Source of the DNA: Squalus acanthias
Lineage: Eukaryota
Length of the DNA stretch: 64,000 bases
Reading direction: 5' to 3'
NCBI GenBank assembly: GCA_030390025.1
Contig: CM059431.1
Coordinates: forward strand, 127,412,001-127,476,000
Below, piece by piece: positions 1 through 64,000 of this stretch. The notes beneath the pieces are model-generated. The model saw nothing but the letters and a program-made list of their open reading frames with translations. It searched no databases and was not told where the DNA came from. The position numbers and the translations under genes are program-made. Every line of letters starts with the position of its first letter. Within the stretch, counting starts at the first letter, position 1.

Positions 1-749
1 AGGAGTTGGCAGAGTTCTGTAACCACCTCCTTGGTGAAGCAAAGCCTCTTAATCCACTGCTCATCGCTTAATTGAAGGTAGGAGAACTGATGTTGGAAGA
101 ACCTAGGAGGTTAAGGTCTCCTGTTGAGAGCCCTGATGGCTCTCCTCCTCCCTCTGCGCATATGTTCCTTTCTTTCTCGCTGCCTCCGCTCCCTCCACCG
201 TTGATGCTGGAGGCGAGTTCAACTGCCAGTACAGCCCCCATGACTTTTAGCAAGTGTTGTAGTTTGAAGCATCTCAAAAATAATAAGGGAGATTTTTTAC
301 TTGCCAGAACACTCCCTAATACCAAATGACCTTGAAATACCTAAAAAAAAAATCTTGCAGTAGCAGGAAGTAGCACACAACCACTCAAACTTCACAAACC
401 TGTAAGGTGTGAGCTATTGGTAATGATCCCTTTAAATAGCGTCATTGCAGCCAGCTTCCTGCTGCTGCACGCCATGTCAACCTGTCAATGCTTTCTCCAG
501 CCGGTAACTTCAATGTCCAAAATGAAGTTGGGAGACCAGGCATCAAGTGAGCATTGCACACTCACTGACGACATGAACTCCGTGATTGCGATGTCCCCGG
601 TGATCGAGTTTAGCGGCACCACCACCAGCAAGACAGATATGGCATGCGGCGCTGGAACCGCCATCAGCTGGTAGTGGAGTGCTGAAAGGCGTTTTAGCGC
701 CATCTGGTGGCACTAACGTGTGGCGGTAAACACATGAATTTCTCCCCCC
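1..749 (-). mobile_element. PIF/Harbinger transposon, transposase-side end, truncated by window edge
   Basis: Minus strand: MGAVL start near 241 and, after frameshift, SDEQWIKRLCFTKEVVTELCQL, matching the N-terminus of the 21618 transposase (SEELCLRRLRFSKEVVTELCHL); terminal GGGGGGAGAAATTC TIR ending ~749. Confidence 0.8.
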
Positions 750-1226
750 TTGACTTTACATGTACCCGTGGAAGAAATGTGTGAATGGATATTTTAAGGA
801 TGATATCACAGGCATGATTTTAAAATATGTCTACTCTGCTCTGGCAAACAATTGTTGGAGATATTTTGGCTCTTGTGGTATATAATTCTTGGGAAATCTT
901 CAGTAAGTAGGATGTTCCATTCAGATGGCTGGTATAAAGGTTTTGTCAAATATGCAAATACACACACTAAACCTCTTCAAATAAAGCTTATTAAAAAGGT
1001 GGGTACACCTGTAAAGTACAGATTTTTGGGTTTTCCTTAATGCATATCAACTTGTCTACAAAGTAAGGCTGAACATGTGTATTTTTTCAGATTTTGACTT
1101 CAGAGAACATAAACTTGGATATTCGAGAAACCGAAACCAAATATTGATCCTAACAGAGGCCTGTGAACCTGCCAGGAAATAGCTGTATTCTCATGACTGA
1201 ACTTTCAAAGAATAAGGACATACGTG

Positions 1227-1433
1227 AGGTAGATTTTTATCTTTGGCACCTGGATGCAATGCAGAAAAGAGAATTAAATGGGGAGGATCACATGACCTAA
1301 CTGATCCTATCCAGTGTTCCTTCTATTAATTTAAATGCAAAATCAGGCAGACTCTGCTAGGGGCCTAATCTTTCTCTCTGTGTTGTGCCCAGACAATGCT
1401 TTATATCCAGACACTAAAGATGAAAATCTACTC
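1227..1433. mobile_element. Short MITE-like element with imperfect TIRs
   Basis: GTAGATTTTTATCTTTGGCACCTGG left; CCAGACACTAAAGATGAAAATCTAC right; similar ends at 18013-18146. Confidence 0.55.
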
Positions 1434-4330
1434 GGTGCCTACCAATATATTAAAAGGGAATATAGATATTATCTGCCAGAGAGCCAAACTAAATGGACAC
1501 ATACTTAACCTTCAGAGTGTCAGGCAGTGGCATTGCTGACAGGAACATTAAGTATCAGAATTACTTTTTTTATGAAACTAAAGTGACATTGATTGATGAG
1601 CCCACAGCTACAGATTATAGCTATTAGGACAGCTATGAAAATGTACTGAAATATAGAAAATGGAACAGCTTTTGAGCGGATAATCATAGCATAACTGTAA
1701 TCTTACAAAAGAATCATGATAGCTATCTGCCATGTTTTTAAAAGGATGAGTGTTTTTGAATCTGAAATAATTCAAATCTAACTAAGTTCAGTGAATAAAC
1801 ATTCTACTTTATCTTTTTGATTTGTCTCAGTCTCCCACTATACAGTGCAGGAAGGTAAAATTCAACTTCAGCAGTGAAGTTTGTAGGTTTTAGAATATAT
1901 TAACATAAAATGGCTAACATACCTTGACATAAAATGGCTGATATAACATGCATTATGAGAAAGGGAAAACTAGGTTAGGTTAGAAATACAGGCAAGAACT
2001 TCATTGCAGATAAGTCACCAAGGCAACACTGATAAAGCATTCCTCTCAGCCAGCTAACTGAAATTTTAAATGCTATAAGGGAAGAAGAACAGGACTTTGT
2101 CGATCATTAACTATTAATATAAACTGAAGCAAGAGTGAGTAATAGCATAGATTAGATTATAATGTGGGATGTTTATAACTATGATTGTGATACTGTAAGA
2201 AATAACAATTAACAGTAGGCAAGTTAGTCTAATGATAATAAGAACATTACTGAAGGAAAGCAACTAAATGCTGCCATACACCAAGGAATGTGTCCTTGTA
2301 AATCACAGATTAGAATGACCCCAGCTGCTTTTTCCTAGCTTCCTACCAGAAGCAGGCTAGGAGACAAAGAAATGTCAGGTGACATAGATGAATCACTACA
2401 GGGTATAAGAATTGGAGCATCCTGGTGAAGGGAGTGCAGCTTGCACTTCTGACACTAGAGATCAATCTCAGGCATTTGAGGTTCCATCCAGCAAGCTGAC
2501 CTAATGTAAAATATTGTGGATGCGCGGGACCTGCATGTATACCATGATTGATATATCAATATAAGATAAGGCAGAAGCTAAGTCTTGTAGTTCTTGATAA
2601 AATATTAAATTTGCTGACACTAGACTCTCAGACCTATGAATTAATAAGGTTAGCCGGAGTTGCCAAATCTGACAAAGTTCAATGGTAAGGAAGATCAGAT
2701 GGGATATATAACGGGTGACTGATCTACTCTCACCCTTTTTGCATCCCATGGAAGTTGAACTTTACCTCCCAAGCCTTTTATTTTATTTAAAAAATCAATT
2801 CAAATAATCATAGAGGTAAGTTGAAATGTTGGAGGCAGCCCAAGCATTCCTTTGGCCTTGAAGAAAATACATAATAGATTCTAAATGATGGCCCAAATTG
2901 TCAAGGGCAGTTAGAATGTTTTCTTGTCTTGAAAAGTGACTGTACTGGCTGGAGAATTCTAAAATTCCCTTGGCTCAAGCTAATGGTTACTTTGCGAGCA
3001 CCTCTAATTACATGATATCAAAATTGAAGCTATGTACCCTGATCACAAACAGAATCTAAACCCACTGACTACACTCCCTCAGGACTAAGAATTCTCTAAC
3101 TCAAGCTAACAGTTGCTTGCAAGTGCCTTTTAGCTAGACAGAATCTAATTGAGGAGCTTAAATCCTGCAGCACTGATGGAATGTAGTCAGTGTCTGTACC
3201 ACTCGCTCCCACAGGAATAAAATATTGAACGTCAACTAATGGTTACTTCAAAAGAACGTCCAAGAGCAATTCAATTTAAGCTCTCTAACTTCAGTGTCCC
3301 AAACGTTTCCTATTGCTGATAATGTAATTTTCTAGTAAAGATGGGCTAACACAGTTTTCCAGTTTTCTCCCAATTCCAATCATAGTTGGTAGGGAACTAC
3401 AACTGAAGCTCAGGAAAGTGAATAGGGCAATTATGAGTTTGTGATCGTGCCAATGCAGCATATGACTGCAAATTTTTGATGAAGTGGTACCAAAACTGAT
3501 GAAAGTACTGATAGACAGGAGCTAACTTCATTTTTGCTATCACAATCTCCCAAGCCACTGCAGACACTATATCCTCATAAATGCTAAACTAGAAAGCTGG
3601 CAAAAGCTGACCGAAAGTTTCAAAAATGCTGACGCAGCCCCAACAAGCTGTCAGACGAAAAACAGCCCTAAATATAGGCATTATGATACATGAAGACAAG
3701 GAGCAAAACTGAAAGTTCAGTGGCGCATGGGTCTGTCATATCTTAAGCTGCAGATATGTCCAACATTCAATCATTTTTATTACAGGAGGAAAAGTTTAGT
3801 TTGCTGGATTGGAGGATTTAGAATTTAGTGAAGGGAGATGTGAGTGCTGAAGGCAGGAGATTATTTTCTAGGGAAACCTCAGGGCATCCCAGAAAATGTT
3901 AATTTTGACATTTTATTTTGTGCATTTTCTGACATTTTGGAGCATATATGTAATTCTGCCTTTTAAGGCAAAAATAATTTCTTTTGGAAGGTTTACAGGA
4001 ATTTTAAATTTGAGATAGAAAATTAAAGTAGTTGTAAAACCGTAGTTCAATACAGTTTTACAGGATCCAGTAAATTTGGCCTTAGACACATCCTTTTTGC
4101 TTTGTGAATTGAAAGCTCCGACAATGCAGGCCGACACAATGCGAAGCGGCATTGCATTGTTCATGTACTAAATGAAGGCTGCTCACGATTGCATCTTTCC
4201 TTGTCCCAGACCCCACAGCAGCCCAGAGACTGGCATGGGTTTAGGTGAATTGAGTATACTGATTTAACTATTTTTAAATAAACGGCTTTTATGTTTTTAG
4301 TAGCTTTTGCAGGGATAAGGCTGAGTCAAT

Positions 4331-5046
4331 GGGATAAAGTTTCCACTTTGGGTGCAATCGGTGATTCTGGTGCAAATTTTGAAAAGTGTTTTTTTTCCCC
4401 CGTGTTTCTGCTCAAACTCATATCAATATCGGCGAGCGCAAAATCTGCCATGAACCAGCGCATTTTAAAATGTATTTTTAAAAAAATTTGCTTTAAAAAA
4501 TATTCCTTGGTATATTTAAGAGTGGTAACTTGGTGCAGTTTGATTAATGCAGCTGACAATGGATTTGACGCAAAAAAAATAAACATTTTAAATCAGAGTG
4601 TCAATCCACCACCTCTGAATAACCTGATTTTAAATGACTGAAAATGACTTTTAAAAAATGTATAAAACTATTTTCTAGTTAGATTGGTGTAGTCAATTTC
4701 TTAGTACATTTTTAAAAATTACATTAAAAACCTTTTTAAAACGTACCTATTCGTGTCCTTGTGCCCAAAAGATCCAGCTTAATTTTTGGAGCCTGCTCGA
4801 AGGCCCGCAAACGAGCGCAATTAGCGTAAACTCCCAATGGTGATTAATTTACCCTGGGGGCCAGTTTTGTGGGCGGAGATTGCTTATAGTGCAAGGTTTT
4901 TTAAACTCACGTGAAAGATTGTGGAAATACAAGTTGCGCTGAACGCAATTTGCGCTTAAAATTCTGTGATCCTTCACATCGGTTACGGCGATATTGGGCG
5001 AATTGCGCTTAAAAAAACCAGTGCAATTGAGCAGAAACTCTAGTAT
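4331..5046. mobile_element. Non-autonomous Harbinger-like MITE, copy A
   Basis: Reverse-complement homology along its length to 6839-7562; ends GGGATAAAGTTTCC / GAAACTCTAG; GCGCAA-rich subtermini. Confidence 0.7.
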
Positions 5047-5112
5047 CGCCGAAGCAAACCCATAGAAGCAAGCAGGTCCTTAGCAGTTTACTTGTTATGC
5101 ATAACTTCTAAG

Positions 5113-5560
5113 GTGGCAGCCTTGGCTCTGGTAGCTCTTGCCTCTGAGCCAGAAGGTTGTGGATTCAAGTCCCACTCCACTGACTTTAGCACATAATCTA
5201 GGCTGACACCTCAGTGCAACACTGAGGGAGTGCTGCACTGTCAGAGGTACTGCCTTTTGGATAATATGTTAAACCGAGGCCCCATCTGCCCCCTCAGGTG
5301 GATGTAAAAGATCCCATCGCACTATTTGAAGAAGAGAAGAAGAGTTCTCCCTGGTGTCCTGTCCAATATTTATCCCTCAACGAACATCACTAAAGTAGAT
5401 TATCTGGTCATTTATCTCACTGCTGTTTGTGGGACCTTGCTTTATGCAAATTGGCTGCTACGTTTCCCAACATTACAACAGTGACTACACATCAAAAGTA
5501 ATTAATTTGTTGTAAAACATTCTGAGATCATGCAAGGTGCTATATAAATGTTCTTTCTTT
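5113..5560 (+). mobile_element. tRNA-derived DeuSINE (SacSINE1-like)
   Basis: Box-B-like GGATTCAAGTCCC; Deu-like core (AAACCGAGGCCCC...GATGTAAAAGATCCC...GGTGTCCTG); L2-type tail (AGGTGCTATATAAATG + TTTC repeats); homologous to 55993-57350. Confidence 0.8.
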
Positions 5561-6079
5561 TTTTCTTTCTTCAGGAAAAAAACACAAAATGAAAACACCT
5601 GGAATTGTAACTCTCAGAAACCATTAGCTCATCTGCCGCAATTCTTGTGCAACTAGCAGTGACAGAAATGAACTAACAATGGGAGAAAAGGTTCAAACAG
5701 TGTTAAGTCCCACCATCCAACCAAATCTGATTGGTTGATACTAACAGCCTCCAAAGCTAAAGAAAAAAATGAATTTTTCTTGTAAAACAGTGACAAGCTG
5801 ACACATGAGATAAAACACTGATGTCATCTTTAAAAAGTTACCATTGAAACGTACTTGTCCTGGAGTCCAATCCTCAGCGTCACAAAATTTCCACTTAAGA
5901 TCAAGAGCCATTTTTGAATGTTGCCATAGTTTTTGTACAATTTGCCAGATTTCGAAAGACTCACATGAATGGGATCATTCAGTTCTGATGCATTTTTGTT
6001 CATCAACGTGTTAACCCTGATCATTCTGAGCTACTATTCCGTTGCTTTTTTTTCCCCTGGACAGTCAGACTCTGAACTA

Positions 6080-6570
6080 ACATTTTCCATCTTTCCATAT
6101 TACTTTCCCCAACATAACATCAGCAAAACTGAAACCACCCTTCCAGAAACTCTGTAACTTGACCCCCAATTTTGTCCCCCTCTCTAGATGCTCACTCAGA
6201 CTGAATTCGATGAAGCACAACCTAGTTGTTCTATTTGATTCTAATTGAGTTGAGCTTCAAACCCCATATCCTATTCATCACCAAGAATAGCTATTTCCAA
6301 CTGCACAATATCATTCAGCACTGCCCTACCTCTCCCTCATTACTTCTTATCCATGTCTTCATCACCTCGAGGCTTGATATCGCCAAAGCTCTTCTGGTTA
6401 GCCTCACAAACTCCACCCGACTTAAACTTTAATACATCTAAAGGATCTGCCACCCACATCCTATTCCACTCTCAGTGCAGCTACTCTGTTATCGCTGTAC
6501 ATGCTCAACTCTGTTGGCTCCCCATCCTCCAATTCACTGAATTGAAAATCATCATCCTTGCCTACAAGTT
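6080..6570 (+). mobile_element. Degraded LINE-2-like RT fragment
   Basis: Translation ITKNSYFQLHNI...LIHVFITSRLD resembles the L2 ORF2 C-terminal motif; many disablements. Confidence 0.55.
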
Positions 6571-6838
6571 TCTCAATGTCAACTCAAACTTTGTATTTAA
6601 ACTTTTGGATTGCTATTTTTGTAATATGTTTTGAGTAATAGGGCCAATTTAATATCTTTAATTATCCGTATCTCTGAGAACACGTAAAAGCAAGACAGCA
6701 GAATAAGGATTAATCTAAAGGAGGGAAATGCTGGAAGGATTGACCACCATTTGAGTAAGGAGAGGTGGTGTGGATGAAAAATCCTTAATATAGAATGATA
6801 TATACACAGAAACTGTTGCAATACAAACTATTGCAGAG

Positions 6839-7562
6839 GGCCTTGAGTTCCCGTGATATTGCGTTGGTTTCTTCGGCGCAATTCGCTCGAAATCGGCATA
6901 ACCAGCGCAAAAGATTGCGGCATTTTATACGCAAATTGCATTCAGCGCAACTTGAGTTCCCTCAATCTTTTGTGCTAGTTTAAAAAACATTGCGCTAGAA
7001 GCACCCGCCCACACAACTGGCCACGCCTTCAGGTTGAATTAATCACCATTGTGAGTTTCCGCTAATTGCGCTCGTTTGCAGAACTTCGAGGAGGCTCTAA
7101 AAATTAAGCTGGTTCTTTCGGATGCAAGGATACGAATAGGTACATTTTAAAACCTTTTTGAATTTAATTGAAATTGATTGCTGTGCACCAATCTAACTTG
7201 AAAATAGTTTTGTATATTTTTTTAAAGTCATTTTCAGTCATTTAAAATCGTGTTACTCACAGGTGGTGGTTGACGCTGTGATTTAAATGCTCATTTTTTG
7301 TGTTAAACCCATATTAATCACACTTTACCAAGTTACCACTCTTAACTATATCAAGGAATATTTTTTTAAGTAAAATTAAAAATAAATACGTTTTAAAGCA
7401 TTACCCAATTGCACTGGTTCATGGCAGATTTTGCATTTGGCGATAAGCAAATGAGTTTGAGCGGAAAATAGAGGGGGAAAAAAACACTTTTCAAATCGGG
7501 CACAATTGGCGAAACAGGGGCAAATTGCGCCCAAAATTGTGCCCAAAACGGAAACCCTACCC
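6839..7562. mobile_element. Non-autonomous Harbinger-like MITE, copy B (inverted relative to 4331-5046)
   Basis: Ends GGCCTTGAGTTCCCG / CGGAAACCCTACCC; homology to copy A. Confidence 0.7.
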
Positions 7563-8219
7563 TGAGATGTTTAGCAAGGAAGGGTACAAGTTAGGTTAAT
7601 GTTACTTAAATATCTTGAATGTGATTCTCACTGTAAAAATGCATCCTCAAGCCTGAAGAAACAATCTGTTTATTTCATGATTGTAGGTAAGACCTGGCTC
7701 TACGTCTCTCTCTGAAAGGTATAATTTGAATCAATTTTATTCAAAACTTTGTATTTTGTATTTCTATAATGTAAGAGTCATGGAAGGAATTGCACATTAG
7801 GTTATTTAATACCTATAGCTTTTGGTTTCTTTTTCGAACAATCTTTCCAATAATTGTAACGTAATCGCCTTAGTGCAATCTCTTTGGTGACAGGCAAAAC
7901 TTACCTTTAAGCACACTGTATCCTGTATCTAATCGAGGTGAAGGGAGAGAGTCCGTTGAGGGAGGAAAGGTAATGAATGTAGAACCACGCCATATAATGT
8001 GTCAGGTTTGTAGTAGAATATCAAAATGGCTGATTTTCCAAATCCAAGTGGTCAGCATAGAGTCTCCCCCATCGGCAGAAATTCTGGGGCACACTGCTTA
8101 TTAATAGCCAGAGAAGTTGGAGCAGCACACACCTCAATTTACGATGTGTGCTGTCAGCTGAAGAAGCTCCATGCCAGCAGTGTGGATTCATAAAAGTGCC
8201 TGATCCCCCAATTACACAT

Positions 8220-8550
8220 GGCCTTGCCTGTCCTGACCTCCTCTAGCTCCACATGCCAACAAGTGCCCTCTGCTTCTCTAACTCTGGCTCCTTCATTCCT
8301 CTATCAATGGCAGGGCCTTCAGCCACCTTGGCCCCACACTCCAGAAGTCTCTCCCTAAACCCATCCACTCTGTTACTTCTCTCCCCTCCTATGAAAGTCT
8401 GCTCAAAACTTATCTTCAAACATGTCTTTAGTCACTTCCCCATACTCTTGTCCAACTACAGTTCAGCGTACTGTCTTGGTGAAGTCTCTTGAAGCATTTT
8501 GCGACATTAAAAATGTTTTTTTTAATGCTAATTGCTATTGTTGTTGCTTT
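8220..8550 (+). mobile_element. LINE-2-like 3' end fragment
   Basis: CCTTCAGCCACCTTGGCCCC...CCCTAAACC motif then L2-type tail ending in TTG repeats. Confidence 0.5.
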
Positions 8551-8955
8551 GTGTTGATAAGCTGCATGAATTTAGCTGGTTTAACTCCAGCAGTATTGAT
8601 GCATGAGTTTGAGGAATCCCTAAACCTTGGTTGTTGCCAGTTGCACCTCAGCTCTCTGGACTTATGATTGAGGGGCTGTTTCCATGGGGAGAGAATCCAC
8701 TCCATAGAAACTCTGGCCTGGATTTTAATGTGAAGGAGCGCGTGGGTTTGGGAGCGGGTGGGGGGTTCAAACCGGCGAAATTGACAGTGCGTCGGGAATC
8801 TGGCTCCAACTCGCCAACCTCCGGGTTTCTTTGCAGCATGTTAGGCTGCGTGTGAGCAACCCCCTTGGGAGAGGTGATTTGACCATTAACATATGTTAAT
8901 CGCTCAATTAGAGCGACATTGACATGGGTTTTTCTGTTTAACTTTGGGTCCACAG

Positions 8956-9126
8956 CAATGTTCCCGTTAAGCTGTGCAGCCACTCGGCCACACTGCGCTC
9001 TGGAGGTCCCGCGCAGACCACGCACCCGCTTTTATATGAGAAAAAACGCATTTGCATGAACATTTAAATCGGCCACGCATCCCGTTAAAGGGCCCACACA
9101 CCGAATAAAAATTAGAGGAAACATTG
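8956..9126. mobile_element. hAT-like MITE nested in the Harbinger
   Basis: TIRs CAATGTTCCCGTTAA / CAATGTTTCCTCTAA (rc); 8-bp TSD GTCCACAG (8948-8955) / GTCCACGG (9127-9134). Confidence 0.8.
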
Positions 9127-9413
9127 GTCCACGGGTTTCCAGGGCTTTCTGGAACTCACCAGTGAATGCAAAGTGAGAACACAGTGGCAATTGAGTAGGC
9201 TGAAGAAATGACAGAGAAATATGTCAATGAGTACTCACTACTCACCAGTGCTTTCTTACTTGCCTGTGGGAAATGTTTTTTTTCACAGTACTTGTGCTGA
9301 GAGATTACTTTACACACTTTGGAGGTTTCTTCAACACTTTGAAGGTGTTATCTATACTGTGGAGTTTTGGAGGTCTGATCTGCACTTTGGAGCTCTGATC
9401 TATCAGATCAGCA

Positions 9414-10566
9414 TGGATGCCACTTATCCTGCCTTAGATTGGACCTCAGATCGGGACCAAGATGACTAGCAACAGCACCAGCAACAGCAACAGCAGCAGC
9501 TGCCTCTTGCTCACAGACCTGTAGCTCCACAGGAGAGAGGGGAGCAGCAGAGAGGTGCAGCTCGCAGGAGGCTATACTCGGCACACAGGGTCATCAGGCA
9601 GAGGATAAGCTTCCTTGACATGGCTGAACACTAGTGTCTCAGGAGGCACAGGTGGTGCCAGATATTTGCAGCCTGCTGGAACAAGACCTACTGCCAGATG
9701 GACTTGGTGGCCAGGCTTTACCAGTGGCTGTAAAATTCACCACCGCCCTCAACTTCTTTGCCTCTGGATCCTTCCAGGGCTCTGCTGACATTTGCAGGAT
9801 CTCCCAGTCGGCTGCACACAAATGCATAAGGCAGGTGATTGATTGCTTGTTTGCAAGTGCCATCAACTATGTGAACTTCGCCTGCCATGATGCCAGTCAG
9901 AATGAGTGGGCACTCGGATTTGCGGCTCTGGCTGGCTTCCCACAGGTTCAGGCATCATCGACTGCACACATGTGGCAATTAAGGCACCCATAGATCATCT
10001 AGGAGTGTTCGTCAATCGCAAGGGCTTCCTCTCCATCAATATGCTTGCGGTGTGCAGGTGTGCGCAAGATTCCTAGGCAACTGCCATGATACTTTAGTCC
10101 TTTGGCAGTCCACCCTCCCTGATCTCTTCGCACCTCGAAGCAGGGATACTCACTTAAAACATGGCTGATGACGCCTCTCAGAAACCCGAGGAATGAGGCC
10201 CAGAAACGCTACAATGAATGACTTTTGACCACCAGATGTGTGATCAGAAAAACCATCGTCATGATGAGGATGCCTTTCAGGTGCCTGGACAGATCTGGAG
10301 GTGCCCTACAGTACCTACCAGCCAGGGTCTCCAGAATGGTCATGGTGTGCTGCGCTCTGCACAACGTTGCCCAGCAGCGAGGTTTGGACCTGCAGGAGGA
10401 CCAAGGTGCAGAGCACAGAGCGTCTTCGTAGGATTCTGAGGAGGAGGAAGACGAGGAGGAGGAGGATGACGAGGAGGCAAAAGGTGATGAGTGCACTGCA
10501 CCACCAGCGGTGCACATTGCTGCCCGGGATGCCTGAAATGCCCTCATTATCGTGAGGTTCAATTAG
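9414..10566 (+). pseudogene. Harbinger DDE transposase pseudogene
   Basis: Fragments ALPVAVKFTTALNFFASGSFQ, AGFPQVQ, FRCLDRSGGALQY, VCCALHNVA and an acidic tail, in different frames with stops and deletions. Confidence 0.88.
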
Positions 10567-10859
10567 GTTCCACCAGTGCACCCATCTCACAACCTCATAC
10601 AAAAGTCACTTTTGCCTCCGCCCCCCCCAATGCCACTAACGCAAAGCAGTTCTGCAAACAACCAAGCATCCCTTTTACAACCCCTCATTGATTGCCGTCA
10701 ATTCAGATCTTCCCAATCATCATCAAACAACTGAAAAGGCCACTTGCTAACCAGCAATCCAGGGTGAGCAACACGGGAAAGTGGAACAAAACAATAATAT
10801 TCATGAGCATCAAATGAAGAAATTACACTGTACAAAATGTGTAACACACCCATGTGCAA

Positions 10860-12673
10860 CTACAAATATTTACTCTTTCTTTTCCTATTGCTTCTACATG
10901 GTGCAACCCCTGTGGCTTCAGCAGAGATAGAGGCAGGCTGCTCAGATCCCTGCTCTGACTGTTGAGCTGCTCTGGGCCAACGTCCTCTGGGTTTTGGAGC
11001 CCCTGAGGGCCCCACCAAAGGCTGCTCCACCTGCACCTGTGCAAGGGCAGACTCGGCCATAGGGACACAAGGCTGCATGTCAGGTACTGATTGAAGGGCG
11101 GTACAATGGGTGAGAAGTGGAAGCGCTTTGAGCCGGGTACCCACTTCCATGTTCCCTTTCACCATCATCTCTCTCATGGCCCAGCCTCACTTCCCTGCTA
11201 CCGCTGTGCTGCAGAACACTTTGCTGCAAATCAGTGTGATGCTGAAAGGCCAAGGTGAGGGAATCATTCATCCTATTTACGGTGACATCCAGAGTGGCAA
11301 GCCCTTGTTGAAGGCCTGCACGGTCTCGTGTGACTGCCGCGTTTGATGCTCCATGCAGTTGGCTCTCTATCCATGGAAGAAGACATCATTGCAATGGCCT
11401 GTGACAGCATCCCACTCATGCTTGAGGCGGACTTCTCCAATCTCTCTGCAATCGGGGACAGTGTGCTTGGAATGCCTGTCAGTACATCGCACAATCTCTG
11501 CTGCTGCTCAATGATTATCCTCTTCATCAACAACCCCCAGGATACAGCCTCTCCCCGTCCAGCTGAGCAGAGCTTGGAGCATCCTACACCCTCCGACTGC
11601 TGTCCTTGACTCCACCATCTACTCTTGCTCACTTGTGAAGTGCGAGTCACCAGGTGAAAACCCAACTCTCTCTGTAACTGGTCCCACTGAAGTACGAGTA
11701 TCTGAGCTGGTGCATGGTCTGCATGAGTCCTGTGACAGTACATCCTCAGAGAGATTGAGCTGCTCTGAGGAGGTGGTGGCAGCAGCGGTGACCTCAACCA
11801 ACTCTTGCTGGACACATGAAAGCCCTGTGGAAGATAAACAACATAAACTGTCAAGGTAAGAATGATTGAAGTTATCATTATGAACATGCTCATATTTCAC
11901 TGGTTGCTGACATCAAGTCAACATGACTGAATGTTGTATGCCTTGTGGCTGTCTGCTATTTGATTCTGTCACCAGGTAGCTCGGGTGCCCTCATCTCCCC
12001 CTCTCCAATGGCTAGGCTCACCGAGACTCCGCTGATCTACAGTGCCTCCTCCTCTGCAGCTGTTAGTTGCGAGATGGCTGGAGGGCCGACTACGGTGCTC
12101 TGCCTCTTCCTGGTGTTCTAAGCTCTCTTCTTCTGCAAGGAGGGAAAGAAAAGACCTATTAGTGAGAGTAATGGCAAGTGTTCACCCGATGGATGGAGAG
12201 CATTTGTTGAGGCTGACGATGAGGGAGAGGCATGACATTGCATAAGGATGAGTGTGAGAGTCAGTGGTGGGTGGATAGATGGGGATGTGACAAAGTGCAT
12301 AGACAGAGAGGGATGGGTGCACCTGCAAGGTAAGTTGGTGTGAGGAGTGATGTGCTGGAATTGGCTTCAGAAGGCAGAGAGGGTTGGGGTGATATACACA
12401 TCAGGATGTAGGTGAATGTGCCACTGCTCTCATCTTTCCTGCCCTGGTTAGGTCATTAAACCACTTCTTGCATTGGATCCAGGAGCGTGGCACTACGCTC
12501 CTGCTGCTGACCTCTTGTGCCACCTTCAACCACGCTTTCTTGATTTCCCCAGCAGGCTTCTTCCTCCCGTTGCTAAGGAAGAGTATCTCGGTCCAGGTTC
12601 TCACAGCCCCCAGCAGCACATCCAGGGAGGCGTCCATGAAGCGAGGCACAGCCTTTGACCAGCTACCTTCCAT
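10860..12673 (-). pseudogene. Harbinger Myb/SANT DNA-binding gene remnant (spliced)
   Basis: Exon 1 PRFMDASLDVLL...AWLKVAQEVSS...PRSWIQCKKWFNDL; basic C-terminus RSNRKRKSK; disablements. Confidence 0.85.
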
Positions 12674-13011
12674 TGCAACACTTTCTTCTCCCTTCTTCCC
12701 ACTTCCAACTGCTTCAACTTGCATGTTTGGAGTATCCCTTTAAATACTGGAGTTGAGATCGCGTCATGCGTGTTGTCACCATGCCCGCTGACGCTAATTA
12801 GACGGGAAACCCGGAAATCAAATTAAATGAAGTGGCTGCGTTAAAAAGCCATTGACAGATGCACTTAACATATTTCCAGGTTTCCCACGCACTATCGAGC
12901 CCCCCCGCTTCCAGCGTGTCTGCACATTAAAATCCAGCCCTCTGTCTGTGTGGATTTGGAGACTCTTGAGCACGATGATGAGTTTTGACATGAGTCAGGC
13001 TGTTTGTCAGG

Positions 13012-13170
13012 CACATTGCTGTTTGTGGGAGCTTGCTGTGTGCAAATTGGCTGCCGCGTTTCCTACCTTACAACAGTGACTACACTTCGAAAAGTACTTC
13101 ATTGGCTGTAAAGCGCTTTGGGACATCATGGTCATGAAAGGCGCTATAGAACTGCAAGTGTTTCTTTCTT
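13012..13170 (+). mobile_element. DeuSINE 3' fragment
   Basis: Matches the 3' third of 5113-5560 (GCTGTTTGTGGGA...CAACAGTGACTACAC...GGCGCTATA). Confidence 0.75.
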
Positions 13171-15265
13171 CAGGCACATAATGACAGAAAAAAAGATCCC
13201 TGAATGTACATTCATTGAAAATATGACCATATATGTTTTTTTGAACTCATTGGTCTGACGTCATTGGCAGAGGAGCAAACAAGTATAAGTTTTAAATTAA
13301 GAATGGTTCCACCTGAACAGGTAGCTCTGTTGGTAAAGACAGCGTGTAAATCAACCAATCATAAAGCCCTAGATTCAATTATTGTGCCGACGTTAACTGA
13401 TCTCTGTGGGCTGGAAGCAAAGATGCTTTAATCAAACTCAGTGCCCTGTGCTGTGAAGGGGCAAAATCAGCTTGGTCCTAATCATTTATCCAGTGTTATA
13501 TTTTCCTATTCTTCACCCATTTCCAGTGGGCCAGTGTGCTCATGGGCCTCCTCGTCATCCTGCTGCATGTTTATTCCTTCTTTGATGGCAAAATCGAGCA
13601 GCATGTAGGAAAAAGGAATGGACCAAAATTTGCTGCCAAAATAACCACGAGTTAAATGTGCACACTTTTATCAGTGTGTAAATAACCGAACAATTTGTGA
13701 GGAGGAAGAGATACCCCACGAGTTGCGAATCACCACAAGTTAATGGATGATTTGCGCCACTCCACCGTTACCCTCGTAAAAACAGGAGCTCGCCGTCAAC
13801 CTTCTCGTGAGTTTCAAGAAATTGCTGCATTTTCGCTTTTAAAACAAATTAAACTTGCTGCAGAAAGTTAGGACTGGTACTTAACGACAGAATTTTGCAG
13901 ACTTTAGCTGGACAGTATAGCAGTAGATCAGAGAAGCAGGCACCCAACCTCGCGTGCTTGATTTTCCAAGGGGCGATTTGGGTGTAAGTAATTAGGCAAT
14001 CTGACCATTGTGTGTGGCCTCATTTCAATATATCAATTCATTATAACACGGAAGTTTACAAGTTTGGCCATGCTCTGCCCACAGTGAGAGCCTCTTCCGT
14101 AAATTGGTCATGCAGGAATACTGGAGAACTTGTCCACTGAAGTAGGCCTGTTAAAGCAAGAAGGCAAGTTTTAACTTCATTTTATTTTAGGCCTCGATTT
14201 TAAATCCAGGCCAGTTTTGCGCTGATGGGTATATCTCCATAGCTGTCAATAACATATGGGAACAGTGCTTCCTCCCCTCCCCCAGCACTCTTAGAAATGC
14301 TCTCCCTTCATCACATTCTTCAGTGCCCAGCACAAGAGCACACCACACCACCTTTTATTTTCGTTACAAGCAAACACTTAGCTCTTCCTTGTAGCCATTA
14401 GCGCCATTTTCTATTCACTTGGTAGCCTTTGTACAATCACCAGGTACTCTCATGGCTCCTTCCTCACTTCACACTGGTCCTTTCCAGCCAACACCTCCCC
14501 ACCTTGATTCCAACTTTGCTACTTCTCACTTTCAGCAAGGGCAGAGCAAACAGAGTTCCACACAGCTGCACTCCCCTTTGTAGAAGACGCCCATTAACTC
14601 TCCCCCCCTCTCTCCGCGAGACAAGGAGAGGAGTAAAACTAGGGCAACCAGACAACATCGTAAACCTGTCCGAGCTGCAGTAACAAGTGTTGGAAATCAG
14701 TGACCCCTCTGGAACTATCAGAATAGGACATTTCGAGACTGGGGGCTTCTTTGACTATTACTTGCACCCCTTCATGAAGCTGTGAAAAATGCACAATCAT
14801 GAAACTCATGCAGCTTGACCACATCAAGTTGAATTGTGATGCCTGTCATCTGCTATTGTCCAGCCTCTCAGTGCCATCATAACTCTTCTCTTTTTTCTCT
14901 TTCCTCTAGGTCCTTCTCAGCAGCCACAGACCACAGAAGAAAACACCTCAGAGGAGGTGAATCCTTCTGAGGTGGCACTTTCATGCATTGCCTCGCTCCC
15001 AAGCACCAGCACAGAGTTTGACAGCCAGGCTGGGTTAGAGATTGAGTAAGAGGAGTCTGCGTCTGGTGATACACCCAGCACTACTGAGCAGCACCAATAC
15101 TTTTATTTATTTCTTGCTTACTGCTGGTTTGGATTCCGACCTTATCAAGATGTGAGGATTGGTATTCCTTTGAGGAATTCCAAACATGCTGCATAATTGA
15201 GATGAGGAAGAAGACTCGATGGGCCAAATGACCTCCTTCTGTGCTGTACTATTCTATGATTCTAA

Positions 15266-17862
15266 GGGCTGGTTTTGCCAGCGCTCAGAGGGCAGGTTTG
15301 GAGGCGGGTCCACTGTCAAAATAGCAAAGATTGACAGCGGGTAGGAAACCCGCCTCCACGCGAGTTTCCCAGGTGTTGGGTCTGTCAGCGGAGAACTGAC
15401 CCGAAACCAAGCGGCAGGGGAGACAATTTAGATCATTAAATGGCTTGTTAACAGTCAATTTAATGCTATTTTGATGCTACCTTGCAATTTTACATCCTCC
15501 CCCATGGGTTACCCACTGCTCGGGGAACACGCCAGCTCACCCTGTCATGAGTTGAGTCTGCTTTGATGTATCTGATAAGCTCACAGCTGCAGAAGTGGTA
15601 TAAAGGATACCATGTTGCGGATGTTCAGTTTCAGAGCTCAAACTGTTGGTTACTGCATTTGTAAGACATATAGGGGGAGAAAATCTGTATCGCCCCGTTT
15701 GGGGTGCGATTATCGGCCGGGCGCAAAGTTTAGCGCCTGGCGCTAATTATCGCCTCCGACTGCAAACTTGGCTTTTATCGCCCCTGGAGGTGATTGGAGC
15801 GCTAAATCAGGCGCTGCACACCTGTCTTAAGACGCAAAGGCTGAGGAGCGAGGCGCTAACTCAGAGCGCGGGTGCAGCGCAGGTGATGTCAGTTTGCGAT
15901 GGAACACAGACACCGGACAGTTCTTAAAGGGGAGGGTTGATCTTGCTCTCCATCCACACCCTGCTCATTGCAGCCTTGAATCTCAGCCTAGAGAGACCTG
16001 TACATCAAATCTGTTGGAATGAACAATGGAGAGGCCCAGGGAAAGAGCTCAGAGTGCAGCCCCCCAAGTCTCTTCTAAATCAATGCAAGGAAGATCAAAT
16101 CAAAAAGAGCCTGCAAAGTGCTGCTCTGTACCGAAAACTCCTCAACACAGCTTTGAATATTTCCTGCAGTCTCTCTCTCTCACTCAGAATGCGTGCTGCA
16201 AAAGTTTTGCCGACCAAAAAAAGTCAGGAAGCGGTCGTCTTTAAATAGCGCTCCCCCAGTCCCTTCCTGACTGCAAAACGCTCCCCTCAACCTGTCGTTG
16301 CTAGCGGCAGGCGGTAAGACAGGGGGCGCCACTCAATATCCGGTCCGGGGCACTACAGGGGCTTTGCACGCTCGACTGGCGTCACGATCTGCGGGCGCAG
16401 GAGATCGTGGCGGTAGTGTTTGGTGCCGCCACAAAATGTCTAGTCAATTTCGTGAACAGCGCAAACATCACCGCGCATGGGCGCTAGTTGCTTTGCGCCC
16501 CATTAGCGCCCTCTTAAGGCGCTAACGGGAGGCGCAAACAAACCGAATTTTTCCCCCATAGAGATTTATTTAGCTTGCAAGTGTTTAGAGCCAACAGTAT
16601 AATTAGTGCCACCTCATTGGAACAACCTCTATCACCAGTGACAGATCAGTTCTGTCATCTTACCTGCAGCTGCCATCTAATGCAGCAACATTGCTGCCCT
16701 TGGAAAAATCAGACCTTGGTCCTCTGAATCCTTCCACGATCAGCCCCAACACCAACATCACCAACAACATGAACAACCTTCTCCGCCATCACATGATGCT
16801 GCACAGGACACAGGACATCAGCCTCTGCCAACATTGCTGCCCGGGAGGCCAGCGATGGCATCACCATGGCCAAATTTACTTCACTTGATGCTGTAAACCT
16901 TGGCTGCCACATGATGCGCCAGGTTGGCACAATCCCACACCAGCACCGTGAAGCATCCCTTTAATTTCCAAGCCATTCCATGCACACACATCACTATAGC
17001 GGGGGTGGGGGGGAGTTATGTCTCAACATTCACTGGAACTCAGGAAGACACTTCTCAAGGTGCGCACAGATCTGTCCAATAAGGTGAAGTGTTGAAAATA
17101 TGGATTTCACTGTATGACAACACATTACCAGAAACTTCACATGAACATTGGCTAAACCTTTCAAGTGCCTACCCTTGTGTCTTGTTAGTTTGTCTGCTTG
17201 CTGTATGATGAGGGTAATTGTGAGGGGTGGCTAGTGAGATGGGGAAGTGATAATCTAGATAGAAAGGGATGGGTGGAGGTGCAAGGTAAGTTGGTGTGAG
17301 TAAGGATGTGCAGGAGTAGGGTATGGAAGGCAGAGTGATGGGGATGCAATGAGTGCACAGCAGGATGAACTTTGCAGTAACGTTTTGTGATCTACTGAGA
17401 TCATTCAAAGGTTGGCGCCACTACTGTGCAATGTGCAACCAGACTGCGTTGATCTCCTGGGGAGGTCTCTTCCGCCCATGGGAAGAGAAGAGAATCTCCC
17501 TGCGTGCCGTGACTCCCTCCATAAGCATATGGAGGGAGTCATGCGTGAGCCTGGGTGAAGATGTGCACCTCTGTGCAGTGCTTGTCAGTGTTTTCGGCAC
17601 CTCAATGCTGTAGAACACTGACAGCACAACTGTCAAAATAAATGTGGCTGTGGTCCCTTTAAGGAACTGACTGATGACACGTTATCAAATGACGCCGACA
17701 GACCCACTTCCTGTTAATTGACCAGGAACCCTGCAGGGCGGGCTTAACAAGGCCAATCTACGGAAAATCATTTTCAGAGAGTGGCTGCAGACGGGAGCGG
17801 GACCGGAACCCGCTATCCAGCACTCCCGCCGTCATCCCACCTCCGCAGGGAAAATCCAGCCC
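15266..17862. mobile_element. Internally deleted Harbinger retaining Myb exon 1 (minus); split by a MITE
   Basis: TIRs GGGCTGGTTTT / GGGCTGGATTTT (rc), flanks TAA/TGA; ORF 17421-17636 PRLTHDSLHMLMEGVTARREILF..GRKRPPQ; colinear with 53633-55349. Confidence 0.8.
15673..16557 (-). mobile_element. Harbinger MITE of the 21106 family, copy 1
   Basis: TIRs GGGGGAGAAAAT / GGGGGAAAAATT; ATA on both flanks; ends homologous to 21106-25308; empty site visible in paralog near 54040-54060. Confidence 0.93.
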
Positions 17863-18012
17863 TGAGAATTTGTGAGGAGTCAACAGATGCAACATGGCCT
17901 GAAGTGTTTTCACTGGGCCCATCACAGGGCCCTGTAGCTGGTCACTTCCTTTTCACAAGATGGGCAGCTACAGAATTGTGTCATCTGCTGCACAATGATC
18001 TGGAGATAACCA

Positions 18013-18146
18013 GGTAGATTTTCAACTTGCCACACGGGTGTAAAACTGATATTATGGATCGGCCGCCCGTTATAGAAACCGCCTATTTTCTATAATGAGC
18101 AGCCAATACCAATTTTAAGCTCAAGCAGCAATTTGAAAATCCATCT
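18013..18146. mobile_element. Short MITE-like element
   Basis: GGTAGATTTTCAA ... TTGAAAATCCATC inverted ends. Confidence 0.5.
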
Positions 18147-18338
18147 CAATATCTTTACCTTTTAAGTGCTGCTCCCTTGCCAAGTCACCATAATTCCCTA
18201 ACACTCAATAATCCACTATTATTATCATTAACAAACTTTAAATGGGATGTAAATCAGGTGGTTTCTACAATGGGTGGGCGATCCGCTCAGCTAGATTAGT
18301 TGGTGAAGGTAGCAATTACCATATTGTTAAAAGACATC

Positions 18339-19184
18339 AGGCTGGATTTTCCAAGCCCTGAGGAGGCGGGCATGGAGGCGGGACTGCCAGTAAAGTAGCA
18401 GAAAGTGGGGGCAGATGGCAAACCCGCCCCCATCCCACCTCCGTGCCCTTTAGCCAGGAGGCGGGAAGATGTGCTGCTTTGAGTCCCGTCTCCTGGAGGC
18501 GGGAAAGGCTTTAAATCCTTTTAACTGCCTGTTAACAGGTAGTTAACAGGCAGAAAAAAGGATTAGAGCCATTTTACCTTCACAGGTGAAGGCTTCCCGA
18601 CCTCGGAGAACCCCGCCAGGTTGGAGGAGTCGAGTAGGAGGTCTGCGGGGGTCGGAGGCACCTGGAAGTAAGATGTAGAGGTGAGTGATGGGTGCAAGTG
18701 TGGAGCGGTAAGTATGTAAGGTGAGTGATAGGTGTTAAAAAATGTTCACTTACCTTGTTTTCTTCCTACAGCCTTCATCCTCTCTGGATCGGGAGACCTG
18801 ATATCTTCCTTGTCGATTTCACAGACTGGCTGTTGGATCCTCCGAACCAACAGTCATCTGAAATCGACAAAGTTGAAAGGTTTGATGAGTCCTGAACACA
18901 ATGCTTCATCAAACTACAGAGAATGTCAGTGTTTGACAGCTTCATAGAGCTGTCAAACACTGACATTTCCTCTTTCAAGAAGTCTTGACAGATAGCACAT
19001 CTGACGTTGACGTGCTCTGTCAGTGACTTCCTCCTTAATTGGCCTGCTGAGACCGCAGGGCGGGCTTAACAAGGTCAATCAGGGGAAAATCCCTCTGGTT
19101 GGTCAAACGATGATGGAGGCAGGACATTGGCATGACAAGCAGCAGTCCTGCCTCCAACTCGTCTTCATTGAGAAAATGCAGCCA
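18339..19184. mobile_element. Non-autonomous Harbinger derivative
   Basis: GGCTGGATTTTC left, GAAAATGCAGCC right; GGCGGG-rich subtermini shared with the 46766 and 15266 elements. Confidence 0.65.
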
Positions 19185-19473
19185 ATTAGATCAGATATTT
19201 ACAGAATTGTACACTTAGTAATGCTGTATTTGAAACTGTGCACTGTAAATACTGTAATACACTGAAAATCCTATGTCTTATAAGAAATAGTATGTAACAG
19301 TCATAAATATGGTTTGAAAAAAATTATGGTTTGAACATTCTGTTCTTGATTCTAAGGAAATTGTAATGATTTGATCTACAGCAAGTGAGGCAAACAGCTT
19401 TGTATGTCCTTGACCAAATGATAAAGAACTAAAAGAAGAAATAATGTACTAACTTATGTAATCAAGACACAAG

Positions 19474-20012
19474 GACCTAGAATTTGGGGGTGGCAATGAC
19501 TGCCATGATGAATCTGACAAAACTGGTCCTCTTGCGTCATCAGGACGTGGACCAAGAAACAGTGTGTCAGTCACAAAAAGGACGAAATTCGGCCAGGGCT
19601 GGCACGGGCCTACTGTGAGTACAGGGAGGGGAATGAGATGAGGAGGGGACTGAGGGTTGGCTAGCAGCGGCCCGCAGTTTTAATGTGGAACACATCAGCT
19701 CCTCCCAGCTCGCATTCAAGTATTGCTTATCTTTTTGGTGGCAGCATTCAGCAGTTCATTTAAGGACAGCTGGTTTGGCCACTTTAGGCCCAAGAAACCG
19801 GACCTCAGCGTGTGTGGCGATTGTGTATCGGAAAGGGGCCTGAAACAGTTGTTAGGCACTGGATTGACATAGAATGTGGGTCTAATGCTAGTTTCAGGCA
19901 AGCACCCTGGATGACTGTTGCAATTAGCACACGCATGCCTCTTGCTGTATTGGACCCACCAGCACCCATTTTTCCCTGTTAAAACAGAACCGCGCGATCC
20001 AATTTCTAGGCC
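19474..20012. mobile_element. Harbinger-like MITE
   Basis: GACCTAGAATTTGG / GGCCTAGAAATTGG (rc) ends. Confidence 0.55.
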
Positions 20013-20502
20013 AACAACTTTTCAGATGATGAAATTGGCAAATGCTAATTTTGTCTTTTAAGAATATGACACTGATTAATTTTTTTAACTAAACATGTAA
20101 CATTTTGCACTCCTGATGCTGCAAGCATACTAACTAGATTGAATAATGTGAACTAACTGAGGCACATTCAGCTTCTGAAGACTGTTATTGCTCTCTGTAC
20201 CAAGACTGTTCAAAGGATCTGAAAAGAAGTATAGCATCTGTTTACAACAAAAGGTGGATTAAACCACCAGGGTAGAACATTGTAAACAAAAGGGCCAATT
20301 ACACTACATGAAGCGAAACAGCATGTGACAATAAACGGAATTACAGATAAGAGGGCAGTAAGTTAAATTAATGCAGCACTTGGATGTACAAAAATGAACT
20401 TGCATTGAACCAATGTCAGGGGCTGGCAATAAATAACTAACAATATAAAATAGTGAAGCTATAACCCAATGGGCCAGATTTTGCTCTCAAGATAACGGTG
20501 AG

Positions 20503-20900
20503 ACTTGAGAGGAGATTTGATAGAGGTGTTCAAAATCATGAGGGGTCTAGACAGAGTAGAGAGAGAGAAACTGTTCCCATTAGCGGAAGGGTCGAGAACC
20601 AGAGGACGCAGATTTAAGGTGATTGGCAAAAGAACCAAAGGCGACCTGAGGAAAAACTTTTTTACGCAGCGAGTGGTTAGGATCTGGAATGCACTGCCTG
20701 AGAGGGTGGTGGAGGCAGACTCAATCGTAGCTTTCAAAAAGGGAGTTGGATAAGTACCTAAAGGAAAAAAATTTGCAGGGCTACGGGGAAAGGGCGGGGG
20801 ATTGGGAGTAGCTGAAGTGCTCTTGCAGAGACCCGGCACGGGCTCGATGGGCCGAATGGCCTCCTTCTGTGCTGTAACCATTCTATGATATGATTCTATG
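20503..20900 (+). mobile_element. CR1 LINE 3' end (5'-truncated)
   Basis: LRGDLIEVFKIMRG...RTRG..FK...FFTQRVV..WNALP; ATTCTATG tail. Confidence 0.92.
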
Positions 20901-21277
20901 GTACAGCAACTTCAGGCGAGTGGTAAATGCATGTTTAAATGTCAACGTCCGAGTTGCGCCGATCCGCCATTAGCTTTGCGAAAACAGCATCTCGCTGTCT
21001 GCCTCACCATTGAAATGCATTGAATGGTGTGAAGTTGCTGTATTTACGCAGTAGATATGAACTAAGCCCACCACAGAAAGTTAAGTCTTGTCATTTGAAG
21101 TGTAAGGGGTAAAAATTCAGTTGGTTGCGCCTCCCGTTAGCGCCTTAAGAGGGCGCTAATGGGGCGCAAAGCCGCTAACGCCCGGGTGCAGCGATGTTTG
21201 CGCCGCTCGAGAACTTAACTAGAGATTGTGCGGCGGCGCTAAAACTTACCGCTGCGACCACCTGCGCGCGCAGATTA

Positions 21278-21426
21278 TGACGTCATTCCATGGTGCAACG
21301 CCCTTGTGGCGCCCCGGAGCGGAAATTGAGTGGCGCCCCCTGCCGTACCCCCTGGCGCTTCCAACGACCGGAAGACTGGAACGCTATCAATCGCTGTGGG
21401 GCTGGGGGGGGGCGCTATTTAAAGGG
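21278..21426 (+). promoter_or_regulatory. Putative transposase promoter (CRE-like TGACGTCA and TATA-like TATTTAAA)
   Basis: TGACGTCA 21278-21285; TATTTAAAGGG from 21416, ~200 bp upstream of the ATG; TATA-like box retained in the MITEs. Confidence 0.45.
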
Positions 21427-21617
21427 GGCCTCTTCCTGACTTTTTCTGTGGTCGACATTTATGCACCACTGGTTCTGAGAGAGAGAGAGAGATTCGGAGA
21501 GAGAGAGAGAGAGACTTCTACATTGACTCAACGCTTTGTGAGGTAGTTTTGCCTATTCATCCTAACTTTGTTGCTACTTTAGTTGCTGTCCCTCATTACT
21601 TTTCTTGCAAAGAGAAT

Positions 21618-22778
21618 ATGGGGGCTGCACTGATTGGGGGCGTCGTCCTGCTCCAGCTGAATCGGAGGATACAGAGACGCAGAGACAGAGTGGCAATGAT
21701 GGCCAGACGGAGGAGGGCCATCAGGCGCATGTACAGGAGAGCTTACCCTCCCAGGGTATATCGTGAACAGCTCTCCTACATCCATATGTCCGAGGAGCTG
21801 TGTTTGCGAAGGCTGCGATTCAGCAAGGAGGTGGTCACTGAGCTCTGCCACCTGCTGCAGCCAGATCTGCAGCCTCAACTGAGGTCCAGGACGTCTCTGT
21901 CGGTGGCAGTGAAGGTCACAGTGGCTTTGACCTTCTACGCCACTGGCTCATTCCAAGTTGCTGTTGGGGACCTCGCCAATATCTCCCAGTTCGCGGTGCA
22001 TCGCTGCAACCGGCAGGTCACAAATGCCCTCTTCAGAAGGAGACGAGAGTTCATCTCTTTCCCTATGACCCCAGACAAGCAGCGTGACCGCGCTCTGGGC
22101 TTTGCGAGGGTAGCGGGCTTCCCCATGGTGCAGGGCGCCATTGACTGCACGCATGTGGCTTTGCATGCTCCGCGTGAGAATGCAGAGGAATTCAGGAACA
22201 GAAAGGGGTTCCATTCCTTGAATGTCCAGTTGGTCTGTGACCACAGACAGCTGATACTTGCTGTCAATGCCCACTATCCTGGCAGCTGCCACGATGCTTT
22301 TATCCTGCGCCAGACTACTGTGGCAGAACTTTTCGAGGCACCGCATCAGCCAGTTGGTTGGCTTCTCGGGGACAAGGGGTATGCATTGAGCACCTGGCTG
22401 ATGACACCGCTCCGTACGCCAAACACCCCTGCTGAGCTGCGGTACAATGAAAGCCATCAAGCAACCAGGAACATTATTGAGCGCACAATCGGCGTGCTGA
22501 AACAACGGTTCCGCTGTCTGGACCATTCCGGAGGAGTCCTGCAGTACTCGCCTGAGCAAGTATCGAACTTCGTAGTCGTGTGCTGCATGTTGCACAACAT
22601 GGCAATCCTCAGGACCCAGCCAATGCCACCAGGCCTTGTAGCACCACCAGAGGAGGAGGAGGAAGAGGAGGAAGAGGACGAGGACGATGATCATCAGCAG
22701 CACCAAGGCGGGAGGGCGGCCCACAATGGCCAAACTGCAAGGGCCGTCCGTCAACGGCTAATAGCAAGCCGCTTCTAG
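21618..22778 (+). CDS. PIF/Harbinger DDE transposase (HARBI1-like family), 386 aa, uninterrupted
   Basis: ATG at 21618 within ORF 21549-22778; motifs GAIDCTH, NRKGFHSLNVQLVCD, PGSCHDA, LLGDKGY, RNIIERTIGVLKQRFRCL, CCMLHN; acidic tail. Confidence 0.95.
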   Translation: MGAALIGGVVLLQLNRRIQRRRDRVAMMARRRRAIRRMYRRAYPPRVYREQLSYIHMSEELCLRRLRFSKEVVTELCHLLQPDLQPQLRSRTSLSVAVKVTVALTFYATGSFQVAVGDLANISQFAVHRCNRQVTNALFRRRREFISFPMTPDKQRDRALGFARVAGFPMVQGAIDCTHVALHAPRENAEEFRNRKGFHSLNVQLVCDHRQLILAVNAHYPGSCHDAFILRQTTVAELFEAPHQPVGWLLGDKGYALSTWLMTPLRTPNTPAELRYNESHQATRNIIERTIGVLKQRFRCLDHSGGVLQYSPEQVSNFVVVCCMLHNMAILRTQPMPPGLVAPPEEEEEEEEEDEDDDHQQHQGGRAAHNGQTARAVRQRLIASRF

Positions 22779-23072
22779 GGCCCCTGCCATTGCTACCAAC
22801 ATTAATCAACCCAGCACGCAACCCCTAAGCCGGCCAAGGCACCAATAATTCCAACCGCCAGCCATGTATATTTTGAATACAGAAACTTATTTATTTTACA
22901 AACTCTGTGTGTGTCAATTCCTCATGACAAACTCATAGAAATAAACACAAAAAAACAGTCAATAACATAACTGGTTCTCACAACCTGGAGATAATGTCCA
23001 AAACACTAAACAAAAGTTGGACCATGAACCTCGGCCTTTAATAAAAAAATGACCAGCATTTTGTCTCACCTC

Positions 23073-24950
23073 CTACTTTTTGCCCTTCGAGGGTGATCTC
23101 CTTCCCTTGCGCACTTCCCCCCTTCTAACCCTACTGCTCCTCCATAATGGGACCTCAGTGGCTGCAGCAAGGCTGGTGGAAGGCTGCTGCTCGTCAGACC
23201 CTGACACTGCAGATGCCCCTCAAGGACGGCCTCGACCACTTCTGGGCCTGGAGGGCCCGGCTGCAGACTGCACCAACTCTGCATGGGTGGCAGCAGTCTG
23301 TCCTACAGGCGGTGGCAAGTGCAGTGGAGAAGTGACAGTGTTGGCAGCAGGAATGCTGTCATCGTGAGAGAGGACATCAACTCCCTGCTCGCCCGACACA
23401 CTGGCACTCCCACGGGGCAGCACTTCAGCATCCAGAGCAATCTGCCGGAGAACAGATTGCTGGCCTGCTGCGGCGCGGTGACAGCCCCGGGGACATGTGC
23501 ACGAACCATCGAGGTTGGCAGCAGTTTGTGCTCACGTGGCCTCAATCTGAGTCTGTATGAGAGCAGTCAGAGATGGGATCACGGCAGCCAGTGACTGAAT
23601 TGCAGCACTAAGCGTTAGTGTGGCATCCGCCTGTGCTACAGCAAAGTGCTCCACACTCCTTGCCAGTGACTCAATGCATTCGGGCACCCTTCCCACTGCA
23701 CCCATGAGCTCAGTGTGCATGCCCACCGCCTGGGTGTTCATATCTGCAATCAGCCGCTCCTCCTCTGCGTCCATTGCAGTAGGAGTGTCTGGCATACTCT
23801 CCCTCTTGGGGAGAAGGCCCCCGTTCTTCCCTACCCCCCCCCCATGGCGTTGCTGCAGCCCGCTGGGTCCTGGAGCTTCACCCTCATCAGCCCCTTCCCC
23901 CCTGCTCCCCTCCGGGGAAGGCGTGTTCCCAGTGTGGGCATGGGCTTCCTCGGGAGAGGGTGGCACTGATGCTCTGGCTTCCTCTTCCTCCTCAGCTGCA
24001 GCATCACTCCCAGTGGCAGCTTCAGGGCCCGTCTCCTCAGCTGGTGAATCACCATCTGAAAGCAGGGAGGTACAAGAGTGGCTTTAGCGTGAGGACAGGG
24101 TGGCAGTAAGGGAGGAATAAGTGCAGCGAGTTAGCAAGTTGGATTGAAAGTGTCAAAGGCTGGTGTTGTGAGGGACAAGTGGAAGGACAGAGGACAAAAA
24201 GGTGATGACCTTACCATTGCTGTCCAGAACGGGGTCGGCGTCTCCAGTGGCGACGGGACCGATCACCCGGCTTGCCACAATCCTGTGGACGCGCTCCTCC
24301 AGATCGCTGAGGGGTTGCAGCTGAGGCCGCCCTCCACCTGTCCGTTGCTGCTGTCTCCTATTATGAGCCAGCTTAGCCTGCAAGAAAAAGGACAGCATCT
24401 GAGTAAATATACAGCCATGGTCTTGCCTGATGTGCCTCCCATAGGTGAATAGCCCTTACTGTATGCAGCCATGGTCTTGCCTGATGTGCCTCCCATAGGT
24501 GAATAGCCCTTACTGTATGCAGCCATGGTCTTGCCTGATGTGCCTCCCATAGGTGAATAGTCCTTACTGTATGCAAAGTGTGGAATGTGTGTGTGTGTTT
24601 GATGAAAGGGCCATAGGTGTTGCATGAGTGTTGTGCATTGGGGTTTCAAGACCCTCTGGCCATAGAGTGAGGTTGAGATGGAGGGATGGAGAGGTATTGA
24701 GAAAAAGCCACTCACCCTGACGACCCGAGTGAGGTCGTTGAACTTTTTGCGGCATTGAGTATGGGTCCTGGGCACCATGCTGCTGGAGGAGACGCTCTGA
24801 GCCACCTCCCTCCACACTCTTCTGAACTCGCGTGGCAAAGGCCTCCTGCCACTCAGGGAACAGCATACATCGTCTGCGCTCCACTGCGCCAACCAGAGCA
24901 TCCAAGGCCCGCTCGGTGAAGCGATGAGCGCGTTCTCTCACCCTCTCCAT
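23073..24950 (-). pseudogene. Harbinger Myb/SANT (trihelix) gene, 3 exons (24950-24716, 24377-24215, 24055-23073) with one frameshift and two premature TGA
   Basis: MERVRERAHRFTERALDALV..., WREVAQSVSS..PRTHTQCRKKFNDL; GT-AG introns in consistent phases 0 and 1; 1-nt deletion ~24858; TGA at 23532 and 23220 in frame; basic tail RRGEVRKGRRSPSKGKK. Confidence 0.88.
24412..24573. repeat. 54-bp tandem triplication in Myb intron 1
   Basis: CAGCCATGGTCTTGCCTGATGTGCCTCCCATAGGTGAATAGCCCTTACTGTATG x3, one mismatch. Confidence 0.95.
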
Positions 24951-25974
24951 GCTTGGCAGCAAAATGGATTCACAGGTCTCTCCAGGCTGAGATTCAAGGC
25001 TGCAATGAGCAGGGTGTGGCTGGGGAGCAAGTGGCCCCCCCCGCTTTAAGAAGTGGCCGGCGCCAGTGTGTCTGTGTTCCCTCGCTAACTGGCAGCAGCT
25101 GCGCTGCGCTCGCGTGCTGAGTTAGCACCTCACTCCTTGGCCTTAGCGCCTTAAGACAGGTGTGCTGCGCCTGATTTAGCGCTCCACTCACCTCCCGGGG
25201 CGGTAAAAGTGAAGTTTCCAGTCAGTGCCGATAATTAGCACCAGGCGCTAATATTTGCGTCCAGACGATATTTGCGCCCCAAATGGGGCGCGACCTAATT
25301 TCTACCCCTAAGTATCCTTTTAACGCCATGATAAGTGTTAATTACTGCCAATCAACCTCTCTGGCACTGAAAATTAACTATTACAAGTGTGGAGTCTCAA
25401 TCCTTCAGTTATTAATTATTGTTGGGAGATTTGAAAATTGTCAAATATAATTTTATTTTTTTTACTTTCCTTTCTGTGTCTTTTTTCTCACTGGTGACTT
25501 GTGACCTCAGAAACAAGATCCTCTGTCAAGTATTCAGATTGGTGCGCGGCTGAAAAGTTCTAACATAAACTACTCGCACCACATCACTGACTGCTTCCTT
25601 GTGCAATGTTTTCTGGGACATATAACCTACTTGCAGTTACCTTGTGCTCTGCTACTGTGTTATAAACTTTTTGGTTTATTTCAAATTTGGAACTTCATGA
25701 AGATCCTTTGCAACTTCTATATATTTCTCAAAGGGCTCCAAAATGTGCCTACATTTTTACACCAATATGTCCCAATGAATACAACATTTAGCCACTGTTT
25801 CTTTGACTGCAGTGAGGTGGATTTACATAAACATTAATGTTTTGAGGTTGTATAGTTTAATATTAAAATGCTTTAGATAATATCCCCTCAGTAACAGTCA
25901 CAGCTCAATTATTTATTCCCAACAACCAGTTTTGCAAACATCCACAACACCAGAACAAAGTGTGTGGAAATAAA

Positions 25975-26866
25975 GGGGGAGAAATTCAGTATCGCCCCAT
26001 TTGGGGCGCAATTATCGGCCGGGCGCAAAGATTAGCGCCTGGCGCTTATTATCGCCACCGACTGCAAACTTGACTTTTATCGCCCCTGGAGGTGATTGCA
26101 GCACTAAATCAGGCGCTTCACACCTGTCTTAAGGTGCAAAGGCCGAGGAGCGAGGCGCTACCTCAGAGCGCTGGCGAAGCTCATGTAATGTCAGTCAGCA
26201 ATGGAACACACACACAATGGCACGGGCCAGTTCTTAAAGGGGATGGTTAATCTTGCTTTCCATCCACATCCTGCTCATTGCAGCCTTGAATCTCGGCCTG
26301 GAGAGACCTGCACATCAAATGTGCTGGAAAGAACAATGGAGAGTACCAGGCAAAGAGCTCAGAGTGCAGCCCCCACATTCTCTGCTAACTCGATACAAGG
26401 AATGGCAAATCAAAATGAACCTGCAAAGTGCTGCTCAGTACCCAAAACTCCTTCACACAGCGTTGAATCTCTCCAGACGTCTCTCCCTCTCTCTCTCAGA
26501 ATGCGTAGTTCAAAAATGGCACCAACAATAAAAGGCAGGAAGCGGTCACCTTTAAATAGCGCTCCCCTTTCCCTTCATAACTGCAGAACGCTCCCCTCAA
26601 CCTGTTGTTGCTCGCGTCAGGCGGTAAGGCAGGGGGCGCCACTCAATATCCGCTCTGGGGCGATACCGGGGCGTTGCGCACTCGACTGACGTCATGATCT
26701 GCCGGCGCAGGAGATCGTGGCGGTAGTGTTTAGCGCCGCCGCAAAATGTCTAGTTAATTTCGCGAGCGGCGCAAACTTCGCCGCGCCTGGGCGCTAGATG
26801 CTTTGCGCCCCATTAGCGCCCTCTTAAGGCGCTAACGGGAGGCGCAACCAACTGACTTTTTCCCCC
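25975..26866 (-). mobile_element. Harbinger MITE of the 21106 family, copy 2
   Basis: TIRs GGGGGAGAAATT / GGGGGAAAAAGT; flanks AAA/TAA; colinear with copy 1. Confidence 0.92.
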
Positions 26867-27324
26867 TAACAGTTCAAAATCCTGAAGTTTCCAAATAGTG
26901 ACAAATGGTGCAGGTATGTTGAAAAAAGTCAATGACATGAAAAGACTTGTTCAAAAAAAATCCACAAAGAGAGAAAGATGGACAAGATATCCTTCAAGTG
27001 CTATGCCATGAAAGAAACAGTAATTTGGGATGAGGAAAAGATTGTGCAGATCTTTTCTGATGAAACATCTAAACTCATCTACCTGCAATCCCTAGATGTC
27101 TGTTAAGTTTAATTTATTGTTGATATATTCATGCAATCTCCTAATGGAGTCAAAGGCCCCAATATTTTCAGGGAGCATGGAGAGAGCAGTGGTGGATGCG
27201 GATGGGGATGGGGCAGTCAGAGTGGCCAGGAAACCCGGGAATACTGGTAACTTGGCGCCCCTGCCGATTTAACGACTGGACCTCATATAATTTTTTTTCT
27301 CTCTATTTTTCGGCCGGCAGCTGT

Positions 27325-27535
27325 GGATGGAAGGTCAAGAGAAATTGTGGATGGACGGTCAGGACACATTGTCGATGGACGGTCGGGAGAGAACGTGGAT
27401 GGAAGGTCGGGAGAGAATGCGGATGGAAGGTCGGGAGAGAACGCGGATGGAAGGTCGGGAGAGAATGCGGATGGAAGGTCGGGAGAGAACGCGGATGGAA
27501 GGTCGGGGGACATTGTGGTTGGAAGGTCGGGGGAG
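27325..27535. repeat. 24-bp minisatellite
   Basis: GGATGGAAGGTCGGGAGAGAAYGC, about 8 copies, degenerate at edges. Confidence 0.9.
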
Positions 27536-29242
27536 GTCGTGGATCAAAGGTTGGGGGAGATTGTGAGTGAAAGGTAGAAGGGAAATCGTGGTTGGAATGT
27601 TGGGGGAGAGATCGGATCATGGCGGGAGGGAGGCCGTTCGCGGGAAGGGAAGTGGATTTGCTTGAGGGACCGCCAGAAGCAATCCTGTTCCTCCTGGCCC
27701 ACATGCAGTGCTGGAAATGCAATTACATGCTGGATCCATCCCTTCTCGCCTCCCTTCAGCTGCCGGGTTTTCCAAGCCCGGGAAACCTGAGCTAGAGACA
27801 TTAAATTTAAAGTGTAGTAAAATTCAATGCAAAAAGACTTCATTAACATCTCATAAGGACGTTAATTGCTGCGATAAGTACCCGCCTGCTGCCAGTAATT
27901 AAAGTCGTGGCTGTGGCGAATAGGTTACTCGCAGGCATCCAAACACGCCTCCATTAAACCCGGAAGTGGGCGCAATGGAGCTGGGTTGCATTGCGATCTA
28001 AAAATAAGGGGGCAAAAATTCATGGCCGCCACGAGAGTTGCCAGTGTCACCAGCAAATCAGGTTAACAGTCGCTGAAAATGGACAAAGCGCTACCGGAGA
28101 AAAATTCACGCTGGGGGCTAAAGATTTTTAGCCCAGGCCTAACTTACTGTGTAACGCCCTCCTGGTGGCGTTAGTGCAGGCATGGAGGTCAAAGTTCCCA
28201 TCCTGAAGTGGCAATCCAGCTTTTAACAGCCTCTGGGAGCGAGGCTATGGAGTTCTCAAGGGATTCTGGGTAATTAAAATGGCTATGAATTAATATTCAA
28301 AACTAATAAAAATTAAAAAGAAGTGAAAAAATGCAGTTTTCAGCCCTTACTGCCTTTAAAAAAAAAATAACATTACAAAGAAGTCCCAAATGGGAGTCTA
28401 CAGCTCTTAAAGCTGAATTCCCTGCCGAAGCTCAAAAAATGAAAAAACTGCCTCAGCACTAACAAAAATAGCTCAGCAAGCCAGGGAAGGGGCACCCAGG
28501 GTCTTGCACACAGCACTCCAGCTTTGTGCAGGGGGTCAACACTGCAAGACTGGACCTCTACCCACAGGGGCCAGGAGGTCCTCCAGAAAGGGGGATGTGG
28601 GACCAGATCACCGAGGCTGTCACTGCCAGCAGTATTGCCCCACCACCTGGCTCCAGTCCCCATAGAAGCTTCATGACCTCAGACCAATGGTCAAGGTCAG
28701 TGAATGCATCTCAAAAGCCGTCTCCTACCAACTACACCACTAGCCTCACACATTGCTCAGTGCACAACTCCTCCCCCCCCCAATCACTCACCTACCAACA
28801 ATCTGTATCAATCACAAGGTACATCTCCCATTCCTAGCCCCACCTCATCCCCCTTGAAGGAGACACTGCAGGCCATTCTTGGCAGGGGCATGGCTGAGCC
28901 CATGGCCAAAAGCGGGGCATAAAGGATACAAGATACTGGTATCCTCATACATTATCCTCCTTCTGGCATGCACTTCTTGCTTTCCTGCCCTCCCCTCACC
29001 ACAACTCCACCCTTGTGCCTTCCTCACTTCACACACCCAAGAAATGCAGCCTGCCCAACCAGTCATTGGCCTAGAACAGGGAGAGGAGAGTGAAGAAGAA
29101 GAAACACTGTCACTTGATTTGACTCTCCCAGGCACCAGCTCCTTGAGGTCAACCAGCAAGGCTATTTGCAGTGTTCCCCCACTAGAAGTCAGCAGCCTTC
29201 CACAAGCCATGCTGCAGCCAAGTGTGTGACATCAGTAGGATA

Positions 29243-29349
29243 TGATGTGGAGATGCCGGCGTTGGACTGGGGTGGACAAAAATGAGAAGTCGCACAACAC
29301 CAGGTTATAGTCCAACAGTTGGACTATAACCTGGTGTTGTGCGACTTCT
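29243..29349 (-). mobile_element. Penelope terminal fragment with fold-back inversion
   Basis: Near-identical to 63459-63532; perfect 35-bp arms 29282-29316 / 29318-29352; CATCAGTAGGATA duplicated at 29230 and 29350. Confidence 0.85.
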
Positions 29350-29656
29350 CATCAGTAGGATAGGCAAAGGCACATGTATAAGTCAGTCACGAAGAGAATG
29401 CATAAGGGTGATGAGTTGATTTCTTGATGTCATATTGAATGGATCGATATATAAAGTTGGATTGGAAAGTTTGCTTTGTGGTGGCTTTTATTTCAGATTT
29501 GTGGCCAAGAGGACGCCGTGATGGTCAGTAACAGAGGGAAGTTAAGGTCTGGGACTAATGTTGAAAGGGGGATTGGGGTTGTGGTCACTGGGACATAGGC
29601 AGATGATTCCATCCCGGATACCCAGGCCAAAAAGGGGCAGTCTGGGTTGCATCTTT

Positions 29657-31222
29657 CCTTCCGCTTCCCCCTCGTCCGCTTCCTCCTCTTCCGCTTCCTC
29701 CTCTTCCGCTTCTTCCTCTTCCGCTTCCTCCTCTTCCGCTCCTTCCTCTTCCGCTTCCCCCTCGACCGCTTCCTCCTCTTCCGCTTCCTCCTCTTCCGCC
29801 TCCCCCTCTTCCGCTTCCTCCTCTCCCGCTTCCTCCTCTTCCGCTTCCTCCTCTTCCGCCTCCTCCTCTTCCGCTTCCCCCTCTTCTGCTTCCCCCTCTC
29901 CCGCTTCCTCCTCTTCCGCCTCCTCCTCTACCGCTTCCTCCTCTTCCGCTTCCCCCTCTTCCGCTTCCCCCTCTCCCGCTTCCTCCTCTACCGCTTCCTC
30001 CTCTACCGCTTCCTCCTCTTCCGCTTCCTCCTCTTCCGCCTCCTCCTCTTCCGCCTCCTCCTCTACCGCTTCCTGCTCTTCCGCTTCCTCCTCTTCCGCT
30101 TCCTCCTCTTCCGCTTCCTCCTCTTCCGCTTCCTCCTCTTCCGCTTCTTCCTCTACCGCTTCCTCCTCTTCCGCTTCCTCCTCTTCCGCTTCCTCCTCTT
30201 CCTCCTCTTCCGCTTCCTCCTCTTCCGCTTCCTCCTCTTCCGCTTCCCCCTCTTCCGCTTCCTCCTCTTCCGCTTCCTCCTCTTCCTCCTCTTCTGCTTC
30301 CTCCTCTACCGCTTCCTCCTCTTCCGCTTCCTCCTCTTCCGCCTCCTCCTCTTCCGCCTCCTCCTCTACCGCTTCCTGCTCTTCCGCTTCCTCCTCTTCC
30401 TCTTCCTCCTCTTCCGCTTCCTCCTCTTCCGCTTCCTCCTCTTCCGCTTCTTCCTCTACCGCTTCCTCCTCTTCCGCTTCCTCCTCTTCCGCTTCCTCCT
30501 CTTCCTCCTCTGCCGCTTCCTCCTCTTCCGCTTCCCCCTCTTCCGCTTCCTCCTCTTCCGCTTCCTCCTCTTCCTCCTCTTCCGCTTCCCCCTCTTCCGC
30601 TTCCTCCTCTTCCACTTCCTCCTCTTCCGCTTCCTCCTCTTCCGCTTCCTCCTCTTCCGCTTCTTCCTCTACCGCTTCCTCCTCTTCCGCCTCCTCCTCT
30701 TCCGCCTCCTCCTCTTCCGCCTCCTCCTCTACCGCTTCCTGCTCTTCCGCTTCCTCCTCTTCCGCTTCCTCCTCTTCCTCCTCTTCCGCTTCCTCCTCTA
30801 CCGCTTCCTCCTCTTCCGCCTCCTCCTCTTCCGCCTCCTCCTCTACAGCTTCCTGCTCTTCCTCTTCCTCCTCTTCCGCTTCTTCCTCTACCGCTTCCTC
30901 CTCTTCCGCTTGCTCCTCTTCCGCCTCCTCCTCTTCCGCCTCCTCCTCTACCGCTTCCTCCTCTTCCGCCTCCTCCTCTACCGCTTCCTCCTCTTCCGCT
31001 TCCTCCTCTTCCGCCTCCTCCTCTTCCGCCTCCTCCTCTCCGCTTCCTCCTCTTCCGCTTCCTCCTCTTCCGCCTCCTCCTCTTCCGCCTCCTCCTCTTC
31101 CGCTTCCCCCTCTTCCGCTTCCCCCTCTTCCGCTTCCCCCTCTTCCGCTTCCCCCTCTTCCGCTTCTTCCTCTTCCGCTTCCCCCTCTACCGCTTCCTTC
31201 TCTTCTGTTTCTTCTTCTTCCT
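29657..31222. repeat. ~1.55-kb 15-bp minisatellite (TTCCGCTTCCTCCTC)n
   Basis: About 100 units with variants; polypyrimidine/polypurine; reads EEEAE on minus. Confidence 0.97.
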
Positions 31223-31227
31223 TCTGC

Positions 31228-31367
31228 AAGCGGATGCTGTAAATCTGAAATGACAGCAAAAATGCTGTAAATACTCAGCAGGTCAGGCAGCATCTTGACC
31301 TGAGATGTTAACTCTGTTTCATCCACGGATGTTGCCTGACCTGCTGAGTATTTGCAGCATTTTCTGT
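31228..31367. mobile_element. Palindromic MER6-like/Penelope-like repeat inside Harbinger
   Basis: AAATACTCAGCAGGTCAGGCAGCATC ... GATGTTGCCTGACCTGCTGAGTATTT arms; same junction as 38466. Confidence 0.7.
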
Positions 31368-32633
31368 CTTCTCAGAGGCTTTCCTTTACGATCCAAAGCC
31401 TTGCAAGCATCCAGCAACACTCCCTACACACTTAAACTTTGAACATGTATTGCAGCAAGCCACTACTTCAATAAAATAAGAAAAAAGTCCAAAAGCTTAA
31501 ATGCAAACCTACCTGAAAGATGTGTGTGTCCCTTTAAGAGGTGCTGACAGACCCCCTGTGAATCTGCTTGCATGCTGGGTTTACCTGGTGTGCTTAGGAC
31601 CCAGTGCTGAACTCAGCGCTAGGGTCGAAGTTCGCCGTGGTGACTTTAAGTCGGCGTTGCATGCCGACTGATGTCACCGTACCTCATTTAAATCTGCAGG
31701 GTGATACATCTTAACAGCAGCGTTGCTGGGCCTGGGAAAATGGAGGACGCCATGGGATGCACCACCAGCTGGCAAAAGAGCGGTGGCCACTCTCTTTTCA
31801 CCATTTTTTGCAGGTAACGGGTGACATAAAACCCATGAACTTTTAGCCCGTTATTTTAACTATCCACCTGGCCTAACTCAGCCGTTCTTGGGGGTTAAAA
31901 TTCCCCCCTTTGGGAAAGCATTGTGCTGTACTGAGTATAAATATAAAGTAAGGAACTAGCCAAGAAATGTCTGTAAAATTTGCAAGGGTCCAAATATCCT
32001 CATAGTTTTCACATTACCTCAATACAAGATCTGTGGTCAAAGCAGGAAGCTCATCTGATGGCACGTTGTACAATACATGCATTAATTCAATCATTACGAA
32101 GCAATCGTCTCCGAGTACTTCAGCCTTCTGCAGCTACAAATCAAACTTTAACAGGTCCCCAGACAGTCCTTAATTTTAAAACTTTTTACTGTTAGCAAAG
32201 AGCTGAGTGTCCAGTTTGTTAACATTTAAAACAAAACCAGCAATTCGGACTCTGGTGAGTGTCAAACTCAATTTATTTGCAGGTCAGACCATTGAGAATG
32301 TTGCCGACTCAACTTCTTGAGTGGACTTGTAACTGCTTTTGCAATATTCAGCCCTATTGCGCTCTTGATTTTCTTCTTGGGATTCAGATAACATTAATGT
32401 GTGGTTGTCCTAGTGGTGCCAGAGCAAAGCGCACAGTGATGGATTCCCCATACATGAAGTAGATCCACTGCGTGTGTAAAAACTCTGAATAATGCAATAA
32501 TATAATGCATTGCACAGCAGGTCCATTAGTCAGGAAGCAGTGCTAAACTGCAGCTTTCAATTCTCCCTATTGATGCATGCAAGGAACTTCCTCATGCATT
32601 GCCTTAGAATCGTCAGTGCCTCTCGTTCATTGT

Positions 32634-33553
32634 GGGGTCGATTTTCATTTTGGCCGATGGTCCACTCTGCCCGACCGATAACGTCGGTGGGAGGCCCAAT
32701 CAATTTTTTTTGATCGGGCTTCATTTAGATATGAGTGGCAAGTCTGCAGCATGTTTCAAGCACTGATGGGCAGCTCGCCAATCGGCCTGGCAGCTGGGAA
32801 CCTGATGGCTCCTTCAGAGAGCTGAGTGGGCAGTGTTCAATTAAAGGGAGGCAGCAATCATGGGAAGGGAAGGTGTGGGTGGAGGGGAGTGTGGAAGGTC
32901 CGGCAGTTGGTGGGTTAATTTTTATGGGGACAAAAGGAGAATTCACGCTCCTCCTGGCCCCACAAAATCATTAACAGAACTTACCTAGAGCCTTGTCAGA
33001 ATGGCCACCCACAGTCCCGATAAGGACCACTGGTTAGTCTGCTCTACGTTGATTTCCTCTGGGTCAACTTTGACCGCCTTCATCTGGCGTTAACGGGAGG
33101 GGGGGGCTAACAGCCTCAAAATGATGTCAGTAGTCTTACTGTTCCTGTAACACCAGGCGAAAGTTAACACCGGCAATGTGGCCAGCACCATTTTAAAAGT
33201 GGCCTGCCCCCCCAAGTGTCCAAATCACCCATCTGTTTCAGGTGATGGGCCCCTTTTAATATGGAAATCAGGGTCCTATGACATAAATAGGGCCCTGAAT
33301 GCCATTTTATGTTGGAACTGGTCAGAGCTTGCGCAGTTCAGGCTTCGACCAGTTCGGCGGGCGATGGAAGAGAAGAGGCCCAGCAAAGGAAAGTCTGGAA
33401 TTATTTTTGTGGGCCTTGGAGGAGCAAGCGGTGCCCACAAAAATAATCTGGAATGCTGGAGCCGCAAAATCGCGGGGGGCCATGTCACTGCCAGACTAGG
33501 CGGCCGACCAGTGCGCTCCGCCAGTCAGCCGCCCAGAAGTCAAAATAGACCCC
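32634..33553. mobile_element. Harbinger-like MITE
   Basis: TIRs GGGGTCGATTTT / GGGGTCTATTTT (rc). Confidence 0.7.
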
Positions 33554-34398
33554 ATTATATGGGGCTTGCACTGTGCATCCATCAGCCGCTGGAACACTAA
33601 CATTTCACTTGGGTGCTAGGTACATCATAGGACCCCAGCTTGCATCAACTAATGAAGCTCCCGCCTATTTCGAGTGGGAGTGTTGGAAGCCTATTTCCTG
33701 ACCCGCTTCAAAATTGTGGCAGGCCGGGCATGTTTGCACTGACTTTCCACGCTCACTGTTAACTCAAGGCAGAGTCTGAATGTGACTAAAACATTCAAGT
33801 AAGTAAACCACATAATGATTCAGTAATTGTAGTCTGACTAAAATCAATTGTGATCCACCCCCACAATGAGTTACTAATTGCTGTTCATAAACTGCTCGTG
33901 TTAAAATGACTTGTCAAACATTTGCTGTAATGTGAACAGGTGTTACTAATGCCCAATTCCATTTTTATTACATGTGGACATTATTCGAATTTCCATCAAG
34001 TGGATTGTAACCCCTTTTTAATAACAATAATAGGGAAGAAACAGTATCCTGAAAATGTCCCTGATATGAATAGGAATGTTAGTTGTATATTCTGGGGCAC
34101 ATAGTACAGCAATCTGAGGAATTGGATCAACTCAACAATACTCTGTAACCATCTTCCAAAGCAGCACAGAAATCTTTCATTGGTTATGGAAATAGACCAT
34201 TGACCTCGACGTTGACATCGCTGTGCTGTTAACAATTTGCATTTCCAGCAATTTGCGAGCTGAAGGGTGAGGTAAGCAGTCCAGTCCATGTCGCTCGCTG
34301 TGAGATGTGTCACACAAGCAATTTCTGCGGTCAATTAATTGTGTTCTTAATTTCATGTTAAATACTCTTAGAAAGCTAACAATTTAGTGTTGAAAGAT

Positions 34399-36300
34399 TG
34401 TAAAGATCAAATCCTCTCTTAGTTTCAGGATTCTTTGGCCATTTTTCCATAGAAAGGATATGTGTTATTTTAAAATGTGTCTTGAGTTAAAGCTTGCTTT
34501 AAAGGGTTAATTACTCAGGACAGCCACATTCTGGGTTGTGAATCCAAAGTGGAATGTGAAGCAAGACGGGAAACTGCATGGAGAAAGGTTCTGCTCTGAA
34601 GTACAGAATAGGATGCAGAAATGATTCCATTTAAGTTAAATAAGACAACTTATTAACTGGGAGTTGCTCCAGGTGTTCTTTATTTTGTGTCATAACATGA
34701 ATATAACTCGATCAGTCTTCAGAGAGGTTGATGAAGTAAATGCACAAAAAACACTGAGATAGGGTCTAGATCACAAGCGAGTTTCATTATTGCACTAGAT
34801 TTAGGAAAAGCTACCATAAAAGTAAAGCATTCAGTTCACTTATTGAGCAGCTAATACCATTGAACCCGAGAATATCTCTACAGCAGACCCAAAGTCGCAA
34901 CATCTTTTTTCTAACCAAGTTCTCCTCTGCTCCTATCTTGGCGGTGCTTACAGGCATAGGAATCCAAAGGCACCAGTCACTCTCCAGTACCTCATCCAAG
35001 TGGCAATCATTCATCTGTGAACTGTAAAGTTTCCAAAATTTGCAGATCCCCAAAAATCTAAGGAAAAAGGACTTTGGAACTACCCTAGAGTGATAAAAAT
35101 AAGGAATTTAAGACCAAAACCAGGCTTTGGCATTTTAAAAGAACATGTCTGGACATGTAAGGAAGAGGGGGCTGCACAGCACGTGGGATCAACCTCTGTA
35201 AATAGCAGTTTTGGGTATTGCATTGTCTGGGAATTCAAACCCCAGCAAACATTAACATTTGGACAATAGGCCCTGGGAGAAGGCAGCCCCACCCAAAACA
35301 CAGGAACTATTAAAACTATCACAGAACCCATTAAAGAGATGCATAAAGATAGGAGTGCTAGGCCCAGCAAGAAACCCAAAACATAAGGACAATGCAAACT
35401 CCGATTAAACAACAGATCGACAGGACGCAAGCCATTTGACACTCAGTAAAGTCGTTACTTTTGACGAGGTCTTACAATGACCAGGATTTGATTTGGTTCT
35501 GACAAGGCCACTTCAATTTAGCATAATTGAAGGCTCATCAAGCAGTTACAACAGTTCAGTAAGAAGAGAGTTCAGGACAATTTAACACCAAGTTAAACCC
35601 ATCAAAACTTAACAAGCCCGCAAAACCAAGACAATGGAATGAAGAGGCCTCAACTGAAACCTAAATCACTTCAACACAAAACCGTTTTAGCAAGGGGTTT
35701 TGGCGCGAAAAAGACAAAGTGGTCCGGAACAGTATAATTGGGTGCCTAATCCCCCAAGACTCGCTCTCTCTCTGGACTCTCTGTCAACGCTCGCACATCT
35801 CTCTCTCGGCTCTGTTCCAGAAGCAGCACGTTCCAGCAGGACACAGACGGATCTACCAGCCACACGACACGAGCAGAAGGAGGAGAGAAGCAGCAAGTTC
35901 CAGCAAGACCCTCGACGACCAGACCACCATCGCAATCAACTTACCTGGCTGGATTTCGCACTGTTAAAACCCCTGTTTGGTGAGCATTATCCCTGATCTC
36001 CTGAAACCGAAACCTAGCTAGATAGTGGGATTTTTGGGAGGGATAAGGGTTTTTGTATATTGTCATTCTCCCTCGCCTGTACCGTGTGTTCCCCAACCTG
36101 TTTAAGTGTTAAGTGTGTTTTAAGTTTGTTACCTTTTTCTTTTAATAAAAGTCAAAATTCTTTCATCGGAACCTGTTGTCTACTGCATCTTTATTCACAA
36201 CCCCTAAATAAGTCCAAGTTTTGAACCTGGGGCGTGGGAGCAATTCGAACCGCTCACTGAGTCAGGGGTAAGGCTGACCCCTACCACACCACCCCCTACA
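34399..36300 (+). mobile_element. Possible long solo LTR (left boundary uncertain)
   Basis: TGTAAAG start candidate, AATAAA ~36144, ends ...CCCCTACA; no matching TSD found. Confidence 0.3.
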
Positions 36301-37009
36301 GAACCCTGATAATAAATATGCTATTAGACTGCAAAGGGGACAACAGCCAAGCAGGGCAATCATTGAACCAGTAGTAGGAAGCCTAGCCAATTTTCCCTGA
36401 GCTTAATTATAGCATCTCCACCACATCCTCAAGCAAGATGAGCTAATGCAGCACAGGTTAAGAATTGAACCTGGGACCTTCCTTGTCTTTATCACTCAGC
36501 TACTCAATGGATAAGTCCTCTGAGCCATTGAGGGACTCAGATCATAGGAATACAGAAGAACATAGGAATGTACACAACCTCAAAAGACCAGTGCACTCTA
36601 TCTGGCTGGTCCCACTGTCTAAGTAATATCATATCAAATCCTGTTTAATACAAAGTTTGGGGGAAAAAACACATTGATCTTGGAGGATTCCACCTCATTG
36701 CGCAGTGGAAAGTCCAAATTTTAGTGGTGAGTAGGAACTTCAAAGCAGAATTAGGAAGTTGTATCAGAAAGATTAATTGAATAAATTTTAATGTGGTTAG
36801 TACATTGCTTGTCTTGCATGAGTGCAAATTGATTTTCATGTTATATCAACATTTTCTGAATATAGGGGTAATTTTATGAATTTGCACTGTAGAGAATGCT
36901 TGTCCACATTCTTGCTGTGAGCTCCCAGCAGGTGAATTGCCTGGAGTGCATATTTGCTCAATTATTCCTTATAACCGCAGTGTAAGTGAAAAGGAAAAAC
37001 AACTGGAAG

Positions 37010-37186
37010 TGCTATAAATCTAAAATAAAACAGAAAATGCTGAAAGCACATCGCAGGCCCATCAAGATCTGAAAAGGGAAATGACAGGTTAACATTTTGG
37101 CTAGAGGCCTGGCAAAGTATTCTGAACATTAACCTTTTCCCTTGAGATGCTGACAGACCTGCTCTGTAATTCCAGCATTTTCTGTA
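37010..37186. mobile_element. Degraded palindromic MER6-like repeat
   Basis: ACAGAAAATGCTG ... CAGCATTTTCTGT arms, related to 38466-38612. Confidence 0.6.
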
Positions 37187-37994
37187 AAGGCCATATTAGT
37201 TTGCTGAATTTACATTGATTCTTTTCGCAGTGAGAAACCATGTGGAAGACATCGGCTCACACCACTTGGGCTAAATATTGAAACTTTTCAGATGGTCAGC
37301 TACATCATCATTAATGTTACACTTCGAGTTTATAAAAATAAAAAGCGCTGATGGGATAGGCAGTTCTTTTACAACATTTAATAGTCCTACATGCAGTTGG
37401 AAGCTGCTGAGTAAAGCTCTTTACACATACTTAAGTACACATTCACAGAGCTCTGCTTTTCCTGATTAGAGATTAATGTAAGGAGGCAGGCAACATAACT
37501 CAGCACTATCCAATGGTCCCAGTCTTAAATGCAGAACTAGTATAACAATGCTATACATGATTTATCAATTCTGAACTGCACTAATTAACTGATAAAATAC
37601 AAAGCGCAAACAGTGCACAACTAACCTGTGCTTCGTGTCTGACATGGATTGCTCAGACAACAATGTCAAATAGGATGCTCTCCTCTGACGTGCTATGAAT
37701 ACATAGCTACTTTATAACATGACAAGATAAATTTGTTACTTTCAATAATAATCTTGATTGCATGACAACTCATTGCACTTAATGTAGTGAAATAAATGCC
37801 AGTTCACATGTTTGTAACCATCAATATTCAGATTTCTTAGCTTCCACACTGGTTCAATAATTGCTGCTGCAGCCTTGACAGTATTTTGCTGAGCACATTT
37901 ACAGGAACAATAATAAGCAACAAAGAGCTGACTAAGAGAATGCACTTTGTTCCAACATCTCCAAAGTCATCTCAAAGCATTACATGTAGTCCTT

Positions 37995-40315
37995 GGCCTA
38001 GAAATTCCCAGTTGTTTTGAAAAATTCCCAGTTAAGGTTTTGAAAAAATGGCAACTGCCTCGTTTCCATCCGCCTCCGGCACGGGACACGGCAGCCGTCA
38101 TTTTGGTGAGTGTCATAGCGCTGCCGTTGCCAGCGTTGGCCTCTCAACTTAAATGAGCAGATCGTGATGTCAATCAGATTGCCTGATTTGACACCACGAC
38201 TGATATTTTGGACGTCGCTGCACACCACAACGCCCTGTCCTAAATACGCACAAAAAAACGTGCATGAAGCAGCCCTGCAGAGACGTTGTCGGTGCTTCTT
38301 AAAGGGACACACACATCTTTCAGGTAAGTTCAGATTTTGGACTTTTTAAAATATTTTATTGAAGTAGTGCCTTGTGCAATACATTTATAAAGTTGTTAAT
38401 GTGTGCAGAGAGTGCTGCTGGATGCTTGCAAGGCATTGGTTGGTAAAAGAAGGCCTCTGAGAAGACAGAAAATCTGGAAATACTCAGCAGGTCAGGCAAC
38501 ATCTGTGGAGAAAGAAACAGAGTGAACGTTTCAGGTCGAGATGCTGCCTGACCTTCTGAGTATTTCCAGATTTTCTGCTTTTATTTCAGATTTCCAGCAT
38601 CCGCAGTATTTTGCCTCTGAGAAGAGCACTTGCTCACAGTGCTGGGGGGGCACATGGAGCTGAAGCAGAGGCAGCAAAGGGGACAAGCTGTTCGCAGAGA
38701 GAAGAGAAAGAAGCAGAATAGGAAGATGCAGAAGAGGAGGAAGCGGAAGGAAGGATGCAACCCAGACAGCCCCTTTCTGGCCAGGATATCCGAGATGGAA
38801 TCATCCGCCTGTGGTACCAATGACCACAAGCCCAATTCCTCTTTCAACATTAGTCCCACACCTTACCTTCCCTCTGTTACTGACCATCACAGCATCCTCT
38901 TGGCCACAATGCTGAAATAAAAGCCACCACAAAGCAAACTTTCCAATCCAACTTTATCCATATATGCATCCAATATGACATCAAGAAATAAACTAATCAC
39001 CCTTCTGCATTCCCTTAGTGACTGTCTTGTGCGTGCCTTTGCCTATCCTACTGATGTCTCGCAGTGCTACCCCAGTGGCTGCAGCATGGCTGGTGGAAGG
39101 CTGCTGACTTTCAGTGGGGGACACTGCAAATGGCCTTGCAAGATGACCTCGAGGAGCTGGTGGCTGGGAGTGTCAAATCGAGTGACGGTGTTTCTTCTTC
39201 TTCTTCTTCTTCTACCACCACTGCTACCGCCACCACCACCAGAAATGAGGAAGTCACAGGGGCAGGGTTGTGATGAGGGGAGGCCAGAAAGCAAGAGCTG
39301 CATGCTTACACCATGCGCAGTTTGTACATCAGAAGCGATTGTGGGATGAGGTGAAAGTGGAATGTGAGAAGGAGGATACGTATCAGGATACCAGCATCTT
39401 GTATTCTTTCAGCCCTGCTGCTGGCCAAGGACTCAGCCATGCCCCTGCCAAGAATGGCCAGCACTATTTCCCCTAAGGGGGGATGGCAAAGCAAGGAATG
39501 GGAGGTGTGCCTTGTGTTTATGTTGGTAGGTGAATGATGGGTTGGTGTGTGGCGGGGGGAGGTCGTGCATTGAGCAGTGTGTGAGGCTAGTCGTGCAGTT
39601 GGTAGGAGACAGCTTTTGAAGATGCATTCACTGACCCTGAACACTGGTCTGAGGTCATGAAACTTCTTTGGGCACTGGAGCTAGGTCCTGAGGGCAACAC
39701 TGGTGGCAGTGACGGTTTTGGTGATCTAGTCCCACATCCTTCTTTCTGGAGGGCCTCCTGGCCTCCTGTGGGTAAAGGATCTCTCTTGCAGTGTTAACTC
39801 CCTACACAAAACTGGAGTGCTGCGTGCAGAGCCCTGGGTCCCTTTCCCTGGCTTGTTGAGCCATTTGTGTTAGCACCTTTACCATTTTTTTAGGTGCAGA
39901 AGGCAATTCAGCTTTAAGTGCTGAAGACTGCCATTTTGGAGTTATTTTTAATGCTTTTTTCAGAAGGCAGTTGAGCTCTAAAGGCTAAAGACTGCCTATT
40001 TTTAAATGATTTTTACTTTTATTTATTTTAGAAGGCAGTTCCCCTTTCAGGGCTCGAGACTGCTTTCTAAAATGCAGCCTAGCTTTAAGAAAATGCTGCC
40101 TTGCTCCAGGGACGCTATGGCCATGCTACATTGGACCTCCTGCTGAGCTCACCGCCTGAAACAACACGTTGCACGATAGGTACTGTGCTCCAATCATTGA
40201 AATCAGCAGGCAGCACCAAAATAATGGTGCTGTCTGCGCTCTTTTTTTCAGGCACGAGTTAATCTCGCCCCGCAATGGCATCGCCCGTTTTCCCACATTA
40301 TTGGATTTCAAGACC
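37995..40315 (+). mobile_element. Internally deleted Harbinger (transposase tail on +, Myb remnants on -)
   Basis: TIRs GGCCTAGAAATTC / GGTCTTGAAATCC (rc); interior homologous to 28008-31850. Confidence 0.75.
38466..38612. mobile_element. Palindromic MER6-like/Penelope-like insertion with 13-bp TSD
   Basis: GCCTCTGAGAAGA at 38453-38465 and 38613-38625 flanks an inverted-repeat insert. Confidence 0.75.
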
Positions 40316-40472
40316 ATAATCTTTGCTGACTTGGAAGGAGGGTAGATGTTGATTTCTACATCAGTGCTCTCTGGGATTTTGTTTACCTCTGGGATGTGAC
40401 TGATTCAGTTTAAATGCCATTATTGATGTGTCATTCCAGATTCAGCTAATTAATAACATAATAAAACCTTTT

Positions 40473-41369
40473 GGGGGGAAAATTCAGTTGATTTGCGCCT
40501 CCCGTTCGCGCCTTAAGAGGGCGTTAATGGGGCGCAAAGCAACTAGCGCCCGGGCGCGGTGATATCTGCGCCTCTCGCAAAATTGACCAGACATTTTGCG
40601 GCGGCGCTAAACACTACCGCCACGATCTCCTGCGCTGGCAGATCGTGACATCAGTCGAGTGCGCAACGCCCCGGTCGCGCCCCGGAGCGGATATTGAGTG
40701 GCGCCCCCTGCCATACCGCCTGCCGTTAGCAACGACAGGTTGAGGGGAGCGTTTTGCAGTCAGGAAGGGACTGGAGGAGCGCTATTTAAAGGCGAACACT
40801 TCCTGCCTTTTTTTGTTGGTGACATTTTTGCACCACGCATTCTGAGAGAAAGAGAGAGAGAGAGACTTCTGGAGAGATTCAACGCTGTGTGAAGGAGTTC
40901 TGGATACTGAGCAGCACTTTGCAGGTTCATGTTGATTTGCCCTTCCTTGTATCTATTTAGAAGAGACTGTGGGGGCTGCACTCTGAGCTCTTTCCCTGTT
41001 TCTCGCCATTGTTCTTTCCAGCAGATTTGATGTACAGATCTCTCCAGGCCGAGATTCAAGGCTGCAATGCGCAGGATGTGGATGGAGAGCAAGATCAACC
41101 CTTCCCTTTAAGGACTGGCCGGCGCCATTGTGTCTGTGTTCCATTGCTGACTGACATCACATGAGCTTCGCCAGCGCTCTGAGGTAGCGCCTCACTCCTC
41201 GGCCTTTGCGCCTTAAGACAGGTGTGTAGCACTGATTTAGCGCTCCAATCACCTCCAGGGGCGATAAAAGCCAAGTTTGCAGTCGGAGGCGATAATTAGC
41301 GCCAGGCGCTAAACGTTGCACCCGGCCGATAATTGCGCCCCAAACGGGGCGATACTAAATTTTTCCCCC
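40473..41369 (+). mobile_element. Harbinger MITE of the 21106 family, copy 3
   Basis: TIRs GGGGGGAAAATT / GGGGGAAAAATT; flanks TTT/TTA. Confidence 0.92.
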
Positions 41370-41884
41370 TTAGTCTTATTCCCCAGGCATAATCCTTCAT
41401 GTAGTCCAACAATTCTATAATTCATTGTGGACAACTCAATCCTGATTTCATGATGTTTATCTACAATCATCAGTGTAATATTGTATTCAGAAATTCTGGA
41501 ACTAATCATTTATGCGTGAGTTTTTTCGAGATCCTGTAACATTTCTCAGAAACACGCCCAAAGTGGGTTGAGAACAATGGGGTGGAATTTTTCTTTTGTT
41601 GGAGCATCTCCTGCTCCGCCTGCTGCGAACCGGCAGAAACCCCTTTTATACCTATTAACAAAGTTTTTGCAAAAGTTACAGTGGCGGTGGAACAGGAGAA
41701 GTTCCGAGATAACACACCCATGAATGTGTAATAAATGTATGCAGGAAAACATGGCAGCATGTTCTACAAAGCAAGACTGATCAATGTTTTGGTAGCATCA
41801 GTTAAGAGAGAAATGTTGACAAAGGTGCCGTGAAAACACGCTTACTTTTCTTCAAATAATGTCCAACTAAACAATCAGAACAGA

Positions 41885-44800
41885 TACTGCATGCATGCTA
41901 AAAAGCGGAAGCAGCATGCTATCGACAGAGCTCAGCGATCCCACAATCAACGGATCAGATCAAAGCTCTGCAGTCATAGAGTCATAACGGCACAGAAGGA
42001 GGCCATTCGGCCCATCGAGTCCGTGCCAGCTCTCTGTGGAGCAATCCAGTCAGTCCCATTCCCCCGCTCTATCCCCGTAGCTCTGCAAGTTTATTTCCCT
42101 CAAGTGCCTATCCAGTCTCCCCTTGAAAACATTGAGTGTCTCCGCTTCCACCACTTCCGTCGGCAGCGAATTTCAGGTCATTACCACTCGCTGCGTAAAA
42201 ATGTTCTTCCTCACATCCCCCCTGTATCTCTTGCCCAAAACCTTAAATCTGTGTCCCCTAGTCCTTGTACCATCAACTAGTGGGAACAGCCTTTCCCCGT
42301 CTAGCCTATCCAAACCCATCATAATCTTGTACACCTCCATCAAATCAATCCTCAACCACCTTTGCTCTAATGAAAACAAATCCAGCTTCTCCAACCTGTC
42401 CTTGTAGCTAAAATCCCCCATCCCCGGAACCATTCTGGTAAATCTCCTCTGTACCCTCTCAAGGGCCTTCACATCCTTCCTAAAGTGTGAAGACCAGAAC
42501 TGGACACAATACTCCAGTTGTGGCCTAACCAGCACTTTATAAAGGTTCAGCATAAGTTCTCTACTTTTGTACTCAATACCTCTATTTATGAAGCCCAAGA
42601 TCTCATATGCTTTGTTAACCACTCTCTGAATATGTCCTGTCACCTTCAGGGACCTATGCACATTAACTCCCAGGTCCCTCTGTCCCTGCACACTCTTTAA
42701 AACTGTGCCATTAAGTGTATATTGCCTCTCCCTGTTCCTTCTGCCAAAATGCATCACCTCACACTTCTCTGTATTAAATTCCATCTGCCACTTGTCTGCC
42801 CATTCTGCTAGCCTTTCTATGTCCTGTTGCAGTCGATTGGTATCATCATCACTGTTTGCCACACCCCCAAGTTTGGTGTCATTGGCAAATTTAGAAATTC
42901 TACTCTGTATTCCAATATCCAGGTCATTTATATATATCAAAAAAAGCAGTGGCCCCAGCACTGACCCTTGGGGAACACCACTGTCTATACCATCCTCCAG
43001 TCTGAAAAACAGCCATTTACCACAACTCGCTGTTTTCTGTCCTTAAGCCAATTCCTTATCCAAGCTGCCACTGACCCACCTATTCCATGAGCCTCAATTT
43101 TGTTAACCAGCCTTCTATGTGGTACTTTGTCAAACGCCTTCTGAAAATCCATGTAGACAACATCCATTGCATTCCCTTCATCAATCCTCTCTGTTACTTC
43201 ATCAAAAAATTCAATTAGATTAGTCAAACATGATCTGCCTTTTACAAATGAGTGTTGGCTCTCCTTAATTAGCTTAAACCTCTCTAAGTGCCCATTATTT
43301 TTTACCTTGATTATTGTTTCTAAAACTTTACCCACCACTGATGTTAAACTCACCAGCCTGCAGTTACCAGGATTGTCCTTACACCCTTTCTTGAACAATG
43401 GTTTCACATTTGCCACTTTCCAATCCTCAGGCACCTCCCCCGCATCTAGGGAAGATTGGATAATTATGGAAAGTCCTTCCGCTATCTCCTCCCGCAATTC
43501 CCTTAGCAACATGGGATGCAAACCATCTGGACCAAGCGACTTGTCCACTCTAAGCATACCCAGCCTTTCTAGTACATCCTGTCTATCAATTTCCACCCCT
43601 TCCATTGCTTCTGCCTTTTCTACTTCTACCGATATTTTGTCAGCATCCACCTCCTTAGTAAACACCGATACAAAGTACTCATTGAGTATTCTAGCCTTGC
43701 CCTGCGCCTCTAAGCATATATCACCTTCTTTGTCTCTAATAGGCCCCACCCCGCCTCTTACTACCCGCTTACTGTTTACATGCCAGTAGAAGATTTTTGG
43801 GTTCCTTTTTATATTAACCGCCATTCTACTCTCATATTCTCTCTACCACATCTAGTCATGAATGGTGGAGGACCATTAAACAACTAACGGGAGGAGGAGG
43901 CTCCATGAATATCCCCATCCTCAAAGATGGTGGAGCTCAGCACGTGAGGGCAAAAGACAAAACTGAAGCATTTGCCACCATCTTCAGCCAGAAGGTCCGA
44001 GTGGATGATCCATATCAGCCTCCTCCTGAGGTCCCCACCATCACACAAGCCAGTCTTCAGCGAATTCGATTCACTCCACGTGTTATCAAGAAACGGCTGA
44101 GCGCACTGGATACAGCAAAGGCTATGGGCCCAGACAACATCCCGGCTGTCGTGCTGGATTCTTGTGCTCCAGAACTAGCCATGCCTCTAGCCAAGCTGTT
44201 CTAGTACAGCTACAACACTGGCATCTATCCGACAATGTGGAAAACTGCCCAGGTATATCCTGTCCACAAAAAGCAGAACATATCCAATCCGGCCAATTAC
44301 AGCCCCATCAGTCAACTCTCAATCATCAACAAAGTGATGGAAGGTGTCATCGACAGTGCTATCAAACAGCACTTACTCACCAATAACCTGCTCACTGATG
44401 CCCAGTTTGGGTTCCACCAGGACCACTCAGCTCCAGACCTCATTACAGCCTTGCTCCAAACATGGACAAAAGAGTTGAATTCCAGAGGTGAGGTGAGAGT
44501 GACTGCCCTTGACATCAAGGCAGCATTTGACCGAGTGTGCCATTAAGGAGCCCTAGTAAAACTGAAGACTTCTTTGGCAGCACCTCCCAAACCCAAGACC
44601 TCTACCACCTAGAAGTACAAGGGCAGCAGGCGTATGGGAACACCACCACCTCCAAGTTCCCCTCCAAGTCAAACACCATCTTGACTTGGAAGTATATCGC
44701 CATTCCTTCATCGTCGCTGGGTCAAAATCCTAGAAGTCCCTCCCTAACAGCATTGTGGGAGTACCTTCACCTCACGGACTGCAGCGGTTCAAGAAGGCAG

Positions 44801-44888
44801 CTCACCACCACCTTGTCAAGGGCAACTAGGGATTGGCAATAAATGCTGGCCTTGCCAGTGATGCCCATATCCCATGAAGAATAAAAAA
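41885..44888 (+). mobile_element. CR1-like LINE (second family), split by an inverted CR1 and internally deleted
   Basis: RSKLCS (to ~41975) resumes at ~43843; KAMGPDNIP, VHKK, YSPISQLS, QFGF, ALDIKAAFDRV; jumps to 3' end at ~44565; ends GAATAAAAAAA. Confidence 0.85.
41976..43842 (-). mobile_element. CR1 LINE, 5'-truncated ORF2 pseudogene
   Basis: ORFs 42985-43824 and 42173-42961 (YMDFQKAFDKVPH, GPLLFLIYINDL) joined across a 2-nt frameshift; catalytic motif degraded to FANDTK. Confidence 0.95.
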
Positions 44889-45660
44889 ATATACAGGGCC
44901 TCAGTTTAATATCTCATATGAAAGGCAATACTTCCAATAATACAGAACTCCATCAATATTACATGGAATGCATTATAGGGGTGAATTTTTGCTGGGATTC
45001 TCCCCCATGTCCACCAGGAGAACAGCTGCAGAAATTCACCCCTATGTGTTCAAGTGTTGGAGTAGTTTTCTCTAATTCTTGACCTTTTGAATGAAAAGCA
45101 AGAGTGCTGCTAACTGATCCAGGCTGACACTTAACAATCTGAGCTGAACTTTGAAGCTCCATTGCTCATAACTCTGTGACATTTTAATCTGGTTAACTTC
45201 TGTCCTTTATTCTGTTCCTCTCCATAAATTGCTGGAGTATGGTTCTATGGGCATTTGCTGCCCTTCAGTACCACTTCCAAGGAGCCATTTTTCATGTGTG
45301 AGCTTTAGCAATGACTGTTCATAAGATATGTGAGCATGGAATGTACTGCAGTCAAATCCTATCCTGTTTCATCCAATGTCAACACATACTCACATTCTAG
45401 GATGAAATGCTGGATAGCATTCTGCATTCAGTATGCTGGTTCAATTTGTCATCCTTAACCCAGGAGCACTGAGACAAATTGTTGCACTCCAATTGTAAAT
45501 TTGCTTGATTTAATTGGCAGCATTCTCATCAAGTACTGTGCCTCCAACATAGTGCATGTTTTCCCTTCTCTGTATAATCGGAAGGTTCTGTATTAAATTA
45601 TCATGCTAAGACTTGAGGCTGACATTCAAGTGCAGTACTGAGAGAAGGCATAATTGTTGG

Positions 45661-46590
45661 TCTTTTTGTTCTTTCGTATGGTAGTAGCAAAACAAATCAA
45701 ATATCAATATCCAGATATCCAGGCCAAAGTGTAACAGCATTGATATCTTGTAGGCTGCCTGCGAATTTCCTCTGAGGGCAGTGCTCAATGATGTGCTCCA
45801 GGGTCTGATCAGGAGCTCCACAGTCGCATGATGGGGATGCTTTAATCTTCCATCTATGGAGATGGTGGCAGCATCTACCATGGCCAGTTCTGAGGCAGTT
45901 AATGGTTGTCCACTGTTTGCGAGGAAGGTCTTGATCCTTCAGGTTGTACTGTGGGGTCCTCTATAAGAAATCCATTCCACATGTCACAGTTCTTCCAAGC
46001 ATTTCGCCATCGGTCATCAAGGCTGAGGGGAGATCACTGAAGGGCTTTGGCGATGGTCCAAAATGGCCTTCTAGATTTGAGACGGGTTGGTGGTCGGTTG
46101 TTCAAGTCAGCCTGGATCGGCATGTCTTTGCTGGTGTAGCGGTTGTATTCTCTGGAGACTGCATATTCATGGCAGAGGTGATGGTGCAATGTTTGCAAGC
46201 ACGGGCAGCCAAGGTGTTGGTGTCGATAAAAGCGTACCGGTGATAATTCTCATTGTAGAATTCAGCTGGACATCAACGGATTTGACATGCAGACTTGATA
46301 GCTATGCCAGAGAGCAGTACTCCGCTGTAAAGTACACCAGGGCGAGTGCTGCTGTACGGAGGGTTTGAGCGTCTGCTCCCCACGTGGATCCGGCGAGTTT
46401 CTGGATCAGGTTGACCCTACTCTTTAGTTTCTTCCCAAGGTTCTGGAGATGCTGTCTATATGACAGGGTGCGGTCAAGCACGACTCCTAAATAGGAGGGG
46501 TTTTTGGCATGATTTACCTCTGCGCCGCAAAAGGAGACTTTCAAAGCTTGGTTTGCTTGATGGGTGTTGCGGTGGAATGGCGAGGTGACG
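45661..46590 (-). mobile_element. Vingi/Ingi-like LINE 3' fragment inserted in a DeuSINE remnant
   Basis: YLGVVLDRTLSY..HL...KLKSRVNLIQKLAGSTWGA.A.TLRT.ALALVY; 3' end CCATACGAAAGAAC; SINE-like sequence on both flanks. Confidence 0.7.
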
Positions 46591-47789
46591 GTAGTGATAT
46601 TCCTTTGGCCTGTTCAAATTGATGTTAAACATCCCGTGGTCTTACTTGAAGAAATATACAGCACAAGTGAGGAACAACAAGTGAAGGTGGCAGCAGAGAA
46701 TAACAAACAGCCTGAATAGAGGGCAAGGGCATATATTCCTGTGCTGCGAGGCCTACAGATTCTTAGGGCTCAGTTTTCCCAGCCCCGAGGAGGCAGGTTT
46801 GGAGGCGTGCGAGTTGTTAAAATCGCCAAAACTGGCAGGCGGGCCCGTTCCCACCTCCATCCCGCCTCCGAGCAATTTTCCCAAGTGCGTGTTTTCTGAC
46901 CCGCTTTCCATCCCGCCTCCAAGAGGCGGGATAGGCCCTTAAGGCCCTTAACAACCACTTAATTGCCTCTATAATCACATTTTGAGAGGCCTTTCTGTTT
47001 TTTTGTCATTCCCTCATCCTACACACCTCCTCTGGAACACGCCAGGTAATCCTGGTGGCCTCACAAGTGGATTGCTTACGAACAGCTGCAGCTCCACCAT
47101 TACAAAGGAGTTTTCACCGATGATCATCTGCAGGTGGCAGAACTTTGTTGTTTCAGGTTTGGGGGAACTTTTAGCAGGCATACTCAGTGTTGTGGAAGTT
47201 TGGAGCCTGACACCCATCTCCAGTGTGACCTCCTTGGAAACCCCTCTCCCCACCTTGACTAAGCGCTTCCTCAACTGAGGCATATACCAGTGGCATGGCG
47301 ACCATTTAATTCCTTTCCTCCTAGATATCAGATTCGGATGAAGACCAGCCGCGGCAGCAGCAGAACCATGAGCAACAGCAGCACCAACAGCAGGAACATT
47401 AACAGGAGCGCCAAGCTGCTAGTCACCCACCTGAAAATGCACAGGCCAGAAGGCGCCAGAGCCAGAGCGCCACCGTATTGCTGCCCGGGATGCAAGGGAC
47501 GCACTCATGTTGGTCACATTTGCTTAGCCTGCACAATCAAACAGTTTAGCCTTGCACCTTCTTACCAGAGCATCGACAATGGACAAGAACCTGCGGATTC
47601 CTCTCACTCTGACCACCATACTGACAATTGCAAGTCACCCTAAGCCCTCAATGTGGAAGTCCCATTAGCGAAATGACACACACCACAGCTGCAACAGTTT
47701 GCCATCAGAATTTTTTATGACAATAAGCAACTGATGGCTTCTCAAAATTAAACACAACATTACACCCAAGTGACAACCCTTGTGACTAC

Positions 47790-49502
47790 TTGTGCATTAT
47801 CTTCCTCTTATGCATGCTCCTACGTGGTGCTTCCCCTGTGGCTTCAGCAGATGTGGAGGCCCCTTGCTCACTTTCTTGCTGCTCTTGTCTCGACACCTTT
47901 GGCGGGTGTCCTCTGGGGTTGCGAGCCTGTTAGGGCTCGGCAACAGTCTGCTGCTCCTGCGGCTGTGCAGGGGTTGAGACGCCGATCTCAGTTGGGTGGG
48001 GACTTTGGTGGGACTCTGACCGAGGGCTCTGCAGTGGCATGGTCGTGTGAGCGCTTGGAAAGGAGCCCCCACTTCCTTGTTGTCTGCCACAAACATCCCT
48101 CTCATGGGTCAGCCCCACTTCAGAGCTAGCAAGTGGCTGGACAGCACTTTGCTGCACTGCAGGGGGGCCATGAGGACCCGTTTCTGCACTGGAAGTCCTA
48201 CTCCAGAGGACTTTCATGAAGGTCTGGTTTGTTTGCTCAATAGCTGACCATCGCTCCTCAAGAGATGTCAGTCTATTCTGAACAATTGCCATGTTTTCCA
48301 TACCCTGGCGACTAAGCTCCTCCGTGGACGTAGCCATCCTTTCCTCTACCGTAGCCATCCTCTCCTCTACGGTAGCCAGCCTTACCATGGAGGTAGCCAT
48401 CCTTTCCTCTACCTATGTCCACCATCTGCTGATGCTCACTTGTGAGCTGTGATACACCAGGTGACAAGACTACTCTATCTCGCGAAGGTCCCACCGAGGT
48501 GTGAGTGTCTGCGCTGGTGCTGGGTGCTCTGAATTCTGCTGACGCTGCGCCATCAGAGGTTGCAGCTTCCTCTGAGGAGTCTGGAAGCTCAGGCTCTTCC
48601 TCCTGGACAGTGGGGATGGGGGCTCTCGATGGTCCTGTGGGGGAGTAAAGGAAAGAGTTAGAAATGTGAGGTCAAGGTTACATGAACATTGAAAAGTGCA
48701 GATGATCATAAGTCAATCTGTTAGAGCATCAGATTCATTATCAGTGACTCATGCAATGTCAATGAGAGAGATGCCAAACTCTTCTGTCACCAGCTTGCTG
48801 CGATGCGCCCATCTGTCCGTCCCCCACTTGGGAATCCTCCTCGATTCTGGTGATCTCCAGGGCTGCCTCCTCCCAGGGGGTGAGCTGGGCTACTGAGGGT
48901 GGCCCTCCTCTGGCCATGGCTCTTTCTCTCTTATTGTGGGCTCTCTTTTCCTGCAATGAGGGACACAAGTGGAGATTGAATGAGAATGAAGGATTGAATG
49001 CAGAGAATCCATTGCATAGATGCTTAGAGGGATACAAAGGACCCTCCCTGTGTGCTGAAAGTTGTTGTTGTCATGGCATCACAGTGATAGGGAGTGTGAG
49101 GGCTGCATGGTCGAATAGTTAAGTGAATGTGACCTTAGAGAGAGAGGGAGTGGGTAAGGGTGCAGGCATGTAAGTGTCAAGTGGAATGTGGAGGAAGAGG
49201 CTGGCAAAGCAGAGTGCTGGTGAGGACTGGCGATGGGGATCAGATTGAGGGTGATGGGAAAGTCATACTCACTTTTCCTGTTCGGAGAAGATCATGAAAC
49301 CTCTTCCTGTACTGCAGCCAGCTTCTGCAGCTCAGCGAGATGGAGCTGACCTCCTGGGCCACACAGCTTTTGTCTGCTGGGGTGGCTTTTTTCTCCCTGA
49401 GGAAGGGAACAGCACCTCCTTCCTGGATCTCGCTCCCTCCACCAGAGCTTGGAGGGAGGGCTCATCGAAGCGTGGAGCACACTTTGGCCTACTGCTGGAC
49501 AT
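47790..49502 (-). pseudogene. Myb/SANT gene remnant, 3 exons (starts 49502, 48950, 48634)
   Basis: APRFDEPSLQALVEGARSRKEVLFP..GRKKPP; EKRAHNKRER...GGPP...LTPWEEAALEI; coiled-coil-like segment in ORF 47930-48400. Confidence 0.8.
48330..48413. repeat. 21-bp coding-phase tandem repeat (heptad MATVEER)
   Basis: GTAGCCATCCTTTCCTCTACC x4, third copy degenerate. Confidence 0.85.
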
Positions 49503-49824
49503 AGTTGATGAAGAAGGCGAAGACAGCAATGGCCATAAAGGTTGCAGTCTCCAGAAGAAGCAAGGCTACTTGCAGGCCTTAAATCCAACAGCATTGATGA
49601 TGTCATCGGAGGCGACTTTCTGTCTGAAAAGACTCATTGGGCCAGGGGTTCCCACACACAGGAAATCAATTGGCCAATTAGGGGAAAATCCCACTTTTTC
49701 AGCACTTCAATTAGGAGTTGGGGTCCTGGCACGATTTCCACCTGACACGCTCCAGCCCGCCCACACCGACAAAATCCAGCCCTTAGTCTGTGCAAGGCTT
49801 CAAAAAGTTTGTAAATTTTTAAAG

Positions 49825-50130
49825 AAAAGAAGAAAGACTTGCATTTATATAGCACTTATATATCCTCAGTACATCCCAAAGCTTACAACCAACGAAGTAC
49901 TTTTCAAGTGTAGTCACTGTTGTAATCTAGGGAAACATGGCAGACAATTTGTACAAAGCAAGGTTCCACAAACAGCAATGACATAATGACTAGATAATCT
50001 GTTTTCTTTTAGATGTTGGTTGAGGAATAAATGTTAGTCAGGACTCCGGGAGAACTCCCTGCTCTTCTTCAAATAGACGGGGCCTCTGATTAATGTCTCA
50101 TCTGAAAGACGGCACCTCTGATGATGCAGA
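49825..50130 (-). mobile_element. DeuSINE fragment
   Basis: Reverse complement of the 5113-5560 core and tail, with internal deletion. Confidence 0.75.
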
Positions 50131-51613
50131 GACGGCAAGCGACCTCCCTGGAGGGGACGAAGGGGAGAAATTTGATGTCAGGTAGGAACACACTACATGA
50201 TTTGCCTCTTTTTTTGCCATTCTCCCATCCAATTTTGGGCAGGATAGTGGAAGATGTCCAGTCCACTGTTAGAGCAAACCTGTAACCTTAGTTTATTCAA
50301 TAGCACTGGTATGGGGCTATGCCTTGTAAAGCCACAGACAATCATACTCATACACTGTAGAAATCTCACACACCACCATATCAAAGGCTGTGATATTACT
50401 TATGCATAATCACGTACCCACTTTTAACTGTTATTTTTTTTTCATAAAGCATCATTAGGAATAAGAACATTGAAAATTAAAATGCTGAGCACAATCAGAA
50501 CCTCTAGCCAGATATGATACACTCATAACTTCATTGCTTATGCATTCAATTAGGTGCATTGGTTGTGAAAATAAATTGCTATTACACCAGTAGCCACCAG
50601 CTTTTTTGAACTTCCATCCAGATTATTTTTTTATTATAGAATAAGAACTGTGCATTAGCAGTTCATTATTAAAGTTAACATTATGGATACTAATCTTCCA
50701 TCGTTCAACTGGTTTCCATCTCTATGTAAAGTAGTCGTAGCATTTCCAAGATCAAGTGCATTATTTGTATTATGTATTTCCAAAGTTGCAAACTATTTCT
50801 GAAACGAAACAGACTCAGGAGTGTATTACAGTTTAATATGAAGATCCATGCATTGGTTATGCAGCAGTTAACTTACTTAACATGACATGGAATCAATATA
50901 TTATAAGAAACAATTTGTTGAAAATACCAAAAAAGGTACAAGGCGTACAATCTGCCTTGCAGCCTATCTTACACACTTTTCCAAAGAACAATTCAAGGTA
51001 TTATTCATCAGAAGTGCTGACCAGCAAAGCTTCTCATGACAAGGAACTGAGGAAATTATTGCAACTGAAAGCTTGTCATAAAAGCCCAGAAGAATAGAAA
51101 GCCTCCTTTCAACTTGCAGTACCACAGTCCCTTATATTATGAAGAACATTCTGTGCTTCAGATAAATGCCCTAGATGTAAAATTTAAAACATCTCTCATT
51201 AGTCTCCAGCTACAATCACTGCTGATATTTTGACAGACAAGAGCTGAATTGTTGAATTTAAATTGCGGTTGGGAAGCTCAACCTTCCAGTCATTTCTTTT
51301 TTGCTACTGGTGGGAATTTTACATAATAATGTATAATGGAAGGATGCTAATTCAGATGAAGCACGTGGCTCCTGTTAGTTGAAATTTAACTGTTATCGCT
51401 CCACCCCAATATTTAACTTCAGGAAGGGTATTAACTTTTTTTTGCAGGGGGTGGGGGGCGGTGGGTATTCAGCTAGTGGATGAGGGAAGTTGAACGGGTG
51501 AAGAAAAGGTTTAAAAAAAGAGATAGCCAAACTATATTGATGGCCTAAAGAACTTTGTAATGCTAATATTGGTAGCCATCAGTGGTAGCCATCTTAGATT
51601 AACGTGAAAGAGA

Positions 51614-52478
<865 letters not shown>

Positions 52479-52564
52479 ATACATGCTTCTATCAATTGGC
52501 ATTTATGTCAAGCTATGTCACAGTGCAACTGGATTTAAGGCTATCACAGTCACAAGGAAATAAA

Positions 52565-52678
52565 TCATAGAATCATATGATCATAGAATGATGCAGCACA
52601 GAAGGAGGCCATTCAGCCCATTGTGCCTGTGCCGGCTCTTTGGTAGAACTATTCAATTAATCCCAGTCCCTGCTCTTT
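52565..52678 (-). mobile_element. CR1 3' terminal fragment
   Basis: ATCATAGAATCAT tail + CACAGAAGGAGGCCATTCAGCCC, as at 41976 and 20850-20900. Confidence 0.8.
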
Positions 52679-53003
52679 ATGTCGCATTATGGAGCGGCCC
52701 CCTAATTTAAATATTTTTTGCAGTCCTAATAAGTCTTGCACCTCAATATCTGCTTTTGTTACTAACAGCTGTCATTTGCCATAATTGTACAGAACTAATG
52801 GCAGCATAGGCAAATACTGTAGAATTCAAAAGAATGTGCCAAATTCTGTCATTCTTAAAAAAAATACAAGTAGGTTAGGGTTCTATACTGAATTTGCCTT
52901 GCATCCCTAAAGAAAGTCTGGTATGGAATAATGGTGGTGTTGTGATTGCTATAAAATGAATGAATCATGGTAACTGCTCAGGTAGCATGTGTATGACTTT
53001 GTT

Positions 53004-53278
53004 GGGTATGGTAGTATAGTGGTTATGTTACTGGACTAATAATCCAGAGCATATGAGTTCAACTCCCATCATGGCAGTTTGAGAATTTGAATTCTGTTTA
53101 AAAGAAATATGGATATAATATATATATATTAAAATAACAGTCTTACACCAATGTGGTTTACTCTTAACAGCCCTAAGAAGTGGCCTAGCAAGCCATTCAG
53201 TTGTACATGGGCAGCTAGTGATGGGCAATAAATGCTGGCCTTGCCAGCAATGCCCGCATCCCAAAAATTAATAAAAGA
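53004..53278 (+). mobile_element. tRNA-derived SINE with CR1-like 3' tail
   Basis: Box A TAGTATAGTGG, box B GAGTTCAACTCCC; tail GGCAATAAATGCTGGCCTTGCCAG shared with LINE end at 44836-44888. Confidence 0.75.
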
Positions 53279-53632
53279 AAACGTTGATCACAGACCAGCG
53301 ACACATTTGTGGAGTATAACCCTTTCTGTTCATGAAGAGAGCAGCATTGGGGATAGGAAACCATATATGCTATCAATATTACATTTCACTGTAGAGAATC
53401 CAGACAGAGTAAAAATGCGGGGCTGTCTCATGCATGTTTTCTGTGGTCAAATAGTTGAATTGACTGGCCTAGCCAAACAAGACATCTGCAATTTGAATGA
53501 TGGAACTGCGTAGTGCAGGTGAGGAAATTTGCCAGATGCTTCCTGCTGTTGCTTGGAAGGGGACAGTGACACAAAAACAGATCTTAGCTTTGCAGCCACT
53601 CACAGAGTTGCCCTGTTGTGAAGTGGTTTCTA

Positions 53633-55349
53633 GGGGGGAATTTTTCAGGGGGTCAGCGGGCGCGTTCGGTGGCGGGTCGCATGGGAAATGTTTTCTTTTG
53701 CTAGCAGGTCGGGACCCCGCTGTCAACCCACCGCCATGTGACTTTCCCAGATGTTGGGTCTGTCAGCGCTGAACAGACCCGACATGCATGGGTGGGGGAG
53801 GCAATTCAGGTCATTATGACCTTGTTAACAGCCCATTAAGAAGTATTTTGAGCTCACCTTACCATTTTACGAGGTTGCCCACAGGGTCCACACTGCTCGG
53901 GGATCACATCAGGTAAGCAGGTTGGGAGTTGTATGACCATGGAATCATCTCATTACTTGACAGCTGCAAATGTGCTATAAAAGCTCCCTTCTCACAGCTG
54001 TTCACTTTCCAAGCTCCGAAGCTGCTGCTTACTGCATTTGGAAGACAGATTGAGCTTTATGCAGGTTGCAAGTGTTTGGAGCAAACTCTCTATCCAGTGT
54101 CACCTCATTGGAACAACCTCTCTCACCACTGACAGATCGCTTCTGTCATTTCAAGTTCACCTGCCATCTATTCCATCAGCATCAGTGCCCTTGAAATTAT
54201 CTCACCTCAGTCCTCAGAATCCCACCACAATCAACCCTAATACTAGCAGCACCAGGTACACCAGCAGCACCAACAACACCAACCTTCTCTGCAATCACCT
54301 GATGCAGCACAGGACAGAGGGCTTCAGCACCCAACCACATTGCTGCTCCGGATGCCAGGGATGGCCTCACCATGGTCAGATTTACTTCACTTGATGCTAT
54401 ACACACTGGCTGCTGCAAGATGCGCCAGGTTGGCACCACCCCACACCAACACCATAAAACATCTCTACAATGCCCAAGCCATTCCTTTCACACTCATCAC
54501 CATTGCGGGGGGGGGGGCATCGCTTTGTCTCACCATTCACTGAAACTCACTAAGCCACTTCCAAAGGTGCACACAGATCTGTCCAAGAATGCAAAGTGTT
54601 GAAAATAAAAGTGTCAATGTTTGACAGCACATTAACAGAAACTTCACATGAACATTGGCAAAACATCCATGTGCCTACCCTTGTGTGTTGTTAGTTGGTA
54701 TGATTGGACTAGGATGAGGGCTGGCTAGTGAGATGGGAAGTGATAATGTAGATAGAGAGGGATGGGTGGAGGTGCAAGGTAAGTTGGTGTGAGTAAGGAT
54801 GTGCAGGAGTAGTGTAGGGAAGGCAGAGTGATGGGGATGTGATGAGTGGCACAGTAGGATGAGGTTGAGTGTGGCTTTGCAGTAATGCTTCGTGATCTAC
54901 TGAGATCATTGAAAGGTTTGCGCCACTGCAGCCTGGTCCTCCTTATGACATCCCTACTTGTATCCTCCTGTGCAATGTGCAACCAGGCTGCATTGGTCTC
55001 CTGGGGAGGTCTTTTCCACCCATTGGAAGGGAAGAGAACCTCCCTGCGTGCTGTGACTCCCTCCATAAGCATATGGAGGGAGTCACGGGAGAGCCTGGGT
55101 GCAGCTGTGTAGCTCTGTCAGCACAACTGTCAAAGTAAATTTGCGCAGGGTCCCTTTAAGGAAACCAGCTGATGACGCGTCATCAAATAACGTCATCAGA
55201 CCCACTTCCTTCAATTGGCCAGCAAATGCGCTGGGCGGGCTTAACAAACCCAATAAAATCTACACAGCGGGCTGAAGCCAGCAGCGGGGTCGGGACCCGC
55301 CACCGACGTCGCCTGCCACAGACCCGCCGAGGTGAGGGAAATCACGACC
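53633..55349. mobile_element. Internally deleted Harbinger retaining Myb exon 1 (minus)
   Basis: Colinear with 15266-17862; ORF 54725-55072 MLMEGVTARREVLFP...AWLHIAQE...RTRLQWRKPFNDL. Confidence 0.8.
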
Positions 55350-55992
55350 ATGGTCAGGCTGCAGGAGAGTGCACAGTTCTGTGACAACAATCTTTGGGAA
55401 CTGTAGTCTCTGCAGACAAATGTTTCCGGTTTGTCCAGGGGTGATTGTTTTTGCACGTGTGGGAGCATAAGGTTGGGTATTAACTGAGCATCTAAGGTAG
55501 AACTGTACCTGTCTGATCTGCCTAATTAGAACTTCCTCCAAAACTGAGGAATGCGCAGAGGAGCAAAGAAATATCCCTGGGCAAAAAGGCAGTGCTAACA
55601 AATGGAGTGCAGCTTTAAGAATCTGATAGTAAGTGTGCTGGTTGCAAAATAGCTAAACTGCAAAGAAGCATGAAAATAGGGGGGAAAATACGTAGCAGGT
55701 ACTCACAGCAGTTCCAACAGTAAGCCTTAGGCTTCAGCACCCCGTGATGTGATGAAGGAGCACCAAATGTGCTGCAGTGTTGTGGACACTTGATTGTATT
55801 ATTGGCCCATTATGTATTATATACTGAATTAAGACTTTTAAAGGAATTATATACAATTCATGCAGGTACACAAGTTTATGCTCTGAATATCTTTTATCCT
55901 GAATAAACATCATTTTTGACAGATCAATCTTAAGTTCCTTTATATAGTTTGCTAAGCTCAGCTGGGATTCTTGGAAACTGGGTATGCAAGGT

Positions 55993-57350
55993 GTCAGCCT
56001 TGGCTTAGTAGTAGCAGTCTCACCTCTGAGTCCATAGGTTGTGGATTCAAGCCCCACTCCAGAGACTTGAGCAGGTAATCTAGGCTGCCGCTTGTGTGTA
56101 GTACTGAGGGAGTGTTGCAGTGTCAGAGGTACCGTCTTTTGGATGAGACATTGAACCGGGGACCCATGTGCCCGCTCAGGTGGACATAAAAGATCCCACG
56201 GCACTAGTCGAAGAAGAGCAGAGGATTTTTCCTGGTGTCCTTGCTAACAGTTATCCCTCAACCAACACCTAAAACAGATGTGGGGGAAAAATTCAGTTGG
56301 TTTGCGCCTCCCATTAGCGCCTTAAGAGGGCGCTAATGGGGCACAAAGCAACTAGCGCCCGGGCGCGACGATGTTTGCACCTCTCGCGAAATTGTCCAGA
56401 CATTTTGCGGCAGCGCTAAACACTCCCGCCACGATCTCCTGCGCCCGCTGATCGTGACGTCTGTCGAGCGTGCAACGCCCCGGTAGCGCCCCAGACCGGA
56501 TACTGAGTGGCGCCCCCTGCCTTACCGCCCGCCGCTAGCAACGACAGGTTGAGGGGAGCATTTTGCAGTCGGGAAGGGACTGGGAGAGCGCTATTTAAAG
56601 GCAACTGCTTCCTGCCTTTTTTGGTCGGCGACATTTTTGCACCACACATTCTGAGTGAGAGAGAGAGACTTCTGGAGATATTCAACGCTGTGTTGAGGAG
56701 TTTTGGGTACTGAGCAGCACTTTGCTGGTTCATTTTGATTTGATCTCCCTTGCATCGATTTAGAAGAGACTGTGGGGGTTGCACTCTGAGCTCTTTCCCT
56801 GGGTCTCTCCATTGTTCTTTCCAGCAGATTTGATGTACAGGTCTCTCCAGGCCGAGATTCAAGGCTGCAATGAGCAGGGTGTGGATGGAAAGCAAGATCG
56901 ACCCTCCCCTTTAAGAACTGGCTGGCGCCAGTGTGTCTGTGTTCCATTGCTGACTGACATCACATGAGCTTCGCCAGCGCTCTGAGGTAACGCCTCGCTC
57001 CTCGGCGTTAGCGCCTTAAGAGAGGTGTGTAGCGCCTGATTTAGCGCTCCAATCACCTCCAGGGGCGATAGAAGCCAAGTTTGCAGTCAGAGGCGATAAT
57101 TAGCGCCAGGCGCTAAACTTTGCGCCCGGCCGATAATTGCGCCCCAAACAGGGCGATACCGAATTTCTCCCCCATGATCTTTATTAATTTCATTGCTGTT
57201 TGTGGGACCTTGCTGTGGGCAAATTGGCTGCCACGTTTCCTACAGTATATTAGTGACTACACTTCATAAGTACTTAATTGGCTGTAAAGCACTTTGGGAC
57301 ATCCTGAGGTCATGAAAGGCACTATATAAGTGCAAGATCTTTCTTCTTTC
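55993..57350 (+). mobile_element. DeuSINE split by MITE copy 4
   Basis: 5' part 55993-56281 and 3' part 57174-57350 join to give a full copy like 5113-5560. Confidence 0.85.
56282..57173 (+). mobile_element. Harbinger MITE of the 21106 family, copy 4
   Basis: TIRs GGGGGAAAAATT / GGGGGAGAAATT; TSD ambiguous (ATGT left, ATG right). Confidence 0.92.
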
Positions 57351-57451
57351 TTGCAATGCATTGTACTTCTGTTGTACTGAGCAAGGAGCAGAATTGACAA
57401 CGTTGATGATCTGTACCTGGACTGGGCCTTCTTACCCTCTGTTAAGATCGT

Positions 57452-60450
57452 GGCTTAGAATTTCCTTCAAATGATCTACACTATTGTTGAACCTTTAAAA
57501 CAAGTCTTGTGTCTGCTGGTGGCCTCTGAAGATCCAGGAACCTCACATGAAACTCATGTGAGTTTCCTGGGTTTGCTCATTTGCTTTCTTATTGGTGCAG
57601 GCATTGGTGTAAAATAAGTGTAAGGAGCTGAACTACCTAAAAATTTCTGTGCACTCTTTAAAAACACAGTTCAGCTTGCAATTTTCAGCAGCAGACCGGA
57701 GGACAAACAGGTGAGAGAGCACCATTTCTTGGATCTTTCACTTCACTCTCTGCTAACTTCACTTCTTGTCTTGGCAATATTTATTTATACTTGGACAGAA
57801 TTATGAACCCTCAATCACCACCTCTGCCCAGAGGGCAGCAGGGAATGCCACCAAACTAGAGAAGAAAAATGTACAACTTCACTCATTTAGACCTCCAAAC
57901 TGTGCTGGAGGCAATAGAAGGCAGTTTCCTGTGTATGGGTGCCACTGAGACTCCCAAAATTATCATGTGTGCCACCTGGAGGAAGGTGACACTGGCACTG
58001 AATGCCAACTCCCTCGCCTCTAGGACTGTATATCAGTGCTTCTAAATGATGCACATCCTCGGCAGAACAGCAAAGTAGCACACTGCACATCTTTCCTGTT
58101 TCTTCCTTGCCTATCCTGGGCACCAGCACATTCTTCACCTTCTTAAAGCAACACTTTATCAACTAACCCTTCACAGTTCTCTCTGGTTAGGGGGGTGGGA
58201 GTGGCGGGGGGCGGCTTCAACTCGGCATTTGCACTGTAGCTACCCAAATCACCTCACAGCAATAACCTACATACACAACTCTAAGACCTCTTCCTCCACT
58301 TTAACAACCTTGTACTCCTACATGTCTTGCTTCACCTCCCCCATGCTACTTGACACAGACTCCTCAACTGCTAGCTTTACCCTCATTTTTTCTAGCTTCT
58401 TGTTGGACAAATAGGCAAACAATGCCCACCAAAAGCAGGCCACCAAAACCCTTAACTCCCTTTGAGAAGGAGCTCATGGGGAGGTACTCAGCTCTTACTG
58501 TGGGAGATGTTGAGGTTGACGGCATCTTGCCAACGCCAGTTTGCCAACGGCACACCAACACAGTCGCCATGACATCCCTGTGAAGCACCACACAATCACA
58601 ACCTTACATTCCATGCTCTGTCTCCTTAATCCCAAAGGGGTGATGTTCTTAGCTTCTACCCTCTTCTCCTGAAAATCCCCACAGCAAAAGGTGGCACAGG
58701 AGGAAGAAGATGATGATGGCGGTGAGAGGACGCTGAGGGCCAAGCCACCCAGGAGTCACAGCTGCATGATACTGCCATCTCTCAGAGCAGTTGCACATGC
58801 CAGGACGCCAGCCAACCCCTCAAAGCACTAAACTAGTAGAACCTGGGAGGTGATACCTGTAAGAGTAGGTAGAATAGTCAGCACCATATTAAGCTGAACG
58901 ATTGTAGTGTTCGAACGGGTTAATAGAATTAAAACAGTCTCCGAGCACAAAGGGCCACACATGCTGGCACTAAAGCCTGGGAAGATGCAGGGGGAAAAGC
59001 ATTTTTATGATGGTCTGGAGCCAGGTTGTGAGTGTGAAAGAACAATACTTTCTCTGTAATAAATATCTTTAAGAGATAAGGAAGTGAAGGCCATGAAGGC
59101 AGGAGGCGGCCAATCATGAGTGAGTGATGTATGTTAGAGAACAATAAATAGATAGTTGTAGAAGTACGCATGCACATATGGAGGGTTGAAGTAATTACGC
59201 TGAATAAGTGATGACGTATTAGTTGAAATGTATGCACACAATAACAGCACATAACAACAATACATTTACATACTAACCTTGCGACCCACCCGATGAGTTC
59301 TTTGCTCGTAAGTTTCGTGACGATGGTCTCATAAGCACTGCATGTAATGGGTTGCATTAGCTGATTCATTATTGAAGATAATTAATCAGACATCTCTCTA
59401 TCTTCTGAAATAAGGGACCCAACAATACCTAGCTGCCAAAGAGCAAGCTGACAAGATGAGGGCCAACTTAGTCCCATGAGCCTTTTGTAGAACATGAGCA
59501 GTTAACTCCTTCCTGCAACCCTGATCCTCAGGTGACACCTAGTAGAAGCACAAGAATAGGTGTCCATAGGGAATCTCATGCCTAATCCTGAGAAACCCTG
59601 ATGGTGGGTAGGGGGTAGGGGTTCTGAAATTATACCGGTGATCTAACCCTCTGAAAATCATGAATGGAAATGGAAATCGGGCAGCTTCTATAATTGACAG
59701 ATGATCCGGAATGTCAGTTTTATGCCCGGGTGGTAATTTGAACATCTACCCTGAGGATGGCTGTTGGAAGATCAAGGGGATCCACTGCATCACCCAAGAA
59801 CAAGAGCTAAGAAGAGGTACAATGCACACCTCCGTTACACTAGGATCATAGAGGAACATACTTTTAGCATCCTCAAACAGTGATTCTGTTGCTTGGACAG
59901 ATCGGTAGAGTGCTACTGTACAGTACAACCAAGATCTCCAAAATTATTGCTTCCTGTTACATCCTGCATACCTTTGCCTTGCAAGATGGCCTAATGATGG
60001 AGTAGTCAGGAAAAAAGAGGCAGCGGCAAGCAGAAGAAGAAGAAGATATAAAATAGTGCCATCCTTGGTTGCAGGACCTCTTGCAGTAAGGTGTCCGAAA
60101 CCTGAGTGTTGAATGGGGGTTGTACTGCCCCAACCATTCTTGTGCCAAAAAGGAAATACATCTTTAAGGCCAGCCATCAGCTCTTTAAAAGCTGCTGGTG
60201 CAGGAAATCCTGTCCCCAACCTCAATGTACTCCCAGTATGTCACATGCTAAGTAATGAAAACGTTATTAAAATATGATAATACGCTGACCTTGTGTTTGC
60301 AGGCAAGCTCAGCTTTTTACCACAATGCACGCATAGCACCCGAGGCACAGTTTAGCTCAGACTGTTATGCCAGGACTGCATTAACAGCGTCAGCTACAGC
60401 AAGTGCCCAGCTCCATTTTGCATGCCAGAAATTTTGCTGACAATTAACTC
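57452..60450 (+). mobile_element. Old, highly decayed Harbinger (Myb-like then transposase remnants, both on +)
   Basis: ATWRKVTLALNANSLASRTVYQC ~57970-58040; LTPFEKELM ~58455; GWLLEDQG, PLHHPRTRAKKRYNAH, FCCLDRS, IIASCYILHTFAL and EEEED at 59755-60050. Confidence 0.55.
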
Positions 60451-61901
60451 CCAACCTAGCCTTGTCACAAATGACTTTACTGATTATCTAATAGCCACTT
60501 CATTAAAAATAAAATGGGGACAATTCTAGAATTGATACTCATTCTTAATGTGGGATTGAATCAACTTTGTGTGTCGGTGTCACAAGTTTTAATCATCAAA
60601 TCTGCAAAATGACCAAAATTTGCAATTAACATTCCTATTAAAGTTCAACCATTATTTTGTTTTTTGTAAAGTCTTAAGTACTGCTGCCTAATTTTTATTT
60701 TTGAATAAGTTGTCATTAAAGGTGACAGCAAGTTGTGTATAACACACTTGCCTATTCTGGCGAATCTCTGATACGTAAGTTAGATAATAGGACTGACAGC
60801 CTATTCAAGGTGTTTCTTTCAACCTTGCAAACTTAAGAGCTGCATCCATTCTCCACAATCCACTGCAGACAACAGTTTACGTTAAGCTGCCTGTGTGCAA
60901 TCCTTTTGTCCCGTGTTATACTGTTGAGTGGACTCCATTTTTCATAATTCCACACCGCTGACATAATCACTATTCTACTGGCAAAACTTCCACAATTACA
61001 GACTGCTGCAGAGAACTGAAGCAGTAAACACTTCTGTTCATCTCTTGATAGTAAACTTGAAGATGCAGTTAAAATTTTATATCTCTATATATTGAACCGT
61101 GGAGCTAAAATTAATATGAGCTCTGTGAATCACTGCACAGTTCAGTTATACTTGAGCTCAGATAGGCCCATGAATTTATGTTTTATCTGAGCACTGGGAA
61201 TTTTCAAGATGGAGACCTCTGGAAATAAGTTACAGTACAGGTGGCACATATGACTTAATCAGAGTATTAACCCTTGATGTGGAATTGACTATCTTGCTGC
61301 TCATACTGCTAACATGATGAAATGTCGAGTTGTAGATTTGCTGTATTTGATGCGAGATAATAATGCCAAAGATTAAGCTGACTGCATCATAGATGTGACC
61401 AAGGCAATCATCAGACAACTGATTTCTGTTGCCCGTTAAGATGGATACAGTTTTCATTCAATCAAACCCTAAGGCTACATTTCCGCTCATAGAATTATGG
61501 GCAACAGCACAGAATGGGCAAGCAAGAGCTGGGAAATTGTTAAGATTTATATCATTGGATTCCCATCCAAATTGCACATGAAAGCTTCATTTCAGCATTA
61601 GAATCAATAAAAATGAGATAAAATTAGGCTGGGTGGGATTATCTAATGTTCTCATGGGGAAAGTGCTATCTGCTCAACTCCCCTATATGAAATAAGCAAT
61701 GAAGGGAAGACACATACTAGTTAATACAGAAAGTGAGTATCTAAACCTGTGTTACTAGAATTCTCATTGCCGTGACAAAATGACGCATTTTTGTCAATGA
61801 TTCATTTTTTTTATTAGGTTCTTTCTTGCTGTTCAAAGCACATACATGATAAAAATTGGTATTGCTAGCTACTTCTGCAGGCTGAAGAGAATACATAGCA
61901 T

Positions 61902-62238
61902 GGGTATGGTAGCCTTGTGGTTATGGTACTGGACTAGTAATCCCAAGGTAGTGAGTTCAAATTCCCCCACCCCATGGAAATTTGGGAAATTGAATTCAGT
62001 AAATCTGATCATTTGTGGGCTGGAACCATATAAAATAACCGTGAAAGCTGCTGGATTGTTGTAAAAGAACCAAGTGATTCATTAATGGCCTCAGGGAAAG
62101 GAACCTGTCACCCCCTACCTTTATGTGATACCACTCCCACATAAACATGGTTGGCTCTTAATGCTTTAATGGAAACTAGGAATGGACAATAAGTGTGGTC
62201 ATGTGAGTGCCACCCACCTCCTGAGAAAAAATATAAAA
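61902..62238 (+). mobile_element. tRNA-derived SINE (same family as 53004-53278)
   Basis: GGGTATGGTAG...GTGGTTATG..ACTGGACTAGTAATCC...GAGTTCAAATTCCC head; degenerate tail. Confidence 0.7.
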
Positions 62239-62401
62239 ACAACACATCCCAGAGTGTCTGATATGGATATCGCATGTTAAGGTGTTCAGGAGGCCTTGAT
62301 ATGTGTCCTTGGATGGGGACCCATGCAATAGGTCATTTAAAATTACTAGAAAATATCAATGAAGCACAACTGTTTTCGCAGCCTCTGTTTCACCAGTGAG
62401 A

Positions 62402-63452
62402 CATAGAACATAGAACAGTACAGCACAGTACAGGCCCTTCGGCCCTCGATGTTGTGCCGAGCATTGTCCGAGACCAAGATCAAGCTATCACACTCCCTAT
62501 CACTCTGGTGTGCTCCATGTGCTTATCCAATAACCGCTTGAAAGTTCCTAAAGTGTCCGACTCCACTATCACAGCAGGCAGTCCATTCCACACCCCAACC
62601 ACTCTCTGAGTAAAGAATCTACCTCGGACATCCCTTCTATATCTCCCCCCATGCACCTTATAGTTATGCCCCCTTGTAACAGCTGCCTCTACCCGAGGAA
62701 ATAGTCTCTGAACATCCACTCTATCTATCCCCCTCATCATCTTATAAACCTCTATTAAGTCGCCTCTCATCCTCCTCCGCTCTAAAGAGAAAAGCCCCAA
62801 CTCCCTCAATCTTTCCTCATAAGACCTCCCCCCCAAACCAGGCAGCATCCTGGTAAATCTCCTTTGCACTCTTTCCAATGCTTCTACGTCCTTCCTATAG
62901 TGAGGTGACCAGAACTGCACACAATATTCCAAATGTGGTCTCACCAAGGTCCTGTACAGTTGCAGCATAACCTCACGGTTCTTAAACTCAAACCCTCTGT
63001 TAATAAACGCCAACACACCATAGGCCTTCTTTACTGCTCTATCCACTTGAGTGGCAACCTTCAGAGATCTGTGGATATGAACCCCCAGATCCCTCTGCTC
63101 CTCCACATTCCTCAGAACCCTGCCGTTGTCCCTGTAATCCTTATTCAAATTTGCCCTACCAAAATGAATCACCTCGCACTTATCAGGGTTAAATTCCATC
63201 TGCCATTTTTCGGCCCAGCTCTGCATCCTATCAATGTCTCTTTGCAGCCTACAACTGCCCTCCACCTCATCCACTACTCCACCAATCTTGGTGTCATCAG
63301 CAAATTTACTGATCCACCCTTCAATCCCCTCCTCCAAGTCGTTGATAAAAATCACAAACAGCAGAGGACCCAGCACCGACCCCTGTGGCACACCGCTGGT
63401 AACTGGTCTCCAGTCCGAAAATGTTCCATCCACCACCACCCTCTGCCTTCTA
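62402..63452 (-). mobile_element. Young CR1 LINE 3' portion with open RT frame
   Basis: ORF 62480-63511: SGVPQGSVLGPLLF, KFADDTK, FFTQRVV; GTTCTAT tandem tail at 62402-62417. Confidence 0.96.
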
Positions 63453-63546
63453 TGATCATGATGTGGAGATGCCGGCATTGGACTGGGGTGGACAAAAATG
63501 AGAAGTCGCACAACACCAGGTTATAGTCCAACAGATTTATTTAATT

Positions 63547-63584
63547 TTACAAGCTTTCGGAGCTGTCGCTCCTTCGTCAGGTAA
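63547..63584 (-). ncRNA. Minimal hammerhead-ribozyme-like motif
   Basis: Minus strand UUAC-CUGACGA-A-GGAGC-GACA-GCUCC-GAAA-GCUU-GUAA: core boxes, stem II, UUAC/GUAA stem I, palindromic AAGCUU in place of stem III. Confidence 0.55.
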
Positions 63585-63824
63585 GTTAGCAATGAGAGAA
63601 TCTCCCAGAATTCACAATTTAAACCCAGACAAAATCTATTCACATAATTCGCTACAACAAAGAGCACAGCCAAGACAATGAGATGTGTCCCAGGGGGTCC
63701 AACGTGTCAAACCACCTGCTGGCTGCATATCCTGTCAATTTGTGTTCTTGTGTTAGCCTTTTTAAAAAAAAACAAAAAAAACAAAACAAAAAAAACACCT
63801 GGGAAGACCGGCCATGATGTCAAG

Positions 63825-64000
63825 TCACGTTCTGTATCGTGACATGAACCCGATATCGCGATTGAGGCCATCCTCATGAGTGCGGAACTTGGCTATCAGT
63901 TTCTGCTCTATGATTTTGCGCTGTCGTGTATCTCGAAGGCCGCCTTGGAGAACGCTTACCCGCAGATCCGAGGCTGAATGCCCCTGGCTGCTGAAGTGTT
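63825..64000 (-). CDS. Penelope ORF C-terminus (GIY-YIG endonuclease region), partial
   Basis: Open frame HFSSQGHSASDLRVSVLQGGLRDTRQRKIIEQKLIAKFRTHEDGLNRDIGFMSRYRT*; CpG-rich. Confidence 0.8.
   Translation of the reverse strand, partial: HFSSQGHSASDLRVSVLQGGLRDTRQRKIIEQKLIAKFRTHEDGLNRDIGFMSRYRT

Follow-up and report, generated by a model that had tools for sequence, protein, structure and literature searches.

A full-length two-gene PIF/Harbinger transposon from Squalus acanthias whose transposase gene is open and whose Myb partner gene is broken

A first-pass annotation of a 64-kb stretch of Squalus acanthias DNA (the window) described the segment at 21106..25308 as a near-intact Harbinger transposon, three edits away from a complete element of a recently active family. 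The locus raises the question of whether this copy is nearly functional or a remnant of past amplification. The element, 4203 bp long, is a full-length two-gene PIF/Harbinger transposon with the transposase gene on the + strand and its Myb partner on the - strand. The TAA target-site duplication and 12-bp terminal inverted repeats (TIRs) first described were borne out: read from the sequence, TAA lies on both sides (21103..21105 and 25309..25311), and the TIRs, whose first letters are GGGG, match at 11 of 12 positions (left, 21106..21117, +; right, 25297..25308, -). Among 59,791 window starts at a length of 4203, the element alone combines an inverted match of at least 11/12 with an identical 3-mer flank. 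The target context, G-TAA-G, represents a single insertion. Joints that skip the element were seen in reads with undetermined letters between them, and hence are not an exact empty site. Convergent polyadenylation-like signals (22890..22945; AATAAA on the - strand at 22890 and on the + strand at 22940) predict overlapping 3' ends for the two transcripts. An Rfam search across the window found no family. The excerpted description of PIF/Harbinger elements (PMC4482050, Han et al. 2015) gives a TWA duplication, a short TIR from G (formally, under 60 bp and beginning with A or G), two ORFs and an average length of ~4.1 kb; the element, with its TWA duplication, short TIR, DDE transposase ORF, Myb/SANT ORF and 4,203 bp, matches this group of the PHIS superfamily.

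The transposase ORF (21618..22778, +; 386 aa; PF13359, E=2.3e-39) is open, as first annotated, with D176 (22143), D252 (22371) and E288 (22479) in the D/D/E motifs then named. Each is the majority residue among homologs (98/117, 94/114 and 77/116, respectively), and all three are kept in 53 of the 108 homologs spanning the three columns. Upstream lie a TATA-like box (21416..21423, +), a putative promoter that is also present in 4/4 nearby MITEs, and a 70-nt 5'-UTR intron (21543..21612, +) predicted from sequence signals only: a GT donor, a CTAAC branch-like site at 21562, a pyrimidine tract and AG. Since a single-sequence fold gave a pLDDT of 37, an AlphaFold model based on a 65-sequence alignment (pLDDT 90.2) was used instead. 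In the model, D176 falls within a strand, D252 immediately follows one and E288 is helical, a predicted placement resembling the layout for PHIS transposases in the excerpted text of PMC4482050. The N-terminal region is modelled as helical (H59-H140), and a Pfam HTH match was absent. Foldseek of the model against the PDB returned zero matches at E<=0.001, and no solved-structure relative was found by sequence. The weak top Foldseek rows were DDE transposases and integrases, with Spt6 among them. Complex prediction pairing transposase residues 30-340 and a helical Myb piece of 86 aa, run without an alignment, scored 0.01 and speaks neither for nor against an interaction.

The claim that three Myb exons join in phase was also upheld, the splicing being a prediction from sequence. 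On the - strand, exon 1 (24716..24950, 235 nt) encodes a Myb/SANT-like domain, its frame broken behind 24851; intron 1 (24378..24715, 338 nt, GT..AG, phase 0) contains 3.1 copies of a 54-bp repeat at 24408-24575; exon 2 (24215..24377, 163 nt) belongs to the same gene model and is followed by intron 2 (24056..24214, 159 nt, GT..AG, phase 1); and exon 3 (23073..24055) has 983 coding nt to a TAG at 23075-23073 and encodes a basic C-terminal tail. The run search listed no RNA run carrying element sequence, none of ~10 million raw reads of RNA run X21 aligned, a zero that does not count as a test of expression, and a piece from sequencing run X11 (24546-25002) reads through the intron-1 donor unspliced. 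The 49-aa piece after the break scores 24.8 bits for PF13873 (cut-off 21.7) and 27.0 bits for PF13837 (cut-off 27). A homolog search with the Myb domain found one protein, and none of 8,000 scored candidates was a homolog of exon 3. Without its lesions the Myb frame has 459 codons; as it stands, this copy's spliced product is predicted to reach 79 aa, losing the frame before the Myb domain is complete.

The lesions were examined against other copies, available as short contigs or records from runs X1, X8 and X11. The exon-1 break had been described as the loss of 1 nt from a C run at ~24858, which proved wrong: 2 nt are lost behind 24851, where X11 and X8 both carry two extra letters. Exon 1 being 3n+1 nt long, adding two letters or removing one restores the frame and adding one leaves it broken; in related Myb domains, LFP and GRRP are separated by two residues. 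Both premature TGA codons are present on the - strand (23534-23532 and 23222-23220), and the proposal that both came from CGA holds for the first, which is CGA in 95-100% of depth elsewhere and fits CpG decay. It fails for the second, where other copies read TCA (at least 99.9% of depth) and the change at 23221 is a transversion. Exon 3 carries in addition a compensating pair of insertions (23806..23838, -), 1 nt at 23806 and 5 nt at 23834, whose effects on the frame offset each other, with about ten codons shifted between them. Three right-sized edits would formally reopen the Myb frame, as claimed, but the ancestral element would need five frame-level fixes and at least five in transposase residues. 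A copy seemingly three edits from intact can thus hide more changes, visible only against other copies. By the excerpted rule of PMC4482050 that a potentially active element has two intact ORFs, this copy is not one, given its Myb frameshift, two stops and compensating indel pair.

Might the copy be nearly intact in the animal, with its breaks being sequencing or assembly errors such as homopolymer and dinucleotide slips? Homopolymers and dinucleotide repeats are prone to read errors, and the 5-nt insertion sits in a run of nine C, the 2-nt loss in a short dinucleotide repeat. However, this copy has at least 20 substitutions where at least 90% of X1 depth reads another letter; these comprise the two stops and at least 18 other plain base changes, and 7/20 are of the CpG-decay type. 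Over 220 letters of the right flank, an X1 record also shows 0 differences, which speaks against a generally error-prone assembly at this locus. We regard the error explanation as very improbable.

Three runs from three studies lack the stops in 95-100% of depth, and neither the X11 nor the X8 contigs covering the sites of the 2-nt, 1-nt and 5-nt indels carry them. Against this picture, the X1 contigs differ from this copy by the 2-nt indel in 0 cases (depth 2,376) and by the 5-nt indel in 3 (781 of 575,766 depth), which in our reading may reflect clipping of the short X1 records. The majority form of the family looks open in both genes, which we infer rather than read directly because the majority comes from short contigs, none of which spans the element, and a further 208 substitution rows lie beyond those listed. 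The first-pass annotation had held that lesions common to all copies would overturn its reading; most copies lack both stops and indels, and a consensus can therefore be built, as it proposed. The family is a high-copy one: 37,851 X1 records fall on the stretch, and summed X1 depth is 2e5-1.9e6 across the element versus 59 in the last right-flank bin. Summed depth is not copy number, and the crude bound derived from it, ~470 copies or more, gives an order of magnitude only.

This copy differs from the majority form by 0.5-1.9%. Against the long dominant pieces the differences are 31/2333 for X8 and 28/1483 for X11 (depth >50), the latter figure (1.9%) leaving out three low-depth pieces at ~10%; all eight X11 pieces give 78/1995, or 3.9%. 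Subfamily structure accounts for part of the 1.3-1.9%; of the 35 rows shared by X11 and X8, 5 are discordant, and X1 mostly agrees with this copy at 24861-24885. At a shark mutation rate, 0.5-1.9% likely represents millions of generations, and the description of the family as recently active stands in percent divergence only. Run labels were rejected as proof that different host species share the family. Runs bearing six other organism codes contain 0.39-0.53 of the element's words, X8 being the one of these that was aligned, but other samples with two of these labels, X22 and X23, contain almost none; the labels were kept out of dating and horizontal-transfer arguments.

These data bear on whether the family is still active, with near-identical intact copies elsewhere supplying both proteins and moving full-length and deleted elements. 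The apparently open majority form and the low percent divergence would fit, as would the 7,054 of 37,851 X1 records at least 99% alike to this copy, and naturally intact vertebrate Harbingers exist, with 269 reported for Laticauda colubrina in the excerpted text of PMC8437027. But identity of at least 99% is uninformative in records averaging ~54 letters (2,772 M letters in 51.4 M records), and the 90-95% class (14,883) exceeds it. Further, no intact copy was seen among the short contigs, none of which spans the element, and the other Harbinger pieces of the 64-kb window are all more decayed than the element. Present activity therefore seems unlikely to us, though clearly less so than assembly error.

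The transposase has changed as well, with private changes at residues 23, 105, 114, 131 and 307. Among the sites listed at which at least 90% of X1 depth differs, 5/6 are missense (21686, 21931, 21958, 22009 and 22537) and one, 22259, is silent. T105 and N131 occupy conserved columns, where homologs have N in 85/110 (T in 3) and I in 92/113 (N in 1), respectively. This pattern looks like neutral decay and argues against an early domestication in which the host keeps the transposase while the Myb gene decays. The full triad in an open frame, versus only 53/108 homologs keeping it, would suit such retention, and elasmobranchs appear to have several conserved transposase-derived genes, with pairs 84-89% identical across distant species. 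Nevertheless, a domesticated gene of the HARBI1/NAIF1/MSANTD type is single-copy and has ceased to move, and the element instead retains TIRs and a target-site duplication and shows the very high depth of a high-copy family; domestication is the least probable of the explanations weighed here.

The closest proteins are elasmobranch 'HARBI1-like' sequences, at a best local identity of 65%. Three from Pristiophorus japonicus (P0001, P0002 and P0003) show 65%, 60% and 65% local identity, and a quick tree built on 47 of 121 rows places the transposase with the Pristiophorus copies (SH-aLRT 94). At ~61-64% over aligned length these are separate families; P0001-P0003 no longer have the third catalytic residue, whereas the element's transposase retains E288, and they are annotated as genes ('putative nuclease HARBI1') and not described as transposon families. 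P0007 also bears a Myb domain (48% identity over 109 aa). Because the nearest relatives are elasmobranch, the element fits vertical descent. The work on Harbinger3_DR and Harbinger3N_DR is reportedly that of Sinzelle et al. 2008. In excerpted accounts, zebrafish Harbinger3_DR was reconstructed from a consensus, and its mobility in human cells required both proteins (PMC2836001, PMC3016246, PMC9392472), so that the kind of assay suggested by the first-pass annotation has already been carried out for another family; Ping/Pong also need both proteins to transpose (PMC2836001). Compared by published description, as excerpted, Harbinger3_DR is likewise a vertebrate two-gene Harbinger with a DDE transposase and a Myb-like partner, but its target is a palindrome with a CWG core, in contrast to the TAA duplication here. 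NuwaI, in the portion of its description available, shares a TIR beginning GGG but has a CWG duplication, and the NuwaII target, C-TNA-G, agrees with G-TAA-G in the 3' G but not the 5' C, from one copy. Harbinger-Snek of sea kraits, in the excerpts of PMC8437027, is similarly a high-copy family of a marine vertebrate, comprising full-length and solo-ORF copies as well as short non-autonomous ones; it differs in having been acquired horizontally and in its hundreds of intact copies (the 269 above), whereas no intact copy of the element was seen among short contigs.

Four MITEs lie in the window, at 15673..16557 (885 bp, -; flanking 3-mers ATA/ATA), 25975..26866 (892 bp, -; AAA/TAA), 40473..41369 (897 bp, +; TTT/TTA) and 56282..57173 (892 bp, +; TGT/ATG). 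They had been proposed as natural substrates of this family, a role that their identity to the element's ends (74-76% left, 78-80% right) does not support. Where all four agree, the element differs at 79/394 and 53/325 columns (16-20% fixed differences), and each MITE is 6-8% from the MITE majority. Judged by these comparisons, the four are older relatives of a sister element, not derivatives of this one. That a high-copy, low-divergence, TAA-targeting elasmobranch Harbinger with intact two-gene copies is mobile today and cross-mobilises these older sister MITEs is an unlikely proposition.

In sum, the element is a full-length two-gene PIF/Harbinger with an open transposase and a broken Myb gene, a likely relic of past amplification of a high-copy elasmobranch family; we put the probability of this reading at roughly 85%. 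By analogy with Harbinger3_DR and Ping/Pong, the Myb protein of a working element would bind the subterminal DNA, carry the DDE transposase into the nucleus and deliver it to the element ends; the transposase would then excise the element and insert it at a TAA/TTA site. The decay of this copy would have come after insertion. Because its predicted Myb product is 79 aa and out of frame, the copy cannot supply both proteins, and because its ends are intact it is predicted to be able still to move in trans. It is probably old and non-autonomous, belongs to a kind of element already known, and appears to be a new, reconstructable elasmobranch member of PIF/Harbinger.

The elephant shark was reported to be without Harbingers, and testing of other cartilaginous fish was urged (PMC9179366); in a reef-shark genome paper, Tourist/Harbinger appears just as one RepeatMasker class (PMC12498223). 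The complete two-gene anatomy described here, from an elasmobranch, fills this cartilaginous-fish gap, and offers a second vertebrate Harbinger that could be reconstructed, with TAA rather than CWG as its target. The advance is incremental, as the two-protein mechanism and the reconstruction route were already established by the Harbinger3_DR precedent. If the family were still mobile, it would be the first working Harbinger described from cartilaginous fish and would provide a ready protein pair for a first Harbinger transpososome structure.

The element at 21106-25308 is genuine: it belongs to a high-copy Harbinger family and is complete in length, though decayed. Positions 20900-25600 were compared with three public sequencing runs: X1 (organism A, DNA, possibly the assembly source), X11 (organism A, presumed RNA) and X8 (label C, DNA). 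The TAA duplication of the first-pass annotation is upheld, as TAA flanks the element on both sides (the insertion site reads AGTG-TAA-GTAT) and an end pair of this quality at this length is unique among 59,791 window starts; the 12-bp terminal inverted repeats agree with each other in 11 of their 12 positions. The left flank lies in repetitive sequence (X1 depth 36,384). Several records connect the left and right flanks without the element, with unknown letters in between. We read these as copies of the host repeat that lack the insertion, rather than as an empty allele. Right-end-to-left-end joints, 25312 to 21106 in X1 and 25310 to 21106 in X8 with 7-9 other letters between, reflect elements or MITEs that inserted next to each other in head-to-tail order.

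The transposase frame (21618-22778, + strand) is uninterrupted, as originally described. It encodes 386 aa with the Pfam domain DDE_Tnp_4 (E=2.3e-39), and D176, D252 and E288 are each the majority residue among the 114-117 homologs covering those columns; a structure model from a 65-sequence alignment reached pLDDT 90.2. Within the element, another letter holds at least 90% of X1 depth at 20 of 38 tallied substitutions, with 208 further rows of a longer list standing outside these counts. Seven of the 20 are of CpG type and six lie in the transposase, where five alter a residue (23, 105, 114, 131 and 307). Homologs have N at the T105 column (85 of 110) and I at the N131 column (92 of 113), and both positions fall in N-terminal helices that are modelled with confidence; the two changes may impair function. 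A 70-nt 5'-UTR intron is predicted at 21543-21612, directly upstream of the transposase ATG, and its GT donor is absent at the aligned place in all four MITEs of the window.

The Myb/SANT gene lies on the - strand, converging with the transposase gene on overlapping polyadenylation-like signals. Its three predicted exons (235 + 163 + 983 coding nt) splice in phase, as had been proposed, through GT..AG introns of phase 0 and 1. Exon 1 has length 3n+1, so its frame break means one base gained or two lost. One contig each in X11 and X8 carries two letters inserted behind 24851, and related Myb domains, in the database and in relics of the window, likewise show a two-residue spacing from LFP to GRRP. 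The break is therefore a 2-nt loss, a few bases away from the 1-nt loss originally placed in a C run near 24858, and adding one base leaves the frame broken. CGA deamination had been offered as a plausible source of both premature stops. This holds for 23534, which is CGA in 95% (X1) or 100% (X11, X8) of depth, but not for 23221, which is TCA in at least 99.9% of depth and so is no case of CpG decay. Relative to X11, X8 and 95% of X1 depth there is one additional base at 23806, and relative to X11 and X8 (with only 3 contigs agreeing in X1) there are five at 23834; the two insertions compensate each other in frame. With the five lesions removed the frame has 459 codons; as the copy stands, the predicted spliced product is 79 aa. 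Three edits would reopen the Myb frame, but further changes are present and the ancestral element would not be restored. Intron 1 holds a 54-bp repeat (24408-24575, 3.1 copies), and every copy includes a donor-like GTAAG when read along the coding strand. Because the X11 and X8 contigs alike begin at 24546, inside it, the repeat appears to be present in the family form as well.

X1 has 37,851 records on the stretch, and its summed depth runs from 2e5 to 1.9e6 along the element versus 59 in the last right-flank bin, a crude bound of several hundred copies or more, depth not being a copy number. Set against the long dominant pieces, the copy shows 31 differences in 2,333 letters for X8 (8 of 8 listed pieces) and 28 in 1,483 for X11 (5 of 8 pieces; 78 in 1,995 with three low-depth pieces). 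X11 and X8 share the alternative letter in 30 of the 35 rows they have in common, and part of the divergence is subfamily structure. The outcomes that the first-pass annotation had named as refuting it, lesions common to all copies or high divergence, are therefore not what X1, X8 and X11 show. No intact two-gene copy was seen in these runs, none of whose records spans the element. With the rate of 7e-10 per site per generation given for the epaulette shark (95% CI 1.4-14.1e-10; excerpts of PMC10587355), 0.5% divergence would correspond to ~7 million generations and 1.3-1.9% to ~19-27 million, within a whole range of 3-136 million; these figures give scale only, borrowing another species' rate and ignoring faster CpG decay. 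On that scale this copy would be old, and younger ones may exist elsewhere; continued activity of the family seems unlikely.

The four MITEs (15673-16557, 25975-26866, 40473-41369 and 56282-57173; 885-897 bp) match both element ends, with the whole stretch from one start codon to the other missing; one of the four has a perfect 3-bp duplication. They are mutually 87-91% identical, each diverging by 6-8% from the majority of the remaining three, but only 74-80% identical to the element. At columns on which the four are unanimous, the element departs from them in 79 of 394 cases (left) and 53 of 325 (right). By these comparisons they descend from an older sister element, which undercuts their proposed role as natural substrates of the present one. 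Because the first ~65 left-end bases hardly differ, and cross-mobilisation occurs between Ping and Pong proteins of 62-77% identity (excerpts of PMC2836001), this family's proteins might by analogy mobilise them.

The window is rich in Harbinger remains of several ages. A second, decayed convergent pair at 9649-12643 comprises a transposase relic (9649-10371, +, 39% identical, with stops) and a Myb relic (12643-12443, -); ends of this pair were not found. Further Myb and transposase relics lie at 1-148, 17424-17552, 39630-39776, 49264-49478, 54896-55424 and 59743-59904, and 16558-17813 is 75% identical to 54049-55300. Other features include a pyrimidine-rich 15-bp tandem array (29658-31221, 106 copies, several frames open over more than 500 codons) whose flanks recur at 38297-40033, LINE-type reverse-transcriptase (RVT_1) fragments at 42176-43842 and 62483-63520, which we take from their motifs to be CR1-like, and a tRNA-Ile(AAT) prediction at 53003-53078, 77% similar to 61901-62000, which may be the head of a tRNA-derived SINE and not a gene.

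In other Harbingers the Myb protein binds the ends and imports the transposase via its N-terminal part, both proteins being required (excerpts of PMC9392472 and PMC2836001). For the present element the ends, duplication, domains, lesions and many copies are observed, and splicing is predicted. The family would have worked by the same two-protein route, and the present copy would be non-autonomous, movable only in trans. It has the target duplication, terminal repeats, DDE transposase frame and Myb/SANT partner that mark PIF/Harbinger in the excerpted PMC4482050, but lacks the two intact ORFs asked for there. Excerpts of other reports describe Harbinger3_DR, already rebuilt from a zebrafish consensus (PMC3016246, PMC2836001), and naturally intact copies in sea kraits (PMC8437027). 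Our literature search found no full-length Harbinger family described for sharks; repeat libraries in the supplements of shark genome papers, Dfam or Repbase may already list this one. Elephant shark yielded no Harbingers in the excerpted PMC9179366, and in reef shark Tourist/Harbinger are the commonest DNA transposons (excerpts of PMC12498223).

Among the database homologs, short-branch clusters span distant sharks and rays (P0024/P0025/P0061, 89% identical; P0039/P0040, 89%; P0004/P0005, 84%), and several of their proteins have lost catalytic residues; the elasmobranch genes behind them are candidates for domesticated Harbinger transposases. The closest relatives of the element's transposase come from elasmobranchs and reach no more than 65% identity, and in a quick tree of 47 rows hand-picked from 121 (query, 30 best hits and 16 others) it groups with Pristiophorus copies within an elasmobranch clade. 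These relatives and this placement would fit a long vertical presence.

What the first reader, a model, noticed from the sequence alone, without database searches (positions are those of the whole stretch)
56282..57173. MITE family is a promoter-to-promoter fusion cut just after both start codons
Seen in all four copies (15673, 25975, 40473, 56282): the left arm runs to the transposase start region (parent AGAGAATATGGGGGCTGCACT, copy 4 AGAGACTGTGGGGGTTGCACT). It joins directly to the reverse complement of the first ~9 Myb codons (parent MERVRERAH, MITE MERPRERAQ). Both inward-facing TATA-like boxes and 5' UTRs are kept. Inference: each copy may be a mobile CpG-rich convergent-promoter cassette able to make overlapping transcripts complementary to both parent 5' UTRs, a possible self-regulating or host-regulatory module.
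Basis: partly seen in the sequence, partly recalled or inferred. Interest (0 to 1): 0.7.

Follow-up and report, generated by a model that had tools for sequence, protein, structure and literature searches.

The report
Shark Harbinger MITE keeping both promoters
This is an abundant miniature jumping gene of a shark-like genome, left over when a two-gene transposon lost its middle, and although the cut falls just after both start positions and leaves both promoter-like boxes, the copies look like ordinary silenced passengers rather than a working two-way switch.

Summary
The anatomy is real. Four 885-897-bp copies (87-91% alike) join the left arm of a convergent Harbinger, ending 14 nt after the transposase start position, to the reverse of nine Myb codons, with both TATA-like boxes and 5' UTRs kept. 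But all four share one junction, so this is one founder deletion, not four observations. The transposase ATG is absent from 4 of 4 copies (GTG or TGG), and the 'parent' in the window is only a ~80% relative. Of six Harbinger derivative families in the window that I could map, only this one breaks at both starts; three break inside the genes and two stop short of the Myb TATA box. Keeping both boxes is expected for about 53-77% of random deletions of such an element; hitting both starts within 30 nt is rarer (0.02-0.3% per family), so chance alone is not fully satisfying. CpG sites mutate 4-10 times faster than GpC controls, as in germline-methylated repeats, and the boxes show no significant extra constraint. 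Transcription from either arm could not be tested. Verdict: a high-copy Tourist-like Harbinger MITE; the convergent-promoter function is untested and unlikely for most copies.

The parts
56282..57173 (+). MITE copy 4 (892 bp), inserted in a SINE (HE1-like; name recalled, not from a call); flanks ATG / ATG with one extra base on the left
56282..56293 (+). left 12-bp terminal inverted repeat (11 of 12 match to the right one)
57162..57173 (-). right 12-bp terminal inverted repeat
56301..56420 (+). left subterminal cluster of TT(A/T)GCGC-type motifs, partly palindromic; candidate Myb-protein binding sites (inferred by analogy with Harbinger3_DR)
   Evidence: motif positions; analogy from PMC9710019 passage
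56592..56599 (+). TATA-like box of the transposase promoter, offset 313 from the left end in the MITE, the parent-like element and a divergent Harbinger end
56600..56771 (+). presumed transposase 5' UTR with short (AG)n; CpG-poor; 38-80% to the parent-like element per 40-nt window
56772..56785 (+). remnant of the first 14 nt of the transposase ORF; start position reads GTG, not ATG
   Evidence: start position supported by homologues
56786..56812 (-). first nine codons of the Myb-like gene (MERPRERAQ); junction between 56785 and 56786
56813..56908 (-). presumed Myb 5' UTR, about 82-85% to the parent-like element
56909..56915 (-). TATA-like box of the Myb promoter (offset 259 from the right end; similar boxes at offsets 191-201 in four other window elements)
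57008..57126 (-). right subterminal cluster of the same motifs
40473..41369 (+). MITE copy 3, flanks TTT / TTA
25975..26866 (-). MITE copy 2, flanks TTA / TTT
15673..16557 (-). MITE copy 1, perfect 3-bp duplication (ATA), nested in another Harbinger derivative whose sister copy near 54050 lacks the insertion
21106..25308 (+). 4203-bp Harbinger with TAA duplication; sister subfamily (about 80%) of the MITE's true donor
21618..22778 (+). intact 386-aa transposase ORF (DDE_Tnp_4, E 2e-39); best relatives are from sharks and rays (up to 65% identity)
24717..24950 (-). Myb-like gene exon 1 with a frameshift near 24840-24853 (further exons towards 23050)

Best explanation
A non-autonomous PIF/Harbinger element (Tourist-like MITE) of a cartilaginous fish. 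Shown: one internal deletion removed almost all coding sequence from a convergent transposase/Myb element and left both ends with TIRs and subterminal motifs; the product spread to very many copies. Inferred: the deletion arose in repair of an excision gap; the element is moved in trans by transposase plus Myb protein of its donor or a sister subfamily; both promoters came along because in a convergent element they lie within 260-315 nt of the ends; most copies are methylated in the germline and decay neutrally. The closeness to both start positions is then a one-off outcome, perhaps sieved by the advantage of small, non-coding derivatives, with no promoter function needed.
For: Shared junction in 4 of 4 copies. 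TIRs and 3-bp duplications; empty site for copy 1. 27,788 contigs laid from about 55% of DNA run X1, summed depth not dropping across the junction bins, and none of the 20 loose ends shown (592 not shown) at the junction: the fused form is abundant. Holders with half or more of the words in five coded organisms plus one unlabelled run. 1 of 6 mappable derivative families breaks at both starts. Random arms keep both TATA boxes in 53-77% of draws. CpG transitions 7.1% against 2.2% at other C/G (P=2.5e-6); 36-39% of CpG against 4-9% of GpC in two independent copy pairs, a ratio as high as or higher than in seven other repeat pairs (1.6-5.3; older pairs are saturated). The 15 secondary deletions shown inside the family have scattered ends, 12 in a single contig each. 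Non-coding short Harbinger variants are known (PMC8437027 passage; PMC2836001 passages).
Against: Under uniform arm lengths both breaks fall within 30 nt after the starts in only 0.02-0.3% of draws, 0.1-1.8% for at least one of 6 families, 0.3-4.6% for one of 15; the 30-nt target was chosen after the fact, and with +-60 nt it is 10-26% for one of 6. The TATA-like boxes vary a little less than background (1 of 23 columns against 14.6%, not significant). The candidate binding motifs lie within about 140-170 nt of the ends, so they do not explain why the arms are 504 and 388 nt long. CpG decay is an average over four copies and does not exclude a minority of active copies or somatic activity. Two of the five comparison families were mapped against 59-71% relatives, not their donors.
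Confidence: 0.7

Rival explanations
1. Selected breakpoints: derivatives that keep both whole promoters (open chromatin, bound host factors, easier access for the transposase complex) but drop the coding sequence amplify best, so successful families end at the ORF edges. The promoters serve mobility, not gene regulation.
For: Low null probability of the double coincidence; this family is very abundant and has four copies in the window against one or two for the others; secondary deletions that remove promoter parts appear in single contigs. Internal sequences change mPing mobility in yeast (PMC9921582 passages); mPing's success is ascribed to sharing no coding sequence with Ping (PMC5724284 section 18); four mPing subtypes break in a narrow region (PMC3814204 passage).
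Against: One event only; 5 of 6 mappable families break elsewhere and two of them (B, G) have two copies each in the window. Copy numbers of the other families were not measured. Single-contig deletions are expected anyway from decay of dead copies. mPing breaks upstream of the ORF1 transcript start and moves while methylated.
Confidence: 0.16
2. One reading: copies are active convergent promoters whose overlapping transcripts (about 260 nt between the presumed starts) form double-stranded or antisense RNA against both parent 5' UTRs and so damp the autonomous element.
For: Geometry and retained boxes. Unlike mPing, this MITE shares both 5' UTRs with its donor's mRNAs, so small RNAs from it could hit them (inference; mPing facts). 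Convergent transcription from Sleeping Beauty ends leads to RNAi-dependent silencing of cargo (PMC3343047 abstract).
Against: CpG decay typical of methylated repeats; no significant constraint on the boxes; no Rfam match and no unusual fold between the boxes (z -0.49); the Myb-ATG reading frame is 18-117 codons and not conserved among copies; a repressor of its own mobiliser would hinder the family's spread unless a diverged sister subfamily moves it (inference).
Confidence: 0.1
3. One or more of these four copies has been co-opted as a host promoter or enhancer.
For: Harbinger MITEs are enriched at liver-specific open chromatin in Xenopus tropicalis (PMC12676858 abstract).
Against: Copies sit in a repeat-dense stretch, two of them inside other repeats; the ORF scan (180 aa or more) showed no host gene I could recognise (short exons not excluded); all four show ordinary decay.
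Confidence: 0.04

Closest known systems
mPing / Ping of rice (Tourist-like MITE of PIF/Harbinger); PMC5724284 passages and section 18, PMC2836001 and PMC9921582 passages
   Same: Simple deletion derivative of a two-gene element, non-coding, 3-bp duplication, far more abundant than the donor, methylated copies.
   Different: mPing is 430 bp and breaks at 253, upstream of the ORF1 transcript start at 296; this MITE is about 890 bp and keeps both presumed transcript starts and both 5' UTRs facing each other.
Harbinger3_DR / Harbinger3N_DR of zebrafish (Sinzelle et al. 2008, seen only as cited in PMC2836001 and PMC9710019 passages)
   Same: Vertebrate Harbinger with transposase plus Myb-like protein, repeated subterminal motifs, non-autonomous partner.
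   Different: I did not compare sequences or breakpoints with the zebrafish elements; binding of the motifs here is untested.
Harbinger-Snek non-autonomous variants of sea kraits (PMC8437027 passages)
   Same: A family with full, one-gene and short non-coding deletion variants, as seen side by side in this window.
   Different: The passages read give no breakpoints relative to start codons or promoters.
Convergent transcription from Sleeping Beauty ends (PMC3343047 abstract)
   Different: Different superfamily, engineered vector, activity measured; here activity is not shown.

Membership tests
PIF/Harbinger non-autonomous element (Tourist-like MITE) | short terminal inverted repeats | tested here: met
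   12-bp TIRs, 10-11 of 12 matching in all four copies; shorter than the 25-50 bp given for teleost elements
PIF/Harbinger non-autonomous element (Tourist-like MITE) | 3-bp target duplication, typically TAA/TTA | tested here: met
   TAA/TAA for the parent-like element; copies ATA/ATA (with empty site), TTT/TTA, TTA/TTT, and ATG/ATG with one extra base; only 1 of 4 copies is perfect
PIF/Harbinger non-autonomous element (Tourist-like MITE) | derived from an element with a DDE transposase and a Myb-like gene | tested here: met
   arms align to 21106-25308, which hits DDE_Tnp_4 and Myb_DNA-bind_4/5; it is a ~80% relative, the true donor was not recovered
PIF/Harbinger non-autonomous element (Tourist-like MITE) | no coding capacity, high copy number, uniform structure | tested here: met
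   no transposase ATG, no conserved ORF; 27,788 contigs laid in one run, which is not a copy number
PIF/Harbinger non-autonomous element (Tourist-like MITE) | small size (100-500 bp in PMC2836001) | tested here: not met
   885-897 bp; 'large MITE' or simply non-autonomous Harbinger is the stricter label
PIF/Harbinger non-autonomous element (Tourist-like MITE) | mobilised in trans by transposase plus Myb protein | not testable with these tools
   needs a transposition assay
Active convergent-promoter cassette | two inward-facing core promoters present | tested here: met
   sequence boxes only, at offsets conserved with other window elements
Active convergent-promoter cassette | unmethylated, constrained promoter sequence in copies | tested here: not met
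   CpG transitions 3.3-fold over other C/G and 4-10-fold over GpC; box constraint P=0.13; indirect, four copies
Active convergent-promoter cassette | capped transcripts from both boxes; overlapping RNA or small RNAs | not testable with these tools
   no stranded raw RNA reads available; see Tried and rejected
Active convergent-promoter cassette | same breakpoint rule in independent families | tested here: not met
   1 of 6 mappable families in this window; genome-wide test not possible

The most novel reading that the evidence does not exclude
A very successful vertebrate MITE family was selected for ending exactly at the edges of both ORFs: it is the largest possible non-coding derivative, a mobile pair of face-to-face promoters whose overlapping RNA matches both 5' UTRs of its donor subfamily, letting it silence that donor while riding on diverged sister subfamilies, and seeding very many two-way promoters through shark genomes.
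Probability: 0.1. Interest if true: 0.65.

Novelty: new member of a known kind. Interest (0 to 1): 0.27.

Why it matters
As it stands it is one more abundant Harbinger derivative, from a lineage where Harbingers are little described (PMC9179366 found none in elephant shark and asked for other cartilaginous fish to be checked). It is a neat test case: unlike mPing it shares both 5' UTRs with its donor's mRNAs, so it can test whether MITE success needs or avoids promoter and UTR sequence. If the promoters were active in many copies, the family would be a large source of antisense RNA and ready-made promoters in shark genomes.

Tried and rejected
No whole genome is held, so no genome-wide breakpoint census. 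Sequencing runs: no RNA holder listed; six runs were only guessed to be RNA. I laid 4 of the 24 listed runs. In the two guessed-RNA contig sets (X15, X17) summed depth relative to DNA run X1 was about 3-6-fold above the median over the transposase 5' UTR bins and 1.6-3.5-fold over two Myb 5' UTR bins, but about 0.6-1.15 at the two junction bins, with a further rise outside the boxes; the between-box block ranked 5th and 4th of 30 circular shifts. The tool calls this depth a poor measure of expression, strand and starts cannot be seen, and the two ratios share a denominator: inconclusive, kept only as a lead. Raw-read run X22 gave 29 partial reads from a relative. The true donor was not found: none of the 20 loose ends shown lay at the junction; a 31-nt arm pattern had 0 matches in metagenome and viral contigs; the transposase found no locus in metagenomes; two Myb protein searches found nothing. 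Structured RNA: no Rfam match; whole-element z -2.79 on 20 shuffles, which I ascribe to terminal repeats and palindromes, and z -0.49 between the boxes. Micro-peptide from the Myb ATG rejected (18, 72, 73, 117 codons). Microhomology at the junction cannot be fixed without the donor; the parent-like element has TGA at both sides, 2 nt off the observed join (by eye). Other MITE-like elements of the window (near 27154, 32630, 19487, 13629, 4330/6838 and more; bounds set by eye) had no mappable donor and were left out of the 1-of-6 count. Earlier-finding look-ups by sequence and by words returned nothing.

Full report
Observation. Self-comparison of the window finds four copies of an 885-897-bp element, 87-91% alike, and a 4203-bp element at 21106-25308 to which both arms align. 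The long element has 12-bp TIRs, a TAA duplication, an intact 386-aa DDE_Tnp_4 transposase on the plus strand and a convergent Myb/SANT gene with a frameshift in exon 1. Its transposase's best relatives are from sharks and rays, up to 65% identical, so the host is a cartilaginous fish by inference. The start at 21618 is credible: it lies 45 residues before an RVYR motif, and 13 of the 39 homologues that showed this motif (of 120 fetched) begin with MG 44-66 residues before it.

The junction. In 4 of 4 copies the left arm ends 14 nt after the transposase start position and joins the reverse complement of nine Myb codons. Three corrections follow. The start position reads GTG (3 copies) or TGG (1), never ATG; in the read data an A at this place is not among the 40 best-supported differences shown, 154 not shown. 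The shared junction means one founder deletion. The long element is 78-81% alike in the main blocks and 65% over the transposase 5' UTR, much less than copy to copy, so it is a sister subfamily. The donor was not found.

Promoter-like parts. TATTTAAA lies at offset 313 in the MITE, in the long element and in a divergent Harbinger end at 748(-); a (C/T)TTAA(A/G)G box lies at offset 259 on the Myb side and at 191-201 in four other elements. Conservation of position across divergent elements suggests real core promoters in autonomous elements (inference). CpG richness is confined to the outer arms; the stretch between the boxes has obs/exp 0.28-0.34. Candidate Myb-binding motifs lie within about 140 nt of the left and 170 nt of the right end; a 9-bp subterminal motif is bound by the Myb protein of Harbinger3_DR (PMC9710019 passage).

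Is the breakpoint special? Six derivative families in the window could be mapped to a relative. Family B (15263-17862, 53633-55350) and element C (46772-49783) join the transposase's Q-rich leader to its last ~25 codons and keep Myb exon 1 or the whole decayed Myb gene; family G (near 28006-31910 and 38002-40320) keeps Myb exon 1; D (51616-52479) and E (18338-19186) lose similarity before the Myb TATA box, judged against 59-71% relatives. Only the present family breaks at both starts (1 of 6); other MITE-like elements were unmappable and left out. In simulations with uniform arm lengths both TATA boxes survive in 53-77% of draws, so promoter retention needs no special cause. Both breaks within 30 nt after the starts occur in 0.02-0.3% of draws (0.1-1.8% for one of 6 families, 0.3-4.6% for one of 15); with +-60 nt, 10-26% for one of 6. 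The target was chosen after seeing the data, yet the coincidence remains the one point that the plain reading does not fully absorb.

Are the copies active promoters? Against a four-copy majority, transitions hit 32 of 448 CpG cells and 32 of 1481 other C/G cells (P=2.5e-6; 29 tied columns set aside, several at CpGs). In two independent pairs 36-39% of CpG against 4-9% of GpC sites differ by a transition, ratios of 9.7 and 4.4 against 1.6-5.3 in seven other repeat pairs, which are older and partly saturated. DNA run X1 shows 81 C>T or G>A places against 28 A>G or T>C. This is the mark of germline methylation; the high CpG content reflects youth. The boxes vary in 1 of 23 non-CpG columns against 104 of 712 overall (P=0.13). 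No Rfam family, special fold or conserved peptide was found. Direct tests of transcription were not available; what the run data gave is told under Tried and rejected.

Abundance. Twenty of 24 listed runs hold the stretch or part of it, 14 with half or more of its words. X1 laid 27,788 contigs from about 55% of the run, with no fall in summed depth at the junction; this is not a copy number. Loose ends matching the long element's subfamily were seen in three runs, and 15 secondary deletions shown (18 not shown) have scattered ends.

Mechanism. Most likely (0.70): a single repair-born deletion of a convergent Harbinger gave a non-coding element with intact ends that was amplified in trans; promoters are passengers and copies are mostly methylated. 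Rivals: selection for promoter-bearing, ORF-free derivatives that move better (0.16); active convergent RNA regulating the donor (0.10); host co-option of these copies (0.04). For rice mPing, success is ascribed to sharing no coding sequence with Ping, and the element moves while methylated (PMC5724284, passages and section 18). mPing breaks upstream of the ORF1 transcript start, whereas this MITE keeps both UTRs, which is the real difference and makes the antisense idea worth one experiment.

Literature. Read: PMC5724284 (passages, section 18), PMC9179366, PMC9921582, PMC3814204, PMC8437027, PMC9710019, PMC2836001 (passages), PMC3343047 and PMC12676858 (abstracts). Sinzelle et al. 2008 only as cited. 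Seven searches (listings only) showed no title or abstract on a shark Harbinger MITE or on a start-codon breakpoint rule; the library lacks most subscription papers, and repeat databases such as Repbase or Dfam were not searchable, so the family may already be catalogued. No supplements were read. The SINE name HE1 is recalled.

Verdict. Observation mostly right; interpretation right in geometry, unsupported in function. New member of a known kind; interest 0.27.

Noticed in passing
window 46772-49783, 15263-17862, 53633-55350: Harbinger derivatives in which the transposase's Q-rich leader is joined to its last ~25 codons (IAARDARD-type tail), removing the whole catalytic core at about the same places in two families ~63-66% alike there; element C keeps the full but decayed Myb gene. 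Common ancestor or repeated deletion between low-complexity tracts; resembles the solo-ORF variants of Harbinger-Snek.
   Followed up: partly
window 21106-25308: Harbinger with an intact 386-aa transposase but a frameshifted Myb exon 1 and a 54-bp unit three times over (24408-24575) in the first Myb intron; it appears nested in another repeat starting near 20471.
   Followed up: partly
window 8717-12941 and 1-748(-): A decayed full-length convergent Harbinger of another family, and the left end of a third family whose TATA-like box sits at the same offset (313) and whose ORF also starts MGA.
   Followed up: partly
window 29658-31221: About 106 copies of a 15-bp unit inside Harbinger derivative G, expanded from the E-rich tail region (3 units at 38700-38749 in the sister copy); gives 530-610-codon open frames.
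   Followed up: no
flanks of 21106-25308 and the four MITE copies: T four bases after the duplication in 5 of 5 and A four bases before it in 4 of 5 (copy 4 read with a one-base shift), matching a palindromic target preference.
   Followed up: partly
window 4330-5040 and 6838-7560; 13629-14220; 19487-20010; 27154-28009; 32630-33560; 44979-45043: Further MITE-like elements with inverted ends and no mappable donor; bounds set by eye.
   Followed up: no
window 29242-29352 and 63458-63534: A near-identical (99%) ~77-bp sequence, at 29242-29352 extended into a palindrome and inserted in derivative G.
   Followed up: no
protein P0007: A database protein with a Myb domain and a Harbinger DDE domain in one 523-aa chain; may be a gene-model artefact or a fusion.
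   Followed up: no
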